Assembly: GCA_000434535.1 (NCBI GenBank) | Contig: FR878731.1 | Location: 1 to 62,308 of the forward strand | Length of the DNA: 62,308 nucleotides | Reading direction: 5' to 3' | Origin: Collinsella sp. CAG:166 | GTDB lineage: Bacteria > Actinomycetota > Coriobacteriia > Coriobacteriales > Coriobacteriaceae | Shown: positions 1-62,308 of the stretch, piece after piece | Layout of the letters: every line of letters starts with the position of its first letter | How positions within the stretch are numbered: position 1 is the stretch's first letter | Notes under the pieces: generated by a model | Told to the model about the DNA's origin: nothing | The model's database searches: none | What the model saw: the letters and a program-made list of their open reading frames with translations, nothing else | Program-made: the position numbers and the translations under genes

Positions 1-76
1 CAAATGGCGGGATTGCGTTGGCATGATTGGTTGTTGAGCGTTGGTCAAAATGGTTGTTTTTACAGTAGCGCTAACA
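1..76 (-). mobile_element. Terminal inverted repeat of an IS21-like insertion sequence (element continues beyond window start)
   Basis: Minus strand from 76 reads TGTTAGCGCTACTGTAAAAACAACCATTTTGACCAACG-CTCAACAACCAATCATGCCAACG: a TGT end plus ~23-bp subterminal repeats typical of IS21 ends. It interrupts rhuM and supplies its stop codon. Confidence 0.6.
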
Positions 77-640
77 CTTGTTCTGGACCGCGGCGTAGAA
101 GTTCTTGGCCATGGTCGAGTCCTTGTCGTAGTCGAAGCTGCACTCCTGGAATATGTCGGTGATCTTGAGCCACACGCGCCGCTCGCTCGCGCGGATGTCG
201 CGGATGCGGGCGAGCAGCTCGTCGAAGTAGTCCTTGCCGAAGGGCCGGCCGTTCTTGAGCATGTCGTCGTTGAGGACGAAACCCTTGGTGATGTACTCCT
301 TGAGGGTCGCCGTGGCCCACTGGCGGAAACGGGTCGCGCGCAGCGAGTTCACGCGGTATCCGACGGCAATGATGGCATCGAGCGCGTAGAAGTCGACCAT
401 ATATGTCTTGCCATCTGAGGCAGTTGTTGCAATTTTTGCAACAACTGCCTCTCGGGCAAGCTCACCCTCTTCGAAGATGTTCTTCATGTGGCGCGAGATG
501 GTCGACTTGTCCTTGTCGAACAGCTCGGCGATTTCCTTCTGGGGCATCCAAAGCGTTTCGTTCATGTAGCGTACCTGCACCGGCACGTTTGTCCCCTCGG
601 ACTGGTACAGGACGATCTCGGCCTGGATAGGGTCTTCCAT
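71..640 (-). pseudogene. rhuM: RhuM-family protein, 3'-truncated by IS insertion
   Basis: Motifs LWMPQKEIAELF, YALDAIIAVGYRVNS, ATRFRQWAT, DYFDELLARIRDIRASE. Ends abruptly at VQNK-C-stop where the IS end begins. Confidence 0.8.
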
Positions 641-663
641 ATATCTACCTTTCCGTTGAATGC

Positions 664-1047
664 CTACGCGGACCTTACTTGATCCGCTTCCAGCCCTTCG
701 CCTTCAGGCGCTGCAGCCTGAGCTTGGGACAGCTCGGCCTGGTCGCGTGCCGTCTCCAAGATCTTCGAGCGCCTCTTCTCGGTGCTCTGCCGGTAGCAGG
801 TGATCAGCTCGCCCTCCGCGCCTGCCGGCGCCGTCGGCTTGCCCTCAGGATGCTCCTCGTACCATCCGAGCAGGTCGTTGGGGTCGGTGTTGAATACTTC
901 GCAGAGCGCACCTACGAGCTCTGCGTTCGGATAGCTCTCCTCGCGCTCCCAAGACTGAATAGTTCGGAATGACTTGCCGACTTTTTGTGCTAGCTCCTTT
1001 TGGTTTAGCCCCTGGGCTTCTCGGCGCTCTCTTAGACGAAGGTTCAT
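664..1047 (-). CDS. XRE-family HTH repressor (phage CI/ImmR-like)
   Basis: LRERREAQGLNQKELAQKVGKSFRTIQSWER HTH; GAAAGGAG RBS upstream of ATG at 1047. Confidence 0.85.
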   Translation of the reverse strand: MNLRLRERREAQGLNQKELAQKVGKSFRTIQSWEREESYPNAELVGALCEVFNTDPNDLLGWYEEHPEGKPTAPAGAEGELITCYRQSTEKRRSKILETARDQAELSQAQAAAPEGEGLEADQVRSA

Positions 1048-1079
1048 CCTCACTCCTTTCTTTACGTTAAGTAAATAGT

Positions 1080-1177
1080 AAACAAAAAAATGTCTTTACA
1101 CAAAAAAATGTTGCTCATTTGATTAAAAGGGGGCATAAAACTATTCATATTGAAATTCGACAGACAGAAAAACGTCT
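1080..1177. promoter_or_regulatory. Three putative operators between divergent XRE genes
   Basis: ACAAAAAAATGT at 1082 and 1100, AGACAGAAAAACGTCT at 1162 (ACA-N6-YGT) in an AT-rich divergent spacer. Confidence 0.55.
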
Positions 1178-1191
1178 CAAAGGAGGAACGA

Positions 1192-1415
1192 ATGGACTTC
1201 AGTAAGGAGCTGGCGGGAATATCCGCGCCGCACGCGCCCGAGCTGACCTTTCTCAGGCTGAGGTCGCTTCCAAAGTAGGAATGAACGTCAGCACTTTCGC
1301 GAAGTACGAGAGTGGCGATTACATACCTGGAGCCGACAAGCTCTTGGCTATCTCGCAGGTTCTTGCTTGTCCGCCCAACGACCTGATGGGCTGGAACACG
1401 GACGAGGCCGCATAG
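1192..1415 (+). pseudogene. Cro-like XRE regulator with 1-bp frameshift
   Basis: AGGAGG RBS then MDFSKELAG; a frameshift near 1218 leads into NIRAARARADLSQAEVASKVGMNVSTFAKYESG...PNDLMGW. Span is 224 nt (3n-1). Confidence 0.75.
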
Positions 1416-1694
1416 GGATGAAGGAAGAGGAATGACTGGAAGGAGCTACAAGCTGCCCGACGACATCACGGCCCTGGGCGGCATGGTGATCTTTGTGTTA
1501 ATAAACACGGATATTTGGGGTGCACGTCCACGTGGCTTTCGTATCCCCAAATTATCCCAAGTGCATGTGCTAACCCGTTTTTACGCGCTTGTGCCGTTGT
1601 TGCCGTACTTAAACCCGCAGGTAAGCAGTGTGTTCGATTTTGTCGTTCTTACTGGTCAGTACTGCCACAATTAGACCCCAAAACAGTCCCCAGA

Positions 1695-1791
1695 TGTTAC
1701 AGATCGAGACAGAAGAATCTCTCCCCGGCTTCAATCTCAATCTGTAACAACTGGAAGCCAAATCCTCAGCTTACTGTTACAGATCGAGACA
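1695..1791. repeat. TGTTACAGATCGAGACA repeat: two direct copies and one inverted copy
   Basis: Direct at 1695-1711 and 1775-1791; inverted TCTCAATCTGTAACA at 1735-1749. Confidence 0.75.
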
Positions 1792-1959
1792 AAACTTCAA
1801 CGTGGTAGCCGGCAGACGAGGTTGTCGACGTTGCTGGGTCTCCCCTCGCCTGCCGTTGGCGGGAGTTGCGGGGCTGTTCGCCGCATTGCCGTCGCACTGG
1901 GGGTGTGCAGACCCTAGGATAGTCTTATTGACGGCCCGTCAACTCGTCTGGGAGGCACT

Positions 1960-3414
1960 GTGACGGAAACGTTTGATATCGTGATTGTCGGCGCGGGCAT
2001 CACCGGATGCGCCATCGCGAGGCAGCTCGCGCGCTATGACCTGTCCATTTGCGTGGTCGAGGCGGCTAACGATATTGCGCTGGGCGCGTCGAAGGCCAAC
2101 GGCGGTCTGGTGCACGCCGGCTACGATCCGGCACCGGGAACGGTAAAGGCGCAGGTCAACGCCCGTGGTTGCGAGCTATATGGCACGTGGGCCCAGGAGC
2201 TAGGCTTTTTGTTTTGCCGTACCGGGTCGATGGTGCTGGGGTTTAACGACGAAGACGGCGCACAACTGGAGCAGCTGCGGTGCAACGGCCTTGCCAACGG
2301 TGTGCCCGAGCTGTCGATCGTCGGACCCGACCGCATCCACGAATTGGAGCCGCGCGCCAGTGCCGATGCAACGTGTGCGTTGTGGTGCCCCTCGACTGGA
2401 TTTGTCGACCCGTTTGAGGTTGCCATCGCCGCGCTGGAAAACGCCGTCGCCAACGGGGTGACCTTTATGCGGTCCGCGCCGGTGGAGGCGATTGAAGTCG
2501 CGGGCTCGGGCGACGACGGGCGCTTTACACTGGCGACCCCCGCTGGCAACGTGCGCTGCCGCTACCTGATCAACGCCGCGGGCAACGGCGCCGCCGACAT
2601 CTCGCATATGGCCGGTGCCGAAGAGCTTCAGATGGTCTGGCGCCAGGGCAACATCGTGGTGCTGGACAAGGAGCCGCGCACGCTCATGCCGCTCTACCCC
2701 GTGCCGACGCCGGTGTCGAAGGGCGTTATCGTCACGGGCACCGTGCACGGCAACACCGTGATCACCGCCACGGCTGCCGTGCGCGAGCCGGGCGACACGC
2801 AGACCTATGCGAGCGATGTAAACGCGCTGCTGACCGGTGCACGCAAGCTGGTGCCCGATCTGGATACGCACCGCGTGGTGCGCGCATTTGCCGGCGGGCG
2901 TCCGGTCATTCAAGGAACGAACGACTTCTTTATTGGACAGTCGGCCGTGGTGTCGGGGCTTTTCCAGGCGGCGGGCATTCAGTCGCCAGGTGTGGCAAGC
3001 GCGCCGGCCATTGCCGAGCGCATGGAGCTTGTGATGCGTGAGGCGGGCGTGGAGCTGCACGAGCGGGCGGACTGGAACCCAATTCGCCACGCACCGGACG
3101 ACTTTGACCGCGCACCGCTGGCGCGCAAGGAGGAACTGATCGAGTCCGACCCCGCGTGGGGACAGATTGTCTGCCGCTGCGAGACGGTGCCCGAGGCCGA
3201 GATTATGGCCGCGATCCGACGCCAGCCGGGCGCGGTTTCGGTCGAGGGCGTCAAACGCCGCTGCCGCGCCGGCATGGGTCGGTGCCAAAGCGGCTTTTGC
3301 CAGAGCCGCGTGGTGGCGATTCTTGCCCGCGAGCTGGGCTGCGACCCCAGCGAGGTGCTGTTGGAGGATGCCGGTTCTTGGCTGGTTGAGGGACCGCTGA
3401 AGGGGGTGCGCTAG
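1960..3414 (+). CDS. FAD-dependent oxidoreductase (GlpA/LhgO-like) with C-terminal BFD-like [2Fe-2S] domain
   Basis: IVGAGITG, ASKANGGLVHAG, IVCRCETV...GRCQSGFC. Confidence 0.85.
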   Translation: MTETFDIVIVGAGITGCAIARQLARYDLSICVVEAANDIALGASKANGGLVHAGYDPAPGTVKAQVNARGCELYGTWAQELGFLFCRTGSMVLGFNDEDGAQLEQLRCNGLANGVPELSIVGPDRIHELEPRASADATCALWCPSTGFVDPFEVAIAALENAVANGVTFMRSAPVEAIEVAGSGDDGRFTLATPAGNVRCRYLINAAGNGAADISHMAGAEELQMVWRQGNIVVLDKEPRTLMPLYPVPTPVSKGVIVTGTVHGNTVITATAAVREPGDTQTYASDVNALLTGARKLVPDLDTHRVVRAFAGGRPVIQGTNDFFIGQSAVVSGLFQAAGIQSPGVASAPAIAERMELVMREAGVELHERADWNPIRHAPDDFDRAPLARKEELIESDPAWGQIVCRCETVPEAEIMAAIRRQPGAVSVEGVKRRCRAGMGRCQSGFCQSRVVAILARELGCDPSEVLLEDAGSWLVEGPLKGVR

Positions 3415-3415
3415 G

Positions 3416-4762
3416 ATGGCAGAACTCAAATCGAGCGCTACAGACAGCGGTGCCGTTGAGTCAGTACCGACGCAAGCCTTCGACGTAGTCGTTATCGGCG
3501 GCGGACCTGCCGGCATGGCGGCCGCGCTGGCCGCGCATAAGGCAGGGGCACGCGTAGCCATCGTGGAGCGCGAGCAACACTTGGGCGGCATCCTGCGCCA
3601 GTGCATTCACCCCGGCTTTGGACTATCGCACTTTAAGCAGGAGCTCACCGGCCCCGAGTATGCGCAGCGCTTTATCGACCAGGTGCGCGCGACCAACATT
3701 GCGCTGTTCTTGGACAGCATGGTGCTTGAGATTGATTCGGGCGAGTCCACGGAAAACGCCGCGGACCACACCGTCACGCTCATGAGTCCTACCGGCATGT
3801 TGCAGCTCACCGGACGGGCGGTCGTCCTTGCCATGGGCTGCCGTGAGCGCACCCGTAGCGAGATCAAGATTCCCGGCAGCCGTCCCGCCGGTGTGTTTAC
3901 GGCCGGCCTGGCGCAGCGATACATCAATATCGAGAACCTCAAGCCTGGCTCGCGCGCCGTCATTTTAGGCTCGGGTGACATCGGGCTGATTATGGCGCGC
4001 CGCTGCACGCTCGAGGGGATTTCGGTCGAGGGCGTGTACGAGCTCATGCCGTACGCCAATGGCCTGCGTCGCAATGTGAAGAACTGCCTGGACGACTTTG
4101 GCATTCCGCTGCACCTGTCCACAACCGTGACGCGCGTGATCGGACACGATCGCGTGGGGGCCGTCGAAGTAAGCCAGGTCGACGAGCATCTTGCGCCCAT
4201 ACCGGGAACCGAGCGCATCGTTTCGTGCGACACACTGCTGCTCTCGGTGGGCCTGATTCCCGAGAACGAGCTTTCGGTTGCCGCGGGCGTTGAGCTTGAC
4301 CCGCACACGCGCGGCGCCGTGGTGGACCAGAGTCTGCAAACGGGCGTGCCGGGCATCTTTGCCTGCGGAAACGTGCTGCACGTGCACGACCTGGCCGACA
4401 ACGTGACGACCGAGTCCGAGAGGGCTGGCGCAGCTGCAGCAGCGTACGCGCTGGGGACCGGCGCGGGTGCCGTTCCGGACTGCGAGCTCACCGTCTCCCC
4501 TGCCGGCGTTGCGGGATACGCGCTGCCGGGACGCATTACGGCCGTGGCGCTCACCAAGCTCAACTTCCGCGTGCGCCGGCCAGTCGATGCCGCCCGCGTG
4601 AGGATCTTGGCCAACGGCGAAGAGCTGTTCGCCGGCAAGGTCCGTGCATTTAAGCCGAGCGTCATGGAAAGCTTTCCGCTGCCGGCAAAGGTGATTCAGC
4701 GCGCACTCGACCTGGGTGTTAGCGAAATTGTCCTGTCCGTCGATCCCGTCGAGGAGGCATAG
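3416..4762 (+). CDS. NAD(P)/FAD-dependent pyridine nucleotide-disulfide oxidoreductase
   Basis: VIGGGPAG, GGILRQCIHPGFG, LAMGCRER, GSGDIG, FACGNVLHVHD. Confidence 0.85.
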   Translation: MAELKSSATDSGAVESVPTQAFDVVVIGGGPAGMAAALAAHKAGARVAIVEREQHLGGILRQCIHPGFGLSHFKQELTGPEYAQRFIDQVRATNIALFLDSMVLEIDSGESTENAADHTVTLMSPTGMLQLTGRAVVLAMGCRERTRSEIKIPGSRPAGVFTAGLAQRYINIENLKPGSRAVILGSGDIGLIMARRCTLEGISVEGVYELMPYANGLRRNVKNCLDDFGIPLHLSTTVTRVIGHDRVGAVEVSQVDEHLAPIPGTERIVSCDTLLLSVGLIPENELSVAAGVELDPHTRGAVVDQSLQTGVPGIFACGNVLHVHDLADNVTTESERAGAAAAAYALGTGAGAVPDCELTVSPAGVAGYALPGRITAVALTKLNFRVRRPVDAARVRILANGEELFAGKVRAFKPSVMESFPLPAKVIQRALDLGVSEIVLSVDPVEEA

Positions 4763-4765
4763 ACT

Positions 4766-5164
4766 ATGAGCGATAACGTAATCGAAACGATGCGGTTCAA
4801 CTGCACCACCTGCCCATCCGAATGCCTCCTGACCGTAGAGGTGGAGCGCGATGCCGACGGTGCCGTGGCAGCGGTGCGCTCCGTAACCGGCAACAACTGC
4901 CCGCGCGGCAATAAGTTCGCACATCAAGAGCTCACCTGCCCCATGCGCGTACTCACCACCACCGTGGCCGTATCCGGCGGCGATGAGGCGCTGCTGCCCG
5001 TGCGCACGGCCGAAGCCATCCCGCTAGAACTCCACGCCCAAGCCATGGCCCTCATCCGCGGACTAGTGGTCAAAGCCCCCATCCGCATGGGCGACGTCGT
5101 GCTGGAGAACCTCCTCAACACCAACATCAACCTAATCGCCAGCATGGACATCGACCCAGCCTAA
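4766..5164 (+). CDS. DUF1667-type small Cys/metal-binding partner protein
   Basis: CTTCPSEC...GNNCPRG...P.RVLTTTV; usual third gene of this triad. Confidence 0.75.
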   Translation: MSDNVIETMRFNCTTCPSECLLTVEVERDADGAVAAVRSVTGNNCPRGNKFAHQELTCPMRVLTTTVAVSGGDEALLPVRTAEAIPLELHAQAMALIRGLVVKAPIRMGDVVLENLLNTNINLIASMDIDPA

Positions 5165-5224
5165 GCAGCTAATTTAGGACGGGGCTCTTTTAGCTACCCC
5201 GCCATCCACCCCGCCCCTCCTCAA

Positions 5225-5287
5225 TTGCGGTGGAATAGTTCCTGATTTCCGCCAAAACCCCGGCATCCAGGAACTATTCCACCGCAA
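5225..5287. repeat. Palindromic repeat family A, copy 1
   Basis: TTGCGGTGGAATAGTTCCTG...CAGGAACTATTCCACCGCAA 20-bp arms. Confidence 0.9.
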
Positions 5288-5332
5288 CTTTCTTTGAGAA
5301 TCGTGCATTTTGCTGCTGCTCGGTTAGTGCTA

Positions 5333-5492
5333 TTTCAAAACTACCCCGGTTTACGGGGCTAAATCGATAACCACCAACCACACCGACCATTTTCGATTTT
5401 CGCCAAGCCGTCTACCTGCGGTTTTATTTTTGCCATTTTGGTCATGGTCAGCCAAGAGCAATCCAGCCCCGTAATCCGGCATAGTTTTGAAA
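5333..5492. repeat. Palindromic element family C, copy 1
   Basis: Imperfect terminal IRs 5333-5360/5465-5492; core CAAGCCGTCTACCTGCGGTTTTA at 5404-5426 is shared with 6852-6874. Confidence 0.75.
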
Positions 5493-5501
5493 GCAGACCA
5501 G

Positions 5502-5627
5502 GGGTAGTTAATTTGGGACGGGGCTATTTTAGCTACCCTTGACTGTCGACGAATTATTCGAGGCCAGAATAAGTATCAGCTGGCATATTGGGGCAGCTAA
5601 AATAGCCCCGTCCCAAATTAACTACCC
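5502..5627. repeat. Perfect 33-bp inverted repeat (family B, GGGACGGGGC core)
   Basis: GGGTAGTTAATTTGGGACGGGGCTATTTTAGCT at 5502-5534 and its reverse complement at 5595-5627; degenerate units at ~5167-5199 and ~6967-6997. Confidence 0.85.
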
Positions 5628-5644
5628 TAGCGAAAGGATGTTTC

Positions 5645-6733
5645 ATGTCACATGTCGATGACCAGCGTGTGGCGCGCGTGCTCGATGCGCTCGAGGCTCA
5701 GCACCCCGGCGCGCAGCTGCTCGTGAATGACCCGTGGTCGATCTATTACCTGACCGGCTTTTATGCCGATATGTTCGAGCGTTTTTGCGGCGTGCTGCTC
5801 GCACGCGATAGCGAACCTGTGATCTTGGTCAACGCGCTGCATCAGCTGCCCGAGTACGACAATGCCCGCGTGGCCTATCACACCGATACTGACGTCGTGG
5901 CCGACGCCATCGTTCGCGAGGTCGATCCGAACAAACCGCTCGGCATCGACACCGTCATGCGTTCCGGCTTTTTGATGCCACTCATGGAGCGCCACGCAGC
6001 CAGCGAGTTTTTCCTGGGCGACTTTGCCGTCACCGCCGCGCGCACCCACAAGGATGACGCCGAACAGGAGCTCATGCGCGCGTCCTCGGCCGCTAACGAC
6101 GCCGTGATGGCCGACGCCATCAAGCTCGTCCACGAAGGCGTGACGGAGCGCGAGATTGCCGACCAGATGCTCGGCCTGTATCGCAAGCACGGCTGCGAGG
6201 GCTTTAGCTTTCCGCCCATCGTGAGCTTTGGCGCCAACGCCGGCGACCCGCATCATGAACCCGACGACACCGTGCTCAAGCGTGGCGACGTGGTGCTGTT
6301 CGACATTGGCGGACGTCATCGCAACTACTGCTCGGATATGACACGCACATTCTTTTGGGGCGAACCGGATAAGGAGACGGCACGCATCTACGACATCGTG
6401 CGTCGCGCCAACGAGGCTGCCGAGGCGCTCATCGCGCCGGGCGTGCGCATGTGCGATCTGGACCGCGCCGCGCGCGACGTGATTGAGGATGCGGGCTATG
6501 GGCAGTACTTTACGCATCGTCTGGGTCACTCGATCGGCCTGCAGGACCACGAGCCGGGCGACGTCTCGCTCGTCAACGAGCAGGTTGTCGAGCCGGGCAT
6601 GACGTTCTCCATCGAACCGGGCATCTACCTCCCCGGCCGCACCGGCGTCCGCATCGAGGACCTAGCCCTGGTGACAGAGAACGGCGTCGAGATTCTCAAC
6701 GCCTACCCCCACGATCCAGTCCGCCTAGACTAG
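5645..6733 (+). CDS. Xaa-Pro peptidase (M24B)
   Basis: PHH, FDIG, SDMTRT, HRLGHSIG..HE, SIEPGIY, GVRIED metal-binding motifs. Confidence 0.9.
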   Translation: MSHVDDQRVARVLDALEAQHPGAQLLVNDPWSIYYLTGFYADMFERFCGVLLARDSEPVILVNALHQLPEYDNARVAYHTDTDVVADAIVREVDPNKPLGIDTVMRSGFLMPLMERHAASEFFLGDFAVTAARTHKDDAEQELMRASSAANDAVMADAIKLVHEGVTEREIADQMLGLYRKHGCEGFSFPPIVSFGANAGDPHHEPDDTVLKRGDVVLFDIGGRHRNYCSDMTRTFFWGEPDKETARIYDIVRRANEAAEALIAPGVRMCDLDRAARDVIEDAGYGQYFTHRLGHSIGLQDHEPGDVSLVNEQVVEPGMTFSIEPGIYLPGRTGVRIEDLALVTENGVEILNAYPHDPVRLD

Positions 6734-6735
6734 CC

Positions 6736-6767
6736 AATGTGTCAAAGGGACAGCCCTTTGACACATT
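6736..6767. terminator. 14-bp stem hairpin downstream of peptidase (terminator/REP-like)
   Basis: AATGTGTCAAAGGG-ACAG-CCCTTTGACACATT. Confidence 0.6.
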
Positions 6768-6774
6768 CCGCTAA

Positions 6775-6945
6775 CGCTTCGCCACGAAAACGAGCTATCT
6801 ACTACGTTTAACCCGCATGGGTCGACCATAACCGGGTTTTCGCAAAACCCGCAAGCCGTCTACCTGCGGTTTTAATTTCGCAATGTTCCGTGTAGTCGAG
6901 GGCAACTGGTCAAACGTAGTAGATAGGCCCATTTCGTGGCAAGCG
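6775..6945. repeat. Palindromic element family C, copy 2
   Basis: IRs GCCACGAAA..CTATCTACTACGTTT / AAACGTAGTAGATAG..TTTCGTGGC with the same 23-bp core. Confidence 0.75.
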
Positions 6946-7002
6946 AGTCAACTCGGGGCACAAGACAGCTAAAAAAGCCACGTCCCAAATTGACTGCTTT
7001 TG

Positions 7003-7069
7003 AGTTGCGGTGATATACGGACTGTTTGAGGCTTCTGGCTTGTAAAACAGTCCGTATTTCACCGCAACT
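7003..7069. repeat. Palindromic repeat family A, copy 2 (variant inner arm)
   Basis: AGTTGCGGTGATATACGGACTGTTT...AAACAGTCCGTATTTCACCGCAACT. Confidence 0.85.
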
Positions 7070-7083
7070 GATGAGGGGATGGG

Positions 7084-8427
7084 TTAGCGCAGCAGGCCGG
7101 CTACTTCGCCGGCTAGGGTGATGGTGCCGGCTGCCACGAAGGACTCGCCCGCGGCATCGAAGGCAGCGAGGGCCTCGGACACGCTCGGGTATACGCCCGC
7201 CAGCTTATCGGCATCAACGAGGGCGGCGAGCTCCTCTGCCGGCAGGGCGCGGTCGGAATCGGTCTGCGTCACGACCACACGGGGGAAGGCCGGGACAAGC
7301 ACGTCGACGATGCCCGCCACGTCCTTGTCAGCCAACGCCGCGCACAGCAGCGTTGGGCGATTCTCTACGCACGGATCGATCTCGTCCAGTGCGCTCACAA
7401 AGTTCTCGCAGCTCTGAGGATTATGGCAGGCGTCGAGCAGCTTGAGCGGATCGGTTCCCAGCACATCAAAGCGACCCGGCGTGGGGCAGCCCATAAGCGA
7501 AGCGTCGAGCGCATCGTGGTCGAGTTCGCGGCCCAGATAGCCCTCGCACAGCACAATCGCGCATGCGGCATTCTGCGGCTGATACGCCGGCTTAACCATG
7601 CTCGACGTATAGATCGCGCGCGGCGTGGTACAGCTAAACTCCACCGTATCACCCACGTGTGCCGGAAGTTTGGTCGTCGCATGGCTCACCACGAGCGGCA
7701 CAACGCCGCACTCGCGACAACGTGCATCCATCACGCGTTGAACACTCGCCTCATGCGTGCCCTCGCCCAAAACAACCAAACGCCCAGGCTTAATTACCGC
7801 AGCCTTCTCCCCCGCAATGGCCTCGAGCGTATCGCCAAGGACCTTCGTATGGTCGAGTCCAATGCCCGTAATGGCGACGGCCACGGGATCGGTCGCACTC
7901 GTAGCATCCCATCGTCCGCCCATGCCAACCTCAAGCACGGCCACGTCCACGCAAGCCTCGGCAAACATGGTCAAACCGGCCACGGACAAAAGATCGAAGG
8001 GCGTAATAGCGCGAAGTTCCTCGCCCGCCGCCTCACGACGTGCGTTGAGACGACGGCCCGCCTCATACGCCGCAGAGACACCATGGGCAAAGACCTCGTC
8101 TGAGACGACCTTTCCATCAATCTCCATACGCTCGGGATAACGCACCAGATGAGGAGAAGTAAAGAGCGCCGTCTTAAGGCCCTCGCCACTAAGAATGGCA
8201 GCCGAGAATCGCGTCGTCGAGGTCTTTCCATTGGTACCGGCTATCTGGACGCAATCATAGAACTCGTCAGGACGACCAAGCTCATCGAGCATCTCGACAA
8301 CGGTCTCGAGCAGCGGCGTGGAATAACGCGCAATCTTGCCCGTATCAGCCGCAAGCGCAACAACCTTATCAAAAGAAAGCTCCGGAACCTCAAACGGCAC
8401 CGAATACAACCCCGAACGCTTCGCCAT
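7084..8427 (-). CDS. folC: Folylpolyglutamate synthase/dihydrofolate synthase
   Basis: IAGTNGKTST, FTSPHL, EVGMGGRWDAT, IGLDH, DACHNP; directly downstream of valS. Confidence 0.9.
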   Translation of the reverse strand: MAKRSGLYSVPFEVPELSFDKVVALAADTGKIARYSTPLLETVVEMLDELGRPDEFYDCVQIAGTNGKTSTTRFSAAILSGEGLKTALFTSPHLVRYPERMEIDGKVVSDEVFAHGVSAAYEAGRRLNARREAAGEELRAITPFDLLSVAGLTMFAEACVDVAVLEVGMGGRWDATSATDPVAVAITGIGLDHTKVLGDTLEAIAGEKAAVIKPGRLVVLGEGTHEASVQRVMDARCRECGVVPLVVSHATTKLPAHVGDTVEFSCTTPRAIYTSSMVKPAYQPQNAACAIVLCEGYLGRELDHDALDASLMGCPTPGRFDVLGTDPLKLLDACHNPQSCENFVSALDEIDPCVENRPTLLCAALADKDVAGIVDVLVPAFPRVVVTQTDSDRALPAEELAALVDADKLAGVYPSVSEALAAFDAAGESFVAAGTITLAGEVAGLLR

Positions 8428-8586
8428 AACCAAAGTCCCCTCAACATAAAAAGAGGCCCGTAATAAACAACGAGCCCCTCCCATTCAAAATATCAGCCAA
8501 ACACCGCTTTGCAGCGAGATCAAGGCCACAACCCTGTGGCCCTAACGCGCCAGATGCAAACAACCACGTAAACGAACTAGGAGCGG

Positions 8587-8687
8587 CCCGACGCTTTGCT
8601 CGATACAAGTTCCGCACGCAAAGGACAGCACTTAATGTGCTGTCCGTCTTGCGCAGGACTGTCCGCAGTAGCGAGCAAAGCGTCGGG
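8587..8687. repeat. Cruciform element family E, copy 1
   Basis: 16-bp outer IR CCCGACGCTTTGCTCG; inner hairpin GGACAGCAC-TTAAT-GTGCTGTCC. Confidence 0.8.
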
Positions 8688-8706
8688 ACGCGCCCCTCAG
8701 TAAAAT

Positions 8707-11403
<2,697 letters not shown>

Positions 11404-11423
11404 ATATCTCTCCCTGTCCCGCC

Positions 11424-11539
11424 GGGGAGGAATGTAGGCCCGATTTTCGCTCGGTCAGGTCCTGGGCTCGCTCGAAGACCACATTACGTGGTCTTCGGCT
11501 CGTGCGGAATCTACGAAAATCGGGCCTACATTCCTCCCC
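11424..11539. repeat. Cruciform element family E, copy 2 (valS upstream region)
   Basis: 26-bp perfect outer IR GGGGAGGAATGTAGGCCCGATTTTCG; inner GAAGACCAC-ATTAC-GTGGTCTTC. Confidence 0.8.
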
Positions 11540-11633
11540 TTAGGTATCGATTACTTCAGTCTGATATGACTTCGCCGAGGCTTAAACAAACACACAGAAT
11601 AGCACAGGTAGTTGGGGTTATTGCGCATCTATA

Positions 11634-11669
11634 AAATAGCCTCCGGCCGCGAGCGGTCGGAGGCTATTT
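11634..11669 (-). terminator. Intrinsic terminator after clpX
   Basis: AAATAGCCTCCGGCCGC-GA-GCGGTCGGAGGCTATTT hairpin with A/T tails. Confidence 0.7.
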
Positions 11670-11690
11670 GCAAACTCGTTTTAGGCTGGT

Positions 11691-13100
11691 TTACCCGTAG
11701 ATGCGTTGGGGCTGTTCTTCGCCCTTTACGGAGGCTTCGGTCACAATGACCTTGGAAACACCCTCCTCGCTGGGGAGGTCGAACATCGTCTGCTGCAGCA
11801 CGTCCTCGCAAATGGAGCGCAGGCCGCGGGCGCCGGTCTTGCGGGCAAGCGCCATGCGGGCGATCTCGTGCAGGGCGGCATCCTCAAACTCAAGCTCAAC
11901 GTCCTCGAGCTGGAACATCTTACGGTACTGACGCACAACAGCGTTCTTGGGCTCGGTTAGGATCGACACCAGGTCGTCCTCGTCGAGCGCTTGCGTCTGG
12001 GTGACGACGGGCGTACGTCCCACAAACTCGGGGATCATGCCAAAGGCGTTGAGGTCCTGCGGGAGCACCTGGCGCAGCAGGTCGTTCTCGTCGACCGAGG
12101 TGGGGCCGGCGATCTCGGAGTTAAAGCCCACGCCCTTGTTGCCCACGCGGTCGGCGATGATCTTGTCCAGGCCCACAAAGGCACCGCCGCAGATAAACAG
12201 GATGTTGGTCGTGTCGATCTGCAGCAGCTCCTGCTGGGGATGCTTACGGCCACCGGTGGGCGGAACGCTTGCCACCGTGCCCTCAAGAATCTTAAGCAGT
12301 GCCTGCTGAACGCCCTCGCCCGAAACATCGCGGGTAATGGAAAGGTTCTCTGCCTTGCGGGCGATCTTGTCGATCTCGTCCACGTAGATGATGCCAACCT
12401 GCGCGCGCTCAATGTCGCCATCGGCGGCATTGATGAGCTTGAGCAGAATGTTCTCCACGTCCTCACCCACGTAACCAGCCTCGGTGAGCGCGGTGGCGTC
12501 GGCGATGGCAAACGGAACTTCGAGGATGCGCGCGAGCGTCTGGGCGAGCAGGGTCTTACCGGTACCGGTGGGACCGAGCAGCAAAATGTTGGACTTGGCG
12601 AGCTCTACCTCGTCCATATCGTCGTCGAGCTGCGAACCCATGCCGTCACCAAAGGCAGAAACCGCGGCACCGCCCTCGATCACGCGGCGGTAATGGTTGT
12701 ACACGGCAACCGACATGGCGCGCTTGGCGTCCTCCTGGCCCATGACATAGGCCGAAAGCTCATCGTAGATCTCGTGCGGCGTCGGCACGTGCGTGATGAC
12801 CTGACGGGCATCGTCCTCGAGCTCAAAGCCCTCGGCCTCGGGATCCATGGCAGGCTGGGACGCAGCCTGGCCGTGATCGTTGAGGAAGCCCGGCAGCTTG
12901 CCGTTGCGGGCAGCGTCCATAAAGTCCGAAGCCAGCGACTCCTCCAGGATCTCGGAGCAGGCGGCGACGCACTCGTCGCAGATAAAGATGTTGGTCGGGC
13001 CCTTTACAAGGCGGCGAACCTGCCCCTGCTCTTTTCCGCAGAAGGAGCAGCGGATGGGATTGCCGTTCTCGTCGAAGTTGTCCTGCATGTTACCGGCCAT
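11691..13100 (-). CDS. clpX: Clp protease ATPase subunit ClpX
   Basis: CSFC..CDEC zinc finger, [17 protein letters not shown]. Confidence 0.97.
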
Positions 13101-13101
13101 C

Positions 13102-13722
13102 CTAGGCGTCCTTCGCGGCGAGGTCGCGCGAGGTGACGATGCGGTCGATCAGGCCGTAGTCGAGGGCTTCGGCAGCGGTCAGGTAGTTGTCGCGCTCGGT
13201 ATCGGCCTGGACCTTCTCGATGGGCTGGCCCGAGGCATCGGACAGGATCTGGTTGAGCTCGCGGCGAGTCTTCTTAATCTCCTCGGCCACGATCTCGATC
13301 TCGGTCTGCTGACCCTGGGCACCGCCGCTGGGCTGATGAATCATGACCTTGGAATGCGGCAGGCAGAAGCGCTTGCCCTTGGCGCCGGCCGAAAGCAGCA
13401 CGGCGGCCATAGACGCGGCCATACCGACGCAGATGGTGGAGACCTGCGGCTTAATGAAGTTCATGGTGTCCAGAATCGCCAGGCCGGAGTAGACCTCGCC
13501 ACCGGGCGAATTGATGTAGAGCGAGATATCCTTCTCGGCATCCTGGCTCTCAAGATGCAGCAGCTGGGCAACGACCAGGTTGGCGCTGACGGAGTTGATC
13601 TCCTCGCCCAAGAAGATGATGCGGTCGTTGAGCAGGCGCGAATAGATATCGTAGCTGCGCTCGCCGCGCGGCGTCTGCTCGATAACGTATGGCACGAGGG
13701 CGGAATCGAACTTAGCGATCAT
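13102..13722 (-). CDS. clpP: Clp protease proteolytic subunit
   Basis: [27 protein letters not shown]. Confidence 0.97.
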
Positions 13723-13885
13723 ACGCATCTCCATTTCTCTCTTGCGGACCAAATTGGTTCTAGATAAACGTACGGTGCCCGCATGCTATGCATTGGCTGG
13801 CACCGTACGAAGCTACCGGATAACCGGTGTATAACTTTACCCCATCACGGGCGCACGCATGCGCTCGCGGGCAAGGTGGCGAGAA

Positions 13886-15184
13886 TTACTCGGCGTCCTT
13901 GGCGGTCTCGTCGACCTCGGTCACCTTAGCGTTCTCAACCAGGTGATCGACAGCCTTGGAGCGACGGATGGACTCGCGGACGGCAGGCATGCGGCCATCG
14001 GCGATGAACTCGGCCTTGGAAGCCTCGACGTCCTTGACGCCGGCCTTCTCGAACTCGGCGTTGACGTCGTCCTCGGTGACCTCGATCTTGAGCTCACGGG
14101 CGAGGGCGTCGAGCGCCAGGGACTCACGGGCAACGTCGTTGGCCTGCTTGTGCAGGTCGCCGATGAACTGCTCCATGGTCAGACCGGAAGCGGGCAGCCA
14201 GGTGTCGAGCGTCATGCCGCGGGCAGCGAGGTTGGACAGGAAGTTCTGGCCAAGCTCCTCAAAGACGGACTGCTCGTAGTCGGCGTCCATCTCGTCGAGC
14301 TGCAGGCGCTCGGCGAGAGCGGAGACGCAACGGTTCTCCTTCTCGGCCGGGAGGCGGGAAGCCTTGTCCTGCTCGATCTCGATCTTGATGGCGTCGCGCA
14401 TGGCGTCGATGCTGTCGAAGCCAAAGTCGGACTTGACGAGCTCGTCGGTGAGCTCGGGGGTGTTGCGGACCTTGATGCCCTTGACGGTGACCTCGACGGT
14501 ATGGGTCTCGGCCTCCTCGCCCTCCTCGGCCTCGTCGGTCCAGGTGACGGACTTGACGTCGTCAACGTTGGCGCCGATCAGGGCCTCGTTGAACTCCTTG
14601 GGGTTGCTGTCGCTACCGGCGATGAGCATGCGGCCCTCGGCGGCAAAGTTGTCGGCGTTCTCGATGGCCTTGAGGTCGACGGTAACGTAGTCCTCGGCCT
14701 CGACAGCGCGACCCTCGACGTCCTCGAAGGTGGCACGGTAGTTGAGGAGCATCTCGACCTGGTTGTTGATCTCGGACTCGGTGACCTCCGCGGGGGGCAT
14801 CTCGATCTCGACGGCGTCGAAGGAGGAGAGCTCAGCGGCGGGACGCAGGGAGAACTCGACGGTGTAGGTGTAGTCCTCGTGATCCTTGGCGAGGTCGAGC
14901 TCCTTGTAGTCACCGCTCTTGGTGGGGACGATGTCCAGCTCGTTGAGCACGGCGGGCTCGTTGGCGGCGATCAGGTCGTTGGTGGCCTGAGCGAGGGTAG
15001 CCTCGGCGCCAAGAGCGGAGTCGATGACCGGACGGGGGGCCTTACCGGCGCGGAAGCCCGGGAAGCGGTACTTCTTGGCGGTCTCCTTGTAGGCCTTCTT
15101 GATCGCGGCGTCGACGTCGGCGGCCGGGATGGTGACCGTAGCGGTGAGCTTGGCGTCCTTGACGTCAGAAGCGGTGATGTTCAA
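13886..15184 (-). CDS. tig: Trigger factor
   Basis: FPGFRAGKAP ribosome-binding motif; AGGAGG RBS before TTG; tig-clpP-clpX synteny. Confidence 0.92.
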   Translation of the reverse strand: MNITASDVKDAKLTATVTIPAADVDAAIKKAYKETAKKYRFPGFRAGKAPRPVIDSALGAEATLAQATNDLIAANEPAVLNELDIVPTKSGDYKELDLAKDHEDYTYTVEFSLRPAAELSSFDAVEIEMPPAEVTESEINNQVEMLLNYRATFEDVEGRAVEAEDYVTVDLKAIENADNFAAEGRMLIAGSDSNPKEFNEALIGANVDDVKSVTWTDEAEEGEEAETHTVEVTVKGIKVRNTPELTDELVKSDFGFDSIDAMRDAIKIEIEQDKASRLPAEKENRCVSALAERLQLDEMDADYEQSVFEELGQNFLSNLAARGMTLDTWLPASGLTMEQFIGDLHKQANDVARESLALDALARELKIEVTEDDVNAEFEKAGVKDVEASKAEFIADGRMPAVRESIRRSKAVDHLVENAKVTEVDETAKDAE

Positions 15185-15274
15185 CACGTTCCTCCTCATA
15201 CTGCCCAGCTTATCTGAGGTGCTGGTACCTTTATGCAACAAGCGTCGCGAGGGCATAAACCGACGCGGGTGCGT

Positions 15275-15358
15275 TGGTGCGGGCGAAAGGACTCGAACCT
15301 TCACGGGAATCCCACCAGAACCTAAATCTGGCGCGTCTACCAATTCCGCCACGCCCGC
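15275..15358 (-). tRNA. tRNA-Leu(TAG)
   Basis: GCGGGCGTGGCGGAATTGGTAGACGCGCCAGATTTAGGTTCTGG...GGTTCGAGTCC...CACCA. Confidence 0.95.
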
Positions 15359-15445
15359 ATGAGCGCACAGACTAGGAATGATAGCAGATACGAGCGGCAA
15401 GCGCACGCACACCTTTTACAGGCTCACGACCTCACCACGAGTGCA

Positions 15446-15475
15446 AAAGGCGGGGCGAGTTGCCCCGCCCCGCCC
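15446..15475 (-). terminator. Terminator after xdhD-like gene
   Basis: GGCGGGGC stem followed by TTTT on the minus strand. Confidence 0.6.
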
Positions 15476-15498
15476 ATTACGACTTGTTCGCTGACCCG

Positions 15499-18330
15499 CT
15501 ACTCCCCCAGCAGAGCCTTCTCGGGCGTGATCGGCAGCGAGCGTACCTGATGTCCGGTGGCGTGTGCCACGGCCGAGGCCACGGCGGCGAGCGGCGTGTT
15601 GATGACGACCTCGCCAATCGACTTGGCGCCAAACGGACCCGTCGGCTCGTAGCTCGGCTCAAAGGCCACGCGAATGCTGCCGATATCCAGGCGCGTGGGC
15701 AGCTTGTAGCTCATAAAGTTGCCGGTGCGCAGGCGGCCGCGATCGTCGTGCTCGACGATCTCGTAGAGCGCGTGGCCGATACCTTGGGCAATACCGCCCT
15801 CGGCCTGGACGCGCGCGAGCGCCTCGTTGATCACGGTACCGCAGTCGACGGCCGCCGCGTAGTCCACCACAGTCACCTTGCCGGTGGCCTTGTCGACCTC
15901 GACCTCGGCAATGCCGGCCATAAACGGCGGAGGCGAAACGGGGAGGCAGGCAGAAGCGTGCGAGGTCAGCGCGTCGCCGCCCGCGATGTTCTTGACGCAC
16001 AGGTTGGCAAAGTCGCGCAGCGTGAGGTAGCAGTTCTGCTCGCGGGCGGCACGCTCGTCGGACAGGCGCACGTACTGGCCATCAAAGACCACGTCGGCAG
16101 CGTCCACGTCCCACATCTGGGCGGCCTTGGCGCAAATCTTCTCACGCAGCTCGGTCGCGGCGTTCTTGGCTGCCAGACCCGTCACGTACGTGCCCGAGCT
16201 CGCGTACGAGCCGGCGTCGAATGGCGACACATCGGTGTCCACGCCGCGCACCACGATGAGCGAGCTCTCCACACCCAGCTCCTCGGCGGCAATCTGCGCC
16301 AGGATCGTGTCGACGCCCATGCCGTTATCGGTGGCGCCGGTGCCGATGGTAATGAAGCCGTCCTCTTCCAGGCGCATGTCGATGCCGGCGATATCCACGT
16401 TGGAGATGCCCGAGCCCTGCATGGTGAGCGCGCAACCCAGGGCTCGCACGCGGTCGCCCAGGTCCACGGCCAGCGGCTTGTCGCGCCAACCGATCATGTC
16501 CATCGCGCGCAGCAGGCAGCGGTCGAGCGCGCAGGCGTTGAGCTTCTCGTTGTAGTACTGCGGCATGACCTCGCCCTCGCGCACAATGTTCTTAAGGCGC
16601 AGGTCAGCGGGATCCATGTGCAGCATGTCGGCAAGCTCGTTGACGGCGCTCTCGACGGCAAACTGGCCCTGGGTGGCACCGTAGCCGCGATACGCGCCGC
16701 CGCGGTTGGTATTGGTGTAGACGGCCTCCCAGCTAAAGCGGCTCGCCTTCACATGGTTGTAGATGGGCAGACTTTTGTGACCCGACAGGCCGATCGTCGT
16801 GGTGGCGTGCTCGCCGTACGCGCCGGCGTTGGACAGCGTGTGCAGATCGATGGCCGTGATGGTGCCGTCGTTCATGGCGCCCAGCTTAACGGTCATCTGC
16901 ATCTGGTGACGCGAGTTGCCCGCAGTGATGGTCTCCTCGCGGGTGTAACAGCAATAGCTCGGACGGCCAGTCTGCTGGGTCACGAACGCTACGAAGATCT
17001 CGCAGCAACCCGTCTGCTTGGAGCCAAAGCCGCCGCCGATGCGCGGCTTAATGACCTGCACCTGCGACTGCGGAATGTCGAGCGACTGCGCGACCATGCG
17101 GCGCACGTGGAAGGGCACCTGCGTAGAGGTGGTCACCGAGATACGTCCAAACGCGTCGGTCGTCGCGAAGGCGCGGAAGGTTTCCATGGGCGCGGTCTGC
17201 GTGGCCTGGCTGGTGTAGGTGCGCTCAAAGACGATGTCGCTCTGGGCGAAGGCCTCATCCAAGTCGCCAAAATCGCTGGTACCGCTGCACACCAGGTTGC
17301 GAGCAACGTCGCCGCCCTGTGGGAACATAAAGGTCACGTCGCCCTCGGGGTGGACCACGATGTCGTTATCGAGCGCCTGGGTAAAGTCGAGCAGGGGCTC
17401 GAGCACCTCATAGTCGACCTTGATGAGCTTGAGCGCCTTATCGGCGGCCTCCTCGGTCTCGGCGGCGACGATCGCCACCTCCTCGTTTTGGTAACGGACG
17501 AGGTTCTCGAGAATCAGGCGGTCGTAGGGACTCGGCTGCGGATAGCTCTGGCCGGCGATGGTAAAACGGCGCTTGGGCACGTCCTCGTACGTGTAGACGC
17601 CCACGACGCCGGGCACCTTCAGGGCGCGCGACGTATCGATGGAGCGGATCTTGGCGCGGGCATAGGGGCTGCGCTTGAGTTTGACAATGAGCGCGCCGGC
17701 GGGCACCAGGTCGCCCGTGTAGACGGGACGGCCCTCGAGCAGGGCCTTCGAGTCCTTCTTGGGCTGCTTGTGAGTGATCTGCTTGTAAGAGACACCGTCG
17801 CAGCTGGTGTCGTTGACCGGCAGCTCGGGCAACTCAAAGCCAACCTGTACGCCGGACTCGTTGAGGAAGCGCACGATGGCGCGCAGCTGGCTCTCGTAGC
17901 CGCTGCAACGGCAGAGGTTGCCGGCGAGCTGGCGCGAGAGCTCCTCGCGCGTGGCGACGAGGCTTGGGTCCTCCTTGGCGGCGCGGGCGAGCGCCAGCAC
18001 GTTCATGATAAGGCCGGGGGCGCAAAAACCGCACTGCTCGGCGCCTTCGGTAGCCATCGCACGGGCGAGCGCCTCGGACTCGGCCTTGAGGCCCTCGAGC
18101 GTGGTGATGGAGCGGCCCTCGACGCGCGCAGCCGGAACCGAGCAGCTCAGCACCGGGTCGCCGTCAAGCCACACCGTGCACAGACCGCAGTTGGTGGTCT
18201 CGCAGGCGCAGCGCACCGATGCGCAACCCTGCTCGCGCAAAAGCGAAAAAAGCATGGTATCGGGGGCAATCTGGACCTTGACCTTGCGGCCGTTGAGCGT
18301 AAAGGAAAGATCGATGAGTTTGGCAGCCAT
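15499..18330 (-). CDS. Xanthine-dehydrogenase-family Mo hydroxylase, 2x[2Fe-2S] fused to Mo-binding subunit (XdhD-like)
   Basis: CETTNCGLC, QCGFC, NLCRCSGY, GGGFGSK, AYRGYG, GAKSIGE. Confidence 0.88.
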   Translation of the reverse strand: MAAKLIDLSFTLNGRKVKVQIAPDTMLFSLLREQGCASVRCACETTNCGLCTVWLDGDPVLSCSVPAARVEGRSITTLEGLKAESEALARAMATEGAEQCGFCAPGLIMNVLALARAAKEDPSLVATREELSRQLAGNLCRCSGYESQLRAIVRFLNESGVQVGFELPELPVNDTSCDGVSYKQITHKQPKKDSKALLEGRPVYTGDLVPAGALIVKLKRSPYARAKIRSIDTSRALKVPGVVGVYTYEDVPKRRFTIAGQSYPQPSPYDRLILENLVRYQNEEVAIVAAETEEAADKALKLIKVDYEVLEPLLDFTQALDNDIVVHPEGDVTFMFPQGGDVARNLVCSGTSDFGDLDEAFAQSDIVFERTYTSQATQTAPMETFRAFATTDAFGRISVTTSTQVPFHVRRMVAQSLDIPQSQVQVIKPRIGGGFGSKQTGCCEIFVAFVTQQTGRPSYCCYTREETITAGNSRHQMQMTVKLGAMNDGTITAIDLHTLSNAGAYGEHATTTIGLSGHKSLPIYNHVKASRFSWEAVYTNTNRGGAYRGYGATQGQFAVESAVNELADMLHMDPADLRLKNIVREGEVMPQYYNEKLNACALDRCLLRAMDMIGWRDKPLAVDLGDRVRALGCALTMQGSGISNVDIAGIDMRLEEDGFITIGTGATDNGMGVDTILAQIAAEELGVESSLIVVRGVDTDVSPFDAGSYASSGTYVTGLAAKNAATELREKICAKAAQMWDVDAADVVFDGQYVRLSDERAAREQNCYLTLRDFANLCVKNIAGGDALTSHASACLPVSPPPFMAGIAEVEVDKATGKVTVVDYAAAVDCGTVINEALARVQAEGGIAQGIGHALYEIVEHDDRGRLRTGNFMSYKLPTRLDIGSIRVAFEPSYEPTGPFGAKSIGEVVINTPLAAVASAVAHATGHQVRSLPITPEKALLGE

Positions 18331-19244
18331 TAGCGCACCTCGCTAGAATCGACGCCGGGCACGCGGCGGCAGGAATACTCGTCCGTGGCAAACTTAGGCA
18401 CTTGCACGGTCTCGAGCTCGTGGGCAAGCGCGGCCGAGAGCTCGATGCCGGCGGCGCGGCGCACGGCCTGAATCGCCAGCGGGGCCGAGATGCGACGGCG
18501 GTAGTCGGCCGAGCCCCACAGATTGGTGCCATAGCTCAGGGCACGCACGGATGCGGCAAGGGCGCGCAGCTCGTCCTCGGAAGGCTGCTCGACGGTAAGG
18601 CCACATGCCTCACCCTGCAGCAGGGTCGCGCGCAGCGGGCGGGCGCCCACGGTGACATGCCAGCTGTTGTCCCACCAGGCGGCGGTGACGTTTAAGGAGG
18701 GGAAGTCGGTGGCGGCCTTGCGCACGGCCTCGTAGCTTGCGCGATAGTCGTGCTTAACGACCACGACGTACTCGATCACGTCGCGCACGTAGCCCATGTC
18801 CACGAACTCGGCGAGCGGCACGCGGCCGGCGCCCGTCAGCTCAACGTACGAGTCGAGCGCCAAAAAGGCCGAGAGCACGTCCGAGAAACCAAAGCGACCG
18901 TAGATGCTGCCGCCCACCGTGGCGGTGTTACGCAGCTGCACGCCCACGATATCGTGGACGGCGAACTCAAAGACATGGTTGACAAGCGCGTTGAGCTCGG
19001 CATGACGCTCGAGCTGGTGCAGGGTACACATGGCACCGATGCGAAACTCGGTCTCGGTCTCCTCGATCTGATCGAGTCCGCAGGCCGAAAGGTCAATCGC
19101 CGTCGCCACGCGACGCGAACCCAGGCGCATCCAGATGCCGCCGCCCACAATCTTGTTGTTGCGGTTCTTCTGTAAGAGCTCATAGGCTTCGGCCGCGTTT
19201 CCAACGCGGACGTAGGTACCGAACTTGAGCACGTTCTCCCCCAT
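18330..19244 (-). CDS. FAD-binding subunit of Mo hydroxylase (YgfM/XdhB-like)
   Basis: IVGGG, RNTATVGGS, SADYRR; coupled to the xdhD-like gene. Confidence 0.85.
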   Translation of the reverse strand: MGENVLKFGTYVRVGNAAEAYELLQKNRNNKIVGGGIWMRLGSRRVATAIDLSACGLDQIEETETEFRIGAMCTLHQLERHAELNALVNHVFEFAVHDIVGVQLRNTATVGGSIYGRFGFSDVLSAFLALDSYVELTGAGRVPLAEFVDMGYVRDVIEYVVVVKHDYRASYEAVRKAATDFPSLNVTAAWWDNSWHVTVGARPLRATLLQGEACGLTVEQPSEDELRALAASVRALSYGTNLWGSADYRRRISAPLAIQAVRRAAGIELSAALAHELETVQVPKFATDEYSCRRVPGVDSSEVR

Positions 19245-19307
19245 CTCTTCACTTGTCCAGTGTTTCTAAGTGTACCAAACGAGGGCGCACGACCCTCACC
19301 ACCACAG

Positions 19308-19341
19308 AAAAAGGCTCCCTGCCAAGATGACTGGGAGCCTT
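19308..19341 (-). terminator. Terminator after gdhA
   Basis: AAGGCTCCC stem with T-run on the minus strand. Confidence 0.65.
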
Positions 19342-19366
19342 CTGCGATGCCATGTCGAGCGAAGAT

Positions 19367-20722
19367 TTAGCAGACGCCCTGGGCGAGCATGGCGTCGGCG
19401 ACCTTCAGGAAGCCGGCGATGTTGGCGCCCATGACAAAGTTGCCCTCCTGGCCGTACTCCTTGGCGGTGTCGTCCACGTTGTGGAACATGCCGCGCATGA
19501 GCTGCTCGAGCTTGCCGTCGACCTCCTCGAAGGTCCAGGACAGGTGCTCGGCATTCTGGCTCATCTCCAGGCCGGACACGAGCACGCCGCCGGCGTTGGC
19601 AGCCTTACCGGGCATAAAGGCGACGCCGTTCTCCTGGAAGTAGGTCGTGGCCTCGATGGTCGTGGGCATGTTCGCGCCCTCGCCGACCACCTTGCAGCCG
19701 TTGGCGACGAGCGCCTGGGCGTCCTCGAGCAGCAGCGTGTTCTCGCGAGCGCAGGGCAGCGCGATGTCGCAGGGCAGCTGCCAAACGCCACGGCCGTCGC
19801 CCTCGTGCCACACGGCGTTGGGCTTCTCGTCAACGTACATAGCGAGCGTAACGCCCTTGTCGTGGCCGGAGCGCTTCTTGTTGTAGACGTGCTCGAGCAC
19901 GGTGTAATCGATGCCGTCGGGATCCTCGACCCAGCCGTGAGTATCGGAGCAGGCCAGCACCTTGCCGCCGAGCTGGGAGACCTTCTGGACGGCGTAGATG
20001 GCGACGTTACCGGAGCCGTGAACGACGACGTTCTTGCCCTCGAAGGAGTCGCCGCGGCTCTTGAGGTACTCGTCCACAAAGTAGGCCAGGCCGTAGCCGG
20101 TGGCCTCGGTACGGGCGAGCGAGCCGCCAAAGGAGAGGCCCTTGCCGGTGAGGACGCCGGTCCACTCATTGGTCAGACGCTTGTACTGACCAAACAGGTA
20201 GGCAACCTCGCGGCCGCCAACGCCCAGGTCGCCGGCGGGAACGTCGGTGTTGGGGCCAATATGGCGATAGAGCTCGGTCATGAAGGACTGGCAGAAGTGC
20301 ATGATCTCGTTGTTGGACTTGCCCTTGGGGTCGAAGTCGGAGCCGCCCTTGCCGCCGCCCATGGGAAGGGTGGTCAAGCTGTTCTTGAGGATCTGCTCCA
20401 GGCCAAGGAACTTGAGCATACCCAGGGTGACCGTCGGGTTAAAGCGCAGGCCGCCCTTGTAGGGTCCAATGGCAGAGTTGAACTCGACGCGATAGCCGCG
20501 GTTGACCTGAACCTTGCCCTGGTCGTCGACCCAGGGAACACGGAACATGACGATGCGCTCGGGCTCGACGAGGCGCTCCAGCAGGGCGGCCTCCTCGTAC
20601 TCGGGATGGGCGTCGAGCGCCGGCTGGATGGTGCCGAGGATCTCGGTCGCGGCCTGGATGAACTCAGGCTGCTCGGGATAGCGGGCCTTGAGCTCTTCGA
20701 GAACTTTCTGCGTGTAGCTCAT
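19367..20722 (-). CDS. gdhA: NADP-specific glutamate dehydrogenase
   Basis: GPYKGGLRF, GGGKGGSDFDP, VPAGDLGVG, RTEATGYG, GSGNVA. Confidence 0.96.
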   Translation of the reverse strand: MSYTQKVLEELKARYPEQPEFIQAATEILGTIQPALDAHPEYEEAALLERLVEPERIVMFRVPWVDDQGKVQVNRGYRVEFNSAIGPYKGGLRFNPTVTLGMLKFLGLEQILKNSLTTLPMGGGKGGSDFDPKGKSNNEIMHFCQSFMTELYRHIGPNTDVPAGDLGVGGREVAYLFGQYKRLTNEWTGVLTGKGLSFGGSLARTEATGYGLAYFVDEYLKSRGDSFEGKNVVVHGSGNVAIYAVQKVSQLGGKVLACSDTHGWVEDPDGIDYTVLEHVYNKKRSGHDKGVTLAMYVDEKPNAVWHEGDGRGVWQLPCDIALPCARENTLLLEDAQALVANGCKVVGEGANMPTTIEATTYFQENGVAFMPGKAANAGGVLVSGLEMSQNAEHLSWTFEEVDGKLEQLMRGMFHNVDDTAKEYGQEGNFVMGANIAGFLKVADAMLAQGVC

Positions 20723-20978
20723 GCTTCCTCCAATGACGGGAAACGAAAATGTTGGTCGCGGCACCCCATGCGCCGCGAGCTTTATCGTGTATGGATAATA
20801 TCGCACTGTTGCGGCAAAGTTTCGCATAAGCCGACGAGCGGATGTTTCGTTTTGATTACGATGCAGGTAGAAGCGTTTTTGAGTGCCTGACATGCAAAAC
20901 CCGTGTTTCAAACCTGTTTCGTCCACGTGTTCCAAACCACCACATTGGGGACAGGCACCTTTGTGGTGGTGCTGGTGG

Positions 20979-21374
20979 TTAGAGGACGAGTTGATGGTAG
21001 TCGGCGGGGGTTATACGGCCTTCGGTGGCGGCACGGAAGGCGGCGAGGGCATCGCCCGAGAACGGCATGGCCCAGCACAGGCCGCAACCTGCGGTAATGG
21101 AGCCGGGCAGCGGCATGATGCGCCCGGGCACACCGGCGGCAAGACACAGCTGTTCGCATTCCATCACATCGAAAGTGCTGTCGAACGACACGATAATCTT
21201 GCGTTCGTGGTCGAGAGCGCCACCCGACGGGCCTTCGCGGTGTGCCTCACGATACGCCTCGGCGGCCGCTTCCTCTTCCGCGGTATGTCCACAGCCACCG
21301 CAACCGCAGGTACAGGGTTCGGACCCGTCGCAAGTGCAAGACTCTCCCGTGTCGGGACAAATATCGTGAGACAT
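20979..21374 (-). CDS. DUF3343-family protein with Cys-rich N-terminus
   Basis: GRIMPLPGSITAGCGLCW resembles paralog at 49107; N-terminal CPDTGESCTCDGSEPCTCGCGGCGH. Confidence 0.7.
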   Translation of the reverse strand: MSHDICPDTGESCTCDGSEPCTCGCGGCGHTAEEEAAAEAYREAHREGPSGGALDHERKIIVSFDSTFDVMECEQLCLAAGVPGRIMPLPGSITAGCGLCWAMPFSGDALAAFRAATEGRITPADYHQLVL

Positions 21375-21389
21375 GACAACTCCAATCGT

Positions 21390-22022
21390 CTAGGCGAGTA
21401 ACTCGGCCGCCGCAAACTCCTCGGGCGTATTAACGTTTTCGAAGCAGAGCGTCGAACCTGCGACCTCAACAATCTGAGGCTCATCCAAATACCCAGCGTT
21501 CACCCGGTCGATCAGGCAGCGAATTCGCTGACGGTCGCAGGCGAGCAGCTCATGGGCAACCGGCGTACACACGTCACGGCGCCAGACGGCGCAAAGCGGC
21601 TCAATCCCCCGCTCCTCGCGCGGCACGCACACATCGAGCGCCTCGGCCTCAACACGATTGGCAAGGGCACCGATCAGCTCCGAAGAGACAAACGGCATAT
21701 CACAGGCGACGATAGCCACGAGAGGCAGCCGGGCTGCAGTCAGCGAACTCGCGATGCCGCGCATGGCGCCCGCCGGCCCCTCAAGGTCCGGCACTATTCG
21801 CGGCATCAGGCCGCCAAACGTGCGCTCCTCAAGGTAGGCAAGCTCGCTGGGACGCGAAGTCGTCACGACTAACTCACCGGCAACTTGCGCCAGCCGACCC
21901 AGCACGCGCTCGATGAGCGGCTCGCCGCAAAACAACATCCGCGCCTTGTCGCAACCCATGCGCGACGACAGCCCGCCCGCTTGGACGACGCAAGAAAGAT
22001 CGGCTCGTCTTACGGTAGTCAT
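21390..22022 (-). CDS. mobA: Molybdenum cofactor guanylyltransferase
   Basis: QAGGLSSRMGCDKA, VACDMPF, EPLCAVW, NVNTPEE. Confidence 0.88.
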   Translation of the reverse strand: MTTVRRADLSCVVQAGGLSSRMGCDKARMLFCGEPLIERVLGRLAQVAGELVVTTSRPSELAYLEERTFGGLMPRIVPDLEGPAGAMRGIASSLTAARLPLVAIVACDMPFVSSELIGALANRVEAEALDVCVPREERGIEPLCAVWRRDVCTPVAHELLACDRQRIRCLIDRVNAGYLDEPQIVEVAGSTLCFENVNTPEEFAAAELLA

Positions 22023-22176
22023 ACGGCAAAACACCCCCATCGGCATGCTCGAAACCCGGCGCACGAAGCTAAATACCGCCGCCGAAATAGCGGCACTAGG
22101 AAAAGCTCGTGCAAAAACAAAACAGCGCCTTTGCGGCACGCAGCAAGACCGCGAGCACAAAAGCGCTGGTAGCGTA

Positions 22177-22273
22177 TGGCGGGAACGTATGTGAATCGAA
22201 CACATCCAAGACGTTTTGCACGCCTCGCAACGGTTTTGAGGACCGCGGAGCCCACCGGAGCCCATCCGTTCCC
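22177..22273 (-). tRNA. selC: tRNA-Sec (UCA)
   Basis: 97 nt; 6-bp D stem GGGCTC-CGGT-GGGCTC, anticodon loop CCTCAAA, long variable arm, TTCGATT T-loop, GCCA end; downstream of selB. Confidence 0.93.
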
Positions 22274-22330
22274 AAGTGCGGCGGTATTTTACCAAACCGA
22301 AACAGCTCCATCCCAAAAAGACGAGCAAGA

Positions 22331-22397
22331 AGTTGCGGTGGAATAGTTCTTGTATTTGCTGCCAAAGCCTCCAAACAGGAACTATTTCACCGCAACT
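22331..22397. repeat. Palindromic repeat family A, copy 3
   Basis: AGTTGCGGTGGAATAGTTCTTG...CAGGAACTATTTCACCGCAACT between selB and selC. Confidence 0.9.
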
Positions 22398-22422
22398 GAG
22401 GAGGTGGGGCGGGGCGGCCGAT

Positions 22423-24390
22423 CTAGCGCAGGGACCTCAGGCCGCCGGCGTCTTTGTCGAGCACCGTAAAGCGCACAGCATCCAGGTGTTCCAAGATGCT
22501 GATGGCACGTTTGCGCGACACACCCAGGGCCTCGCGCAGCACGCTCGTGGTGGCAGCGCCGCCGGCTGCCTCAATGGCAGCGGCAACAAGCTCGCGCGCA
22601 TGGGCCTCGGCGGCAGCGGACAGGGCAACGTCGCGCTCGACCTTAACGATCGAGCGGTTGAGCGAAAGCTCGCGCAGGGCACGCGTCATGGTGTCGCGAT
22701 CGAGCTGCAGTTGCTCGCCCACCTCGGGCAACGTCGGTGCATCGAGGCCGGCTTCGTCCAGCAAGGCAACGATACGTTCGCAGGCTTCGCGAACCACGCG
22801 TGCCGCCGCGGCGGCCGAATGCGGATCGAATACCTCGGCGCCCTCGGCGGCGCACACGCCACGCGAGCAGCCCTCGGCAATCAGAGCCGCGGCAACGCCA
22901 TCATCAGCGGCAGACCACGCAGCATGGGCAACGGCGCCGGGCGTAAAGCCCGTCTCCTTGGGGGCAGCCGCGTGCATGGCGGACAGGGTCGCTGCCAGTG
23001 CATCCATCGCGGCGTCGAGCACGGCGGCATTCACATACAGCGCATCGCCCGAGCCGGCAAGCTTGTAAACAACACCTCGCGCCACCAGCTCGTTCAGCGC
23101 GGCGTCGGCCTCAACGGAAACAAGATCTAGCGCTGCGGCAACGTCGGCAACCACGACCGGCAACGCCTGCAGCGCCAGCCACGCATCCACACCAGCGACG
23201 GCATCGCCGGCCTCAAGCGCCGCAAGCAGCGTGCGCTCCCCCACCGAAAGCTTGCGCGAGCGACGGCAGCACGAAAGCAGTACGCGCCCGCCGCCAATGA
23301 GCATAACGGGCGAATACGACAGCACCACGGCGTGGTCTCCAGCGCGCAGCGGCAGCGGCTCCTCCAAGCGCACCTGTACGGTACGGGTCTCGCCCACCGC
23401 CATGGGGGCCTCGCCCTCCAAAAGCATGATGCGGCCGACAACCTCGGCCGTGCCGGCCATCACATGCACGCGCGCGCCCGACTCGAGCACGCGCGGCTTG
23501 GCGCCCTCGCGACCCAGGTAGGTGAACGTCATCATAAAGCGCAACGTCTGACCAAAGCGGTCCGCCACGCCGAGCATCTCGCCACGGTCAAGTGCCGCGA
23601 CACCGTCACCTACCAGGTTGAGCGCCACGCGTTGCCCAGGCAGCGCGCGCGGCGTATCGCCATGCACCTGAATCCCGCGCACACGACAGACCGTACGCGA
23701 CGGTAAAGCCATCAGCTCGTCACCCACCGCAACGGGCGCATCGTGCAGCGTTCCCGTCACGACGGTGCCAACACCCTTGATCGTAAAGCAGCGGTCAATC
23801 GGCAGGCGAGGTGCGGCATCGCTCCGCTCGGAACGGTCACGACAGGCATCCCAGCAGGCACTTACCTGCTCGTCGAGCACCGCAAGCAGCCCGTCGATCC
23901 CATCGCCCGTCTTAGACGACACGGGCACAATGGGCGCGCCCGCAAACACGGTACCCGACAAAAAGTCATCGACATCGAGCTCGGCAAGCTCGGTCATCTC
24001 GGCATCGGCCAGGTCACACATCGTCAGCGCGACCACCATATGCGTAACGCCCAAAAGCTCCAGCACATGCACGTGCTCGCGGGTCTGCGGCATCACGCCC
24101 TCGACGGCCGAAACCACCAGCACGGCCACGTCGATGCCTGTCGCACCCTGCACCATGGCGCGCAGGTAATGGGCATGCCCCGGCACATCGACCAGGCCCA
24201 CGATCTTGCCGCTCGGCAGCGCCAGTTCGCCAAAGCCCAGCTCCACCGTCATGCCGCGACGACGCTCGACCTCTAGGCGATCGGGGTTCTTGCCGGTCAG
24301 CGCCTCGATCAGCGCCGACTTACCGTGGTCGACGTGGCCCGCCGTACCAACGATAACGGGACACTCCACCAGCGCTTGAACCTCACTCAT
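22423..24390 (-). CDS. selB: Selenocysteine-specific elongation factor
   Basis: GTAGHVDHGKS, RGMTVELGF, DVPGH, C-terminal winged helix SRKRAISILEHLD. Confidence 0.95.
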   Translation of the reverse strand: MSEVQALVECPVIVGTAGHVDHGKSALIEALTGKNPDRLEVERRRGMTVELGFGELALPSGKIVGLVDVPGHAHYLRAMVQGATGIDVAVLVVSAVEGVMPQTREHVHVLELLGVTHMVVALTMCDLADAEMTELAELDVDDFLSGTVFAGAPIVPVSSKTGDGIDGLLAVLDEQVSACWDACRDRSERSDAAPRLPIDRCFTIKGVGTVVTGTLHDAPVAVGDELMALPSRTVCRVRGIQVHGDTPRALPGQRVALNLVGDGVAALDRGEMLGVADRFGQTLRFMMTFTYLGREGAKPRVLESGARVHVMAGTAEVVGRIMLLEGEAPMAVGETRTVQVRLEEPLPLRAGDHAVVLSYSPVMLIGGGRVLLSCCRRSRKLSVGERTLLAALEAGDAVAGVDAWLALQALPVVVADVAAALDLVSVEADAALNELVARGVVYKLAGSGDALYVNAAVLDAAMDALAATLSAMHAAAPKETGFTPGAVAHAAWSAADDGVAAALIAEGCSRGVCAAEGAEVFDPHSAAAAARVVREACERIVALLDEAGLDAPTLPEVGEQLQLDRDTMTRALRELSLNRSIVKVERDVALSAAAEAHARELVAAAIEAAGGAATTSVLREALGVSRKRAISILEHLDAVRFTVLDKDAGGLRSLR

Positions 24391-25844
24391 CGAGCAATCG
24401 CCTTCTTAACGCACGCGACGAGCGTCGACGCCGCCGTCTCGATATCGCGGTCACCCACGAGCGTGCGCACATCAAACAGAATGCGGTCGTGCGAGGTACG
24501 CGTGACGACCGGCGTGTCGAAATCTTGGACGAGCGAGCGCTTGAGCGCGTCGACGGACAGGCACCCGTCGACCGGGCAGACGGCCACGCACATGGTGGGC
24601 AGCTCCACGGTAGGCAGCGAGCCGCCACCGGGGGTCGACGATTCCTCGACGATCTCCACCTGAACGGCGCACGGGCAACCGGCCTTATCGAGCCCGGCGA
24701 CCATACGATCGCGCAACTTACGTGCGCGACGCTCCAGATGAGCCTGCGGAAGCGTGAGCATGTTGAGCACCGGCACCTCGCGATGGGCCACATCCGCCCC
24801 GTCCATGTAGATGCGCAGTGTGGCCTCGAGCGCCGCCAGTGCGAGCTTGCCCGGGCGCAGGGCGCGCATAAGCGGATGCGACCCGCAGGCCTGGACCAGA
24901 TCGCGACGGCCCATGATAATGCCCGCCTGTGCGGCACCGAGCAGTTTATCGCCCGAGCACGACACCAGATCGAGCCCTGCCGAAACCGAAGCCGGCGTGG
25001 TTTCTTCGCCGCCACGCACCAAGATGTCGTCGGGCAACAGCGCGCCCGAGCCCTGGTCCTCGTAGAACAGCAGGCCGTGCTTATGGGCCAGCGCGGCGAG
25101 CTCCCTTGAGCTCACTTCCTCGTGAAAGCCCTCAATGCGGTAGTTGGAAGGATGAACCTTCAGGATCATAGCCGTGTCGGGCGTGATGGCGCGCTCGTAA
25201 TCGGCAAGGTGCGTGCGATTGGTGGCACCAACCTCGACAAGTTTGGCGCCCGAAGCCTCCATGACATCGGGAATGCGGAAGCTGCCGCCGATTTCGACGA
25301 GCTCGCCGCGGCTCACGATGACCTCTTTTCCCGCAGCGTGAGTGGCCAGCACCAGCAGCACAGCGGCGGCGTTGTTGTTAACGACCAGCGCGTCCTCGGC
25401 ACCGGTAAGCGAGCGGATCAGCTGCGCGGCATGTTCCTTGCGCGACCCACGCGAGCAGGTGTCCACGCTGTACTCGAGCGTGCTGTACCCGCGCGCGACC
25501 TCGGCCACGGCCTTTGCCGCCGACTCCGCGAGCGGGGCGCGGCCCAGGTTGGTATGGATAACCACGCCCGTAGCGTTTACGGCGGGACGCAAGCTCGGCA
25601 GCGCGGAGCGATGCGCACGCCACTCGATGGCCGAGGCCAGCTCGCGCTTGGAACGCGGGGCGGCGCCGGCACGAATCGCGGCACGCTCCTCATCGAGCTC
25701 GGCCGTGACGGCGGCATGCACCACCGCGTCGCAGGTCTCCCCCGCCGCCTTCACAACCGGCCACTCTGCGAGCAGCTCGTTGACGGAAGGAATAGCGCGA
25801 AGGCGGGCGCGTACCTCATCGGACATGTTCTGGCTATCGCTCAT
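24387..25844 (-). CDS. selA: L-seryl-tRNA(Sec) selenium transferase
   Basis: NATGVVIHTNLGRAPL, VNNNAAAV, EIGGSFRIP, SGDKLLG. Confidence 0.96.
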   Translation of the reverse strand: MSDSQNMSDEVRARLRAIPSVNELLAEWPVVKAAGETCDAVVHAAVTAELDEERAAIRAGAAPRSKRELASAIEWRAHRSALPSLRPAVNATGVVIHTNLGRAPLAESAAKAVAEVARGYSTLEYSVDTCSRGSRKEHAAQLIRSLTGAEDALVVNNNAAAVLLVLATHAAGKEVIVSRGELVEIGGSFRIPDVMEASGAKLVEVGATNRTHLADYERAITPDTAMILKVHPSNYRIEGFHEEVSSRELAALAHKHGLLFYEDQGSGALLPDDILVRGGEETTPASVSAGLDLVSCSGDKLLGAAQAGIIMGRRDLVQACGSHPLMRALRPGKLALAALEATLRIYMDGADVAHREVPVLNMLTLPQAHLERRARKLRDRMVAGLDKAGCPCAVQVEIVEESSTPGGGSLPTVELPTMCVAVCPVDGCLSVDALKRSLVQDFDTPVVTRTSHDRILFDVRTLVGDRDIETAASTLVACVKKAIAR

Positions 25845-25920
25845 GTGCGGCCTTTCAAAACCAAAGGTGAATCAATCGTTCGAATGTCAAACTATCAGCC
25901 AATTCGATCAGCTGAGTCAA

Positions 25921-28038
25921 TTACTCGCTATTATCCTCGCGTGCCGCGATCTTTTCCACGCGAACGGCGTTTTCCTGGGTGAGCGCAGCGCCCGTCAACG
26001 GGTCCCAACGCAACGGCGTATGGTCGAGCGGGCCCACGCCCAAGGCTTGAGCGCCACCGGCATCGGCGCCAAACGAACGCCCGCCGGGAGCGGCCGAGGT
26101 GAAGATGCACGCCGGATGCAGATAGGGCGTCGTCTCCACGCGCACGCGGTCGCGGCCCATGTCGCTCACGAGTTCGACGATCTCGCCGTCGGCGATGCCC
26201 ATGTGCGCAGCAGCATCGGCATTCATCTGCACGGCATCCAGGTCCGACCCAGCCTCGGCGGCACCTTGGGCCGCGAGCCTGCGCGAGGTATGCGACTCAA
26301 AGGGACGGTTGCCGCTAATGAGGCGAAACATCCCCGGGCCAGGCTCCACCATGGGAGCGATCCAGTTGGGTACACAACCCAGGCCGGCTCGTTCCCATAC
26401 GTCGCTTGCCAGCGCAATTTTGCCGCCATCCAGGGGAATCGCCGGCTCACCCGTGCGCGACGGCAGCGGCACGCCCGTATCGGCCCAGCCGCGCTCCTTG
26501 AGCTCGTCCAGATCGATCCCAAACGGTGCCACCTGGGCAGCCGCCAGATCGTCAGACGTAAACCGGAAGTACTCGCCAACGCCACACGCCTGCGCCAGAC
26601 CGACAAAGATCTCCCGACCGGGACGCGTGTCGTTATGCAACACGGGCAGCACGGCGTTGCGGTAGAACACGCACGAATCATTGGCGCCCACGACTGTGCC
26701 CACACCGCGATCGGCCTCCAGGTACGTCACGTCGGGCAGCACGAAATCAGAAGCACGCGCCGTCTCGGACCAGCGAATGTCAATCGTCACGAGCAAGTCG
26801 AGCTGTTGCAAAATGCCCAACCAAGCCTGCGCATTGCCATAGCCCGCACCGGGGTTACTGGCATAGACGATGAGCCCACGCAAATCGCCGGCAAGAATCG
26901 ACTGACCGATGGTCGTGCACAGGCCGCGCACCGGATCGACCAGTGGATAGCGCTCGGAGCCCAACTTGGGCTCACGTGGCATCGACGGCATTGCGAAACG
27001 CGCAGGGTCCAAATCGCCCAATGCAAGCGGCGTGGGCGGGTTGAGGGCACCGCCCGCATGCCCAATACAGCCCAGCAGCACATCGACCAAGCAGATAGCG
27101 CGCGCGGTCTGGGTGCTATTGGCATACGCGATACCGATGCCACCATGAAAGCCAGCGTCCACCACCGCAGCAGGCGCCGCGGCAGCCAAATCTCGCGCAG
27201 TCGCGACAACCTCTGCGGCAGGCACGTCGCACATCGACTCGGCCCACTCGGGCGTCCAAGCATGGGCCGCCTGCACCAGCTCGTCAAAACCCGTGGTATA
27301 GAGGGTCACAAACTCGTGGTCATACAAGTCCTCGGCAATCAAGACATGCGCAATGCCCAGCAGCAAGGCAAGGTCACAGCCCGGGCGCACGCGCAGCCAG
27401 CGGTCGGCAAGCGCAGCCGAGCCACTGCGCCGGGGGTCGACCACGATAATCTTCGCCCCACGGCGACGGGCATCGTTGAGCGCATCAACGGCCCCCATCG
27501 TCGACGAATCGACGATGGAACGCCCCAGGTACATGATGCAATCGGTATGCGCCAGGTCGGAGGCGGGACTATAGCCCAAGCTGTGCTCCCAACCGGTAAG
27601 TCGGCTTACCTCGCAGGCACCGTCGGCACCGTACACGTTGGGCGAACCAAGCGCATGCATAAAGCGATGCGCCCAGTAGCGGTCGAACGAGGGCACGCCG
27701 AGCGTCATGCCCAGCGCACGGGGACCATGCCCGTCAACAATCTCCCCAAGGCGCGCTGCGATCTGCGCGAACGCCTCATCCCAGGAAATCGCATCGAACC
27801 CCGAGCCATCAGCTCGTCGGCGCATGGGGTGCAAAATCCGGTCGCGCTCGTCAAACGGCATGTCCAGGCGATGGCGCCCGCGGGCGCACAGGGCACGCGC
27901 CGCGCACGGATGCCCCACAACCGGCAGTTCAGCCACCACACGCCCATCCTCAACATGGGCCGCAAAGGCGCAATCGGCATAGCATCCCCCGCATGTGGTC
28001 ACCACGGCGCGACCGTCACGCTTCACAGCAGATGCCAT
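25921..28038 (-). CDS. DMSO-reductase-family molybdopterin oxidoreductase (PsrA/PhsA-like), no Tat signal
   Basis: N-terminal CGGCYADC...LCARG FS0 motif, ISWDEA, VVDPR, SETARASDFVLP; putative Mo ligand Cys in GADGACEVSR. Confidence 0.8.
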   Translation of the reverse strand: MASAVKRDGRAVVTTCGGCYADCAFAAHVEDGRVVAELPVVGHPCAARALCARGRHRLDMPFDERDRILHPMRRRADGSGFDAISWDEAFAQIAARLGEIVDGHGPRALGMTLGVPSFDRYWAHRFMHALGSPNVYGADGACEVSRLTGWEHSLGYSPASDLAHTDCIMYLGRSIVDSSTMGAVDALNDARRRGAKIIVVDPRRSGSAALADRWLRVRPGCDLALLLGIAHVLIAEDLYDHEFVTLYTTGFDELVQAAHAWTPEWAESMCDVPAAEVVATARDLAAAAPAAVVDAGFHGGIGIAYANSTQTARAICLVDVLLGCIGHAGGALNPPTPLALGDLDPARFAMPSMPREPKLGSERYPLVDPVRGLCTTIGQSILAGDLRGLIVYASNPGAGYGNAQAWLGILQQLDLLVTIDIRWSETARASDFVLPDVTYLEADRGVGTVVGANDSCVFYRNAVLPVLHNDTRPGREIFVGLAQACGVGEYFRFTSDDLAAAQVAPFGIDLDELKERGWADTGVPLPSRTGEPAIPLDGGKIALASDVWERAGLGCVPNWIAPMVEPGPGMFRLISGNRPFESHTSRRLAAQGAAEAGSDLDAVQMNADAAAHMGIADGEIVELVSDMGRDRVRVETTPYLHPACIFTSAAPGGRSFGADAGGAQALGVGPLDHTPLRWDPLTGAALTQENAVRVEKIAAREDNSE

Positions 28039-28104
28039 CTCGATTACCCCTTTCATCAGTCAAACACAACAGGCCAAAAGCCCGGCAACGAGCCCCAGAC
28101 CCAA

Positions 28105-28138
28105 AAAGCCTCCCGCACGGCAACGCCCCGCGGGAGGC
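28105..28138 (-). terminator. Terminator at end of FHL operon
   Basis: GCCTCCCGC stem followed by TTTTT on the minus strand. Confidence 0.7.
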
Positions 28139-28160
28139 CCAACGTCAAACAGACGGAACC

Positions 28161-29000
28161 TTACGCCTCGGACTTCTTGGCGTAGATAAACCAGTAGCCG
28201 AGCGCGACCAGAACCGCGCCGCCCACGATGTTGCCCAGCGTGGCGGCGGACAGGTTAAACGCAATGCCCGCGGCGTTGAGCGCATCGGCGCCGGCGACCT
28301 TGGCACCGTAGCCGCATGCGTGCATCACGGCGCCCATGGGCAAAAAGTACATGTTGGCGACGCAGTGCTCAAAACCGCAGGCCACAAAGGCGGCGATGGG
28401 CAGCAAAATGCCCACGACCTTATCGACCACGGTCTTGCCGGCGGTACCGATCCACACGGCCAGGCACACAAAGATATTGCACAGGATGCCGCGGAAGAAG
28501 ATCGTCACCCAGTCGACCGTCACCTTGCCGGCGGCGACGCTCACCATGGAATTGGCGACCGCCTCGCCGTTGAGCTTGTAAATGCCGGCCATGTACACCA
28601 AAAAGACGATGAACAGGGCACCGGCAAAGTTACCAAGCCACACGACGAGCCATGCCTTGAGCATCTGGACCAGAGTGATCTTTTTGCTCTTGAGCGCGCA
28701 GACCATAAGCGAGTTGCCAGTGAACAGCTCGGCGCCGCACACCAGCACGAGCACCAGGCCCAGGCAAAAGCACAAGCCGCCCACGACGCGCTGGGCGCCC
28801 CAGCCCAGCGTGCTATCGCTCAAGAACACCGTAAAGAACAGACCGCCGAAGGCGATAAACGCACCGGCGAACATTGCCAACAGAAAGGCCTTAGCGACCG
28901 GCAGGTTAGCCTTGGTCACACCGGCGGCCTCGGTCTTGGCCTCGATCGCGGCGGGCGCCAGGCAATCGGGAGCGGGGTACTCCACCTTGGAATCTGCCAT
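28161..29000 (-). CDS. focA: Formate/nitrite transporter (FocA/FdhC)
   Basis: AGAFIAFG, ELFTGN, GILCN, GFEHCVANM, GNIVGG. Confidence 0.9.
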   Translation of the reverse strand: MADSKVEYPAPDCLAPAAIEAKTEAAGVTKANLPVAKAFLLAMFAGAFIAFGGLFFTVFLSDSTLGWGAQRVVGGLCFCLGLVLVLVCGAELFTGNSLMVCALKSKKITLVQMLKAWLVVWLGNFAGALFIVFLVYMAGIYKLNGEAVANSMVSVAAGKVTVDWVTIFFRGILCNIFVCLAVWIGTAGKTVVDKVVGILLPIAAFVACGFEHCVANMYFLPMGAVMHACGYGAKVAGADALNAAGIAFNLSAATLGNIVGGAVLVALGYWFIYAKKSEA

Positions 29001-29039
29001 GTCAATCACTTCTTTCCTAATCAGCAGGGACAAGCGCTC

Positions 29040-29543
29040 CTATAGCTCCTGCCCCAAGCGGACAAAGTGGGAAAAGTCGTTGGCGGCCACGGCGTCATAC
29101 ACGGCGTCGACGGCCTCAAAGACCTCCGGGGACATGGGGTTATAGAACTCCGTATCGCCCGGCTGAATCCCTATGAAGACGATATCTTCGCACGATTGCT
29201 CAATCTCTTCGATCAGAATCGACAAGGGAAGCGAATGCGTGGTGAACATCGACTTGCGGGCCACATCACGTTTGTCGAGCAAGCGGATGGCGCCGACGGG
29301 CAGCGCCATGTCGGCGGCATCGACCAAGACCAGACGCGGCGGACGCTCGCGCTTGACCTCGATGATGTCGTCCTCGGGCGTTTGGCCGCCGTCAATGGTG
29401 TACCAACCGGCGATGGGTGCGTCCTCCATCTTTTTGGAGAGCACGGGGCCGGCGGCATCGTCGGCGCGCAGCACGCTTCCCGCCGTGAGCACGATACCCG
29501 CAAACGGGGCGCCGTTCACACGACCATCTACAACGCGACCCAT
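29040..29543 (-). CDS. hycI: Hydrogenase maturation endopeptidase
   Basis: GSVLRADDAAGP, DGGQTPE, VDAADM, TTHSLPL, GIQP. Confidence 0.88.
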   Translation of the reverse strand: MGRVVDGRVNGAPFAGIVLTAGSVLRADDAAGPVLSKKMEDAPIAGWYTIDGGQTPEDDIIEVKRERPPRLVLVDAADMALPVGAIRLLDKRDVARKSMFTTHSLPLSILIEEIEQSCEDIVFIGIQPGDTEFYNPMSPEVFEAVDAVYDAVAANDFSHFVRLGQEL

Positions 29544-30124
29544 TACTGCAACCTTCCCGTCAGATACACGCCCGACACATCGCGCACGCGCTCAACCAGA
29601 TCGCGAAACTTCATTAAGAAAGCGACCTGCTGGGCATGCAGGCCAAAGTCGTCATCGAACACCGAAATGCCAGCCTTGGCCGAGCCGCGAAAACCGCGCT
29701 CGTCGAGCAGCGTGTCGCAGGCCTCGAGCAGCGACGGCACCGCCGCCTTGTCAAGCTGGCACTCGCCAAAGGAGCGGATGGCCTCGAACTTGGTCTTGGC
29801 CTCCCCCTCCGGCAGCGCGTCGACGAGCGAATAGAAGACATCCACCGGCACCGACAGGCGCGGCTCAAAGCAGTCGAGCACGCCGGTGTGGTGGCCCACG
29901 GCGAGCGTGTAGTACAGCACGTCGCAGGCCTCCTGGGGAACGTCTTCCTCGGTCTCCACAAACTTACGCGTGAGCTCATAGAAGACCACCTGGTCGGGCG
30001 TATGGCCCAGGCAGGGGTCGGCGACGCCCTCGGCGGCCTCGTCGCTTGCGCGCGAGGCATCGCCAAAAGAGCCGCCGAGCATGCCGGGACCCGCAAAGTA
30101 ACCAGAGCGGTCCGTGAGCTCCAT
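29543..30124 (-). CDS. hyfJ: Formate hydrogenlyase maturation protein HycH/HyfJ
   Basis: VVFYELTRKFV, YYTLAVGHHTGVLDC. Confidence 0.85.
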   Translation of the reverse strand: MELTDRSGYFAGPGMLGGSFGDASRASDEAAEGVADPCLGHTPDQVVFYELTRKFVETEEDVPQEACDVLYYTLAVGHHTGVLDCFEPRLSVPVDVFYSLVDALPEGEAKTKFEAIRSFGECQLDKAAVPSLLEACDTLLDERGFRGSAKAGISVFDDDFGLHAQQVAFLMKFRDLVERVRDVSGVYLTGRLQ

Positions 30125-30907
30125 CTAGCGACCTCCGGCCAGCACCAGATCCTGCAGCGCCGAGTACACCTCGACGCGGCGCGGATCGTCCTGCTTATCG
30201 ATGAGCAGCGCCATGGCGCCGCGGATATCGCCCTTGGGCGCGCCCTCGAGCGTATCCATAAACTCGTTGGCCAGGTCACGGCCGTAGCGGTAGCCGCTCA
30301 TGGCGCGAGCCTCACGCTCGATGGCCACACGCAGCTTGTACGGCACGCCGGGGTGCAGGATATCGGCCTGCTCGCCGGCGGCCTCCACCGTGGTCTCGGC
30401 ATGGAGCTTTTGGTCCAGCAGACCGAGCGCCATGGCAAAGCCGTAGATGGTCTGCGCGGGGCTGGGCGGGCAGCCGGGGATGTAGACATCGACCGGCAGA
30501 ATCTTGTCCGTGCCGCCCCAGACGCAGTAGTTGTCGTAGAAGATGCCACCGGTGCAGCCGCACGCGCCATAGGACACCACGATCTTGGGATCGGGTGCGG
30601 CCTCAAAGGCGCGCAGGGCCGGCATGCGCATGGCACGCGTCACGGCGCCGGTGTACAACAGCACGTCGGCATGACGAGGCGAGGGCACGACCTTGATGCC
30701 AAAGCGCTCGACGTCGAAGACGGGCGTGATGGAACCGAAGATCTCGATCTCGCAGCCGTTGCAGCCGCCGCAGTCAACGCGGTAGACATACACCGAGCGC
30801 TTGATCTTCTTAAGAAGGGTCGCCTTGGCCTTCTCGATGCTCTCGTCGAGCTCGATCTTGGTCGGGCGGTACTGAAGCCGCTCGGGCAAAAGCGTGGGTT
30901 CGGCCAT
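30125..30907 (-). CDS. hyfI: Group 4 [NiFe] hydrogenase small subunit HyfI/HycG
   Basis: DCGGCNGCEIE, SPRHAD, GACGCTGG, IPGCPP. Confidence 0.92.
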   Translation of the reverse strand: MAEPTLLPERLQYRPTKIELDESIEKAKATLLKKIKRSVYVYRVDCGGCNGCEIEIFGSITPVFDVERFGIKVVPSPRHADVLLYTGAVTRAMRMPALRAFEAAPDPKIVVSYGACGCTGGIFYDNYCVWGGTDKILPVDVYIPGCPPSPAQTIYGFAMALGLLDQKLHAETTVEAAGEQADILHPGVPYKLRVAIEREARAMSGYRYGRDLANEFMDTLEGAPKGDIRGAMALLIDKQDDPRRVEVYSALQDLVLAGGR

Positions 30908-30909
30908 GG

Positions 30910-31626
30910 TTACTCCTCCTTCATTTCAAAATCCATGATGATGCCCTCGACCGGCGCCGGACCGGCGGGAATCTCGGGCGCATCGGGGTTAAGCTCGCGG
31001 TCGATATACTCCGGGTTCACGCCGTGGCCGCCCAGATACTCCATGCCGGGGCCCTGGGGCTCGCCGGACGCAAGCGTCTCGTTGGCAGCCATGCCGTGTG
31101 CGTTGCCGGTCTTTACGGCCGATGCGGCGCGCAGGGCGTCGAGCTCGCGCTTGCACTCCTGGCACATACCGACGGTGCGGGCGGCCTGCTCGGCCTCCAT
31201 GCCGCCGGCCTTTTGCAGCAGGCGCTTGGCATAGTCGATCTCCTTGTGCGGGGCAAACGGCTTGCCGCAACGCGAGCAGTGCTCGAGCGCATAGACGCTC
31301 TTGCTGGTGAGGTCGTCCTTGCTCATGACGGCCAGCTCAAACTCCTCGGTGAGCTTGATGGCCTCCATGGGGCAGGCTTCCTCGCAGCGGCCGCAAAAGA
31401 TGCAGCGGCCGTAGTCGATTGACCAGGTAATGGTATCGGCCGCAAGGTCGGTGTCCATGCGAATGGCATCGGCCGGGCACGCCACGCCGCAGGCACCGCA
31501 GGCGATGCAGAGCTCGGCATTGTGCTCGGGCTTGCCGCGCATGTCCTTGTTGGTGGGGAACGGCGCAAACGGGTACTTGACCGTCGCGTCGCCGGCCTTG
31601 GCGTTAACCTTCCAAAGCTTCAGCAT
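30910..31626 (-). CDS. hyfH: FHL Fe-S subunit HyfH/HycF
   Basis: TVKYPF, CIACGAC...CP, CIFCGRCEEACP. Confidence 0.9.
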   Translation of the reverse strand: MLKLWKVNAKAGDATVKYPFAPFPTNKDMRGKPEHNAELCIACGACGVACPADAIRMDTDLAADTITWSIDYGRCIFCGRCEEACPMEAIKLTEEFELAVMSKDDLTSKSVYALEHCSRCGKPFAPHKEIDYAKRLLQKAGGMEAEQAARTVGMCQECKRELDALRAASAVKTGNAHGMAANETLASGEPQGPGMEYLGGHGVNPEYIDRELNPDAPEIPAGPAPVEGIIMDFEMKEE

Positions 31627-31627
31627 A

Positions 31628-33400
31628 TTAGAGCGCCTCCTCATCGAGCGGAGCGGCCATGGTGCCCTCGCCCGCGAGCGGCGACTTGTCGCGCCAGACG
31701 TTCTCGAACTGCTCCTTGTCGAGCACGTGGTCGCGCTTGGCGGCGACATCGGTCACCGTCACGCGGTCGGTGCAGGAATAGCACGGGTCGAGCGAGCCGA
31801 CGATCAGCGCCGCATCGCCCACGGTGTTGCCGCGGAACATGTAGCGCAGGACCGGCCAGTTACTGTACGTGGCGGCCTTGGCGCGCCAGCGGTAGCACTT
31901 CTGGTTATTGCCGAGCATGGCCCAGTGCACGTCCTCGCCGCGCGGCGCCTCGGTGGCACCGATGGCGTACTTGTGCGGGGTGTACTCCCAATCCGTGGTG
32001 AGGATGGGGCCCGACGGGCAGTTCTCGAGCATGGTCTCGATCATATCGATCGAATCGTAGACCTCCTGGATGCGAACGGCGGTACGGCCGAAGGCATCGC
32101 AGGTGTCAGCCGTGGCGGCGTGCATCTTTTGAACGTCCGGATCGGCGTAGCCGTCGAAGGGATGGTCGAAGCGCACGTCGCGGGCATAGCCCGAGCCACG
32201 CATGAGCGGGCCGACCGGCGAGAAGTCGCGTGCGATCTTGCGGTCCAAGATGCCGATGCCACTCGTACGCTCAATAAAGTTGGGCGTGGAGAGCAAGACG
32301 TCGACGAGCTCCTGAACCTCGGAGCGCAGCTGGTGGATGGTCGTGAGCGTGGAGAGCTTCTGCTCGGCCAAAATGTCGCGACGCACGCCGCCGATCACGT
32401 TGAGGCCGTAGGTCTTGCGGTGACCGGAGAGCTTCTCGGCCAGGTCCATGGACTTCTCGCGGACGCGGAAGAACTGCTGGAAGCCGGAGTCGAAGCCGGT
32501 GTAGTGCGATGCGAGGCCAATATTGAGCAGGTGTGAGTGCAGACGCTCGACCTCGAGCATGATGGCGCGGATGTACTGGGCGCGCGGCGGGACATGGATG
32601 CCCTGGGCGCGCTCGACGGCCTCGGCATAGGCCACCGAGTGGGCGCAGCCGCAGATGCCGCAGATACGGTCGGCGAGGAACGTCACGGCGTCATAGTTCA
32701 GGCGCGTCTCGGCGACCTTCTCCATGCCGCGGTGCACGTAGAACAGACGGTAGTCGGCGTCGACGATCGTCTCGCCCTCGACGAACAGGCGGAAGTGGCC
32801 GGGCTCGTCGGAGGTAATGTGCAGCGGGCCCATGGGGACGAGCGTGGTCTCCTTGCCCTTGGTATCGGCCAAGAACTCGTAGTTTTCCATGTCGCTCGCG
32901 GGAGCGGGACGGAAGCGGTAGTCCATGGAGTCCTTGCGCAGCGGGTACAGGCCGCTGGGCCAGTCATCGGGCAGCACCAGGCGTCGACGATCGGGCAGGC
33001 CCTCGGGGATCAGGCCGAACATATCGCGCAGCTCGCGCTCGCCCCACACGCAGGCGGGGACGAACGGCGTCACGGACGGGAACGTCATCTTGGCGGGATC
33101 GACCTCGGTGCGCACGGTCACCCAGCCGGGGTCCTCCCCCTCCATGGAGATGACGTAGTACACAGCGTAACGGCCGCACAGGCTGCGCTCATCGTTGCCG
33201 ATGATCACGGGAATCCAGCCGTAGCGCTCGTAATACAGGTAGTGGACTGCCTCGGGCAGCTTGTCCTGCTTGACGGTAATCGTCAGCTGGTCCTCGCACT
33301 GCCACTCGACCTTCTCGATGCAGCCCGGAACGGCGCGGCGCAGGGCCTCGACATGGCTCTCGCAGCGACGGGCATACACCTTGTTCTCAGTTTCAATCAT
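31628..33400 (-). CDS. hyfG: Group 4 [NiFe] hydrogenase large subunit HyfG/HycE
   Basis: RICGICG and DPCYSCTDR Ni-binding motifs (Cys, not Sec); cleavable C-terminal tail. Confidence 0.94.
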   Translation of the reverse strand: MIETENKVYARRCESHVEALRRAVPGCIEKVEWQCEDQLTITVKQDKLPEAVHYLYYERYGWIPVIIGNDERSLCGRYAVYYVISMEGEDPGWVTVRTEVDPAKMTFPSVTPFVPACVWGERELRDMFGLIPEGLPDRRRLVLPDDWPSGLYPLRKDSMDYRFRPAPASDMENYEFLADTKGKETTLVPMGPLHITSDEPGHFRLFVEGETIVDADYRLFYVHRGMEKVAETRLNYDAVTFLADRICGICGCAHSVAYAEAVERAQGIHVPPRAQYIRAIMLEVERLHSHLLNIGLASHYTGFDSGFQQFFRVREKSMDLAEKLSGHRKTYGLNVIGGVRRDILAEQKLSTLTTIHQLRSEVQELVDVLLSTPNFIERTSGIGILDRKIARDFSPVGPLMRGSGYARDVRFDHPFDGYADPDVQKMHAATADTCDAFGRTAVRIQEVYDSIDMIETMLENCPSGPILTTDWEYTPHKYAIGATEAPRGEDVHWAMLGNNQKCYRWRAKAATYSNWPVLRYMFRGNTVGDAALIVGSLDPCYSCTDRVTVTDVAAKRDHVLDKEQFENVWRDKSPLAGEGTMAAPLDEEAL

Positions 33401-33403
33401 TCG

Positions 33404-34963
33404 TTACTCCACCTCGCTCTGAGCGGTCTCGGTACCGAACACAGCGCGGTACATCGGCGTCGCGTGAAGTTCCTCGGTGCTCTGCTCGAGCACGATGCCG
33501 GTCGCGGTCTCCACACCGTGCACGAGAGGCAGCGGGGTGGCGATGCCAAACCACAAGATCATGACAGCCAGGATGATTTCAGGGATAAGCATGAGCGCCG
33601 GGGCCTCATGCTTGCCCATGCCCTGGGGCGCATGGCCGAATACCGACTTGAGTGCGATGCGAGTGAGCGCGGAGATGGCCACGGTAAGACCGAGGGCGAC
33701 CACGACGACCAGCCACATGGGACCGGCGGTAACACCGGCGACAAAAGTCAGGAACTCGGAGATAAACATGCCAAAGGGCGGGAAGGCACCAAGACCGAGC
33801 AGCGCCAAGATGGCGAGCGCGGCGGTTGCGGGGGCAACCTCGACGACACCCTGAATCTTAGCCAGGCTACGAGTGCCAAAGGCGTGCTGGATATTGCCGG
33901 ACACGCAGAAGGCAAGCGTCTTGGTAAAGCCGTGGAACACGCAGTGCAGCAAGGCCGCGGCGATACCCAGCGGGCCGCCGATACCCAGGCACAGGGCGAT
34001 AACGCCCACGTTCTCCACAGACGAGTACGCAAAGCGGCGCTTGAGATCGTCCTGGCGAAACATCGAAAGTGCAGCCACCAAAATGGACAGCGTGCCGACG
34101 ATCAGCAGCAAAAGTTGCGGATACTCGGCGCCCACGGCCTGGATGGTAAAGCCATAGAAGCGCATGATCACAAGCATGGCGCACTTAAGCAGCACGCCCG
34201 AGAGCAGGGCCGAGACAGGGCTCGGAGCCTGGGAGTGGGCATCGGGCAGCCAAGTATGCATGGGGAACAGGCCGGCCTTGGTGCCAAAGCCGATCACGAT
34301 AAACGCAAAGGCAAGGCGCATGAGCGTCGGATCGAACTGGTCGGCATACGGCAGCACGCACGACAGGAATGCGGCCTCGTGGGCGTTGGGAATCACGTCG
34401 GCGGCGTTGGCGTAGATCAGCAGCGTACCGAACAGGCCAAAGGCCACGCCGGCGGTGCAGACCATCGCATACTTCCAAGAAGCCTCGAGGGCCGTCTTGT
34501 TCTTGTAGATACCCACGAGGAACACGGTGGAAAGCGTGGTTGCCTCCACGGCGGCCCACGTGAGGATCATGTTGTTGGACAGGCACGCGAGCAGCATGGT
34601 GAACACAAACAGGCTAAACAGCACAAAATACTGCTTGGCGCGCTCGGCGGGCATGGAGCCCTCCTCGATATCGGCCTTTACATAGGGCAGCGAGAACAGC
34701 CCCGTAAGAAAACCGATAAAACCGATGAGCAGCACGAAGATGGCGCCCAGCGAATCGAGGTGGAACCATAGGCCAAGAGCGCTCGCGGTTTCGCCGCTCA
34801 TAAGGACGCCACCGGCCGTCATAATCGAAAGCACCAGGACGGCTGCGACGGAGACCAGGTTGAGACCGGCAAACACGTTATAGGACGTGTTCTTGGGCAA
34901 AAACGCCATAACCAGCGAGAACACCAAAGGAGTCGCGAGCAGGGCGAGAATCAACGTTTCCAT
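33404..34963 (-). CDS. hyfF: Hydrogenase-4 membrane subunit HyfF
   Basis: EATTLS, EASWKY, GTKAGLFPMHTWLPDAH. Confidence 0.88.
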   Translation of the reverse strand: METLILALLATPLVFSLVMAFLPKNTSYNVFAGLNLVSVAAVLVLSIMTAGGVLMSGETASALGLWFHLDSLGAIFVLLIGFIGFLTGLFSLPYVKADIEEGSMPAERAKQYFVLFSLFVFTMLLACLSNNMILTWAAVEATTLSTVFLVGIYKNKTALEASWKYAMVCTAGVAFGLFGTLLIYANAADVIPNAHEAAFLSCVLPYADQFDPTLMRLAFAFIVIGFGTKAGLFPMHTWLPDAHSQAPSPVSALLSGVLLKCAMLVIMRFYGFTIQAVGAEYPQLLLLIVGTLSILVAALSMFRQDDLKRRFAYSSVENVGVIALCLGIGGPLGIAAALLHCVFHGFTKTLAFCVSGNIQHAFGTRSLAKIQGVVEVAPATAALAILALLGLGAFPPFGMFISEFLTFVAGVTAGPMWLVVVVALGLTVAISALTRIALKSVFGHAPQGMGKHEAPALMLIPEIILAVMILWFGIATPLPLVHGVETATGIVLEQSTEELHATPMYRAVFGTETAQSEVE

Positions 34964-34966
34964 GGA

Positions 34967-35620
34967 CTACCCCCTCAGCTCGGACAGGTCGCGCGCATCG
35001 AGCGAGTGGGAGTCGTCCCAAATGCGACGCACGACGATGGACATGATGATGACGGCAAAGATGGCGTCGGTGGCGATACCGATCTCGATGATCTCGGGAG
35101 CGGTGGGGGCCAAAAGCGCGAGCGTCACGTGGCTGCCGTTTTCCATAAGGCAGTAACCAAAGATCTGCTTCATGATGTTGCGCTGCGAGATGATGCAGGT
35201 GAGGCCCACAAAGAAGTGAGCGAAGCTAATAGCGAGCGCAGGCGTTGCGACCTCGGCCGTGGGAAGGCTGATCTGCGTCACGACGGCAAAGCAAATCGCG
35301 ACCTCCACGGCGATGATGCAGATGGCCCACGCGGGCTTAAGGCCGGCCTTGAGTGATGCGTCGCTCGGCTCGCCCATCTTCTTGTATGCGCGGTTGAGGA
35401 TATAAGGGACCAGGACGACCTTGGTGATAAAGGCAGATCCGGCCCACATAAGCAGCTCCTGCGCACCGGTGGTGGCACCGAGCGTAGCGAGCAGCCCCAC
35501 GAGCACCAGCGACTGCACCGCATACCAGTTGATGGCATGTTTGATGTTCTTGGAGACGACCACCATGGTGGACGTGACGATCAGAAGGCCGCCAAGGATG
35601 TTGACGATCGAATAACCCAT
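34967..35620 (-). CDS. hyfE: Hydrogenase-4 membrane subunit HyfE
   Basis: YAVQSLVL, QRNIMKQIFGYCLMENG. Confidence 0.88.
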   Translation of the reverse strand: MGYSIVNILGGLLIVTSTMVVVSKNIKHAINWYAVQSLVLVGLLATLGATTGAQELLMWAGSAFITKVVLVPYILNRAYKKMGEPSDASLKAGLKPAWAICIIAVEVAICFAVVTQISLPTAEVATPALAISFAHFFVGLTCIISQRNIMKQIFGYCLMENGSHVTLALLAPTAPEIIEIGIATDAIFAVIIMSIVVRRIWDDSHSLDARDLSELRG

Positions 35621-35633
35621 GTCGTTCTACCTC

Positions 35634-37091
35634 CTAACCGATCCAGCTGGCCGAAAGCGGGCCGCTGACGATGACCATGATGATGAGCACGATGAACACG
35701 AACGCCATCGCACGGGGAAGCGGGGCTCCCGCAGCGACCTCTTCGCTCGGCTCGCCGGGCAGGCAATAGCCCATCCACTTGAGGAACCAGGCGAAGGTGG
35801 CGACGGTCTCGGCGACCATGATGCACACGAGCACCAGGATCGCGACGTTGCCGGCACCTACAGAAAAGCCGCCGGCAATGATCTGGAACTTCGAGAAGAA
35901 CGTGTTCATGGGCGGCACGCCGGCAATAGCGAGTGCCGCGACACCGAAGCCCACGCCCGAGATCGGGTACTTCTTTACGATGCCGCGAAGCTTGGGCAGC
36001 ATACGCGTGCCGAGCGTAAAGGAGAACGAACCGGCGATCAGGAAGAACAGCGTCTTGGCGAAAGCGTGGTTAAAGATGTGGCAGACGGCGCCATCGAAGG
36101 CCAGCTGGCTGCCAAAGACCGAAAGGCCCAGACCAAAGAACACATAGGAGAGCTGGGCGATCGTGGAGAAGGCCAGCAGACGCTTCATGTCCTTTTGCGG
36201 CAGGTACATAAGGAAGCCAAAGAGCATGGTGACCATGGCGTCGATAATGGCGACCCAACCCACGATCTCGGGGATCTCGCCGGCAGAGACGAGTGCACGC
36301 GCGAACACGCACACGCCGACCTTAACCATCGAGGCGCCATGCAGGTAGGCCGAAACAGGCGTCGGCGCCTCCATGGCCGAAGGCAGCCACATGTACATGG
36401 GAACCTGTGCGGACTTGGCCCAGGCCGCAAACAGCACGAGCAAAAGGACGATAGCCTTGAGCTTGGCGTCGAGGCCGGCAATCGCGGTAATGGCGAAGGT
36501 ACCGGTATGGGCAAACACGATGGCGGCGCCCAGATACAGGCCGAGCGCACCGATATGCGTAATGATCAGGGCCTTCATGCCGGCCTTCTTGGCCGTAGGC
36601 GTCATGTAGTAGCTAATGAGGCCCCAAGAGCACGCACCCGTGATCTCAAAAAACACGAGCTGGCCCAAAAGGGTCGAGCTATACACAAGGCCGGCCATGG
36701 CGCCGATGAAGGTCGCGAGGTACGCGTAGAAGCGACGACGCGGCGCATCGGGATGCTCACGGTTATTCTCGCTCATATAGGGAATCGAATAGATCACGAC
36801 AAGCAGGCCGATGCCCACAAAGGCGGGCGCGAGCAGCGTGCTCATGCGATCGAAGGTGAATCCCATGACGAGGGTCTGCCCAAACGAGATCAGGGGGACC
36901 TGCGTGTCGGGCATGCCGGCGCCGGCGAAATTCGCGGCGAGGGCGATGGTGCAGACCGTCGAGACGGCGGCACCCAAAACGCTGAACCACTTGGCGTACG
37001 GACGGGGGAACAGGGCGACGAGCACCGAGGCCACCATCGGGGCCGCGATAGCGACCAAGCCGAGAAGGGACAGACTGACTGCAAATGACAT
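35634..37091 (-). CDS. hyfD: Hydrogenase-4 membrane subunit HyfD
   Basis: KSAQVP..WLPSAMEAPTPVSAYLH antiporter-like motif. Confidence 0.87.
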   Translation of the reverse strand: MSFAVSLSLLGLVAIAAPMVASVLVALFPRPYAKWFSVLGAAVSTVCTIALAANFAGAGMPDTQVPLISFGQTLVMGFTFDRMSTLLAPAFVGIGLLVVIYSIPYMSENNREHPDAPRRRFYAYLATFIGAMAGLVYSSTLLGQLVFFEITGACSWGLISYYMTPTAKKAGMKALIITHIGALGLYLGAAIVFAHTGTFAITAIAGLDAKLKAIVLLLVLFAAWAKSAQVPMYMWLPSAMEAPTPVSAYLHGASMVKVGVCVFARALVSAGEIPEIVGWVAIIDAMVTMLFGFLMYLPQKDMKRLLAFSTIAQLSYVFFGLGLSVFGSQLAFDGAVCHIFNHAFAKTLFFLIAGSFSFTLGTRMLPKLRGIVKKYPISGVGFGVAALAIAGVPPMNTFFSKFQIIAGGFSVGAGNVAILVLVCIMVAETVATFAWFLKWMGYCLPGEPSEEVAAGAPLPRAMAFVFIVLIIMVIVSGPLSASWIG

Positions 37092-37106
37092 TGTTTCTCC
37101 CTTCTC

Positions 37107-38033
37107 CTACACGCCGACGACCACGAAGACAAACGCCAGAACGGCGATGCCCACAACGGCCCAGGTCTGATTGCCAAGCACCTTAAAGCGCGAACGCGAG
37201 CAGGAGTTCTCGATCACGCCGCATACGACAAAGTCGATCAGGCACTTCACCAGGAAGATGACTGCGCCCAGAACAGCGGCGGCGCCCACGGTCGCGGGCT
37301 CGCCCCAGGGGACGAAGATTGCGCAGAACCAAGCGACGACCAGAACCTGCTTCATGGACATGGCGAGCTTGGCCATCGCAAGCGACGGGCCGGAAAGCTC
37401 GGCGAGCGGACCTTCCTGGAGCTCTTGCTCGGCCTCGGCCTGATCAAAGGGCAGCTTGCCGAGTTCCATGTAGCAGGCGATCGCAAAGGCGATGCCGGCG
37501 AGGATCACGGCGACCGGCGCATCGATGGCGCCCGTCATGATGTGCTGACCCATGGTAGCGATGTCAGTGGAACCGCACACCAGGGCGGCGGCAAACAGCG
37601 CCAGCAGCATGGACGGCTCGATGAGCACGCTCATGAGCAGCTCACGGACGCCGCCGATACCGGCGTAGGCGTTGGATGAATCCACACCGCAGAGGGCGAA
37701 GAAGAAGCGGGCGAGCGCCAGGCTGTACATGATGGTGATGGCGTCACCAAAGACTGGGATGGGGCTTTGTGCCGTAAAGAGCGGCAGGCCCATCGCGAGC
37801 ATAAAGGCGACGGCGAAGAACAGCGGCGGCATAATGCGCAGCGCAAAGCTCGCGTCCTCGCTCTGGGACTCGGGGCGCGCAAAGAGCTTGGCCAGGTCGC
37901 GGTAGTCCTGCATGATGCTGGGACCGCGACGGTTGTGCATCTTGGCGCGGATCACGCGGCCGAGACCGGAGAAGAACGGCGCGACGGCCATGACGACCAC
38001 GCCCTGCAGAACGGCAAGTACGATGTTGTTCAT
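37107..38033 (-). CDS. hyfC: Hydrogenase-4 membrane subunit HyfC/HycD (NuoH-like)
   Basis: RRGPSIMQDYRDL, KLPFDQAEAEQELQEG. Confidence 0.88.
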   Translation of the reverse strand: MNNIVLAVLQGVVVMAVAPFFSGLGRVIRAKMHNRRGPSIMQDYRDLAKLFARPESQSEDASFALRIMPPLFFAVAFMLAMGLPLFTAQSPIPVFGDAITIMYSLALARFFFALCGVDSSNAYAGIGGVRELLMSVLIEPSMLLALFAAALVCGSTDIATMGQHIMTGAIDAPVAVILAGIAFAIACYMELGKLPFDQAEAEQELQEGPLAELSGPSLAMAKLAMSMKQVLVVAWFCAIFVPWGEPATVGAAAVLGAVIFLVKCLIDFVVCGVIENSCSRSRFKVLGNQTWAVVGIAVLAFVFVVVGV

Positions 38034-38045
38034 GCTCTCCCCTCC

Positions 38046-40064
38046 TTAACCCATTTGCACGGCGAGCACGAGGAACACCACGAGTGCCGCGACGATGTAG
38101 CAGATATAGATGCTGTAGTTGCCGCCCTCGAGCTTAGTCGCGAGGTCGGCGAGCTTCTCGACACCCTTATGCGGGGCATCGACGAGAACCTTGTCGGGTA
38201 CGGGCTCCACAGCCTCGGCCACACCGGTGAGCTTCTGGAAGAAGTGCGCGATGGACCAGCAGACGGCCGTGCAGCGGTCGCGCAGCGTGTAGAGCGGCTG
38301 CATAAACCAGGACACCTCGGAGGCAAAGGTCGTGGCCACGACGGGCATATGCTCGTTGGGAGCATAGCCGCATGCCCACGGCTGGGACTTCTGCACCTTG
38401 CCGACGGTCTTGAGCTTGCGATAACCGCAGGCAAGGCCGACGAGCACCACGAGCGCAATGGCGATCGCGGGCGTGGAGGTGGCAGCGCCGGAGTACTGGT
38501 TCATGAGCTCCATGCCCTCGGCGGCAAACACTCCACCGTACGGATGCAGCACGGACGCGGCGACATCGACCAGCACGGGCGCGATCACGGGAGCGCCGAT
38601 GCCCAGCACGACGCAGATGGCCGCGAGCAGGCCCTGCGCAAACACCATGGGGGCGGGAACCTCCTTGGCATTGGCCGCGGCCTCGGAGCGGGGCGCGGAG
38701 GCAAAGGAGACGCCATAGGCCTTGACGAAGCACGTGACGGCCAGCGCGCCGGTAATGGCAAGCGCGACGGCAGCGAACACGGCCACGATCATGACGGCCT
38801 TGTCGCCCTGCATGGCAGCGTTAAACAGCGACTGGTAGGTAAACCACTCGGACACAAAGCCGTTGAAGGGCGGGATGGCCGAGATGGCAAGCGCGCCAAC
38901 AAGGAAGCAGATGGCCGTTGCCGGCATACGACGGAACAGGCCGCCCATCTTCTCCATATTGCGCGTACCCGTGGAGTACAGCAGCGCGCCGGCGCCCAAG
39001 AACAGCTCGCCCTTAAACATCGCGTGGTTAAACGTGTGGTAGAGGGCGGCCATCAGGGCCAGGACGGCGATGCCGACCGAGTTGAGCGCCATGGCGGCCA
39101 TGGAGGCGCCGACGCCGAGCAGAATGATGCCGATGTTCTCGACGGAGTGATAGGCCAGCAGGCGCTTGATGTCATGCTCCTGCAGGGCGAAGGCCACGCC
39201 GAGAACCGACGAGATCGCACCGAAGACCATGACCATAAGGCCCCACCAGACCTGAACGCCCGAGGCGGAGAGCAGGTCGAGACCAACCTTGAGGATGCCG
39301 AAGATACCGATCTTGATCATGCCGCCGGACATGAGGGCCGACACGTTGGACGGCGCCTCGGGATGAGCCTTGGGCAGCCAGCCGTGCAGCGGGATGATAC
39401 CGGCCTTGGCGCCAAAGCCAAAGAAGGCAAGCACGAAGCACACGGATGCGACCGCGGGGCTAAACTGCGTGGCGCGGAAATCCGCAAAGGCAAACGAGCC
39501 ACCGGCGAAGTTGGTCATGGTGAGGAAGCTCGCCATGATGAGCACAAAGCCCACGTGCGCGATCACAAAGTAGAGCCAACCGCCGTGGATGGAGTTCTCG
39601 TTCTCCTCGATCACGACCAGGAAGTACGAGGTCAGCGACATGAGCTCAAAGGCGACCAGGAACCAAAACACGTTGTCGGCGGTGATGACGAGCATCATGG
39701 ACGCCACGAAGGTGTTAAAGAAGAAGCCGGCGCGGCCCTTTTTGCCCGGGTACTCATCAAAGTAGTTGAGACCGTAGATCGAACCGGCAAACGCGAGCAC
39801 CGAGATGAGTGCCACGAACAGGCCGGACAGCTGATTGAGCAGCAGCTGGAAATGGGCAAACGGGAAGAACACGATGGTGTCGACCGACGTGACATCGCCC
39901 AGCACGGCCTGGATACCGGCCACAAACGAAAGCACCGCGGCGGCGGCGCCGATAAGGCAGCCGGCGGTCTTGGCGGCGTTATCGGCCTTGATCAGCAGAA
40001 CCGAGGCGAGCGCACCGATGCACGAGACGGCAAGCGATGCGATAAACAGCGTCATGCTATCCAT
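38046..40064 (-). CDS. hyfB: Hydrogenase-4 membrane subunit HyfB/HycC
   Basis: KAGIIPLHGWLPKAH, KRLLAYHSVENIG, PPFNGFVSEW, WACGY. Confidence 0.9.
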   Translation of the reverse strand: MDSMTLFIASLAVSCIGALASVLLIKADNAAKTAGCLIGAAAAVLSFVAGIQAVLGDVTSVDTIVFFPFAHFQLLLNQLSGLFVALISVLAFAGSIYGLNYFDEYPGKKGRAGFFFNTFVASMMLVITADNVFWFLVAFELMSLTSYFLVVIEENENSIHGGWLYFVIAHVGFVLIMASFLTMTNFAGGSFAFADFRATQFSPAVASVCFVLAFFGFGAKAGIIPLHGWLPKAHPEAPSNVSALMSGGMIKIGIFGILKVGLDLLSASGVQVWWGLMVMVFGAISSVLGVAFALQEHDIKRLLAYHSVENIGIILLGVGASMAAMALNSVGIAVLALMAALYHTFNHAMFKGELFLGAGALLYSTGTRNMEKMGGLFRRMPATAICFLVGALAISAIPPFNGFVSEWFTYQSLFNAAMQGDKAVMIVAVFAAVALAITGALAVTCFVKAYGVSFASAPRSEAAANAKEVPAPMVFAQGLLAAICVVLGIGAPVIAPVLVDVAASVLHPYGGVFAAEGMELMNQYSGAATSTPAIAIALVVLVGLACGYRKLKTVGKVQKSQPWACGYAPNEHMPVVATTFASEVSWFMQPLYTLRDRCTAVCWSIAHFFQKLTGVAEAVEPVPDKVLVDAPHKGVEKLADLATKLEGGNYSIYICYIVAALVVFLVLAVQMG

Positions 40065-40674
40065 TGTTTACGCTCCCTTCTGCTTTCTCGGACAGGCCCT
40101 GGGCCACAGCGGTAACGTCGACGACTGGACCGTTTTCGATCGAGCGCAGGCGCTTGGCCTCGTCGAGCTCGCGATCGGCCGCGCCGCCCATGACGGTCAG
40201 CGCCTTGGTGGGGCACGCCGCCACACAATGCGGGCCGTCCGGATCGAAGGCACACAGGTCGCACTTGACGGCGCAGGTGTACTGGCCAGGAGCCCACGTA
40301 AGCAGGCTGCTCAGGGACTTAGGATACGAAGGCGTCGGGTCGCACATGCCTGCGACACCGGCGATAGACGTGCCATCGGGATGGATGGCTCCGAAGGGGC
40401 ACGCGATGGCGCACAGCCTGCACCCGATGCACTCCTGCTCCTTGACGTGGATGCGGTCGCCATCGTGCTCGATGGCATTCACCGGGCAAACCTCGGCGCA
40501 GGGAGCACCCTCGCAATGGTGGCAGGCAAGGGCGGCCGAAATACCGCCGGTCTTCACGAGCGCCAGGCGCGGCGTATCCTGAAGACCCTGCATCCGGTGG
40601 GCGTCGGCACAGGCGGACTGGCATGTTCCGCAGCCGATGCACCTCTCCGGGTTGATGTCGATGAAGCGGTTCAT
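40057..40674 (-). CDS. hyfA: 4x[4Fe-4S] electron transfer subunit HyfA/HycB
   Basis: CIGCGTC, CHHCEGAPC, CIGCRLC, KCDLC. Confidence 0.87.
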   Translation of the reverse strand: MNRFIDINPERCIGCGTCQSACADAHRMQGLQDTPRLALVKTGGISAALACHHCEGAPCAEVCPVNAIEHDGDRIHVKEQECIGCRLCAIACPFGAIHPDGTSIAGVAGMCDPTPSYPKSLSSLLTWAPGQYTCAVKCDLCAFDPDGPHCVAACPTKALTVMGGAADRELDEAKRLRSIENGPVVDVTAVAQGLSEKAEGSVNNG

Positions 40675-40688
40675 CCCCACTTCCTTTC

Positions 40689-40731
40689 AAAATAACGGGC
40701 CGGGCTCCCGAACGTACGGGACGCCCGGCCC
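40689..40731 (-). terminator. Terminator-like hairpin between fdhF and hyfA
   Basis: Minus strand GGGCCGGGCGTCCCG-TACGTT-CGGGAGCCCGGCCC-GTTATTTT. Confidence 0.6.
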
Positions 40732-40752
40732 AAAAAGCCAACGAGAACGGGA

Positions 40753-42975
40753 CTACACGATTTGGTTCACGTGCGTCTCGTCGTCGAACTTGGCGGCGCC
40801 GGGCTCAACGTCCTGGGGAGCAGCGGCGTCCACCAGAGCCTGCTTGAGCTCGGTGTACTGACGCTCCACCTCGCCCTCGGCCCAGACCTGGTCGGCGATA
40901 GCGTCGACCTGGCAGGCGGAGAACTTGTCCTCGGGCGTATGCGAGACCGGGTCGACCTTGTGCATGGTCAGCTCGTTGCACTTGCCGATCCACCACTGGT
41001 AGGTCATGTAGACCGTGCCCTTGTTGATGCGATCGCTCACGTCGGCGCGGCTGTATACCTGGCCGCGGCGGCTGTGAATCGAGACGATGTCGCCGTTCTT
41101 GATGCCGCGCGCCTGGGCGTCCGCGGGATTCATGCGGACAAAGCCGGGCTCGTCGGCAAGCAGCGCCAGCGTCTTGCAGTTGCCGGTCATCGAGCGGCAG
41201 CTGTAGTGGCCGACCTCGCGGACGGTGCACAGGATGAGCGGGTACTCATCGTCGGGAAGCTCGGAGGGCGCCTCCCAGTCGTGCGCCATCAGGTTGGCGC
41301 GACCGTCCTTGGTGGTGAACTTGCCACCAGCGAACATGTCGGGCGTACCGTGGTCGTCCACATCGGTGCTCTTGACCGGCCACTGGGCGTAGCCGCCCTC
41401 GGGAGCCATCTTCTCGTAGGTTGCGCCCACAAAGTTGGGGCACAGGCTAATGCACTCGTTCCAGATCTGCTCGGTGTTGTCGTAGTGCATGGGATAGCCC
41501 ATGCGCGTAGACAGGTCCGCGAAGATCTCCCAGTCGTGACGGCACTCGCCCTTGGGAGGAACGGCCGCGTCGAAGTGCTGGAAGCTACGGTCGGATGCGG
41601 TAAAGACACCCTCGTGCTCGCCCCAAGAGGTGGCAGGCAGGATGACGTCGGCGAGCATGGTCGTCTGCGTCATAAAGATGTCCTGGCAAATGAACAGATC
41701 CAGCTCGGAGAGCGTCTTGCGCATACCGGCCGAATCGGGCTCGGTCTGCACCGGGTCCTCGCCGTAGTTGTAGAAGCAGTGCACCTTGCCCTCGTCGACC
41801 AGGTGGCCCAGGTCGGTGAGCTTGTAGCCCTCCTCGAGCGGGAGCTTTTCCTCGGGCACGCCCCAAGCCTTTGCAAACTTGGCGCGCACGGCGGGGTCGG
41901 TGACCTTTTGGTAGCCAGGGTACAGGTTGGGCAGCATGCCCATATCGCAGGAGCCCTGGACGTTGTTCTGACCGCGCACGGGCGCGAGGCCGGAATTGGG
42001 TTTGCCGATCTGGCCGGCAACGCAGGCGATGGAGGCGATGGTGTGCACCGTCTTCAGGTTCTGCTTCTGCTGGCATACGCCCATGCCCCAGCCAATGATG
42101 GCAGAAGGCTTCGCCGTGGCATACATCTCGGCAGCTTGGTGGATCAGCGCGGGCTCGACACCCGTGATGTCCTGTACGGATTCGGGAGTGTAGTTCTTGA
42201 TGGTCTCCCACCACTCGTCAAAGCCGTTCGTGTGCTCGGCGACGAATTCCTTGTCGTAGAGGCCATCGTTGACCAAGCAGTTGGCAAAGGCGTTGAGGAA
42301 CGCGACGTTGCAACCATTCTTGATCGGAAGGTAGAGATCGGCGATACGCGCGGTTTCGATATGGCGCGGATCGGCGACGATGATCTTGCAACCCTTTTCT
42401 TTGGCTCGCACGATACGCCTTGCGACGATGGGGTGCGAATCGGCAGGGTTATAGCCGAAGAGGAAAATGCAGCCCGCATCCTCCATACCGGGGATGGAGC
42501 ATGACATGCAACCTGAACCAACCGTGTCCATCAGACCGAGGACAGTAGGGCCGTGTCAAGTACGGGCGCAGTTGTCTACGCTGTGGGTGCCGATGCACGC
42601 ACGCGTAAACTTCTGCATGACGTAGTTCGCCTCATTGCCGCCGCCTCGCGAAGAGCCGGTGGTCATGACGGCGTTAGGACCATACTCGTCAATTATGGCC
42701 TGCATCTTAGATGCGGTGAAATCCAGTGCCTCGTCCCAGCTTACGCGCTCAAGATCCGCGCCCTTAGTGCGGCGGATCATCGGGTGCAGTACGCGAGGAG
42801 TCAAGATCTTGGTGTCGTTGATGAAGTCGTAGCCGCTCATGCCCTTAAGGCACAGCTCGCCCTGATTGGTGATGCCGTTGAGCGGTTCGGTACCCACGAC
42901 CTGGCCGTTTTGGACCAAGAGGTTAAACTGGCAACCGGCGCCGCAGTACGGGCAGATCACTTTATGCTTCTCCAT
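40753..42975 (-). CDS. fdhF: Formate dehydrogenase H, selenoprotein (in-frame UGA = Sec140), 740 aa
   Basis: ORFs 42556-42975 and 40753-42531 are one frame joined through TGA at 42556-42558: DNCART-U-HGPTV; CPYCGAGC, RGQNNVQG. Confidence 0.95.
42521..42555 (-). promoter_or_regulatory. SECIS element of fdhF
   Basis: 11 nt after UGA: TGTCC-TC-GGTCT-GA-T-GGACA hairpin with GGUCU loop, like E. coli fdhF. Confidence 0.75.
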
Positions 42976-43050
42976 GACACCCTCCTTCCTTTTTCTGCTA
43001 CCGATTACTCGGTACTAATTTGACAATCATTGGGCTTGTCGCCCCAACGC

Positions 43051-43569
43051 TTACGCCTCGTTTTCGATGGTGGCGCGGGCACGCTCGGCAGTCAGTTCTG
43101 CCAGGCGTTCCTCGTCTACCAAGGTGAGGCCCTTGGTCGGGCACGCCTCAGCACACGCCGGACCGCCGGGACGGTCCACGCACAGGTCGCACTTGAGCAC
43201 GAAGCTCTTAGTCTGCGAACCCACGCGCACGTCACCCATCAAGACGGGGACCTGCGTGGTCGCCACGCTCACGGCGCCAAAGGGGCATGCCATGACGCAG
43301 CTCTTGCAGCCGATGCAGTTGTCCTCGTTGACGCCGATACGATGGTTCTTTGGATCAAAGAACAAGGCGCCCGTAGGACAGGCCTTCGCGCACGGAGCGT
43401 CCTCGCAGTGGTGACATGCCACCGGCGCGGAGATCTCGTAGGTGCGCGTTACGCGCAAGCGAGGTGCGGCGATGTTGCCGGGAATATCGTGTGCCTCGAT
43501 GCACGCCGCCATACAGGTTTGGCACCCAATGCAGCGCGAAGAATCGGCTACGACTCGTTTATTGCCCAT
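43051..43569 (-). CDS. hydN: HydN-like 4Fe-4S electron transfer protein
   Basis: CIGCQTC, CHHCEDAPC, CIGCKSCVMACPFGA, KCDLC. Confidence 0.8.
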   Translation of the reverse strand: MGNKRVVADSSRCIGCQTCMAACIEAHDIPGNIAAPRLRVTRTYEISAPVACHHCEDAPCAKACPTGALFFDPKNHRIGVNEDNCIGCKSCVMACPFGAVSVATTQVPVLMGDVRVGSQTKSFVLKCDLCVDRPGGPACAEACPTKGLTLVDEERLAELTAERARATIENEA

Positions 43570-43996
43570 GTTGTTCACTCCCTCCTGAATCCCATGCCGG
43601 AGAGACCCTGTCGACGTTGCCCCGGACCGCCCGTGGTCCGGCATCGACGTATCGAGCACATGCGGCGAAACAGGCACTTCGATAGAATTCCTCCAACGAT
43701 ATACAGGTTAAATATACGCAGTTGCAGGTGGCAAACTTGAGCATACGCCCTGCAACACGGGTGTATTGCAGGGGTTTTAGCAGGTTGGAACTATTCTCGG
43801 ATAGCTATAAAGGTGAGTGTATTACATGCGTACGCCTCAGAGATTTTTACGCGCTCTCGTTTTGGATGTACTACGCTTGTATTCGTGTTTATGGTTATCA
43901 ACTTGAGTGAAATAAAGTAATCGTTATAAGATGCTCAAGTATCGGCACATGCCGCATTTGACCGACTATATTGCACGCTCATTAAGGGGGCCAGTG

Positions 43997-44320
43997 ATGT
44001 CATCGACTCAAAAAAGAGCCATCCTGCAGGTGCGCATTCGCGAGGAAGACAAGCAGCATGCCGAGCATCTCTACGACGCCATGGGCACATCGCTCGCCGA
44101 GGCTGTCCGTCTATTTGTCGCGCAGAGCATTTTGATGCGCAAGCTCCCCTTTCAGCCGGTCGCCGTGCGTTCCAAGGACGGCACGGCCGCCTATGGATCG
44201 CTCAAAGCATATGGGGACCCCAATCGCCGCTCCGAAGAGCGCAATGCCTGGGTTGAGTACCTTGCCACAGAAAGCGACGATTCGATTTTGGGTCCCGAGG
44301 AAGTAGATATCCATGAGTAG
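43997..44320 (+). CDS. RelB/DinJ-family antitoxin
   Basis: LQVRIREEDKQHAEHLYDAMGTSLAEAVRLFV...LPF. Confidence 0.8.
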   Translation: MSSTQKRAILQVRIREEDKQHAEHLYDAMGTSLAEAVRLFVAQSILMRKLPFQPVAVRSKDGTAAYGSLKAYGDPNRRSEERNAWVEYLATESDDSILGPEEVDIHE

Positions 44321-44789
44321 CACCATCATCGACGAGACCGTCATCCTGCGCTACCTGCTTGACGACGACGAAGTTCTGTCACCGCGCGCCGCCAAGGTCA
44401 TCGCCACGCGCACCGCTCGTGTCTACCCCGAAATCATCACGCGCGTCGTGGTCACGCTGCGCGATGTCTATAAGGTTCCCCGCGTTGAGATTACTGCGGC
44501 CATGAAAAGGCTGCTCGATGACGTCATGGTCGACGAGCCCACCGTTGTCGCCCTTGCCGTCAAACTCTTTGGCAAGACCCATATGGACTTTACCGACTGC
44601 CTCCTCGCAGCCCGAACCGCCATCTACAACGATGATGTCGTGAGCTTTGGCAAGCCCATCATCCAAGGCATGATCGACTACCGCCGCCAGCGCCAAACCG
44701 CCGCCGACGCCCGCGACCGCGCCGCCGAAGCCCGCAGTCACAGCACCGACTCCACCATCGACAAGCTCCGCCACCGCCCCCGCAGCTAA
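44313..44789 (+). CDS. PIN-domain (VapC-like) protein
   Basis: IIDETVILRYLLDD, DFTDCLL; overlaps antitoxin by 8 nt. Confidence 0.75.
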   Translation: MSSTIIDETVILRYLLDDDEVLSPRAAKVIATRTARVYPEIITRVVVTLRDVYKVPRVEITAAMKRLLDDVMVDEPTVVALAVKLFGKTHMDFTDCLLAARTAIYNDDVVSFGKPIIQGMIDYRRQRQTAADARDRAAEARSHSTDSTIDKLRHRPRS

Positions 44790-44822
44790 CCGACAAGCAG
44801 CGTCACCGCCCCCGCAGCTAAC
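44759..44822 (+). repeat. 32-bp tandem duplication of the PIN gene 3' end
   Basis: CGACAAGCTCCGCCACCGCCCCCGCAGCTAAC / CGACAAGCAGCGTCACCGCCCCCGCAGCTAAC. Confidence 0.8.
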
Positions 44823-44836
44823 AACCATCCCCTCCT

Positions 44837-44905
44837 AAGTTGCGGTGAAATAGTTCCTATTTTTTGCCTTCTGACGGCCATTTAGGAACTATTTCACCGC
44901 AACTT
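44837..44905. repeat. Palindromic repeat family A, copy 4
   Basis: AAGTTGCGGTGAAATAGTTCCTA...TAGGAACTATTTCACCGCAACTT. Confidence 0.9.
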
Positions 44906-45088
44906 TTTGTAAGGGCAGATTTCAACACCGCTGAAAGGCCCCTGACAACCGTTTACCGATATCTTTTGGTCGGGTCTAACCTTCTGAGCTGCGGCGTCAA
45001 GCTTTTGGTCAGCTCATGGCAAGGTTCAGCGAAATCAATATGCGATAGCGTGGTATCGTTCGCTCATCCTCGAGACATGGGGTCGCTA

Positions 45089-46084
45089 ATGGGTAAGGCC
45101 GATCACTGTTCCAAATCTCAGACAAGGCTTTTCTTCTCGGTATTCGAGGCCCATCATGACGGACGCTTGTTTATTGCCACCGAAAAATGGGACGAACGTT
45201 GTGCCTACTCGCTCATGCAAAAGCAAATGATCGTTCGACTCTATAACCACGTCTATGCCGACCCTGCATACTGGAATGACCTTGGTATAGAAGACCGCAT
45301 TTTTCAGCTGGCATCCGCCATTGCGGTCGTTGAACCCGAAGCGGTATTTTGTGGGGCGACCGCGGCTCTGCTCTATGGTATCGGTTCGGCACACACACTT
45401 CTCGATAAGGTACAAGTTCTGTTGCCGCGAGCCACCAGGCGCGATACGTACGAATTCGTTGAGTATCGTCGCTGGCGGGCGGGCGAAGTGTGGCAGCTCG
45501 GTCCGTTTACGTTGACAGATCCGTACCGCACGGTGGTCGATATCGCCCGAACGAGCGCTTTTCGATATGCGCTGGGCTATGTCGATGGCCTGGCTCGTGA
45601 GTATGATGTCGAGCGCGAAGAGTTGCGCGCGTATGCACAGGCCAATTGCCGTGGGCTGCACGGCATCGCACGTGCGTTTGACGTTTTTGAGCACATGGAC
45701 GGCAGGTCAGACAACGGCGGTGAATCTGAGGCAAGGGCAGCGATGATCCTCGCTGGAGTAGCCACTCCCGAACTTCAGGTTGAAATCACTCGGCCGGGAA
45801 ATGCAGGCTATTATTTGGCAGATTACGGCTGGCAGATGCCAAACGGCTCTTGGATGCTGGCTGAGCTGCATGGACTAGGCAAGTTTGAGGACGATGCCCA
45901 AAATGATCCGGAACATACTGCGGCAAAAACCTATCGAGCTGCCCTCATGCGCGACGCGAACCTGCGTGCCATGGGCCACAACGTCATTCATTTCAAGCTC
46001 TCAGACACCCACGATGTCAAAGCGTTCGGCTCCATGATGCGCAGCTACGGTATACCAACCACAAAACCCTACGCAGACTCCTGA
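45089..46084 (+). CDS. AbiEi-like/DUF559-like protein with putative C-terminal PD-(D/E)XK-type domain (start uncertain, 45077 or 45089)
   Basis: VFCGATAALLYG, TDPYRTVVDIAR, SDNGGESEARAAM..PELQVEI, ADYGW..AELHGLGKF; more AT-rich than neighbours. Confidence 0.6.
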   Translation: MGKADHCSKSQTRLFFSVFEAHHDGRLFIATEKWDERCAYSLMQKQMIVRLYNHVYADPAYWNDLGIEDRIFQLASAIAVVEPEAVFCGATAALLYGIGSAHTLLDKVQVLLPRATRRDTYEFVEYRRWRAGEVWQLGPFTLTDPYRTVVDIARTSAFRYALGYVDGLAREYDVEREELRAYAQANCRGLHGIARAFDVFEHMDGRSDNGGESEARAAMILAGVATPELQVEITRPGNAGYYLADYGWQMPNGSWMLAELHGLGKFEDDAQNDPEHTAAKTYRAALMRDANLRAMGHNVIHFKLSDTHDVKAFGSMMRSYGIPTTKPYADS

Positions 46085-46145
46085 CCGGCTGCCCTCATCT
46101 TCTCGACAACAGAACCCATCATCGACCCAACCCGCTCGGCCTCAA

Positions 46146-46216
46146 TAAGTTGCGGTGAAATAGTTCCTAGATAACAGCTTTTGCGGCTTATCCAGGAACT
46201 ATTTCACCACAACTTA
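46146..46216. repeat. Palindromic repeat family A, copy 5
   Basis: TAAGTTGCGGTGAAATAGTTCCT...AGGAACTATTTCACCACAACTTA. Confidence 0.9.
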
Positions 46217-46296
46217 GAAGGGGATGTGGGGTCCCCGGCATGTAAATGAAAACGGCTCTGGCACCAAATAGAGCCAAAGCCGTTAAAACTATCTTA

Positions 46297-46370
46297 TGGA
46301 GCGGGCGACGGGAATCGAACCCGCGTCATCAGCTTGGAAGGCTGGGGTTCTACCATTGAACTACGCCCGC
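46297..46370 (-). tRNA. tRNA-Gly(TCC)
   Basis: GCGGGCGTAGTTCAATGGTAGAACCCCAGCCTTCCAAGCTG...GGTTCGATTCC...TCCA. Confidence 0.95.
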
Positions 46371-46376
46371 AAGATA

Positions 46377-46453
46377 TGGTCGGGACGACAGGATTTGAAC
46401 CTGCGACATCCTGCTCCCAAAGCAGGCGCGCTACCAAACTGCGCCACGTCCCG
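46377..46453 (-). tRNA. tRNA-Pro(TGG)
   Basis: CGGGACGTGGCGCAGTTTGGTAGCGCGCCTGCTTTGGGAGCAGG...GGTTCAAATCC...ACCA. Confidence 0.95.
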
Positions 46454-46544
46454 AAGGTGTTGAGCAGCTAAGGTCTAAACCTTGCGTGTCCCAAAGCGAA
46501 GGAAATTATAGGGGAGACTCCCCGCCTGTGCAAGCATTGATGCC

Positions 46545-47903
46545 TTAGCTCCTCGAATGTGCGACAAAACGACTATGGAGCAGACCGATCACAAAGGCAA
46601 CCACGGCAACCGGCGCCCACGCGGCTCCAATGTCCGCAAGCGGCAGCACATCGAACGGCAGCCACGCACCCGCAAAGAACGCATCGCGGACCGAGGTGAT
46701 CACACTCTGCACAGCAACCACGCCGCCGACCCACACCCACACCTGCGGATGAGCGTCGCAAAAGCCGTGCACCAGGCCCATCAGTACCAGTACGATGGCA
46801 ACGGGATACAAGGCGTTGAGCATAGGCACCGAGAACATAAGAATCACGTCGAGGCCCACGTTGGAGAGCACGCACGAAAACGCCGCGAACACAAAGGCGA
46901 GAATCGCAAAGGGGCGGCGCATGGCCTCCTCGGAAACATCCGCTCCCCCTTCGACCACATACGTCTCGCAGAAGTAACGCGAGCAGCAGCTGATGAGGCC
47001 GATGCACACGTTCATGCAGGCAAGGAAAAAGATCGCAAAGACCACGACCGTGCCGGCAAGCCCAAAATGCATGGAGGCCGAACGGGCAAGGATTGCGGCG
47101 CCGTTGGTAGCGTCGGGCATCACGGTGCCGAGCTGCATACCGGCAAGGCCCAAGCCGCAGTAGATGATGGCCATGAGCACGCCGGCGATCACACCGGAAC
47201 GCGAAATCTCGAAGGCCACGCGCTTGTCATCGGTAACACCCAACTCGTGGATAGTCTCGGCGATGATGATGCCGAAGGCGAGCGACGCGAGCAGGTCCAT
47301 GGTCTGATAGCCAGTCAGAAAGCCCTGCACGGCGGCGCCTGCATCGTAAGGAGCCTGAGGCGCAGCAGCCGGTCCCAGCGGCGAGATCACGGCAGCACCC
47401 ACGACCAGCACAATGAGTGCAATGAGTGCGGGGCCCGTAATGCGGCCGAGTACGCGTGTGATGACACCCGGGCGCAGCGTGAGCGCAAACGCGACGACAA
47501 AGAAGCCAACGGCAAACACCAGGCGAGCCGTACCGAGCGAGACGCCCTCGGGCAGCAGCGGCACCAGCATCTCGAAGGCCGTGGAGCTCGTGCGCGGAAT
47601 AGCCAGACACGGGCCGATGGCCAGATACACCGCCGCGACAAAGAACTCACCGAACTTGGGGTGCACGCGGCCGGCAAGCTCGCGCGCCGTTCCGGCGAGC
47701 GCCACGGCGATAAAGCCCATGACGGGCAGACCGATAGCGGCAATCAAAAAGCCAATCATGGCAAGCGGCGTGGCCGTGCCGGCCTGAAGTGCCAGCAACG
47801 GCGGAATGATGAGGTTACCGGCACCAAAGAGCATCGAGAACAGCGCAATGCCGACGGTAACGACATGGTCGGAGCGCAAACCGCGCGGGGCGGATGAGGC
47901 CAT
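46545..47903 (-). CDS. brnQ: Branched-chain amino acid:cation symporter
   Basis: LFSMLFGAGNLIIPP, GPCLAIPRT, GYQTMDLLASLAFG. Confidence 0.9.
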   Translation of the reverse strand: MASSAPRGLRSDHVVTVGIALFSMLFGAGNLIIPPLLALQAGTATPLAMIGFLIAAIGLPVMGFIAVALAGTARELAGRVHPKFGEFFVAAVYLAIGPCLAIPRTSSTAFEMLVPLLPEGVSLGTARLVFAVGFFVVAFALTLRPGVITRVLGRITGPALIALIVLVVGAAVISPLGPAAAPQAPYDAGAAVQGFLTGYQTMDLLASLAFGIIIAETIHELGVTDDKRVAFEISRSGVIAGVLMAIIYCGLGLAGMQLGTVMPDATNGAAILARSASMHFGLAGTVVVFAIFFLACMNVCIGLISCCSRYFCETYVVEGGADVSEEAMRRPFAILAFVFAAFSCVLSNVGLDVILMFSVPMLNALYPVAIVLVLMGLVHGFCDAHPQVWVWVGGVVAVQSVITSVRDAFFAGAWLPFDVLPLADIGAAWAPVAVVAFVIGLLHSRFVAHSRS

Positions 47904-47924
47904 AGGCACACCTTTCGGGTCGAA

Positions 47925-47957
47925 ACAAAAACGGGACGGGCAAAAGACCCGTCCCGC
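47925..47957 (-). terminator. Terminator ending the selenium operon
   Basis: Minus strand CGGGACGGG-TCTTTTG-CCCGTCCCG-TTTTTGTTT. Confidence 0.75.
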
Positions 47958-47970
47958 AAGTATATACGCT

Positions 47971-49110
47971 CTAGCAGGCTAAATCGCGCAAAGCGTCAAT
48001 CGCGGTGTCGACTTCCTCGGCCGTGTTGAAATACCCAAACGAGAAGCGAACGATACCCTGGCGCTCGGTCCCGAGCGCGCGGTGCATGAGCGGAGCGCAA
48101 TGGGCACCGGGGCGCGTCGCAATCCCCCACCCTTGCATAAGCGCGTCCGAGATCTCGGCAGAGTCGATATCGCCCACGTTGAGTGAGACGATCGCCGAGC
48201 GCACAGGCTGATCAAACGCACCGTAGAGCGCAATGCCGGGGATTTCGCGAACGCCGGCGAGGAAGCGCTCGGCAAGCGCGCGCTCATGCGCCGCAATCGC
48301 CTCGACCCCGCCCTGGGCCTCGATAAAGTCGAGACCTGCGGAAAGTCCCGCGATGCCGTGACCGTTGAGCGTGCCCGCCTCAAGGCGCGTGGGCCACTCA
48401 AGCGGCTGCAGTGCATCGAAGCTGTGCACGCCCGTGCCGCCAATGGCCCACGGAGCCACGTCAACGCCCTCCGCCACGGCCAGGCCGCCGGTGCCCTGTG
48501 GACCCATGAGCCCCTTGTGGCCGGTAAAGCACACGACGTCGAGGCCCATAGCCTGCATATCGACATACATCGCGCCGGCAGACTGCGAAGCATCGACGAT
48601 CACGAGGGCGCCGGCCGCATGCGCGATGGCAGCCACGCGCGCAACGTCAACGGCATTGCCGGTCACATTGGAGGCGTGCGTCACCACCACGGCACGCGTG
48701 CCCGGCGTGACCAACCGCTCGAGCTCGTCGTAGTCGAGCGCGCCGTTCGCGTCGCAGCCCGCATGCTCAACGGTCACACCCCGCTCAGCCGCAAGACGAT
48801 TAAGCGGACGCAGCACTGAGTTGTGCTCAAGCACCGTCGTGACCACGCGGTCGCCGGGACGCACCACGCCGTTGATGGCGGTGTTGAGCGCCGCCGTCGA
48901 GTTAGGTGCAAAGCACACATGGTCGGCGCGCGGGCATCCCAGCAGGCGCGCAAGCTTGGCGCGGCAACCATGAATCGTACGCGCGGCATCGAGCGCACCC
49001 GAGGTGGCACCGCGCCCGGCATTGCCGAGCGAGCACATCGCCTGCGTCACGGCATCGATGACCGTCTGCGGCTTGCGCATGGTCGTCGCCGCGTTATCCA
49101 GGTAGATCAT
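47971..49110 (-). CDS. Class V PLP enzyme, cysteine desulfurase/selenocysteine lyase family (group II-like)
   Basis: IYLDNAATT, EHNSV, DASQ, TGHKGL, RPGAHCA. Confidence 0.88.
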   Translation of the reverse strand: MIYLDNAATTMRKPQTVIDAVTQAMCSLGNAGRGATSGALDAARTIHGCRAKLARLLGCPRADHVCFAPNSTAALNTAINGVVRPGDRVVTTVLEHNSVLRPLNRLAAERGVTVEHAGCDANGALDYDELERLVTPGTRAVVVTHASNVTGNAVDVARVAAIAHAAGALVIVDASQSAGAMYVDMQAMGLDVVCFTGHKGLMGPQGTGGLAVAEGVDVAPWAIGGTGVHSFDALQPLEWPTRLEAGTLNGHGIAGLSAGLDFIEAQGGVEAIAAHERALAERFLAGVREIPGIALYGAFDQPVRSAIVSLNVGDIDSAEISDALMQGWGIATRPGAHCAPLMHRALGTERQGIVRFSFGYFNTAEEVDTAIDALRDLAC

Positions 49111-49358
49111 CGCACGACCTCCCACATATCAATCACGGTATAGCCCTCTGTGGGAACGCCCGCCGCGGCGAGTTCGCCGCGCAGCAGCTCCTCATCGGCA
49201 GGCAACGCCTTCCACGCCAAACCGCAGCCGGCAGCGACCTCCCCGGGCACGGGTATCGTTCGCCCGGGAAGGCCGCGCTCGATACACAGGGACTCGCAGC
49301 CCATGGCGGCCGCCGTGGTGGGAAACGTGATGACAAGCGCCGGGCGCTTCTCCCTCAT
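49107..49358 (-). CDS. DUF3343 putative Se/S carrier protein
   Basis: ITFPTTAAAM...GRTIPVPGEVAAGCGLAW. Confidence 0.78.
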   Translation of the reverse strand: MREKRPALVITFPTTAAAMGCESLCIERGLPGRTIPVPGEVAAGCGLAWKALPADEELLRGELAAAGVPTEGYTVIDMWEVVR

Positions 49359-49377
49359 GGCAACTCCAACCAATACG

Positions 49378-50004
49378 CTACGGGCGCACGACGCGCACGG
49401 CCTGCTCCATCTTCTCCACGATCACGTACATGTTGGTGACCTCGCCCACCGCAAGCTGGTCTTTAATGCCATAGTGGTCGAGGCAGGTGCCGCAGGTGAG
49501 AATCTCGACACCCTGCTCCGCCAGGCCCTTCAGGTCGTCGAGCACCGGAGACCCCTCGACGGTGAGCTTGGCGCCGCCGTTGTAGAACAGCATGGTCGCG
49601 GGCAGTTCCTCCTGCTGCGTCACGGCAAAGATAAACGCCTTCATGAGCTTGTGGCCCAGCTCGTCGTCGCCACGGCCCATGCAATCGGTGTAGACGGAAA
49701 TGACGAGTTTGCCCTTGCCGGCGCTGGCGTCGCAGAAGGCAGCGCCATCCTGCTCAGGATCGGCCACGGCAACGGCGCCAGAGGTCGCCACGGTCACGTG
49801 CCACTCGGCGTCAGAAACCTTCTCTACCGAGGCCGTGCAGCCCTTCTCCTGCGCCATCTTGGAGATGTTCTTGACGGCAGTCTCGTTATCGACCGAGGTC
49901 ACCACGGCACCCTCGCCATCGAGCCGCTTCAGGGCTTTGAGCGTCTTGACGACGGGCAGCGGGCAGGCATCGCCCATGGCATTGACTTCAATTTTGGTAG
50001 ACAT
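49378..50004 (-). CDS. yedF: Sulfurtransferase-like selenium metabolism protein YedF (TusA + DsrE domains)
   Basis: GDACPLPVVKT TusA motif; MGRGDDELG, FYNGG, CGTCL. Confidence 0.82.
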   Translation of the reverse strand: MSTKIEVNAMGDACPLPVVKTLKALKRLDGEGAVVTSVDNETAVKNISKMAQEKGCTASVEKVSDAEWHVTVATSGAVAVADPEQDGAAFCDASAGKGKLVISVYTDCMGRGDDELGHKLMKAFIFAVTQQEELPATMLFYNGGAKLTVEGSPVLDDLKGLAEQGVEILTCGTCLDHYGIKDQLAVGEVTNMYVIVEKMEQAVRVVRP

Positions 50005-50064
50005 AGTTTTTCCTTTCGAAAGAACCGTTCTAGAGAACGGTAAACAGTTACATAAACGTGCGGG

Positions 50065-51114
50065 CTAGCGAACAACGTGGACGGCAGGACCGCCTGGCAC
50101 CGGCTCGCACACGCGACCGACGACGGCGGCAATACGTCCTTCGGCATGCAGACGGCGCGCAAGCTCATCCACATCGGCAGCAGGTGCCGCGATGAGCAGG
50201 CCACCAGACGTCTGCGGATCGTACAGCGCATCCAACATGCCCGGCTCCAGGTCTTCGTCGGCAGCCACGCGCGGGCCAAAGAAGTCCTGGTTGCGGTAGG
50301 AGCCCGCGGGGATAATGCCCAGACGCGCCATGTCGAGCACCTGGTCAAAGAGTGGAACCGCCCCCGACGCAAGCTCAACCTGCACGCCCGAGCCCTCGGC
50401 CATCTCGCACGCATGCCCGATCAGACCAAAGCCCGTAATGTCAGTACAGCCGTGAAGCTCGAGTCCCTCGGCCAGACGAATCGGAGCCTCGTTGAGAGTG
50501 CGCATCGAGTCAAACATGGCTGCGGCCTCGTCCTGCTCGATAAGCTCGCCCTTAATGGCCGTGGTGATGATGCCCGAGCCGATCGCCTTGGTCAGCAGCA
50601 GAACATCGCCCACGTGTGCGCCGCTGTTGGCGAGCATGCGGTCGAGTGGCACAAAACCGCTCACGGACAGGCCGTACTTGGGCTCGTCGTCGTTGATGGT
50701 GTGGCCGCCCGCGATGGAGCAACCCGCCTCGACGCACTTGTCGGCGCCGCCCGCCAGAATCTGACCGGCGACCTCGATGCCCAGGCAGCTCGGGATGCAC
50801 AGCAAGTTCATGGCATGGCTCGGCCGCCCGCCCATGGCGTAGATGTCCGACAGCGAGTTGGCCGCGGCGATCTGGCCAAACAGGAACGGGTCGTCGACCA
50901 TCGGCGGGAAGAAGTCGATGGACTGCACGAGACCAAGGTTCTCCCCTACGCGGAAGACGCTCGCATCGTCGGAGGTATCGAACCCCACGAGCAAGTTGTC
51001 GTTATGCACATTGGGTAAATCGCCCAGGACCTGGGCGAGGGCTCCGGGGGCCAACTTAGCGGCTCAACCGCTCGCGGCCGTCATGGACGTGAGCCTCATG
51101 GTGTCCTTAGCCAT
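50065..51114 (-). CDS. selD: Selenophosphate synthetase, selenoprotein (UGA = Sec17), 349 aa
   Basis: MAKDTMRLTSMTAASG-TGA(51064-66)-AAKLAPG in frame; DDASV, DFFPP, AANSLSDIYAMGG, TDITGFGL, DPQTSGGLL. Confidence 0.95.
51020..51038 (-). promoter_or_regulatory. Candidate SECIS of selD
   Basis: TCGCCCAG-GTC-CTGGGCGA hairpin 25 nt after UGA. Confidence 0.55.
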
Positions 51115-52324
51115 ACGAACCCCCTTCCAACAAATTAACGACTTTAAGTATACGCCCCAGGCACGCTTCCCAAGAGACCGCCGACGGCTCGAACGTCGAA
51201 GGCGGAGCCGCAAGCGCCTGCGCGATAGCATCTGCCAGTGCGCGCTCAAACAACGGAAGGTCGGCCGCCACGGGCGTGTCGACATCCGTCATACGCGGCG
51301 ACGCCACCCACGTCACGGGAGCACCGGGAAGCATCGCCTCCATCCAGGGACGAACGCCGGGCAAATCGGTCGCCACAACTTTGCAGCCGCACGCGAGGGC
51401 CTCGATCGTCACGAGCGGCAAACCTTCGTAAAACGAAGGCAGCACAAAGACGTCGGAACTGCGGTAGGCACGCACGAGTTCATCGCTATCCAGGCGCCCC
51501 GCCAGCGTCACCGGCACATCCGAGGCCGCGGTCAAGCGCTCGATACGCGCGTACTCGGCATCGTCCCCGCGGCCGCCCACAAGTACCAAGCCAGATGAGC
51601 GGACGCCATCGTCAATCGGCAATGACACAGCTCGAACCAGCGACTCGACGCCCTTTTTAAAGCAAATCTTGCCCACGTACACAAGCGATCCCGGCTGCCT
51701 CGCCACGCTTGCGTCGCGGCAGAAGACGCGATGGTCGTAGCCCGTCCCAATCACGTGGATGCGATCGGCATCGACGCCGCACACCAGGCCAATCTGCTCA
51801 GCCTGCTCAGCGTGGAGCGCAAAGACGGCATCGAGCCGACGAACCGCACTTACGATGCGATCGCGCTCGAGCGCATGCGAACGCAGCTGGCGCAGGTCGG
51901 TCGAATGGCACACGGCAACAACCGGCACGCCCCGGACGCACTCGCGCGCCAATGCGGTCACAAGATACAGGTGATGGCAGAGCACCAGATCGGGCCGAAA
52001 CTCAGCCACCGCCCGATCGATTGCAGCAGCAAATGCCCGCTCAAATGCCTTGAGCATCGAAGGCGTCAGGTCACGATAGCGCGTGGAGGGATAGGGCATG
52101 ACATCGGACATACCGCAGATGGGAAACGGCAGCTCGGGCGACTCGAACGGTACGGCAAACACGGCAGCACGCCGGTCCAGCTCGCCTTGGGTATCACCCG
52201 GTGCCGCGCCGCAAAGCACGGCGGCGCGATGCCCCGTCTCGATCTGTTCGCGTACGAGCGCGGCAAGGTAGGTGCCGCTGCCGGTGCTATCTGGTTTTTG
52301 CGCCGAGATATTGAGGATGCGCAT
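51107..52324 (-). CDS. GT-B/family 4 glycosyltransferase
   Basis: MRILNISAQKPDSTGSG, YVGKICFKKG, FVLPSFYEGLPLVTIEALACG (EX7E); overlaps selD start. Confidence 0.85.
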   Translation of the reverse strand: MRILNISAQKPDSTGSGTYLAALVREQIETGHRAAVLCGAAPGDTQGELDRRAAVFAVPFESPELPFPICGMSDVMPYPSTRYRDLTPSMLKAFERAFAAAIDRAVAEFRPDLVLCHHLYLVTALARECVRGVPVVAVCHSTDLRQLRSHALERDRIVSAVRRLDAVFALHAEQAEQIGLVCGVDADRIHVIGTGYDHRVFCRDASVARQPGSLVYVGKICFKKGVESLVRAVSLPIDDGVRSSGLVLVGGRGDDAEYARIERLTAASDVPVTLAGRLDSDELVRAYRSSDVFVLPSFYEGLPLVTIEALACGCKVVATDLPGVRPWMEAMLPGAPVTWVASPRMTDVDTPVAADLPLFERALADAIAQALAAPPSTFEPSAVSWEACLGRILKVVNLLEGGSYG

Positions 52325-52338
52325 GTCGCGGTACACCC

Positions 52339-53103
52339 CTAGGCCAAGGCGGCGGCGCGGACAGCCGCGCCGATCGCTCCGGCAAAGCGAGCTTGGGGCG
52401 AGGTGGTCACCGGCGACCCCAGTAGCTCGCCCAACCGCTCCACCACGAAGGCGTTCTCGCACAGGCCACCGGTCAGGTAGTACGGGGCGCCCGCGGCCTG
52501 CCCGGCCATGGTCGCCACGCGCGATACGACACTCTCAATCACACCACGGGCGATGTTCTCGCGCGGCTCACCACGGCCGATCAGGCTGATGACCTCGCTT
52601 TCGGCAAACACCGTGCACATGCTGGAAATCTTGGTAGGCTCGCCGGTGCGGGCGAGGTCTGCCATCTGCTGCTGGGTAATGCCCAGGCGGTCGGCCATGA
52701 TCTCCAAAAAGCGCCCCGTGCCGGCGGCGCACTTGTCGTTCATGGCAAATTTGGCCACGCGGCCGCCTTTAAGCTGGATGACCTTGGTGTCCTGACCACC
52801 CACATCGATCACGGTGCCATGGTCACCAAACAGACGCACGGCACCGGTGCCGTGGCAGGTGATCTCGGTCACGACCTTGTGCGCATAGGGCACGGCAACA
52901 CGGCCGTAGCCAGTCGCGACCACGCGAACATCGTCGCCCGTCACGTCGTAGCCGGCCGCTGCCAGTGCCTCGCGCAGCCGCTCGGAAGCATCGACCGAGG
53001 AAAACCCGGTTGGCTGCACGCACGTCCACGCCACCGAACCCTCCCCGTCGACCACAGCAGCCTTAGCCGCCGTAGACCCGATATCGATCCCGATCCCTAT
53101 CAT
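52339..53103 (-). CDS. ASKHA ATPase electron-transfer activator (HgdC/BadF-type; DCCP reductase-like)
   Basis: GIDIGST, ATGYGR, TEITCH, DVGGQDTK, MNDKCAAGTG, CTVFAESE. Confidence 0.9.
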   Translation of the reverse strand: MIGIGIDIGSTAAKAAVVDGEGSVAWTCVQPTGFSSVDASERLREALAAAGYDVTGDDVRVVATGYGRVAVPYAHKVVTEITCHGTGAVRLFGDHGTVIDVGGQDTKVIQLKGGRVAKFAMNDKCAAGTGRFLEIMADRLGITQQQMADLARTGEPTKISSMCTVFAESEVISLIGRGEPRENIARGVIESVVSRVATMAGQAAGAPYYLTGGLCENAFVVERLGELLGSPVTTSPQARFAGAIGAAVRAAALA

Positions 53104-53155
53104 GGCTCTCTCCCAATCTAAACATCAAAGGTAGCGGCGCGTTCAGGCGCCTTAG

Positions 53156-53265
53156 CTCTAGGTTTCTCAGGTGCCGGAGATTGCCCCGAAAGAGGAGCGC
53201 AGCGTACTTTGGGTACGCAAGCGACGGTTTGAGGGGCAAGATCCGGTGCCTGAGGAAGCTAGAGG
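53156..53265. repeat. Palindromic element family D, copy 1
   Basis: CTCTAGGTTTCTCAGGTGCCGGA...GAGGAGCGCAGCGTACTTTGGGTACG...TCCGGTGCCTGAGGAAGCTAGAG. Confidence 0.7.
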
Positions 53266-54422
53266 GTTTCGATGAAGGCGGCGATGCGCGTCTCGATCTG
53301 GCCCATGTCGCCGTTGCTGTAGTCGGTCTCGATCTTCATGTACGGAACACCCGCACCCTCGACGGCCTCCTGCATGCGCGCGCTCTCAACGTTGAAGGTG
53401 TGGCAGGCCTGCAGCACGCTCTCCACTACGCCATCGACGTGATACTTCTCGCACATGACCAGCGTGTTTTCCATACGACCGTCGTTGGGCGTCATGACCG
53501 AGCAGTTAATGTCCAGGTAGCGGTCGGCGATGGCGCGCAGGATGTCGGGAGCCTCCGGGTCGATCATCATGGCCGCCGTGCGCTCGCCCGAGCAGTCGTC
53601 CATGCACACGACCACACCGCCGTTGGACTCGATGGTGCGACCGATCTTGTTGATTACACCGCCCACCGGGCAGCCGGTGATCAGAATGCGCTTGGCATCC
53701 GCCGCAACCGGGCGCTCGCCCGCGTCGTAGGCCTCGCGCAGCTTGGCAACCTTTTGCTCCAGCTGCTGCGTATAGGCCTCGATATCAAAGCTAAACGTAC
53801 CGGCGAACATGGTGCTCATCAGGTCGACGCCGCTCATGGCCGCCGGTTGGTTAGCCTGCAGCGCAAACATCTCGAGCTGGGCGGCACGCAGGCGGTTGCG
53901 ACGACGAACGGCAGCGCGCAGGTCGTCATCGGTAATCGTGATGCCGTAGAAGTTCTCGAGCTCCTCCTTGAGCAGGCGGCACTCCTCGTACCAGCCTTCA
54001 CGCTCGTAGGCGCGATCGCGACCCTGCGGCAGGTGCAGAATGTGCGTGCGCTTGAGCTCGTTGAGTAACTCGTACATCTTCTTCTTGCCGTCGCAGGTGG
54101 TCTCGCCGATGATCATGTCGCTAAAGTACGTAAACGGGCACTTTTGCGAGTAGGCAAAGCCGTACGTCGACTTGATGAGCGGGCAGAGGTTTGCCGGCAG
54201 CACCTTCTCGGCCTCGGGAATCACCTCGTCGGATGTGCCGCACAAGGCCACACTTGCAGCGCCCGCGGCATCGATAATCTCGAGCGGCGTGTAGCTGCAC
54301 AGAAAACCGATCAGGCGATTACCGGCCTGCTTGTAATCCTTGACGCGAATAAACGACGCCTTGCGCTGCTCGTTGAACTCCTCAAACGTGGACGGCAACG
54401 GCTGCTCAATATATTCCGACAT
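53259..54422 (-). CDS. 2-hydroxyacyl-CoA dehydratase family / double-cubane cluster protein (paralog 2)
   Basis: [53 protein letters not shown]. Confidence 0.82.
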
Positions 54423-54459
54423 ATAACTCCTTAACAAACCTTTTAACCAACCAAGGAAA

Positions 54460-54546
54460 CGGCTTTCCCAGGTGCCCGAGGTTGCCGTGAAAGAGAAGCG
54501 CCGCGTACTTTGTTGAACGGCAAGATCGGGTGCCTGGGGAAGCCGC
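54460..54546. repeat. Palindromic element family D, copy 2
   Basis: CGGCTTTCCCAGGTGCCCGA...GAGAAGCGCCGCGTACTTTG...TCGGGTGCCTGGGGAAGCCG. Confidence 0.7.
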
Positions 54547-54560
54547 CGGGACGGATACCC

Positions 54561-55844
54561 CTAAATGGTTTCTAAGAACGCCTCAATGCGCGTCTGCAGC
54601 TGGCCTGCGTCCTCGCCGGCGTAGTCGGTGGTGATATGCATAAACGGGATGCCCGCCTCCTCAGCGGCCTTCTCGACCTGGAAGGACTCCATCTCATAGA
54701 GCGTGCAGAACTGCAGGGCCACGTCGACGATGCCATCGGCATGCAGGTCCTTGGCCATCTGGACAATGTCCTTCATACGCTGGTCGTTGGGCGTAAAGAC
54801 GGCGCAGTTGATCTTGAAGTAGCGCTCGGCGATGTCGTCGAGCATCTCGTCGACCGTCTCGCCGGACTCGTCGACCAGGTCCTTGTAGTAGCGCGAGCCC
54901 GTGCAGGACTCCTCGCCGACCACAACGCCGCCGGCCTTCTCGATGAGGTTGAACAGCTTCCAGTTGGGCACGGCCATGGGCGTGCCGGTGTACAGGATGC
55001 GCTTGGTCCCCTTGGGCGCCACGCCCTCGCCGGCCTCGACACGCTGCTCGCACTCAGCCGCCATATCGTTGATGGCTCCGGTCAGACGCGGCGTGTCGTC
55101 CATAAAGGCGGCCTGAACGGTCAGCAGGCTGTCGAGACCGCTGATGGGCGCAGGGTCGGCAGCGCGGGTCGCAGCGAGGCGCTGCAGGGCGCGGCGCTTC
55201 TCATTGACGGCGTGGATGGCAGCCTTCAGACGCTCGGGCGTAATCTTGACGCCGCACTCGTCCTCGATCTTGGCGGCGAGCTTCTTGACCTCGGCCTTCC
55301 AGGTCACGAGCGTCGACTCGTCGTGCACGTTGGGAATATCCATGACGTACATGTTCTTTTGCGTGGCAAAGAACTCGTAGGCTTTCTTCTTGCCATCGCA
55401 GGTGTTCTCGCCTACCACCAGGTCACTCGACTCAATGTAGGGGCAGACCTCGCCCAGCTTAAAGCCGGCAAAGCTCTTGATAAGCGGACAGGTGTTGCGC
55501 GGCAGATGCTCCTCGACCTTATCGGTTGCCCAATCGGCACCCGAGCACAGACCCACGGGGATACCGTCGCAGGCGAGAACAATCTCCTCGGGCACGTAGA
55601 CGCAGAAGCTGCCAACAATCTTGGTGGCCTCGCCGGCCTCCTTCTTGTCGAGCATCTCCTTAATGCGGCCGCTGTGGATGTTGGTGGCGACAAAATCCAG
55701 GTAGGACGTGGACTTGGGGCGATTGTTCTGCGTCAGGAACATATCGCCGTACATCTGGCCCACGGCACCCAGCAGCATGTCGTGGTCGGCAAGATTCATG
55801 CCGAGGCTCTCCCACATCGGATGGAAATCGAATTCTTCAGCCAT
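54561..55844 (-). CDS. Double-cubane cluster-containing reductase-like protein (paralog 1)
   Basis: SFCVYVPEE, GLCSG, NTCPLIKS, VCPY, ENTCDGKKK, EESCTG, INCAVFTPN, QFCT. Confidence 0.82.
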   Translation of the reverse strand: MAEEFDFHPMWESLGMNLADHDMLLGAVGQMYGDMFLTQNNRPKSTSYLDFVATNIHSGRIKEMLDKKEAGEATKIVGSFCVYVPEEIVLACDGIPVGLCSGADWATDKVEEHLPRNTCPLIKSFAGFKLGEVCPYIESSDLVVGENTCDGKKKAYEFFATQKNMYVMDIPNVHDESTLVTWKAEVKKLAAKIEDECGVKITPERLKAAIHAVNEKRRALQRLAATRAADPAPISGLDSLLTVQAAFMDDTPRLTGAINDMAAECEQRVEAGEGVAPKGTKRILYTGTPMAVPNWKLFNLIEKAGGVVVGEESCTGSRYYKDLVDESGETVDEMLDDIAERYFKINCAVFTPNDQRMKDIVQMAKDLHADGIVDVALQFCTLYEMESFQVEKAAEEAGIPFMHITTDYAGEDAGQLQTRIEAFLETI

Positions 55845-55961
55845 AACGGTTCCCCTCTCGAACCAAAAATGAGTAGCTACGGTATTGCTGCACGGTGGGT
55901 GGCGAAAACCCAGCCGCGCCTAAACCCGGAATTTTGGGGAACCTGCTTTGCGGTCGATTAT

Positions 55962-56072
55962 TTAGTTGTGCGTCGTCTCTCCCGGAGCCGTGAACATACC
56001 TGCTCATATGCGACTCCGAGCCATATACAGGGCGCGCGCGGCAACGCGGCGAATGTATGTCGTCTGCGGCAT
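55962..56072 (-). CDS. Putative leader peptide with in-frame UGA (22 aa if stop, 36 aa if Sec)
   Basis: AAAGGAGG RBS (56081-56088), ATG 56072, MPQTTYIRRVAARALYMARSRI-TGA(56004-06)-AGMFTAPGETTHN-TAA. Confidence 0.5.
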
Positions 56073-56274
56073 GTGCGCACCCTCCTTTACAAGATAAGAT
56101 CAACTATATCAACGGTCATCGACCATGCGAACACCGTTGACATTCGTACGACAGCATCGTGTGCCGTCGTTTAATAAACAATTCTCTTGATTGATAAGAG
56201 TTTGTCATCTCTCATTCGGCGAACGGCAGAAACAAAGCCGCCGAGGCTTATATCCCCGACGGCATTACCCGGCG

Positions 56275-57345
56275 CTATCGACAAACCAAATGGATCCTGC
56301 TGGCATCGAAGTGCATGCGCAGCGTCTCGCCTGCTTGCGGTAGCTCGTCGACAGGCACGCCCACCTTGTTGACCTTCCACTGCAGACGCGTGGGCGCATC
56401 AGCGCGCGGCACGTCCAGCAGCACCAGCCGCTCAAAGCGCGAATCGCTCACACGGGCCACATGCAAATCGTAGCTGTTACGGCCCCGCTCAACGCGATTA
56501 TCAATATGGAAATAGCTTGCGCGAACGCCCAGGTACGCCACATTATCGGGGACCTCGCGGCCCACGTTAAAGGTCATGCCCCAGTCGAGGGCCTCAACTT
56601 CTTCGTCGCCGATTTTGCGCGCACGGCTTGTGTTCTTGCAGCCAGTTAGGCGCAGCGCCGCCAGCGTCTGCGGACGGCGGACCACGTCCTCGACGGAGCC
56701 GAGCTCCTCAACATGCCCGTCGTGCATCACACAGATGCGCTGGCACAGGCGGCATGCCTCGTCGATGTCGTGGCTCACGTAGAGCACGGTGCGGTTGCAG
56801 ACATCGAACAGGTCGAGCATATTCTGCTCGAGGGCGCTCTTGAGGTACGCATCGAGCGCACTCATGGGCTCGTCGAACATAAAAATGCCCGGATGCGCCG
56901 CCACCATGCGGGCAAGCGCCACGCGTTGTTGCTGGCCGCCCGAGAGCCGCGCGGGATAACGGTCGGCGAAATCGGCCAGGCCAAAGATGCCCAGATAGCG
57001 CTCGGCCAGCCTTTTTCGCGCCGCGGCGTCGCCCGCGTCCTTTACACCGGCACATACGTTATCGGCCACCGTCATGCTGGGAAACAGCTGATAGTTTTGG
57101 AACAGCAGGGCGCATTTTCGCTCCTGGGGCGACAGGTTGATGCCCGCCGCCGAGTCAAAAAAGGTCACGCCGTTGACGACGATCTTGCCCTCGTCGGGCG
57201 TCTCCACGCCGGCGATGCAGCGCAGCGTACAGCTCTTGCCGCAACCCGAGGCACCGAGCAGCGCCACACGATCCTCGCCGGCCTCAAGCTGCATGTCGAG
57301 CATAAACCCGGGATAGCGCTTTTTGATATCCAGAACGAGCGACAT
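56275..57345 (-). CDS. modC: Molybdate ABC transporter ATPase
   Basis: GASGCGKS, LSGGQQQRVALAR, DEPMSALD, VSHD. Confidence 0.88.
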   Translation of the reverse strand: MSLVLDIKKRYPGFMLDMQLEAGEDRVALLGASGCGKSCTLRCIAGVETPDEGKIVVNGVTFFDSAAGINLSPQERKCALLFQNYQLFPSMTVADNVCAGVKDAGDAAARKRLAERYLGIFGLADFADRYPARLSGGQQQRVALARMVAAHPGIFMFDEPMSALDAYLKSALEQNMLDLFDVCNRTVLYVSHDIDEACRLCQRICVMHDGHVEELGSVEDVVRRPQTLAALRLTGCKNTSRARKIGDEEVEALDWGMTFNVGREVPDNVAYLGVRASYFHIDNRVERGRNSYDLHVARVSDSRFERLVLLDVPRADAPTRLQWKVNKVGVPVDELPQAGETLRMHFDASRIHLVCR

Positions 57346-57348
57346 GGC

Positions 57349-58791
57349 CTATCGACCTCCCTGCAAAGCGGCATCATCGCGCATGAGCTCGGCCAGCGCC
57401 TCGCGATCGATACGCAAGGCATCGCCGCCCGCCGGGTCGAGCGAATCGCCCTGTCCGGCAAGATCTTTGATCCGCTTGCGCTCCGCACGGGAAAGGCCCC
57501 GCTCGCGATACTTTTGCGAATGCGCCGTGTACATGTTGATGAATAGGATGACCAGGAAACTGAACGCAATCACAACGGCGACCCAAAAGAGGGCCACCGA
57601 CGTATTGCCGCCCATCCACTCAAAGTAAATCGCAATGGGAATGGTCTGCGTAATGCCGGCATAGTTGCCCGCAAAGAACAGCGTGCAGCCAAACTCTCCC
57701 ATCGCGCGGGCAAAGGCGAGGACCGTACCAGCGGCAATAGAAGGCCACCCAAGCGGCATCATAAGCTTGGCAAAGATGCGACGCTCGGACCATCCCAGGG
57801 TTCGCGCGGCGTCAAGCATCTGCGTGTCGAGGCTCTCAAAGGCGCCGAGCGCCGTACGGTAGACCAGGGGGAACGATACCACCACGGCAGAGATCACCGC
57901 CGCCGGCCACGTAAAGACAATCGAGACGCCGTGCGCAATCAGCCACTGGCCCACCCCGGTCGAGCGACCAAACAGCATAAGCAGCAAAAAGCCGCAGACC
58001 GTGGGCGGCAACACCATGGGGATGGTAAAGACCGAGTCGAGCAGGCCCTTGATGCGACTCGAGGTACCCATAGTCTTCCACGCGGCGAACAGGCCCAGCG
58101 CAAGGGAGATCACCAGGGCAAGGCCGCTCGTTTTAATGGACACCCAAAACGGGCGATAGTCGATGTCGCCCAAAAAGGAGACCAGAGAGGTCAAGGGCCC
58201 TTGCTCATCCCGCAACATGACAGACGACGCCTCTACCATTTGAGCGCTATCAAGCCAACGCGCGCCGCCCTTGGCATCACCCGAGGCTGATGCAATCACC
58301 ACATAGCGGTCCCCATCCGCACCGCGCTCGTCAAAGCCATAGGTATACCCACCGGCATCAAACGTTGTTTCCGCCGTGACATACCAAGGAAGATTCACGT
58401 CCCCTAGCTGCGCACCTCCCATGCAGTTTGCGCTGTCGAGCTTACAGACGAGGGCCTTGAGACCCGATACGCACTCGTTATCCTGCGGATCCAACCCATA
58501 CTTCTCGACCGCCTTGGGCGACATCCACACCACAACGCGATCGGCAGCAGGTGCCACTACAAGGTCCACGTCCTCGTCAACGGGAAACCGATAGCCCTCA
58601 GGCTGGCCCTCCATGGCACGAGCGGTCCCCTTGGCCAACCGCTCAAAACCCTCGATCCCATAGGAAAGCCCATGGGCGGTCGCAGCAACCTGGGCCCCGT
58701 CCTCAGCGTCCCCAGCAAACGCAAATCCCGGCACCCAGCAAAGCGCGAAGGTCAAAGCACAGGCGACAAGCATGCGGAATCTATTAAGCAC
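57349..58791 (-). CDS. modB: Molybdate ABC permease with ~220-aa N-terminal extracytoplasmic extension
   Basis: PMVLPPTVCG, AARTLG (EAA loop), FARAMGEFG; signal-like N-terminus; start uncertain (58791/58773). Confidence 0.82.
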   Translation of the reverse strand: MLNRFRMLVACALTFALCWVPGFAFAGDAEDGAQVAATAHGLSYGIEGFERLAKGTARAMEGQPEGYRFPVDEDVDLVVAPAADRVVVWMSPKAVEKYGLDPQDNECVSGLKALVCKLDSANCMGGAQLGDVNLPWYVTAETTFDAGGYTYGFDERGADGDRYVVIASASGDAKGGARWLDSAQMVEASSVMLRDEQGPLTSLVSFLGDIDYRPFWVSIKTSGLALVISLALGLFAAWKTMGTSSRIKGLLDSVFTIPMVLPPTVCGFLLLMLFGRSTGVGQWLIAHGVSIVFTWPAAVISAVVVSFPLVYRTALGAFESLDTQMLDAARTLGWSERRIFAKLMMPLGWPSIAAGTVLAFARAMGEFGCTLFFAGNYAGITQTIPIAIYFEWMGGNTSVALFWVAVVIAFSFLVILFINMYTAHSQKYRERGLSRAERKRIKDLAGQGDSLDPAGGDALRIDREALAELMRDDAALQGGR

Positions 58792-58859
58792 GAAAAGCTC
58801 CAAGCGAATACAAGGACGGAGTGAAACACAAAACGATGGAATTATCGCGCCAAGCCGCA

Positions 58860-59735
58860 CTACTCGGAAAGCTCAAAGCCGTACTTAGCCCAAATCTTCT
58901 GGGCCTTCTTGTTGGTCAGACAGAAGTCGATGAACGCCTTGGCCTCGTCGGCGTGCTCGGAGCTCTCGGCAACGGCACCCGGGTACACGATGGGTTTGTG
59001 CGAATCCTCGGGGCACACGAAGGCCTCCTCGATGCCGTCGTAGCGGAAAATGTCGGAGCTGTAGACAAAACCCGCCACGCAGTCGCCTGTAGAGACGTAA
59101 GACGCAGCGGTGCCGACCTTGTCGGCCAGGGCTACCTTGTCGGCGAGCTCGGGCGCGTACTCGCCGTCGTCGCCCTCGGTACCGGTATAGAGGCCCACGG
59201 AAGCCAGCGCCTGGTTGGCGTACTTGCCGGCGGGGACGGTCTTGGCGTCGCCGATGGCAATCTTACCGTCCAGATTCGCGACGTCGGCGATGGCCTCGAC
59301 CTTAGTATCGGAGCCCTCGGCGCGAATGATCACGAGGTCGTTGACGAACATGTCCTCACGCGTGTCGGCATCGACGAGCTCGGCGGCTTCGGCGTCGTCC
59401 ATGGTGCCCTTGGAGGCCGTGATGAGCACGTCGACGGCGGCACCGGCGCGCATCTGCTCGACAAGGTCGCCAGACGCCTTAAACTGCGTGTCGGCAAACG
59501 TGGTGCCGGTCTGCTCGGTGTAGAGCTCCTGAACCTCGGGCAGAGCTTTCTCGAGCGAGTTAGCAGCAAAGACCTGCAACTCGACAGCCTTCTTCTTAGA
59601 GGAAGACTTGACGGAGCCGGCATCGGAACCAGCGGGCTCGGACGTCTTGTTGCCCGAGCAGCCGGCAAGGCCAAGGCCGGCGGCAGCGGCAGCAGAAAGC
59701 GAGACAAAACCGCGGCGTGAAACCATATCGAACAT
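58860..59735 (-). CDS. modA: Molybdate-binding lipoprotein with Tat-like signal
   Basis: SRRGF...LAGC lipobox; VFAANSL, ASGDL, VPAGKYA, FVYSSD, PIVYP. Confidence 0.9.
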   Translation of the reverse strand: MFDMVSRRGFVSLSAAAAAGLGLAGCSGNKTSEPAGSDAGSVKSSSKKKAVELQVFAANSLEKALPEVQELYTEQTGTTFADTQFKASGDLVEQMRAGAAVDVLITASKGTMDDAEAAELVDADTREDMFVNDLVIIRAEGSDTKVEAIADVANLDGKIAIGDAKTVPAGKYANQALASVGLYTGTEGDDGEYAPELADKVALADKVGTAASYVSTGDCVAGFVYSSDIFRYDGIEEAFVCPEDSHKPIVYPGAVAESSEHADEAKAFIDFCLTNKKAQKIWAKYGFELSE

Positions 59736-59938
59736 ATTCAACCCTTTCGAACGCTATGCCCGGGCACCCCGCCGCAGGCTTTATTCTGTTACTAGATTAT
59801 ACTTTCGCGCGAATAATGATAATGAGAAATTATTCTCGCTAGAGAATATAGTTTCGAGTTGCCGTGCACCTCGGCGTCGCTTCGGCGGAAAACAAAGGCG
59901 GAGCAGCCGTTCAGGTCGCCCCGCCGCAGGTAAACCGC

Positions 59939-60418
59939 TTATTTGGTATGTCCGCCGCCCGCCGTCATTTGGGCCGCATGCTCCAGCTGATCGCTCACGG
60001 CCTCCCAGCTTTCGCGGGCCGCTTTCGTGGATCCCGGAAAGTTGATGACAAGCGTATGCCCACGCTGCATGCACACGGCGCGCGAGAGCATAGCGCGGCG
60101 CGTCTTGGTCATGGAGTACGCACGGATTGCCTCTGCAATACCCGGCACATCGCGGTCGCAGACGGCACGCGTCGCCTCGGGCGTCACGTCGCGCATCGAA
60201 AGTCCCGTGCCGCCACAGGTGAGGACGACGTTGGCGTGGCACTCATCGGCAGCTTCCACAATGGCATCACCGATCTCGCTGGCGTCGTCGCGCACGACCA
60301 CATGTGAGACGACCGTCCAGCCCTGCGCCTCGATAAGTTCCTCGAGTGCGGCTCCAGCCTCGTCCTGAGCAAGATCGCGCGTATCCGAGCACGTCACGAT
60401 CGAAATCTTCAACTCCAT
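59939..60418 (-). CDS. mog: Molybdopterin adenylyltransferase MogA/MoaB
   Basis: TCSD, TCGGTGLSMRDVTPEA, AMLSR, NFPGS. Confidence 0.88.
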   Translation of the reverse strand: MELKISIVTCSDTRDLAQDEAGAALEELIEAQGWTVVSHVVVRDDASEIGDAIVEAADECHANVVLTCGGTGLSMRDVTPEATRAVCDRDVPGIAEAIRAYSMTKTRRAMLSRAVCMQRGHTLVINFPGSTKAARESWEAVSDQLEHAAQMTAGGGHTK

Positions 60419-60428
60419 AGTCTTCCTC

Positions 60429-61691
60429 CTACAACACCGTGCCCTCGGGCAGGTCGACACGCACGACATCCACGACGTCGCCCGCCTTGAGCTCGCACGG
60501 TCCTTCGTCAATACGCAGCAGGCAGTTGGACCGCTGCATCGTGCCGAGCAGCGCCGAATTCTGCGTCTTGGCCTCGGTCACCAACAGCTCACTGGTCTCG
60601 GGGTCGCGCAAAACCGTGGCGCGATCGAAGAAGCGTCGGTCCTGGCGCTTTTTCACGCCGTGCGTGAGCGTCGCCTGCTGCACGGGACGCACGCCCTCGG
60701 CAAAGCCGCGCATCTTGCGAATCGCCGGACGGGCGAGCATCTCAAAGCCCACATACGCCGCGGCCGGATTGCCTGAAAGCCCTAGGTAGGGCTTGCCCCC
60801 GAGCAAGCCAAACGTGATAGCCTTGCCCGGACGCATCGAGATGCGATCGAACAGCACCACGCCCTCGCGCCGGACGAGCGCCGTCACGTAGTCGTAATCG
60901 CCCGCCGAGGCGCCGCCGCTCGTAATGACAAAATCGCACTCTCGCGTGGCGCGATGCACCAGCTCGCCAATCGCCTGCTCATCGTCGGGCGCAATACCGT
61001 AGAACACGGGCTCGGCGCCGGCATCGAGCGCCTCGGCCATCAGCGCCGAGGAGTTGGAATCGCGAATCTGCCCGCGCGCCGGCAGCTCACCCGGCGCGAC
61101 CAGCTCCGTGCCCAGCGAGATAATGCCCACGCGCGGAGCGGCATGGACCTTCACGCTCGCGTAACCGGCGCTTGCCAGCAGGCCGGCGCCGGCCGGAGCC
61201 ACGACCTCGCCGGCATGCATCACAACATCGCCGGCATGGGCCTCCTCGGCGGCAGAGCGAACGTTCTCCCCTACCTTGGCAGGCGCCGAGAAGCGAACGT
61301 GCGAGCCCTCGTTGCCGTCGCCATCGAGTACGTCGACGATCTCGTACTTCACCACGGCATCGGCACCTTCGGGCACCGGCGCGCCCGTCATGATGCGGAC
61401 GGTCTCGCCCGCGCCGATTGTGCCCTCAAAGACATGGCCCGCGGCCTCGTGTCCTACGACGGAGAGCGTCACCGGAGTGTCACCGGCGGCCGCAGCAAGA
61501 TCGGCTGCGCGCACGGCATACCCGTCCATGGCGCTGTTGGCAAACGGCGAGATGTCGATATCGGCCACCGCATCCTCGGCCAAGGGAAGACCGGCGGCCT
61601 GCCACACGGGAATCTCGACGAGATCGGTCGGAACAACGTGCGACAGAACAATCGACTGCGCGTCCTCCAGCGGAATGAGTTTCTCTGCCAT
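60429..61691 (-). CDS. moeA: Molybdopterin molybdenumtransferase
   Basis: FANSAMDGYA, IMTGAPVP, SGGASAGDYD, RPGK, LSGNP. Confidence 0.93.
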   Translation of the reverse strand: MAEKLIPLEDAQSIVLSHVVPTDLVEIPVWQAAGLPLAEDAVADIDISPFANSAMDGYAVRAADLAAAAGDTPVTLSVVGHEAAGHVFEGTIGAGETVRIMTGAPVPEGADAVVKYEIVDVLDGDGNEGSHVRFSAPAKVGENVRSAAEEAHAGDVVMHAGEVVAPAGAGLLASAGYASVKVHAAPRVGIISLGTELVAPGELPARGQIRDSNSSALMAEALDAGAEPVFYGIAPDDEQAIGELVHRATRECDFVITSGGASAGDYDYVTALVRREGVVLFDRISMRPGKAITFGLLGGKPYLGLSGNPAAAYVGFEMLARPAIRKMRGFAEGVRPVQQATLTHGVKKRQDRRFFDRATVLRDPETSELLVTEAKTQNSALLGTMQRSNCLLRIDEGPCELKAGDVVDVVRVDLPEGTVL

Positions 61692-61901
61692 ATGCACCTC
61701 TTAATGCCACGGCGCACAACAGAGGCGCCGATTCTTTATGCTTGTCTCAGTATAATCCCCCGATGCACGGCCGCGACTCGGTCTGTACCCGCAAATACAC
61801 CTGTCGGTTGCAGGCCGCGAAACAGAATGGAAACCAACCCACCGGCTCGTCGCGTTTACCGCGTTTTATAATGCTTGCGTTGCAACCTAAAAGAGGAACG
61901 T

Positions 61902-62308
61902 ATGGCTCATAACGACAAAACCGAAAGCGCAAACGAAACGCAGGATCATTCCCAGCCGCTCGACGACGGCGGCTTTTTCTCCCTGAACGACGTCATCACG
62001 GCAGGCAGGCATCAGATCACCCGCTCCGAGCATCTCTTAGCTGCCGACACGCGCCGCAATGTCCGCAACCTACTCGCAAGCGCCAAGTTGCTCGCACTCG
62101 TCGTCATCGTCTCGCTCGCCATGGGCGTTGCCGCTTGGGCGTTTTTGGCCTCGCTGAGTATCGCGACCGACTATCGCGAGCACCATGCATGGATTTACGC
62201 GCTGCTTCCCGTTGTGGGCATGGCCACCGCATGGGTGTACAAAAACCACGGCCTTGCCGCCAAACGAGGCAACAACCTGGTCATCGACTCCGCTCTGGGC
62301 ACACGTCT
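61902..62308 (+). CDS. CLC-family channel, CLC-F fluoride exporter type (partial, runs off window)
   Basis: AGAGG RBS, ATG 61902; open frame ...AWIYALLPVVGMATAWVYKNHG..KRGNNLVID with the GNNL(I/V) CLC-F signature. Confidence 0.75.
   Translation, partial: MAHNDKTESANETQDHSQPLDDGGFFSLNDVITAGRHQITRSEHLLAADTRRNVRNLLASAKLLALVVIVSLAMGVAAWAFLASLSIATDYREHHAWIYALLPVVGMATAWVYKNHGLAAKRGNNLVIDSALGTR

Follow-up and report, generated by a model that had tools for sequence, protein, structure and literature searches.

Double-cubane cluster proteins (DCCPs) carry out the ATP-dependent reduction of small refractory molecules, and no physiological substrate is known for them (Haft, 2022; 10.1101/2022.07.06.499078). 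Structures have been solved for the DCCP/DCCP-R system of Carboxydothermus hydrogenoformans (6ENO, 7YYL; Jeoung and Dobbek). The Collinsella locus studied here encodes two proteins of this kind: the long-form DCCP1 aligns with the solved chains over its full length (E 1e-126), both DCCP1 and the short-form DCCP2 pass model NF040772 and keep the seven-cysteine pattern, and in both organisms an ASKHA-type activase is adjacent and the physiological substrate is not known. Unlike C. hydrogenoformans, Collinsella has two paralogues, one long and one short and 38% identical to each other, together in a selD operon. Their cysteine spacing also differs from the published DCCP motif, with a first spacer of X18 in place of X19 and a fourth of X164 or X162 in place of X166-170.

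The association of DCCPs with selenium is already published (Lin et al., 2015, Table 1; Haft, 2022; Mlp preprint, 2023), and to that extent the word 'undescribed' in the original prediction does not hold. The selD-yedF-DUF3343-Sec-lyase neighbourhoods of Lin et al. (PMC5322559) have their four-gene core in common with Collinsella. In Table 1 of that paper, derived from STRING, the partners given for YedE/YedF/DUF3343 of Slackia heliotrinireducens include a glycosyltransferase, an activase and two '2-hydroxyglutaryl-CoA dehydratase subunits'. These rows are not discussed in its available text; our analysis recognises the reductases as DCCPs and counts how often their genes are linked over three families. 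Haft (2022; 10.1101/2022.07.06.499078) reports a genome-level association of NF040772 with SelD, as we find here, and places DCCPs beside SAO loci (Sec-containing ABC transport and organometallic), while PMC10418091 draws DCCP/DCCPR in type I mlp clusters for methyl-selenide recycling. Unlike in the SAO and mlp contexts, the DCCPs of Collinsella, a member of the Coriobacteriales, form part of the very operon that holds the selenophosphate and carrier genes.

Anatomy and transcription of the locus

The source organism is a human-gut Collinsella of the aerofaciens group, and the layout of the locus is identical in C. aerofaciens ATCC 25986. The eight genes all occupy the minus strand of the window, the whole analysed stretch of 62,308 nucleotides, at the predicted coordinates and running from DCCP1 to the desulfurase (Table 1). 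Profile scores, which exceed the curated cut-offs for every family assigned, confirm the predicted set of two DCCPs, activase, GT4-family glycosyltransferase, Sec-containing selD, yedF, DUF3343 and cysteine desulfurase/Sec-lyase-like gene, as well as their common orientation. The molybdenum-cofactor genes modABC, moaB and moeA are direct upstream neighbours in Collinsella; elsewhere in the window are selA, selB, tRNA-Sec and a Sec-type formate dehydrogenase.

Table 1. Coordinates of genes and sequence features at the DCCP-selD locus, in order of transcription.
Feature	Position	Strand	Evidence or remark
Terminator-like hairpin, upstream boundary	56237..56263	-	3' of modC
Promoter-like site, weak evidence	56103..56131	-	5' of DCCP1; TTCGCA-17-TATAGT with TG
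DCCP1, long-form double-cubane cluster protein, 427 aa	54561..55844	-	NF040772 491 bits (cut-off 350)
Intergenic hairpin repeat, copy B	54464..54543	-	DCCP1-DCCP2 gap; direct repeat, 86-87% identity to copy A
DCCP2, short-form double-cubane cluster protein, 387 aa	53259..54422	-	NF040772 494.9 bits
Intergenic hairpin repeat, copy A	53163..53259	-	DCCP2-activase gap; repeats D7, D10
ASKHA-type ATP-dependent activase, DCCP reductase-like	52339..53103	-	TIGR00241 233.5 bits (cut-off 125.4); PF01869 195.9 bits
GT4-family glycosyltransferase, 404 aa, accessory gene	51107..52321	-	Pfam Glyco_transf_4 and Glycos_transf_1
selD, selenophosphate synthetase	50065..51114	-	TIGR00476 359.9 bits
yedF, TusA-like and DsrE-like domains	49378..50004	-	TIGR03527 213.5 bits (cut-off 110); Pfam TusA and DsrE
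DUF3343/Se_S_carrier small protein	49107..49373	-	PF11823 65.7 bits
Class-V PLP enzyme, EF2568 family, cysteine desulfurase/Sec-lyase-like	47971..49125	-	TIGR01977 410.9 bits (cut-off 377)
Intrinsic-terminator-like hairpin and T-run	47931..47957	-	Operon end; 11-bp stem, 8 GC pairs, then TTTTGTTT

The mostly tight or overlapping spacing that had been predicted holds from the activase to GT4 (17 nt), for the 8-nt overlap of the GT4 stop with the selD start, from yedF to DUF3343 (4 nt) and for the overlapping DUF3343 and desulfurase ORFs; the gaps between DCCP1 and DCCP2 (123-138 nt) and between DCCP2 and the activase (155 nt) are not tight. Each of these two gaps contains a long, stable hairpin repeat, with predicted RNA folds of -45.4 kcal/mol (z -5.3) at 54455-54550 for copy B, which has eight more, mostly partial, matches in the genome, and of -52.8 kcal/mol (z -8.2) at 53155-53265 for copy A. 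The single closing terminator is likewise present as a hairpin and T-run, though not exactly at the predicted 47925. At the upstream boundary, RNA-seq depth is about 50 across the modC-DCCP1 gap, and some read-through is therefore possible despite the hairpin; promoter-like sites number 3, against 2.1 from shuffles. In related strains, which lack GT4, same-strand RNA-seq coverage is unbroken from DCCP1 to the desulfurase, and the spacer between activase and selD is covered by reads running in from either end (119 and 82 reads in X18, 78 and 58 in X19), in keeping with the expected co-transcription of the DCCPs with selD.

The cysteines of DCCP1 fall at positions 81, 100, 119, 149, 314, 347 and 380 (spacings X18, X18, X29, X164, X32, X32); across 18 homologues six are invariant and C149 is conserved in at least 90%. 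The DCCP2 ORF (53259-54437) opens with TTG at 54437, and its likely start, judged from a preceding AAGGAG, is the ATG at 54422. Ten of its cysteines are invariant in 14 homologues, those at the motif positions among them. Pfam reports only HGD-D for both proteins and an activase adjoins them, as would suit subunits of an ordinary 2-hydroxyacyl-CoA dehydratase. However, scores of 104 and 91 bits against HadC (cut-off 700) and 19 against HadB (cut-off 750), compared with more than 490 against NF040772, rule this identity out, and the seven-cysteine pattern in both proteins, the full-length match of DCCP1 to a solved DCCP and the absence of a CoA-transferase gene among the annotated neighbours also count against it. 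We regard it as extremely improbable, in agreement with the original prediction.

The selD gene has an in-frame TGA (Sec) at 51066-51064, giving 'SGUAAK' on read-through translation, and most relatives have one in-frame TGA in a similar place. The cysteine in 'AGCGLAW' of DUF3343 is invariant in 16 homologues. Against the SclA model NF040779 the desulfurase scores 349.6 bits, under the cut-off of 525.

Linkage of the DCCPs to selenium genes

Conservation of the linkage had been set in advance as a test, and it is kept in three families of the same order, Collinsella's own and two others (f3 and f6), with gene orders rearranged. At least one selenium gene (yedF, desulfurase, DUF3343 or selD) lies within about 10 kb of a DCCP in 15 of the 16 DCCP-bearing f3 and f6 genomes, and in 14 of those 16 genomes the cluster contains or adjoins selD itself, selA/selB or YqeB. 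The order in f3 is DCCP-DUF3343b-YedF-desulfurase-DUF3343-activase-(DCCP2) with selD alongside (six loci), placing the selenium carriers between a DCCP and its own activase; that in f6 is DCCP2-activase-(SelD)-YedF-DUF3343-desulfurase-YqeB (five loci). Across the class sample (n = 201), SelD occurs in 167 genomes, among them all 102 that bear a DCCP, and no DCCP is found in the 34 SelD-less genomes. Within the order, SelD is patchy (68/98) and accompanies every DCCP (52/52); all nine DCCP-bearing genomes there that are without SelA have YqeB. The linkage, retained in rearranged orders in 15/16 f3/f6 genomes and with complete SelD co-occurrence, is not chance. The counts overstate the support, since related genomes are not independent. 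In other orders co-occurrence is uninformative because SelD is near-universal (99/103). The DCCP-activase pair there stands mostly alone (42 of 50 DCCP-bearing genomes); a small DsrE/YedF-C-terminal-like or DUF3343 gene adjoins it in 8/50, and selD lies within the fetched stretch in 1/50. Five genomes have the DCCP distant from selD, by 41, 18 and about 25 kb in three of them. Taken as a whole, a functional linkage of the DCCPs and their locus to selenium is very probable.

We propose that the locus is a selenium-assimilation operon of three modules. The core module of selD, yedF, DUF3343 and desulfurase/Sec-lyase-like gene would provide selenophosphate for the selenocysteine machinery and also feed a YqeB-type selenium-molybdenum cofactor route. 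The reductase module of DCCP1, DCCP2 and activase would act upstream of SelD, as an ATP-driven system of very low potential that converts poorly available selenium to selenide; candidate substrates are Se(0) and the perselenide or selenotrisulfide selenium carried on YedF, DUF3343 or the desulfurase. DCCP tracks SelD whichever selenium trait is present, which fits a step upstream of SelD. That the DCCPs reduce poorly available selenium to selenide for SelD, by substrates and reactions that we infer, is in our estimate a little short of an even chance. Against this, a thiol-level reductant may suffice to free selenide from perselenide; that the step calls for an ATP-driven reductase is our own argument.

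A selenium-consuming role for the DCCPs would predict equally well that they are nested among genomes with SelD. In that case SelD, YedF, DUF3343 and the desulfurase would serve in part the maturation of an [8Fe-9S] cluster analogue bridged by selenium. The 102/102 co-occurrence agrees with this, as do the counts of 955/970 and the formal possibility of such a cluster given by Haft (10.1101/2022.07.06.499078); selenium users, moreover, often cluster with selD, for example selA/selB and YqeB at the same loci. Yet no 'orphan' with DCCP as the only SelD user is found among the 102 genomes (92 have SelA, 9 have YqeB and G125 has a Sec-type selD), in a test of low power given how common SelA and YqeB traits are in the class. 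The published description of the solved DCCP structure includes a bridging sulfur (10.1101/2022.07.06.499078), and the carrier genes are widespread without DCCP (PMC5322559). We consider a consuming role improbable.

A role in sulfur chemistry, in which DCCPs would act on persulfides or polysulfides of TusA/DsrE-type carriers, for example in molybdenum-cofactor or Fe-S chemistry, and the selenium link would reflect shared trafficking proteins, draws on the fact that the YedF, DUF3343 and desulfurase families handle both elements, on the DsrE-like neighbours of the pair in other orders and on the molybdenum-cofactor genes upstream in Collinsella. We find this very doubtful: sulfur trafficking is universal but DCCP is missing from all 34 SelD-less genomes, and specifically selenium-related genes accompany the clusters in most f3 and f6 genomes. 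The DCCPs might instead reduce an unrelated small molecule, their clustering reflecting co-regulation or a shared anaerobic lifestyle and not chemistry. In 20 of 80 Collinsella loci, DCCP1 and DCCP2 have an Opp-type ABC importer between them, which may hint at uptake of a substrate other than selenium; like the solitary pairs of other orders, this is in line with such a role. Co-regulation alone is nevertheless a poor explanation, because carriers are interposed in f3 and the gene set survives in at least three different arrangements; the literature also places DCCPs in other selenium contexts (10.1101/2022.07.06.499078; PMC10418091). We therefore judge an unrelated substrate quite improbable.

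The accessory glycosyltransferase

GT4 is present in 12 of 45 sampled Collinsella, G000 included, and its overlap with selD is kept in 74/77 Collinsella loci. Its homologues begin MRILNISAQ and have E299 and E307 invariant. The predicted model (pLDDT 91) has a GT-B fold, whose nearest structures in a fold search, SPS, GlgM, MshA and BshA, are enzymes acting on phosphorylated or anionic small acceptors. Intact copies occur in SelD-bearing genomes (22/22), and the sole copy in a SelD-less genome is truncated, with an in-frame TGA. Outside Collinsella, 10 of 14 GT4 loci lie amid selenium genes, where GT4 adjoins selD, selA or selB in several positions. The link of GT4 to these genes is independent of the DCCPs, and we found no published description of it.

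We propose that GT4 is an independently acquired accessory enzyme module. Its donor would most likely be a nucleotide sugar and its acceptor an anionic selenium compound, which may be selenophosphate. It may make a selenosugar, working like SenB from outside the SenB family, though its score of 22 bits against the SenB model TIGR04348 (cut-off 300) and the absence of SenB from its 50 best fold matches count against this reading. GT4 enzymes usually retain configuration. Set beside this, the beta-selenosugar product of SenB (PMC10891094; 10.1101/2022.04.13.486033) would count against the selenosugar reading. Unlike the SenB-SenC selenoneine module described in the same sources, the Collinsella locus has no senA or egtB-like partner, and its selD serves selenocysteine synthesis.

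GT4 could also have no part in selenium metabolism, as a first-step enzyme of a thiol pathway (MshA/BshA-like), a glycosyltransferase for pterins or the molybdenum cofactor, or a stray cell-envelope enzyme. MshA, BshA and tetrahydrobiopterin glucosyltransferases are among its best structural relatives, it lies near molybdenum-cofactor genes in Collinsella and 3' of moaB in one other locus (L008), and 4 of the 14 non-Collinsella loci are outside any selenium context. Its recurrent adjacency to selD, selA or selB, the decay of the only copy that occurs without SelD and the absence of thiol-pathway deacetylase or ligase partners nearby make such a role unlikely.

The locus is a composite unit. 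An 'eight-gene operon', as originally predicted, is right as to the conserved DCCP-selenium linkage and overstates unity, because GT4 is an accessory insert with a selenium link of its own; the Opp insert also departs from it. The observation behind the prediction is confirmed and its interpretation partly supported, the chemistry that it put forward, release of selenide from inert selenium or the building of a selenium metabolite or cluster, being an inference. With the same genes found together in shuffled orders across families, a selenium-handling role becomes testable.

Identity and transcription of the eight genes

Our comparative analysis gives good support to a functional tie between selenium handling and the double-cubane cluster proteins (DCCPs) with their activase and, separately, between selenium handling and a GT4-family glycosyltransferase (GT4); both ties are drawn from a gene linkage that persists though rearranged, and from a nested distribution among genomes. 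The eight open reading frames, identified by Pfam and NCBIfam, run DCCP1-DCCP2-activase-GT4-selD-yedF-DUF3343-desulfurase. Against NF040772 (cut-off 350 bits) DCCP1 reaches 491 bits and DCCP2 494.9 bits, and they are the sole proteins of this family in the whole genome (1.9 Mb in 184 contigs, 93.6% complete). DCCP1 (427 aa) is 38% identical to DCCP2 and matches the solved DCCP of C. hydrogenoformans over its full length (E 1e-126). All seven positions of the published cysteine motif (CX19CX18-19CX29CX166-170CX32-34CX32C) are filled in both proteins and conserved across homologues: C81-X18-C100-X18-C119-X29-C149-X164-C314-X32-C347-X32-C380 in DCCP1 and, in 392-aa numbering, C47-X18-C66-X18-C85-X29-C115-X162-C278-X33-C312-X32-C345 in DCCP2, although the first spacer is one residue and the fourth two to four residues shorter than published. 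The most likely start of DCCP2 is an ATG preceded by AAGGAG, giving a 387-aa short form; a review sets short, YjiM-like DCCPs apart from long ones with a closed channel. The activase (TIGR00241, 233.5 bits) is an ASKHA ('archerase') ATPase, and a DCCP adjoins an activase in nearly all of the 76 fetched loci. Judged by score, motif and partner ATPase, DCCP1 and DCCP2 are predicted members of the double-cubane family. Assignment as 2-hydroxyacyl-CoA dehydratases was rejected on HadB/HadC-type equivalogs, with 104.3 and 91 bits against NF052456, the beta subunit of 2-hydroxyisocaproyl-CoA dehydratase (cut-off 700), and 19.3 bits against NF052455 (cut-off 750). Complex prediction for DCCP2, DCCP1 and DUF3343 (score 0.00, mark 0.32) gave no answer either way.

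SelD scores 359.9 bits against TIGR00476 (cut-off 125) and requires read-through of a TGA at codon 17, yielding 'SGUAAK'; since the 86 nt from just 5' of this TGA onward do not form a distinctive SECIS fold (z -0.97), we base the selenocysteine (Sec) reading on the in-frame TGA kept in relatives. YedF (TIGR03527, 213.5 bits, cut-off 110) joins TusA-like PF01206 and DsrE-like PF02635 domains, and the DUF3343/Se_S_carrier protein (PF11823, 65.7 bits, cut-off 25) has a Cys45 that is invariant in 16 sequences. The desulfurase is a class-V PLP enzyme of TIGR01977 (410.9 bits, cut-off 377); against the SclA selenocysteine lyase family (NF040779) it reaches 349.6 bits, below the cut-off of 525. The window also carries tRNA-Sec, selB, selA, focA, modABC, moaB, moeA and a formate-hydrogenlyase set with a Sec-type formate dehydrogenase. 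YqeB, a marker of the selenium-molybdenum cofactor route, is present in the source genome; searches found neither YedE (TIGR04112) in this assembly, 93.6% complete, nor SelU (TIGR03167) in it or in four other Collinsella. A selenium/molybdenum/formate island (tRNA-Sec, selB, selA, a PhsA-like molybdopterin oxidoreductase, focA, hycI/hycH, formate-hydrogenlyase subunits and a Sec-type fdhF split at TGA) runs on into the operon and then into modABC-moaB-moeA.

Coordinates of features in the window and in fetched loci (L)
Feature	Sequence	Coordinates	Strand
Eight ORFs, DCCP1 to desulfurase	window	55844 to 47971	minus
DCCP2, most likely start	window	54422	
Activase	window	52339-53103	
selD TGA codon	window	51066-51064	
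Terminator-like hairpin, downstream	window	47957-47931	
Terminator-like hairpin, upstream after modC	window	56263-56237	
Hairpin repeat (-53 kcal/mol, z -8.2)	window	53163-53259	
Hairpin repeat (-45 kcal/mol, z -5.3)	window	54464-54543	
modC-DCCP1 gap	window	56103-56400	
Selenium/molybdenum/formate island	window	22181-43677	
Second DUF3343 gene	L108	8090-8371	
Second DUF3343 gene	L144	9094-9345	
Second DUF3343 gene	L011	7292-7645	
PF02943 protein	L099	9288-9914	
GT4 remnant	L176 (G170)	9134-10362	
Divergent GT4 allele	L006 (G022)	1369-2577	
Divergent GT4 allele	L170 (G178)	14741-15958	
Opp/Dpp-type importer	L170	7141-12562	
Transporter and channel interval	L164	3899-8570	
Transporter and channel interval	L165	11443-13891	

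The end of GT4 and the beginning of selD share 8 nt, and the genes 3' of selD are spaced by 4-60 nt or overlap. Both upstream gaps, inside the reductase module, hold copies of an imperfect palindrome of about 90 nt that are 86-87% alike and have eight further, mostly partial matches elsewhere in the genome; this repeat looks like a dispersed REP-like element and may affect the stability of the operon mRNA. From related strains, which lack GT4 and have 115 other nucleotides at its position, two RNA runs were mapped to the window as raw reads and two as contig sets. Apart from GT4, coverage is continuous with a strand bias of about 5:1, at a depth of 40-65 across the reductase and activase genes (DCCP1, DCCP2, activase) and of 70-160 from selD to the desulfurase; the activase-selD spacer receives reads from either side (read set X18, 119 and 82; X19, 78 and 58). 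In these GT4-less strains the data are compatible with one transcription unit, in which selD may have a further start ahead of it, but fall short of proving a single transcript. Depth in the modC-DCCP1 gap is about 50, equal to that of DCCP1 despite the terminator-like hairpin, and may reflect read-through from modABC or a long leader. Rfam at gathering thresholds found only tRNAs and tRNA-Sec in the whole window, with no riboswitch or leader, and the 541 bases upstream of DCCP1 gave no match up to E = 1.

Double-cubane proteins among selenium genes

We sampled 201 genomes of the class Coriobacteriia, each at least 90% complete. SelD occurs in 167 and a DCCP in 102, and every one of these 102 encodes SelD. 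Within the order Coriobacteriales SelD is patchy (68/98, including the source genome), and it is present in all 52 DCCP-bearing genomes. The available text of Haft 2022 (10.1101/2022.07.06.499078), in which NF040772 was built, likewise places 955 of 970 DCCPs in SelD-containing assemblies.

Using the window proteins as queries, we compared about 20 kb around the DCCPs of 65 non-Collinsella and 7 Collinsella genomes, together with one further genome (G049, locus L011). In two other families of the order, f3 and f6, DCCP and activase lie among selenium genes in 15/16 genomes; the exception, G200, has its selenium locus about 25 kb from the DCCP. The order in f3 is DCCP-DUF3343 paralogue-YedF-desulfurase-DUF3343-activase-(DCCP2), with selD beside it and selA/selB adjacent, and the paralogue was confirmed by Pfam in 3/3 tested. 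This second DUF3343 protein, encoded directly after the DCCP, has an extra C-terminal cysteine in 'RDxFC' or 'RDRYC'. In f6 the order is DCCP2-activase-(SelD)-YedF-DUF3343-desulfurase-YqeB. Across 50 genomes of other orders the DCCP-activase pair is mostly bare; in 8 it adjoins DUF3343 or a small DsrE-type gene resembling the C-terminal half of YedF, and selD lies inside the fetched stretch in only one. In L099, from another order, a protein resembling the ferredoxin:thioredoxin reductase catalytic subunit (PF02943) directly follows the activase, with a DsrE-like gene 3' of it and selD 2.5 kb upstream. The clustering of DCCPs with selenium genes may, less probably, reflect mere co-regulation.

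Nine DCCP-bearing genomes of the order are SelA-less; all nine have YqeB, and G125 has a Sec-type selD, so that no genome has a DCCP as the sole user of SelD. None of the 102 genomes combines SelD and DCCP without SelA or YqeB, in what is a low-power test.

Among 36 other Collinsella species drawn, DCCP occurs in 31, SelD in 33 and GT4 in 6, and the usual layout is DCCP1-DCCP2-activase-selD without GT4 (for example in G021, L169). Some species (L164-L166) have DCCP2-activase only, with carriers and a non-Sec SelD 2.7-4.4 kb off. In L164 and L165 the interval from DCCP2-activase to yedF contains genes for an MFS transporter and a formate/nitrite-family channel, joined in L164 by a Mutator-type transposase; that this channel carries a small anion such as hydroselenide is speculation.

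Family, fold and context of the GT4 glycosyltransferase

GT4 contains two GT4 domains (PF13439, 67.4 bits; PF00534, 64.4 bits), and its E299 and E307, which we take to be the 'EX7E' pair, are invariant in 15 sequences. The predicted model (pLDDT 91.1) has a GT-B fold of two Rossmann-like domains; its best 50 Foldseek matches include SPS, ManT, GlgM, MshA and BshA, and among solved structures its closest relatives are GlgM, sucrose-phosphate synthases, MshA and BshA. Selenium-glycosyltransferases are so far known from only a single family. SenB was discovered by mining selD-overlapping genes and uses selenophosphate and a UDP-sugar to make a C-Se bond, as described in the part of Kayrouz et al. 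available to us (10.1101/2022.04.13.486033). Membership of the SenB family (TIGR04348, cut-off 300) was rejected for the window GT4 at 22.2 bits; orthologues in L009, L010 and L011 reach about 40 bits, and SenB is absent from the 50 best fold matches and 60 best profile matches.

At E <= 1e-50, orthologues occur in 23/201 genomes, every one within the order: 12/51 in f1, the family that includes Collinsella (the source genome among them; all are Collinsella, 12/45), 8/25 in f3, 3/20 in f6 and 0/103 elsewhere. The 22 intact copies are all in SelD-bearing genomes, 21 of which also have SelA, and three genomes (G041, G073, G093) have GT4 without a DCCP. In the SelD-less G170, GT4 covers residues 1-306 only and has an in-frame TGA. 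This remnant lies in two frames, neither SelD nor DCCP was found in G170, and it looks like gene decay following loss of the selenium trait.

Outside Collinsella, 10/14 GT4 loci have a selenium context; L007, L009 and L012 lie outside one, and in L010 GT4 adjoins a NifS-type desulfurase.

Selenium contexts of GT4 in non-Collinsella loci
Locus	Arrangement
L173	selD-GT4-selA-selB-yedF-desulfurase
L154	selD-GT4-selA
L174	selA-selB-GT4
L172	GT4-desulfurase-yedF
L171	GT4 divergent from selD
L175	GT4 divergent from selA
L121	desulfurase-GT4
L162, L011	GT4-DCCP
L008	yedF-yqeB-molybdenum cofactor genes-GT4

A contig search of named genomes with the GT4 alignment reached near-identical loci only; 73 of the best 80 carry a Collinsella label, among them that of C. 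aerofaciens ATCC 25986 (L080), which has the full layout. The order activase-GT4-selD holds in all 80 as far as the contigs reach, and the GT4/selD overlap is retained in 74/77. In 20 of these 80 loci DCCP1 is separated from DCCP2 by an Opp-type ABC transporter; in L170, as also in L003 and L004, such an Opp/Dpp-type importer has five genes, for an SBP_bac_5 binding protein, two permeases and two ATPases, and may hint at an imported substrate. The GT4 alleles of L006 and L170 are 72% and 66% identical to that of the window amid flanking genes that are 91-99% identical, suggesting that GT4 was replaced as an allele or has diverged fast. Six database proteins of 602-669 aa (P0003, P0004, P0008-P0010, P0014; 96-99% identity), mostly single-member clusters (one has two members), fuse the activase domain to GT4; they may be genuine but rare fusions, or artefacts of frameshifts or gene calling.

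The most economical idea is that GT4, itself outside the SenB family, catalyses a SenB-like reaction, a proposal drawn from the selD overlap and from relatives with anionic acceptors. GT4 could instead be a thiol-pathway or pterin glycosyltransferase; MshA and BshA are among its structural neighbours, and molybdenum cofactor genes adjoin it in L008. Literature searches on DCCP/selenium, selenosugar/selD and Collinsella/selenophosphate returned nothing on GT4, which the Kayrouz supplement of selD-overlapping genes might list. Activase, dehydratase-subunit and glycosyltransferase rows stand in a table of Lin et al. (PMC5322559), without discussion in the portion of the text available.

A proposed model for selenium supply and use

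The same searches returned nothing on a demonstrated DCCP function. A separate search for the potential of the Se(0)/HSe- couple, which is taken to be very negative, found no paper with a figure. In the text available, the Mlp preprint (PMC10418091) describes DCCP as 'provisionally linked to selenium metabolism', and its drawings of some clusters include DCCP and DCCPR; Haft 2022 (10.1101/2022.07.06.499078) proposes, by way of explanation, either the processing of selenium compounds or a selenium-bridged cluster. We favour a role in the supply of selenium, a direction suggested by the way DCCP tracks SelD with either consumer, Sec or the selenium-molybdenum cofactor, and by its place among carrier and desulfurase genes. 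The DCCPs would then act upstream of SelD, using ATP-driven reduction to convert Se(0) or carrier-bound selenium to selenide. DCCP may instead consume selenium to build a selenium-containing cluster, a reading against which the lack of genomes with DCCP as SelD's sole user counts a little, or its chemistry may be on sulfur, beside a desulfurase and TusA- and DsrE-like carrier domains.

Extending the supply reading, the DCCPs would provide a step still missing from anaerobic selenium assimilation, the generation of selenide, by freeing HSe- from Se(0) or carrier-bound perselenide for SelD. In human-gut bacteria the GT4 of Coriobacteriales, having evolved independently, would be a second selenium-glycosyltransferase drawing on SelD's selenophosphate pool. 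We regard this combined proposal as rather unlikely; if it were true, the [8Fe-9S] cluster would gain its first physiological function. The natural substrate of DCCP has been an open question since the enzyme's description, and this locus brings it to a cultured human-gut species, in which natural strain differences in DCCP copy number, GT4 presence and GT4 alleles permit simple comparative tests. The link of GT4 to selD, selA and selB gives gut organoselenium chemistry a new candidate.

Follow-up and report, generated by a model that had tools for sequence, protein, structure and literature searches.

Collinsella sp. CAG:166 encodes, directly upstream of the selenophosphate synthetase gene selD, a glycosyltransferase (GT) that represents a previously uncharacterised subfamily: it is a soluble GT-B enzyme of CAZy-type family 4 (GT4), and its subfamily is marked by a GMSDxMPY loop. 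The gene has a defined place in an operon-like row, its selenium neighbourhood is conserved in rearranged form across genera, and it co-occurs with selD. By analogy with characterised relatives, we tentatively read it as a selenium-linked small-molecule GT4, which may possibly combine selenophosphate from SelD with an NDP-sugar to give a seleno-glycoside that stores, buffers or carries selenium. The window (the whole stretch of 62,308 nucleotides that was analysed) holds the gene in the order MoeA-ModABC-DCCP-DCCP-activase-GT-SelD-YedF-SclA:

60429..61697, minus strand: MoeA-type molybdopterin molybdotransferase, head of the gene row (domain/family scans)
56275..59741, minus strand: ModC, ModB, ModA molybdate ABC transporter, upstream in the same gene row (domain/family scans)
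54561..55844, minus strand: double-cubane-cluster protein (DCCP) 1, HGD-D family (NF040772, 491 bits, cut-off 350)
53259..54437, minus strand: DCCP 2, HGD-D family (NF040772, 494.9 bits, cut-off 350)
52339..53103, minus strand: BcrAD/BadFG-type ATPase, the activase (TIGR00241, 233.5 bits, cut-off 125.4)
51107..52324, minus strand: GT4-family glycosyltransferase, 405 aa, with a GT-B fold and an EX7E-type motif (E300...E308)
51120..51128, minus strand: Shine-Dalgarno-like purine-rich run GGAAGGGGG, 5 nt upstream of the selD ATG, in the last GT codons
51107..51114, minus strand: overlap of 8 nt, ATGGCTAA, comprising the GT stop TAA (51109-51107) and the selD start ATG (51114-51112)
50065..51114, minus strand: selD, selenophosphate synthetase, 349 aa (TIGR00476, 360 bits, cut-off 125)
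49378..50004, minus strand: YedF-type selenium metabolism protein with TusA and DsrE-like domains (TIGR03527, 213.5 bits, cut-off 110)
47971..49125, minus strand: class-V aminotransferase of the cysteine desulfurase / selenocysteine lyase type, SclA-like (TIGR01977, 410.9 bits, cut-off 377)

The overlap between the GT stop and the selD start, which the earlier note had pointed out, is confirmed by the sequence, and the two reading frames differ across it. The start at 51114 is supported by the congener G021, which lacks GT and whose SelD has the same start (MAD...KLTSMTAASGU); the alternative ATG further downstream is absent there. SelD contains a selenocysteine (U17), which the earlier note did not mention, encoded by an in-frame TGA at 51066-51064; the full 349-aa protein is obtained when this codon is read through. 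A SECIS-like hairpin was sought after the UGA, where the fold is not more stable than in shuffled sequences (z 0.14). The activase stop precedes the GT start by 14 nt, and an Rfam scan of 44000-62308 returns two tRNAs only. The SclA-like protein scores 349.6 bits against the SclA model NF040779, under its cut-off of 525. The arrangement supports the proposed coupling of GT and selD in one operon. The overlap recurs in two Collinsella alleles (L183, GT 66% identical, and L184, 97% identical); a third allele class (G022) has a short gap instead. The overlap is not family-wide: outside Collinsella, selD either precedes GT at a distance of 39-122 nt or is encoded on the opposite strand. It is the conserved neighbourhood that exceeds chance, not the short overlap, which is common in bacterial operons.

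The gene is an uninterrupted open reading frame whose 405-aa translation exceeds the Pfam cut-offs for both Glyco_transf_4 and Glycos_transf_1 domains (PF13439, 67.4 bits, gathering score 28.5; PF00534, 64.4 bits, gathering score 26.4; PF13692, 75 bits, gathering score 27). The family signature motifs are AQKPDSTGSG, GMSDxMPY, HHLY, HSTDLRQ and VGKIxxKKGV. In an alignment of 44 family members, E300, E308, G218, K219, K224 and G225 are invariant or nearly so, and the C-terminal domain matches both EX7E and G-K/R-x4-K-G, the latter being the phosphate-binding motif. The enzyme is of canonical GT4 type. An ESM Atlas search returned generic GT4 clusters only (Actinomycetota, Bacillota, Thermodesulfobacteriota). 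Public annotation is the generic "glycosyltransferase family 4 protein", with one source adding "involved in cell wall biosynthesis". A match to GT4-conflict (PF20706, 42.5 bits) was dropped as a lead; defence-type neighbours were seen in none of the loci.

The AlphaFold model of GT (pLDDT 93.3, pTM 0.90) has the two Rossmann-like domains of the GT-B fold and matches GlgM (VIA-align Z 33.4), MshA (33.2), a sucrose-phosphate-synthase-like protein (33.1) and BshA (32.9), each over about 350 residues; with PimB' included, these relatives span Z 31-33 over 330-368 residues, and the top Foldseek list agrees. A profile search of PDB sequences likewise places GlgM (4e-23) and sucrose-phosphate synthase (SPS, 9e-20) among the matches. 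The acceptors of GlgM, MshA, SPS and BshA are small molecules (glucose-1-P, inositol-P, fructose-6-P and malate, respectively), and those of GlgM and SPS are phosphorylated. By analogy, GT most likely uses an NDP-sugar to glycosylate a small anionic acceptor and not a lipid or polymer. GlgM and SPS (Z 32.7-33.1) are the best matches in both sequence and structure; they differ from GT in that identity is 19-23%, glycogen or sucrose pathway genes are not found near GT, and their own genomic contexts are unrelated to selenium.

Selenium genes surround GT well beyond Collinsella. Across the fetched loci of 63 representatives dereplicated at 95%, SelD, SelA, SelB, YedF or DUF3343 is present in 26, and one of these or SclA lies within 700 bp in 23; SelD is the direct neighbour in 9/63 and SelA/B in 13/63. 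Adjacency is kept in varied orders in at least ten genera: GT-SelD in Collinsella, SelD-GT-SelA-SelB-YedF-SclA in three genomes of two genera, SelA-SelB-GT, and a divergent GT / SelA-SelB arrangement. Even a metagenomic member only 34% identical (L270) has SelD immediately upstream. On the GT tree the "sel" label holds the basal grade and requires 10 changes, against a mean of 20.6 under shuffling (0/500 shuffles reach it). A gene of this kind may have been tabulated before: Shel_25140 of Slackia heliotrinireducens, a "glycosyltransferase", is a STRING partner of YedE (Lin et al., 2015, PMC5322559, Table 1, from the accessible part of that paper). It probably belongs to the same subfamily: it is an Eggerthellaceae glycosyltransferase near selenium genes, listed beside HGD-type subunits and an activase, although it is a bare table entry that the accessible text leaves undiscussed (PMC5322559).

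Co-occurrence with selD, the check proposed in the earlier note, points the same way. Two draws of Coriobacteriia genomes contain 47 with GT, and 44 of these also bear selD, which alone is weak evidence because selD is common in the class (244/300 genomes). Within the two non-Collinsella families in which GT occurs, 14/15 intact copies occur in selD-bearing genomes against a background of 36/61 (one-sided Fisher p = 0.0014, with kin that are not independent). The three selD-less genomes hold a C-terminal GT fragment, a split GT and, in G278 (Eggerthellaceae-type, 98% complete), an intact GT with 54/55 signature residues. Two genomes of a single genus can be compared directly: G041 has selD and a molybdenum-cofactor operon followed by GT, while G153 is without selD, its GT is truncated and molybdenum-cofactor queries are unmatched in the locus. 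The expectation that orthologs are not common in selD-less genomes therefore stands for Coriobacteriia (3/47, two of these decayed), the Lachnospiraceae sister clade described below lying outside this count. Together, the rearranged conserved neighbourhoods and the co-occurrence back the functional tie to SelD-dependent selenium metabolism that had been claimed for GT.

Within Collinsella the gene is accessory and dispensable: it occurs in 19/71 congeners, always at this site, and otherwise near-identical loci are without it. The GT-less allele was inspected for a deletion scar: in G021 a 73-nt spacer has an ATG and R-I-L codons that resemble the GT start; it has one 8-mer in common with the GT 3' end, about one such match being expected by chance, and global alignment gives no clear breakpoints. 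The four RNA runs (X17, X18, X2 and X11, from three studies) all derive from strains whose allele lacks GT: no reads cover 51121-52341, a contig of run X2 bridges 51094 to 52364 via 115 other letters, and the activase, selD and yedF are transcribed. DCCP and activase genes are frequent GT neighbours (13/63 dereplicated loci). The idea that the DCCPs process the GT product is weakened, since 4/14 genomes outside Collinsella with intact GT and selD have no DCCP match.

A sister clade of 29 rows (SH-aLRT 86) keeps the family signature residues and is rarely linked to sel genes: two loci have them, two have DCCP only, nine are sel-free for at least 5 kb on both sides, and 16/29 are too short to judge. 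Its named members are Lachnospiraceae, and its annotated neighbours are housekeeping genes (e.g., thyA-folA-GT, metG-GT-traX-tatD). Unlinked loci outside the clade also have housekeeping neighbours, as in the secDF-GT-ispG-proS order of G278. The Lachnospiraceae clade speaks against a strict selenium role for GT. These contexts fit a more general alternative, in which GT makes a non-selenium small-molecule glycoside of general use (an MshA/BshA-like thiol sugar core, a phospho-sugar or a compatible solute) on which selenium trafficking in Coriobacteriia, via selenotrisulfide or perselenide, SclA, YedF and DUF3343, depends. In both structure and sequence, MshA and BshA rank among the nearest relatives (rmsd 3.7 and 3.2 Å over 353 and 347 residues), with which GT has in common a D-S/T-G-G-type N-terminal loop and the EX7E motif, and their acceptors are small and soluble. 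A NifS-like desulfurase also lies directly beside GT in several loci (G043; SclA at 27-74 bp in G102, G203, L192, L205 and L242). However, identity to MshA and BshA is 17-22%, the GMSDxMPY loop is particular to the new subfamily, and GT falls far under the cut-offs of the MshA model TIGR03449 (47.4 bits, cut-off 462.5) and the BshA model TIGR03999 (34.5 bits, cut-off 273.7). Moreover, no deacetylase or cysteine-ligase partner occurs in the annotated GT neighbourhoods, a search of the genome did not reveal MshC (the best TIGR03447 match, 286.3 bits against a cut-off of 485.1, is CysRS-like with an internal stop), and a generally needed metabolite is hard to reconcile with a gene found in 19/71 Collinsella species. 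We regard this alternative as unlikely, if the least so of those considered.

An ordinary GT4 of the cell envelope or of polysaccharide synthesis, with no part in selenium metabolism and placed beside selD by a hitch-hiking accident, is an improbable reading of GT. The public cell-wall label, the accessory status of the gene in Collinsella and the 17/63 representatives in which sel genes are absent within at least 5 kb on either side would all suit such an enzyme. Against it stand the adjacency to sel genes preserved through reordering in many genera, the decay of the gene in 2/3 selD-less genomes, the absence of any other sugar-pathway, flippase or polymerase gene beside GT in the annotated loci, and the nearest solved relatives, which act on small soluble acceptors.

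A reversed direction of reaction would make GT a GT4-type phosphorylase or transglycosylase that frees selenium from dietary or host selenosugars, the selenide passing to SelD. GT4 does include phosphorylase-like enzymes that handle sugar-1-phosphates (trehalose phosphorylase, GlgM), GlgM being the top structural match, and the gut habitat, the position directly upstream of selD and the clustering with the supply genes SclA, YedF and DUF3343 would be in keeping with it. However, a substrate transporter is not consistently adjacent in annotated loci, and no glycosyltransferase is known to cleave a C-Se bond by phosphorolysis. Selenium release is quite improbable.

A comparison with SenB, described as the sole known Se-glycosyltransferase in the available parts of two papers (10.1101/2022.04.13.486033; PMC10891094), separates the two enzymes. 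Both have a GT-B fold and a gene beside or overlapping a selD homolog (senB adjoins senC, 10.1101/2022.04.13.486033, as far as the text available shows), and profile-profile kinship is detectable: hhalign of the GT family with four members of the SenB model TIGR04348 gives a probability of 96.9% (E 2e-10, 196 columns). In contrast to SenB, however, GT is about 80 residues longer (405 aa against 321-365 aa in the four SenB members), would be expected as a canonical GT4 to retain where SenB inverts (PMC10891094, accessible portion), and occurs in strict anaerobes inside selA/selB/yedF/sclA clusters without a SenA/OvsA partner, whereas SenB lies in three-gene sen cassettes. According to the same portion of PMC10891094, the selenophosphate pocket of SenB comprises N20, H58, R61, T83, T85 and R155, K158 is an NDP-phosphate-binding lysine needed for Se-P cleavage, and an EGGAHV-type motif serves the sugar donor. 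The hhalign alignment covers T83, T85 and R155, and the segment with N20, H58 and R61 falls outside it. Within it, K158 aligns with the invariant K224 of GT, a lysine general to GT4 and so non-discriminating, and T85/D86 align with T142/D143; T83 and R155 are not kept, being replaced by H140 and C221. Where SenB has EGGA(H/N)V, and the four TIGR04348 members EGGAN(A/S/V), GT reads EGLPLV. On this alignment, the residues common to GT and SenB appear to be generic GT4 features.

Model scores agree with the claim that places GT and SenB in different clades: TIGR04348 gives 22.6 bits in a genome search (cut-off 300), is absent from the protein scan of GT at E <= 1e-5, and reaches 39.9 bits for the orthologs in G049 and G043. 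The reported absence of a SenA-like gene from the window extends to the whole 93.6%-complete assembly, in which no FGE-sulfatase (SenA/EgtB) match to PF03781 is found; G000, G049, G041 and G043 have none, and the single match in G039 is on a separate contig from its GT. That GT is a true SenB ortholog in a selenoneine or ovoselenol pathway is scarcely credible and, as far as family membership is testable, refuted: its selD adjacency parallels senB-senC and a distant profile similarity exists, but sub-threshold TIGR04348 matches occur in 14/14 control genomes too, SenB is missing from the best 60 of 93 PDB sequence matches and from the best 50 entries of Foldseek or VIA-align, and the difference in length and the lack of an FGE-sulfatase match add to the case against it.

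The selenium-linked GT4 reading, in which we infer the acceptor, product and role by analogy, can be laid out as follows. The subfamily would work within SelD-dependent selenium metabolism in Coriobacteriia, and in Collinsella GT would be co-transcribed with selD and translationally coupled to it through the 8-nt overlap. A selenium nucleophile supplied by SelD (selenophosphate) would attack the anomeric carbon of an NDP-sugar, and the resulting seleno-glycoside would store, buffer or carry selenium in a non-toxic form. GT would then parallel SenB in function while having a separate origin within GT4, in anaerobes without SenA. In its most specific form the proposal is doubtful: GT may be a second Se-glycosyltransferase, independent of SenB in its evolution, that in gut anaerobes converts selenophosphate from the co-translated SelD into a seleno-glycoside. 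This product, perhaps the alpha anomer in view of the retaining fold, would serve as a store or carrier for the Sec machinery and the molybdo-selenoenzymes.

Three types of enzyme are known to use selenophosphate, namely SelA/SepSecS, SelU and SenB (10.1101/2022.04.13.486033; PMC10891094, parts accessible). A GT4 in sel operons is undescribed in the literature as searched, partly in excerpt, where GT appears as one unexplained 2015 STRING table entry (PMC5322559); the supplementary top-ten table of selD overlaps in 10.1101/2022.04.13.486033, a source available in part, might list the family. Present in the sel clusters of Actinomycetota that are abundant in the human gut, this conserved yet accessory glycosyltransferase is a candidate enzyme for one more step in the handling of selenium by strict anaerobes, which lack the O2-dependent SenA. 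Natural Collinsella strains with and without GT exist for comparison. Even if the acceptor is not selenophosphate, GT is a new marker of selenium gene clusters. If the proposal is true, anaerobic selenium metabolism would use selenosugars as a general currency, beyond their place as selenoneine intermediates, and the selenosugars of the human gut would have a microbial source or sink in Collinsella and Eggerthellaceae.

The glycosyltransferase (GT) belongs to a minus-strand row that encodes, in order of transcription, MoeA, a MogA-like protein, ModA, ModB, ModC, two double-cubane-cluster proteins (DCCPs), an activase, GT, SelD, YedF and an SclA-like protein. The DCCPs and the activase separate the molybdate transporter from the selenium genes.

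Features of the row and other genes in the window
Between MoeA and ModA, minus strand: small MogA-like protein
53259-55844, minus strand: two DCCPs (NF040772)
52339-53103, minus strand: BcrAD/BadFG activase, stop 14 nt from the GT start
51107-52324, minus strand: GT, single open reading frame, 405-aa protein
ATG at 51114-51112, minus strand: selD (TIGR00476, 360 bits against a cut-off of 125, TGA read as selenocysteine)
After SelD, minus strand: YedF (TIGR03527)
After YedF, at the row end, minus strand: SclA-like class-V aminotransferase
46300-46453, minus strand: two tRNA genes, downstream of brnQ
43931-44320, plus strand: RelB-like antitoxin ORF, between the selenium cluster and the formate dehydrogenase genes
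About 40753-42975, minus strand: selenocysteine-containing formate dehydrogenase alpha subunit (molybdopterin oxidoreductase, in-frame TGA, CARTUHGP)
24429-25802, minus strand: selA (TIGR00474, 524 bits)
22423-24390, minus strand: 655-aa ORF just downstream of selA, probably selB

The selA gene is ~25 kb away from selD. The formate dehydrogenase is a selenoprotein client of the selenium cluster; upstream of the TGA its frame continues into a Cys-rich N-terminus, typical of a putative Fe4S4 domain. selD is itself a selenoprotein gene: its codon 17 is an in-frame TGA (51064-51066, minus strand, context SGUAAK), and readthrough yields a full-length product. One TGA is also present in most Coriobacteriia selD matches of the genome searches, and the stability of the fold 3' of the selD UGA does not exceed that of shuffled sequence. 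The GT stop (TAA, 51109-51107) falls inside the first codons of selD, giving an overlap of 8 nt, and a ribosome-binding-like run, GGAAGGGGG, occurs 5 nt upstream of the selD ATG. The start at 51114 is supported by the SelD of a GT-less congener, which begins at the same position. The overlap described in the earlier note is correct, since GT stop, selD ATG, full-length SelD and congener start all agree.

Within Collinsella, GT is an accessory gene. The congener locus occurs in three states: ModC-SelD, ModC-DCCP-DCCP-activase-SelD, and the latter with GT between activase and SelD. Three GT allele classes (about 98%, 72%, and 66% identity) occupy the identical site, and the flanking genes are 91-99% identical. 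Polymorphism for DCCP-DCCP-activase and for GT is seen at loci L053 (genome G021), L054 (G013), L055 (G022), L183 (G187) and L184 (G260), and some Collinsella genomes carry a roughly 5-kb insert with two ABC-ATPase-like genes between the DCCP genes. Four RNA data sets assigned to the species group (X17, X18, X2, X11; positions 49900-53200) all contain the GT-less allele (4/4). In these, activase, selD and yedF are transcribed, with the first mate mostly on the plus strand, as expected when a standard stranded library samples genes on the minus strand.

Both family-4 glycosyltransferase halves of GT exceed the Pfam cut-offs, none of the NCBIfam models claims the protein, and the public names are just "glycosyltransferase family 4 protein." Among solved structures, four match the confident AlphaFold model (pLDDT 93.3, pTM 0.90) best and almost equally well, with Z-scores of 33.4 (GlgM), 33.2 (MshA), 33.1 (a protein resembling sucrose-phosphate synthase) and 32.9 (BshA). 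Foldseek and PDB sequence searches return the same set. All of these relatives, the closest known, are soluble canonical GT4 enzymes that use small acceptors, mostly phosphorylated or anionic ones. All subfamily clades share a signature (Q9, P11, T14, the loop G71-M72-S73-D74-x-M76-x-Y78, R145, Q146, Q174) that is missing from the paralog outgroup.

Gene neighbourhood is stronger evidence for a selenium connection than co-occurrence. The arrangement SelD-GT-SelA-SelB-YedF-SclA is found on one strand in three genomes of two genera; another genus has SelA-SelB-GT with a convergent selD, and in several genera GT is divergent from selA-selB. At other loci GT heads GT-SclA-YedF or GT-DCCP-DUF3343-...-SclA-YedF. 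Another 80 loci came from scanning metagenomes with a distant GT member as seed, and dereplication at 95% left 63 GT representatives, whose features were counted in the fetched locus.

Selenium genes at the loci of GT representatives
SelD, SelA, SelB, YedF or DUF3343 in the fetched locus: 26/63
SelD, SelA, SelB, YedF, DUF3343 or SclA within 700 bp: 23/63
SelD next door to GT: 9/63
SelA or SelB next door to GT: 13/63
Both flanks free of sel genes for at least 5 kb: 17/63
Locus too short for judging sel linkage: 18/63

In a maximum-likelihood phylogeny (quick search, two paralogs as root) the GT family forms one clade (100), whose basal grade is made up of sel-linked members, as is a clade of 23 rows. 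The label "sel" requires 10 changes, whereas shuffled labels need 20.6 on average (0/500 shuffles as low). At locus L270, among the most distant members (34% identity), selD is directly upstream of GT.

The earlier note proposed selD co-occurrence as a check. Among 61 relatives, a full-length ortholog (41-99% identity) is present in 13 genomes, all with selD (13/13; background 33/36 congeners and 12/24 other genera). Of 300 genomes drawn from the class, 37 gave a GT profile match; they come from three families (19/78 plus the window's own genome, 11/33 and 6/28), and none of the 161 genomes of the other 28 families matched. selD matched 244/300 genomes, including 34 of the 37 with GT. The exceptions are G153, with a C-terminal fragment only, G179, where the gene is split in two, and G278, with an intact GT. 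Over the two draws together, selD is present in 44 of the 47 GT genomes and absent from 3; in Coriobacteriia, orthologs are thus not common in selD-less genomes (3/47, GT broken in 2/3). In the two non-Collinsella families, 14/15 intact GTs occur in selD-positive genomes against a background of 36/61, with a one-sided Fisher p of 0.0014 that overstates significance because relatives are not independent. G041 (locus L048), which has selD, carries XdhC-ModABC-MoaA-MoaC-MoeA-like-MogA-like-GT with YedF nearby. At the homologous locus (L182) of G153, a selD-less genome of the same genus, GT is reduced to its last 140-160 codons and molybdenum-cofactor queries gave no match; the whole Mo/Se trait looks to have been lost.

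A 29-row sister clade (SH-aLRT 86), whose named members are Lachnospiraceae, keeps the signature residues, and sel linkage is rare in it. Its annotated neighbours are housekeeping genes (thyA-folA-GT followed by ilvB/ilvN/ilvE; metG-GT-traX-tatD). Unlinked loci outside this clade are similar: engB-GT beside guaB at one metagenomic locus and secDF-GT-ispG-proS in G278. The sister-clade contexts, together with the intact GT of the selD-less G278, argue against a strictly selenium-specific enzyme.

The suggestion that DCCPs process the GT product is weakened. DCCP and activase are recurrent neighbours, accompanying GT in 13/63 representatives, in both major clades, but the association is not obligatory. 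NF040772 matched 157/300 class genomes, with 20/20 GT-bearing Collinsella but only 10/17 other GT genomes, and it gave no match in G041, G073, G102 and G314, all with GT and selD. At L202, L245 and L256, DCCP/activase is present with no sel gene. DCCP and activase also recur beside selD, yedF, sclA and DUF3343 in several other genera (G049, G183, G125, G203, metagenome loci). The DCCPs look like another recurrent selenium-cluster component, not a dedicated GT partner; together with the activase they may form an ATP-driven reductase of low potential that contributes to selenium (or Mo/Se) supply. Database entries in which activase (PF01869) and GT are fused (P0004, P0005, P0009, P0010, P0011, P0015; 602-669 aa, GT identity 96-99%; 5/6 single-sequence clusters, 1/6 with two members) are probably frameshift or assembly artefacts, because the activase stop is so close to the GT start; if genuine, they would link GT with the DCCP system.

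GT is a small-acceptor-type GT4 in an operon with selD, holds a conserved position in sel clusters and decays on selD loss. It is likely that the Coriobacteriia clade works somehow in selenium metabolism. The reaction itself is proposed more tentatively, at somewhat short of an even chance: SelD would provide a selenium nucleophile, selenophosphate being the simplest choice, which GT would join to an NDP-sugar. The resulting seleno-glycoside may buffer, store or carry selenium, and the overlap would keep GT synthesis in step with SelD. Less likely rivals are that GT makes a non-selenium glycoside, e.g., a thiol carrier, that selenium trafficking relies on, that it is a salvage enzyme running towards selenium release, or that it is an unrelated envelope glycosyltransferase.

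That GT is a true SenB, the selenosugar synthase of selenoneine synthesis (TIGR04348 according to its discovery preprint, 10.1101/2022.04.13.486033), is effectively excluded: TIGR04348 gave no match to the GT protein at E <= 1e-5 and, in the genome search, no more than 22.6 bits where 300 are required, and 14/14 control genomes reach similar scores. Four genuine members from other Actinomycetota have 321-365 aa and the motif EGGAN(A/S/V). Profile-profile comparison of 44 GT relatives with TIGR04348 members (probability 96.9%, E 2e-10, 196 columns, 20% identity) indicates a kinship that is real but distant. In this alignment SenB K158 pairs with the invariant K224 of GT and T85/D86 with T142/D143, whereas GT has nothing that matches T83, R155 or the EGGA(H/N)V motif (SenB residues from PMC10891094, section 9); the common residues are generic GT4 features. 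The earlier expectation of a clade other than SenB's is thereby supported. The literature search turned up no account of sel operons containing a GT4, a result on which the preprint's supplementary selD-overlap gene-family list may bear. The sole trace found is a STRING table (Lin et al., 2015, PMC5322559), where a "glycosyltransferase," Shel_25140, appears without comment with HGD-type subunits and an activase among the YedE/YedF partners of Slackia heliotrinireducens. Like SenB, GT is a selD-coupled glycosyltransferase; what is new here is that it comes from another family, other organisms and another genomic setting.

Follow-up and report, generated by a model that had tools for sequence, protein, structure and literature searches.

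A conserved structured leader with a probable 22-codon peptide gene ending in UGA precedes the selenium operon of Collinsella

What is a UGA codon doing in a short reading frame directly upstream of an operon for selenium metabolism? The question is raised by the minus strand of the window analysed here, that is, the whole stretch of 62,308 nucleotides of Collinsella sp. CAG:166, where a preliminary description had pointed out a strong ribosome-binding site and a UGA-containing ORF ahead of the selenium genes and had proposed that the UGA senses selenocysteine (Sec). All of these features are found, and the translation of the leader peptide is reproduced exactly. The locus is best read as a cis-regulatory leader, some 250 nt long and specific to this lineage, that is arranged around a translated 22-codon leader peptide gene, and at roughly even odds (about 0.5) we take this leader to be a leader-peptide switch, in which the UGA is the stop codon.

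The leader sits on the minus strand between an ABC-transporter operon, which has a modABC-like architecture by its Pfam domains and ends at 56275, and the selenium operon. In the latter, the first gene DCCP1 is followed by DCCP2, an activase gene, a GT4 glycosyltransferase gene, selD (itself encoding a Sec protein, with its in-frame UGA at 51066-51064 on the minus strand), yedF and a gene for an SclA-like cysteine desulfurase, the last one reaching to 47971. Both double-cubane reductases pass the NF040772 model (491 and 495 bits, cut-off 350) and YedF passes TIGR03527 (213 bits, cut-off 110). Double-cubane proteins have been linked to SelD in print (bioRxiv 10.1101/2022.07.06.499078; PMC5322559; both in part), and this tie of the reductases to selenium has been noted, yet remained unexplained in the accessible part of the former (bioRxiv 10.1101/2022.07.06.499078). 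It is conceivable that the operon (47971-55844, minus strand) encodes a pathway for a selenium-containing small molecule. The GT4 protein bears a faint likeness to the selenosugar synthase SenB (22 bits, below the cut-off of 300), and the genes between DCCP1 and selD vary across the species of the genus. The genes for selenocysteine insertion are clustered in the same window, about 30 kb away from the selenium operon, whose first gene is listed with them for comparison:

55844-54561, minus strand: DCCP1, double-cubane-cluster reductase, first gene downstream of the leader
24387-25844, minus strand: selA
22423-24390, minus strand: selB
22177-22273, minus strand: tRNA-Sec, clustered with selB and selA

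The Mo-oxidoreductase encoded beside selA (25921-28056) uses Cys and not Sec. A crude, non-rigorous scan of the genome, in which an in-frame TGA had to have flanks resembling coding sequence and a hairpin resembling a SECIS, and by which Sec codons near the N-terminus are missed, gave 17 candidates, all of them resembling shadow frames, and no selenoprotein besides SelD; SelD may therefore be the sole selenoprotein of this genome. A rho gene is present (558 bits, cut-off 509). Among 760 long ORFs, at 60% G+C, TAG closes 45%, TAA 38% and TGA 17% (131/760), TGA being the rarest stop codon.

Between the two operons, the leader is laid out as follows:

56263-56237, minus strand: terminator-like hairpin of the upstream ABC-transporter operon, from a terminator scan
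56131-56103, minus strand: promoter-like site with the -35 element TTCGCA, a 17-nt spacer and the extended -10 element TG-TATAGT
56088-56081, minus strand: Shine-Dalgarno sequence of the leader ORF, AAAGGAGG, 8 nt from the ATG
56072-56004, minus strand: leader ORF consisting of ATG and 22 sense codons (MPQTTYIRRVAARALYMARSRI) with the closing TGA
56072-56070, minus strand: start codon ATG of the leader ORF
56006-56004, minus strand: TGA of the leader ORF, codon 23
56003-55962, minus strand: in-frame continuation past the UGA, 13 codons (AGMFTAPGETTHN) and TAA
55964-55962, minus strand: TAA closing the continuation, codon 37
117 nt, minus strand: spacer from the TAA to the ATG of DCCP1 (55844)

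From the promoter-like site, a transcript start near 56096 is predicted; two such sites were found as compared to 0.6 +/- 0.7 in shuffled sequences, and the one at 56131-56103 is conserved in the alignment of the genus. RNA-seq contigs of 1-23 kb from 4 runs of related isolates extend across the region and reveal neither ends of transcripts nor levels of expression. A possible transcription-factor operator, largely conserved in the same alignment of the genus, is an inverted repeat (56184-56200, minus strand; arms of 5 bp separated by 7 nt) some 55 nt ahead of the -35 element. From the leader ORF to DCCP1 (56004-55845, minus strand), the terminator scan revealed no intrinsic terminator, and a terminator with a competing antiterminator, by which a classical attenuator is recognised between leader ORF and first gene, is absent. 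A second copy of the leader is not found in the genome by blastn-short, which returns short chance matches only; the 14-nt match at 20023-20010 was rejected as a second copy, since it falls inside a coding region. This region presumably encodes a glutamate dehydrogenase-like protein, judging from a motif.

Whether the leader ORF is translated can be judged from the way it varies. We read the leader at 105 loci of 99 genomes, giving 59 distinct uORF sequences, in addition to an earlier set of 27 genomes; all of these sequences come from one shallow genus of close kin (DCCP1 97-99% identical), so that the conservation counts that follow are not independent of each other. The comparison of orthologous leaders suggested in the preliminary description bears out its first expectations: the AGGAGG core of the Shine-Dalgarno sequence is invariant in 27/27 distinct leaders, the TGA is kept in 59/59 uORF sequences and never appears as UAA or UAG, and the frame runs on to the TAA, likewise kept, in 59/59, with zero indels. 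The start codon is ATG in 56/59 and GTG in 3/59, a swap that preserves the start. Nucleotide diversity by codon position is 0.018/0.044/0.142 over codons 1-22 (27 genomes) and 0.011/0.007/0.131 over DCCP1 in the same genomes, the third positions of the uORF thus being level with those of the reductase gene (0.142 vs 0.131). Over codons 2-22, the minor alleles among the 59 sequences number 33/46/159 by position and the high-frequency changes are mostly synonymous; residues 8-22 of the peptide are almost fixed, residues 2-7 are variable. This pattern of substitution indicates that codons 1-22 very probably are translated, and it is good evolutionary evidence for selection on the leader peptide at the amino-acid level, i.e. 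for a peptide that matters. The locus would accordingly belong with the uORF leaders, having in the 5' leader of an operon a short, apparently translated ORF with a ribosome-binding site of its own. Neither the 22- nor the 36-residue product matches an NCBIfam family at E up to 0.01.

Past the UGA, the pattern changes. Diversity over the 13 codons of the continuation is 0.033/0.024/0.011 and the minor alleles are spread evenly (13/12/12), without codon periodicity and with third positions about tenfold less variable than neutral (0.011). In selD of the same genus, taken as a control, the 13 codons past the Sec codon yield 0.014/0.010/0.083 and thus remain periodic despite their overlap with the SECIS. 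The preliminary description had taken the frame beyond the UGA for a read-through frame; however, coding-type variation of the kind seen in selD is missing there. This stretch is GC-rich and open in all three frames; the open frame after the UGA therefore carries no evidential weight. The lack of periodicity together with the low third-position variation indicates that past the UGA the constraint acts on the RNA.

The RNA elements on which such constraint could act are the following:

56083-56075 with 56037-56029, minus strand: helix P1 (RNAalifold), 3' part of the leader Shine-Dalgarno region with codons 12-15
56020-55981, minus strand: hairpin P2, 16 bp, enclosing the UGA
55943-55936 with 55855-55848, minus strand: long-range helix P3, GGUUCCCC with GGGGAACC, covering the ribosome-binding site of DCCP1 and enclosing P4
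55919-55908 with 55900-55890, minus strand: hairpin P4, inside P3
55976-55937, minus strand: C-rich, G-poor stretch, comprising the end of the continuation, the TAA and spacer, with C=13 and G=7 in a 40-nt window

The most prominent of them, P2, was missed in the preliminary description. Its lower stem of 10 bp (56020-56011 with 55990-55981) is followed by a 4-nt bulge, CAUA, and an upper stem of 6 bp, in which UGAGCA pairs with UGUUCA (56006-56001 with 55996-55991) below the loop GGUA (56000-55997). The first three pairs of this stem are made by the leader UGA itself, and codons 18-22 pair with sequence past the UGA. With -22.7 kcal/mol and a z-score of -4.09, P2 is matched in stability by only 1 of 200 shuffled sequences, and over the 59 sequences 2 of 944 cells are unpaired: 30 changed cells still pair and 2 are broken, all of the changes being one-sided, with zero double compensatory ones. 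The loop reads GGUA in 55 sequences, GGUG in two, AGUA in one and GGCA in one. The CTC-CGG-GAG hairpin that had been reported instead does exist and starts 16 nt past the TGA as stated, but it amounts to three pairs and is part of the 3' arm of P2.

For P1, 99.2% of the cells are paired, with one-sided changes only; P3 is paired to 100% in the 27 sequences and shows two one-sided changes; changes on both sides occur in P4 alone (two pairs), and those represent linked haplotypes. Taken together, 99.7% of the whole structure is paired in the 27 sequences, compared with 36-55% when the partners are slid. The stretch at 55976-55937 begins just past P2, is mostly unpaired in the consensus fold and is the leader's only clear window with C over G, which makes it a candidate Rho loading site. 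Rfam gives 0 matches for 55600-56500 at E up to 10; the same search also misses the true selD SECIS, and this null result is therefore uninformative as to SECIS likeness. A reading of the leader as a T-box was rejected, there being no Rfam match, and so was tRNA mimicry: P2 and tRNA-Sec have only an 8-mer in common, which by a rough estimate is expected by chance.

The complementarity underlying P3 had already been recognised: GGTTCCCC (55943-55936) indeed pairs with the stretch at 55855-55848 just before the ATG of DCCP1, and a local GGTTC (55864-55860) is present as the alternative partner. The switch in accessibility of the ribosome-binding site that had been built on it finds no such agreement. 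When the leader was folded without a ribosome footprint and with one placed at the UGA or at the UAA, the unpaired probability of the DCCP1 Shine-Dalgarno sequence came to 0.31, 0.31 and 0.39; a ribosome at either codon leaves P3 intact and the site about equally paired, and simple refolding thus does not explain how the uORF would be coupled to DCCP1.

The leader is a feature of one genus. A covariance model built on the uORF region (R1) found it at full length in 127/151 Collinsella genomes, as a single copy except for one assembly that has two. Among 133 genomes from 68 further genera of the order, the model detected no complete leader; two of them gave weak partial matches (E 0.02 and 0.1), confined to the P1 region. 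Of the 36 Collinsella species sampled, 29 have DCCP1 at 97-99% identity and one more has it at 86%. The model also found no leader at nine loci carrying more divergent DCCP1 orthologs (45-89% identity), nor did a scan for uORFs with a Shine-Dalgarno sequence reveal a convincing UGA leader upstream of five distant orthologs. The 86% ortholog (genome G034) is preceded by a short intergenic region without the leader, and in two genomes (G005, G013) modC is followed directly by selD, with neither the DCCP genes nor the leader. Another genome (G017, locus L107) has lost the ribosome-binding site of DCCP1, DCCP1 and DCCP2 themselves and the greater part of the activase gene by a deletion, so that the leader, preserved as far as hairpin P4, now abuts the activase tail; selD comes next and retains its own upstream region. 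The leader thus accompanies the DCCP module. Upstream of a 69%-identical DCCP1 ortholog in Tractidigestivibacter montrealensis (L228:2850-3000), there are two short GC hairpins sharing the same 6-nt loop, which begins with UGA; no uORF was found there.

How might such a leader work? In the mechanism that we favour, ribosomes would load at the strong Shine-Dalgarno sequence, translate the 22 codons, melt P2 and arrive at the UGA, which would be read as a stop by release factor 2. What happens at this stop would decide the fate of the remaining leader: release could be fast or slow, and the conserved, arginine-rich C-terminal end of the nascent peptide might tune it, as might P2 when it refolds. 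Further downstream, the C-rich unpaired spacer would offer a place where Rho could load, while the long-range helix P3 would keep the ribosome-binding site of the first gene paired. We infer that the leader regulates the operon, with the decisive event at the stop codon and with an output via Rho or via masking of the ribosome-binding site; given the genes under its control, the signal presumably is related to selenium.

The stop-codon reading draws on the codon-type variation that is seen before the UGA and lost after it, where selD keeps its periodicity past the Sec codon, on the preserved start and Shine-Dalgarno core, on the strength and conservation of P2, on the company of the DCCP module and on a C-over-G spacer in an organism that has rho. 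Against it, all sequences belong to one shallow genus and P1-P3 are backed by one-sided changes only; a ribosome placed in silico at the UGA or UAA leaves the pairing of the ribosome-binding site the same, and an intrinsic terminator is lacking. Moreover, the choice of the rarest stop codon, its selD-like context and the SECIS-like loop of P2 would all have to be left to coincidence or ancestry.

Classical leader-peptide attenuators are represented by the trp, his and phe leaders. They share with the Collinsella leader a small leader ORF whose translation would report charged tRNA, but here neither a run of regulatory codons nor a terminator/antiterminator pair with a U tract is found before DCCP1. 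One of them, hisL, is also listed in PMC12360218 (in part). Closer in logic are tnaC of E. coli, speFL and cruR of Bordetella, which are uORF stop-codon switches coupled to Rho (PMC12360218, in part): as in these systems, the Collinsella leader has a short, probably translated ORF with a conserved peptide, its decisive event would take place at the stop, and a C-rich spacer precedes the first structural gene in a genome that encodes Rho. Unlike them, it shows no sequence similarity to any of the three, and its stalling and its Rho site are proposals only; its stop codon lies inside a 16-bp hairpin while the ribosome-binding site of the first gene is paired, a combination that goes unmentioned in the accessible part of PMC12360218.

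The main rival to the stop-codon reading is that the leader senses selenocysteine or SelB, i.e. that it gauges the capacity for selenocysteine insertion, either by a UGA in a context copied from selD, contested by release factor 2 and SelB, or by capture of SelB at P2, and so sets the expression of DCCP, selD and yedF according to the Sec supply. We consider it unlikely when both versions are taken together; each version by itself is less probable still.

In the first version, which we hold to be rather improbable, release factor 2 would compete for the UGA with SelB and Sec-tRNA(Sec); at high insertion capacity, ribosomes would read through to the TAA 13 codons on and cover the C-rich spacer and the foot of P3, by which the expression of the operon would be altered. 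Much in the surroundings would suit such a gauge. The operon downstream holds selD, itself encoding a Sec protein, yedF and the SclA-like lyase, selA, selB and tRNA-Sec lie in the same window, UGA is the rarest stop codon, and the TAA kept in every sequence is placed such that a read-through ribosome would cover the only C-over-G stretch. The UGA context resembles that of selD as well: the match of 20/25 aligned bases with one 3-nt gap that had been described is reproduced, and by the same scoring 2 of 49,015 other TGA triplets of the genome reach 20/25, one being selD and the other a site (contig C155) antisense to a coding region, which we regard as a chance match. By three neutral, left-anchored scorings, however, selD ranks only about 161-259 of 49,012 (p ~0.005), and when local alignment is left unanchored, an equal or better score is reached by 2375 of the 22,660 genome windows sampled. 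The likeness to selD is thus real but only moderately significant, depends on the scoring and does not reach upstream at the DNA level.

It is the hairpin that speaks most directly to this version. In the model of a bacterial SECIS, the apical loop has 3-9 nt and the upper stem 4-16 bp (Fig. 2 legend, PMC13188914), one of the two opening loop positions is a G, with G or U usually next to it, and 16-37 nt separate the UGA from the apical loop (PMC13188914, in part). With its 4-nt loop, its 6-bp upper stem, its loop G in the tally over 59 sequences and its stability, P2 is like a bacterial SECIS in all but the spacing: its loop starts 3 nt past the UGA, instead of 16-37 nt, and the UGA itself is paired in the stem, so that P2 must be melted when the UGA stands in the A site. 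At 16-37 nt past the UGA, no suitable hairpin with a loop G is present; the segment from +13 to +62 folds to -7.7 kcal/mol without any local hairpin, and the sole hairpin at the right distance is the three-pair CUC-CGG-GAG, which the preliminary description had itself rightly called weak. In the SECIS of selD, for comparison, a hairpin of 8 bp carries the loop GUC, about 34 nt past the UGA of that gene. The Sec codon of selD, like the leader UGA, is structured: within 51031-51102 (minus strand; about -36 to +35 nt relative to this codon), the flanking codons pair in a small 6-bp hairpin that carries the UGA in its 3-nt loop, before the SECIS proper. Nor does the sequence past the leader UGA carry the coding signature found past that of selD (0.033/0.024/0.011 vs 0.014/0.010/0.083). 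The conservation of the UGA cannot decide the matter, as it is accounted for by the pairing of its three bases in P2, within a shallow clade. Hence, from the proposed selenocysteine-sensing attenuator, a probably translated ORF in a conserved structured 5' leader with an unvarying UGA, the rarest stop codon of the genome, can be retained, while the SECIS spacing and the coding continuation fall away.

In the second version, slightly less probable than the first, P2 would serve as a SECIS-like operator or decoy that binds SelB, so that translation of the leader ORF or the stability of the leader would be tied to the pool of SelB-GTP-Sec-tRNA without any insertion of Sec. The claim that no Sec-linked leader control has been established in bacteria overlooks the precedent: in the 5' leader of E. 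coli selAB, a SECIS-like element is bound by SelB (Thanbichler and Bock 2002, cited in PMC13449736 and PMC8124441, both in part). Collinsella is comparable to this case: it has selA, selB and selC, and the 5' leader of its selenium genes contains a hairpin shaped like a SECIS. P2 agrees with three of the four structural features of a SECIS, its loop begins with G followed by G or U in 57/59 sequences, its energy is far below -7.5 kcal/mol (PMC13188914, in part), and the selD SECIS of the genus has a similar CAGGU apex. The E. coli element, however, lies 3 nt from the Shine-Dalgarno sequence of selA (PMC13449736, in part), whereas P2 adjoins no ribosome-binding site, starting about 60 nt past that of the leader and ending (55981) about 120 nt before that of DCCP1 (near 55860). 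P2 further differs in lying inside a probably translated uORF, in holding the UGA of this uORF and in preceding DCCP, selD and yedF instead of selAB. One sequence has a GGCA loop. Hairpins with G-rich tetraloops are common, which counts against an operator role. The Rfam search detects neither P2 nor the true selD SECIS and hence is no test of this version.

About as improbable as the gauge is a non-sensing relic: the 5' end of selD, with Shine-Dalgarno sequence, start, Sec codon and the next 25 nt, would have been duplicated and its SECIS lost, leaving what now would be a constitutive uORF and structure that fixes the level of expression or the stability of the mRNA, or a small protein with a role of its own. 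The selD-like UGA context, the missing SECIS and the confinement to one genus would fit, as would a weak resemblance of the peptides on both sides of U, with R, M, U, A, A, P and G aligned by eye. On the other hand, purifying selection on the peptide and the RNA-level constraint past the UGA argue that the element still functions, the similarity to selD is moderately significant only and absent upstream at the DNA level, and both products, of 22 and 36 residues, are without a family in NCBIfam. Very improbable, finally, is a riboswitch-like RNA that binds a metabolite or a protein and contains the ORF incidentally, for although the long, structured and conserved leader masks a ribosome-binding site and is not in Rfam, third-position periodicity, ATG to GTG swaps and an invariant strong Shine-Dalgarno sequence would be unexpected in a non-coding stretch.

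The regulation of bacterial selenium use is poorly understood. In the literature consulted (including PMC13449736; in part), the regulators named are LysR-type regulators and the selAB operator of E. coli only, and full-text searches aimed at such control retrieved, in the parts accessible, neither a bacterial leader ORF that senses Sec nor the leader discussed here. Collinsella is a common genus of the gut, and most of its genomes carry this leader ahead of the genes that make selenophosphate and of the double-cubane reductases. The uORF, its UGA and the hairpin around it form a compact element, which could be tested by a few point mutants. If it is true that the UGA or the hairpin reports the supply of selenocysteine, this would be the first such sensor shown; if selenocysteine is not sensed here, the element would still be an undescribed leader-peptide switch.
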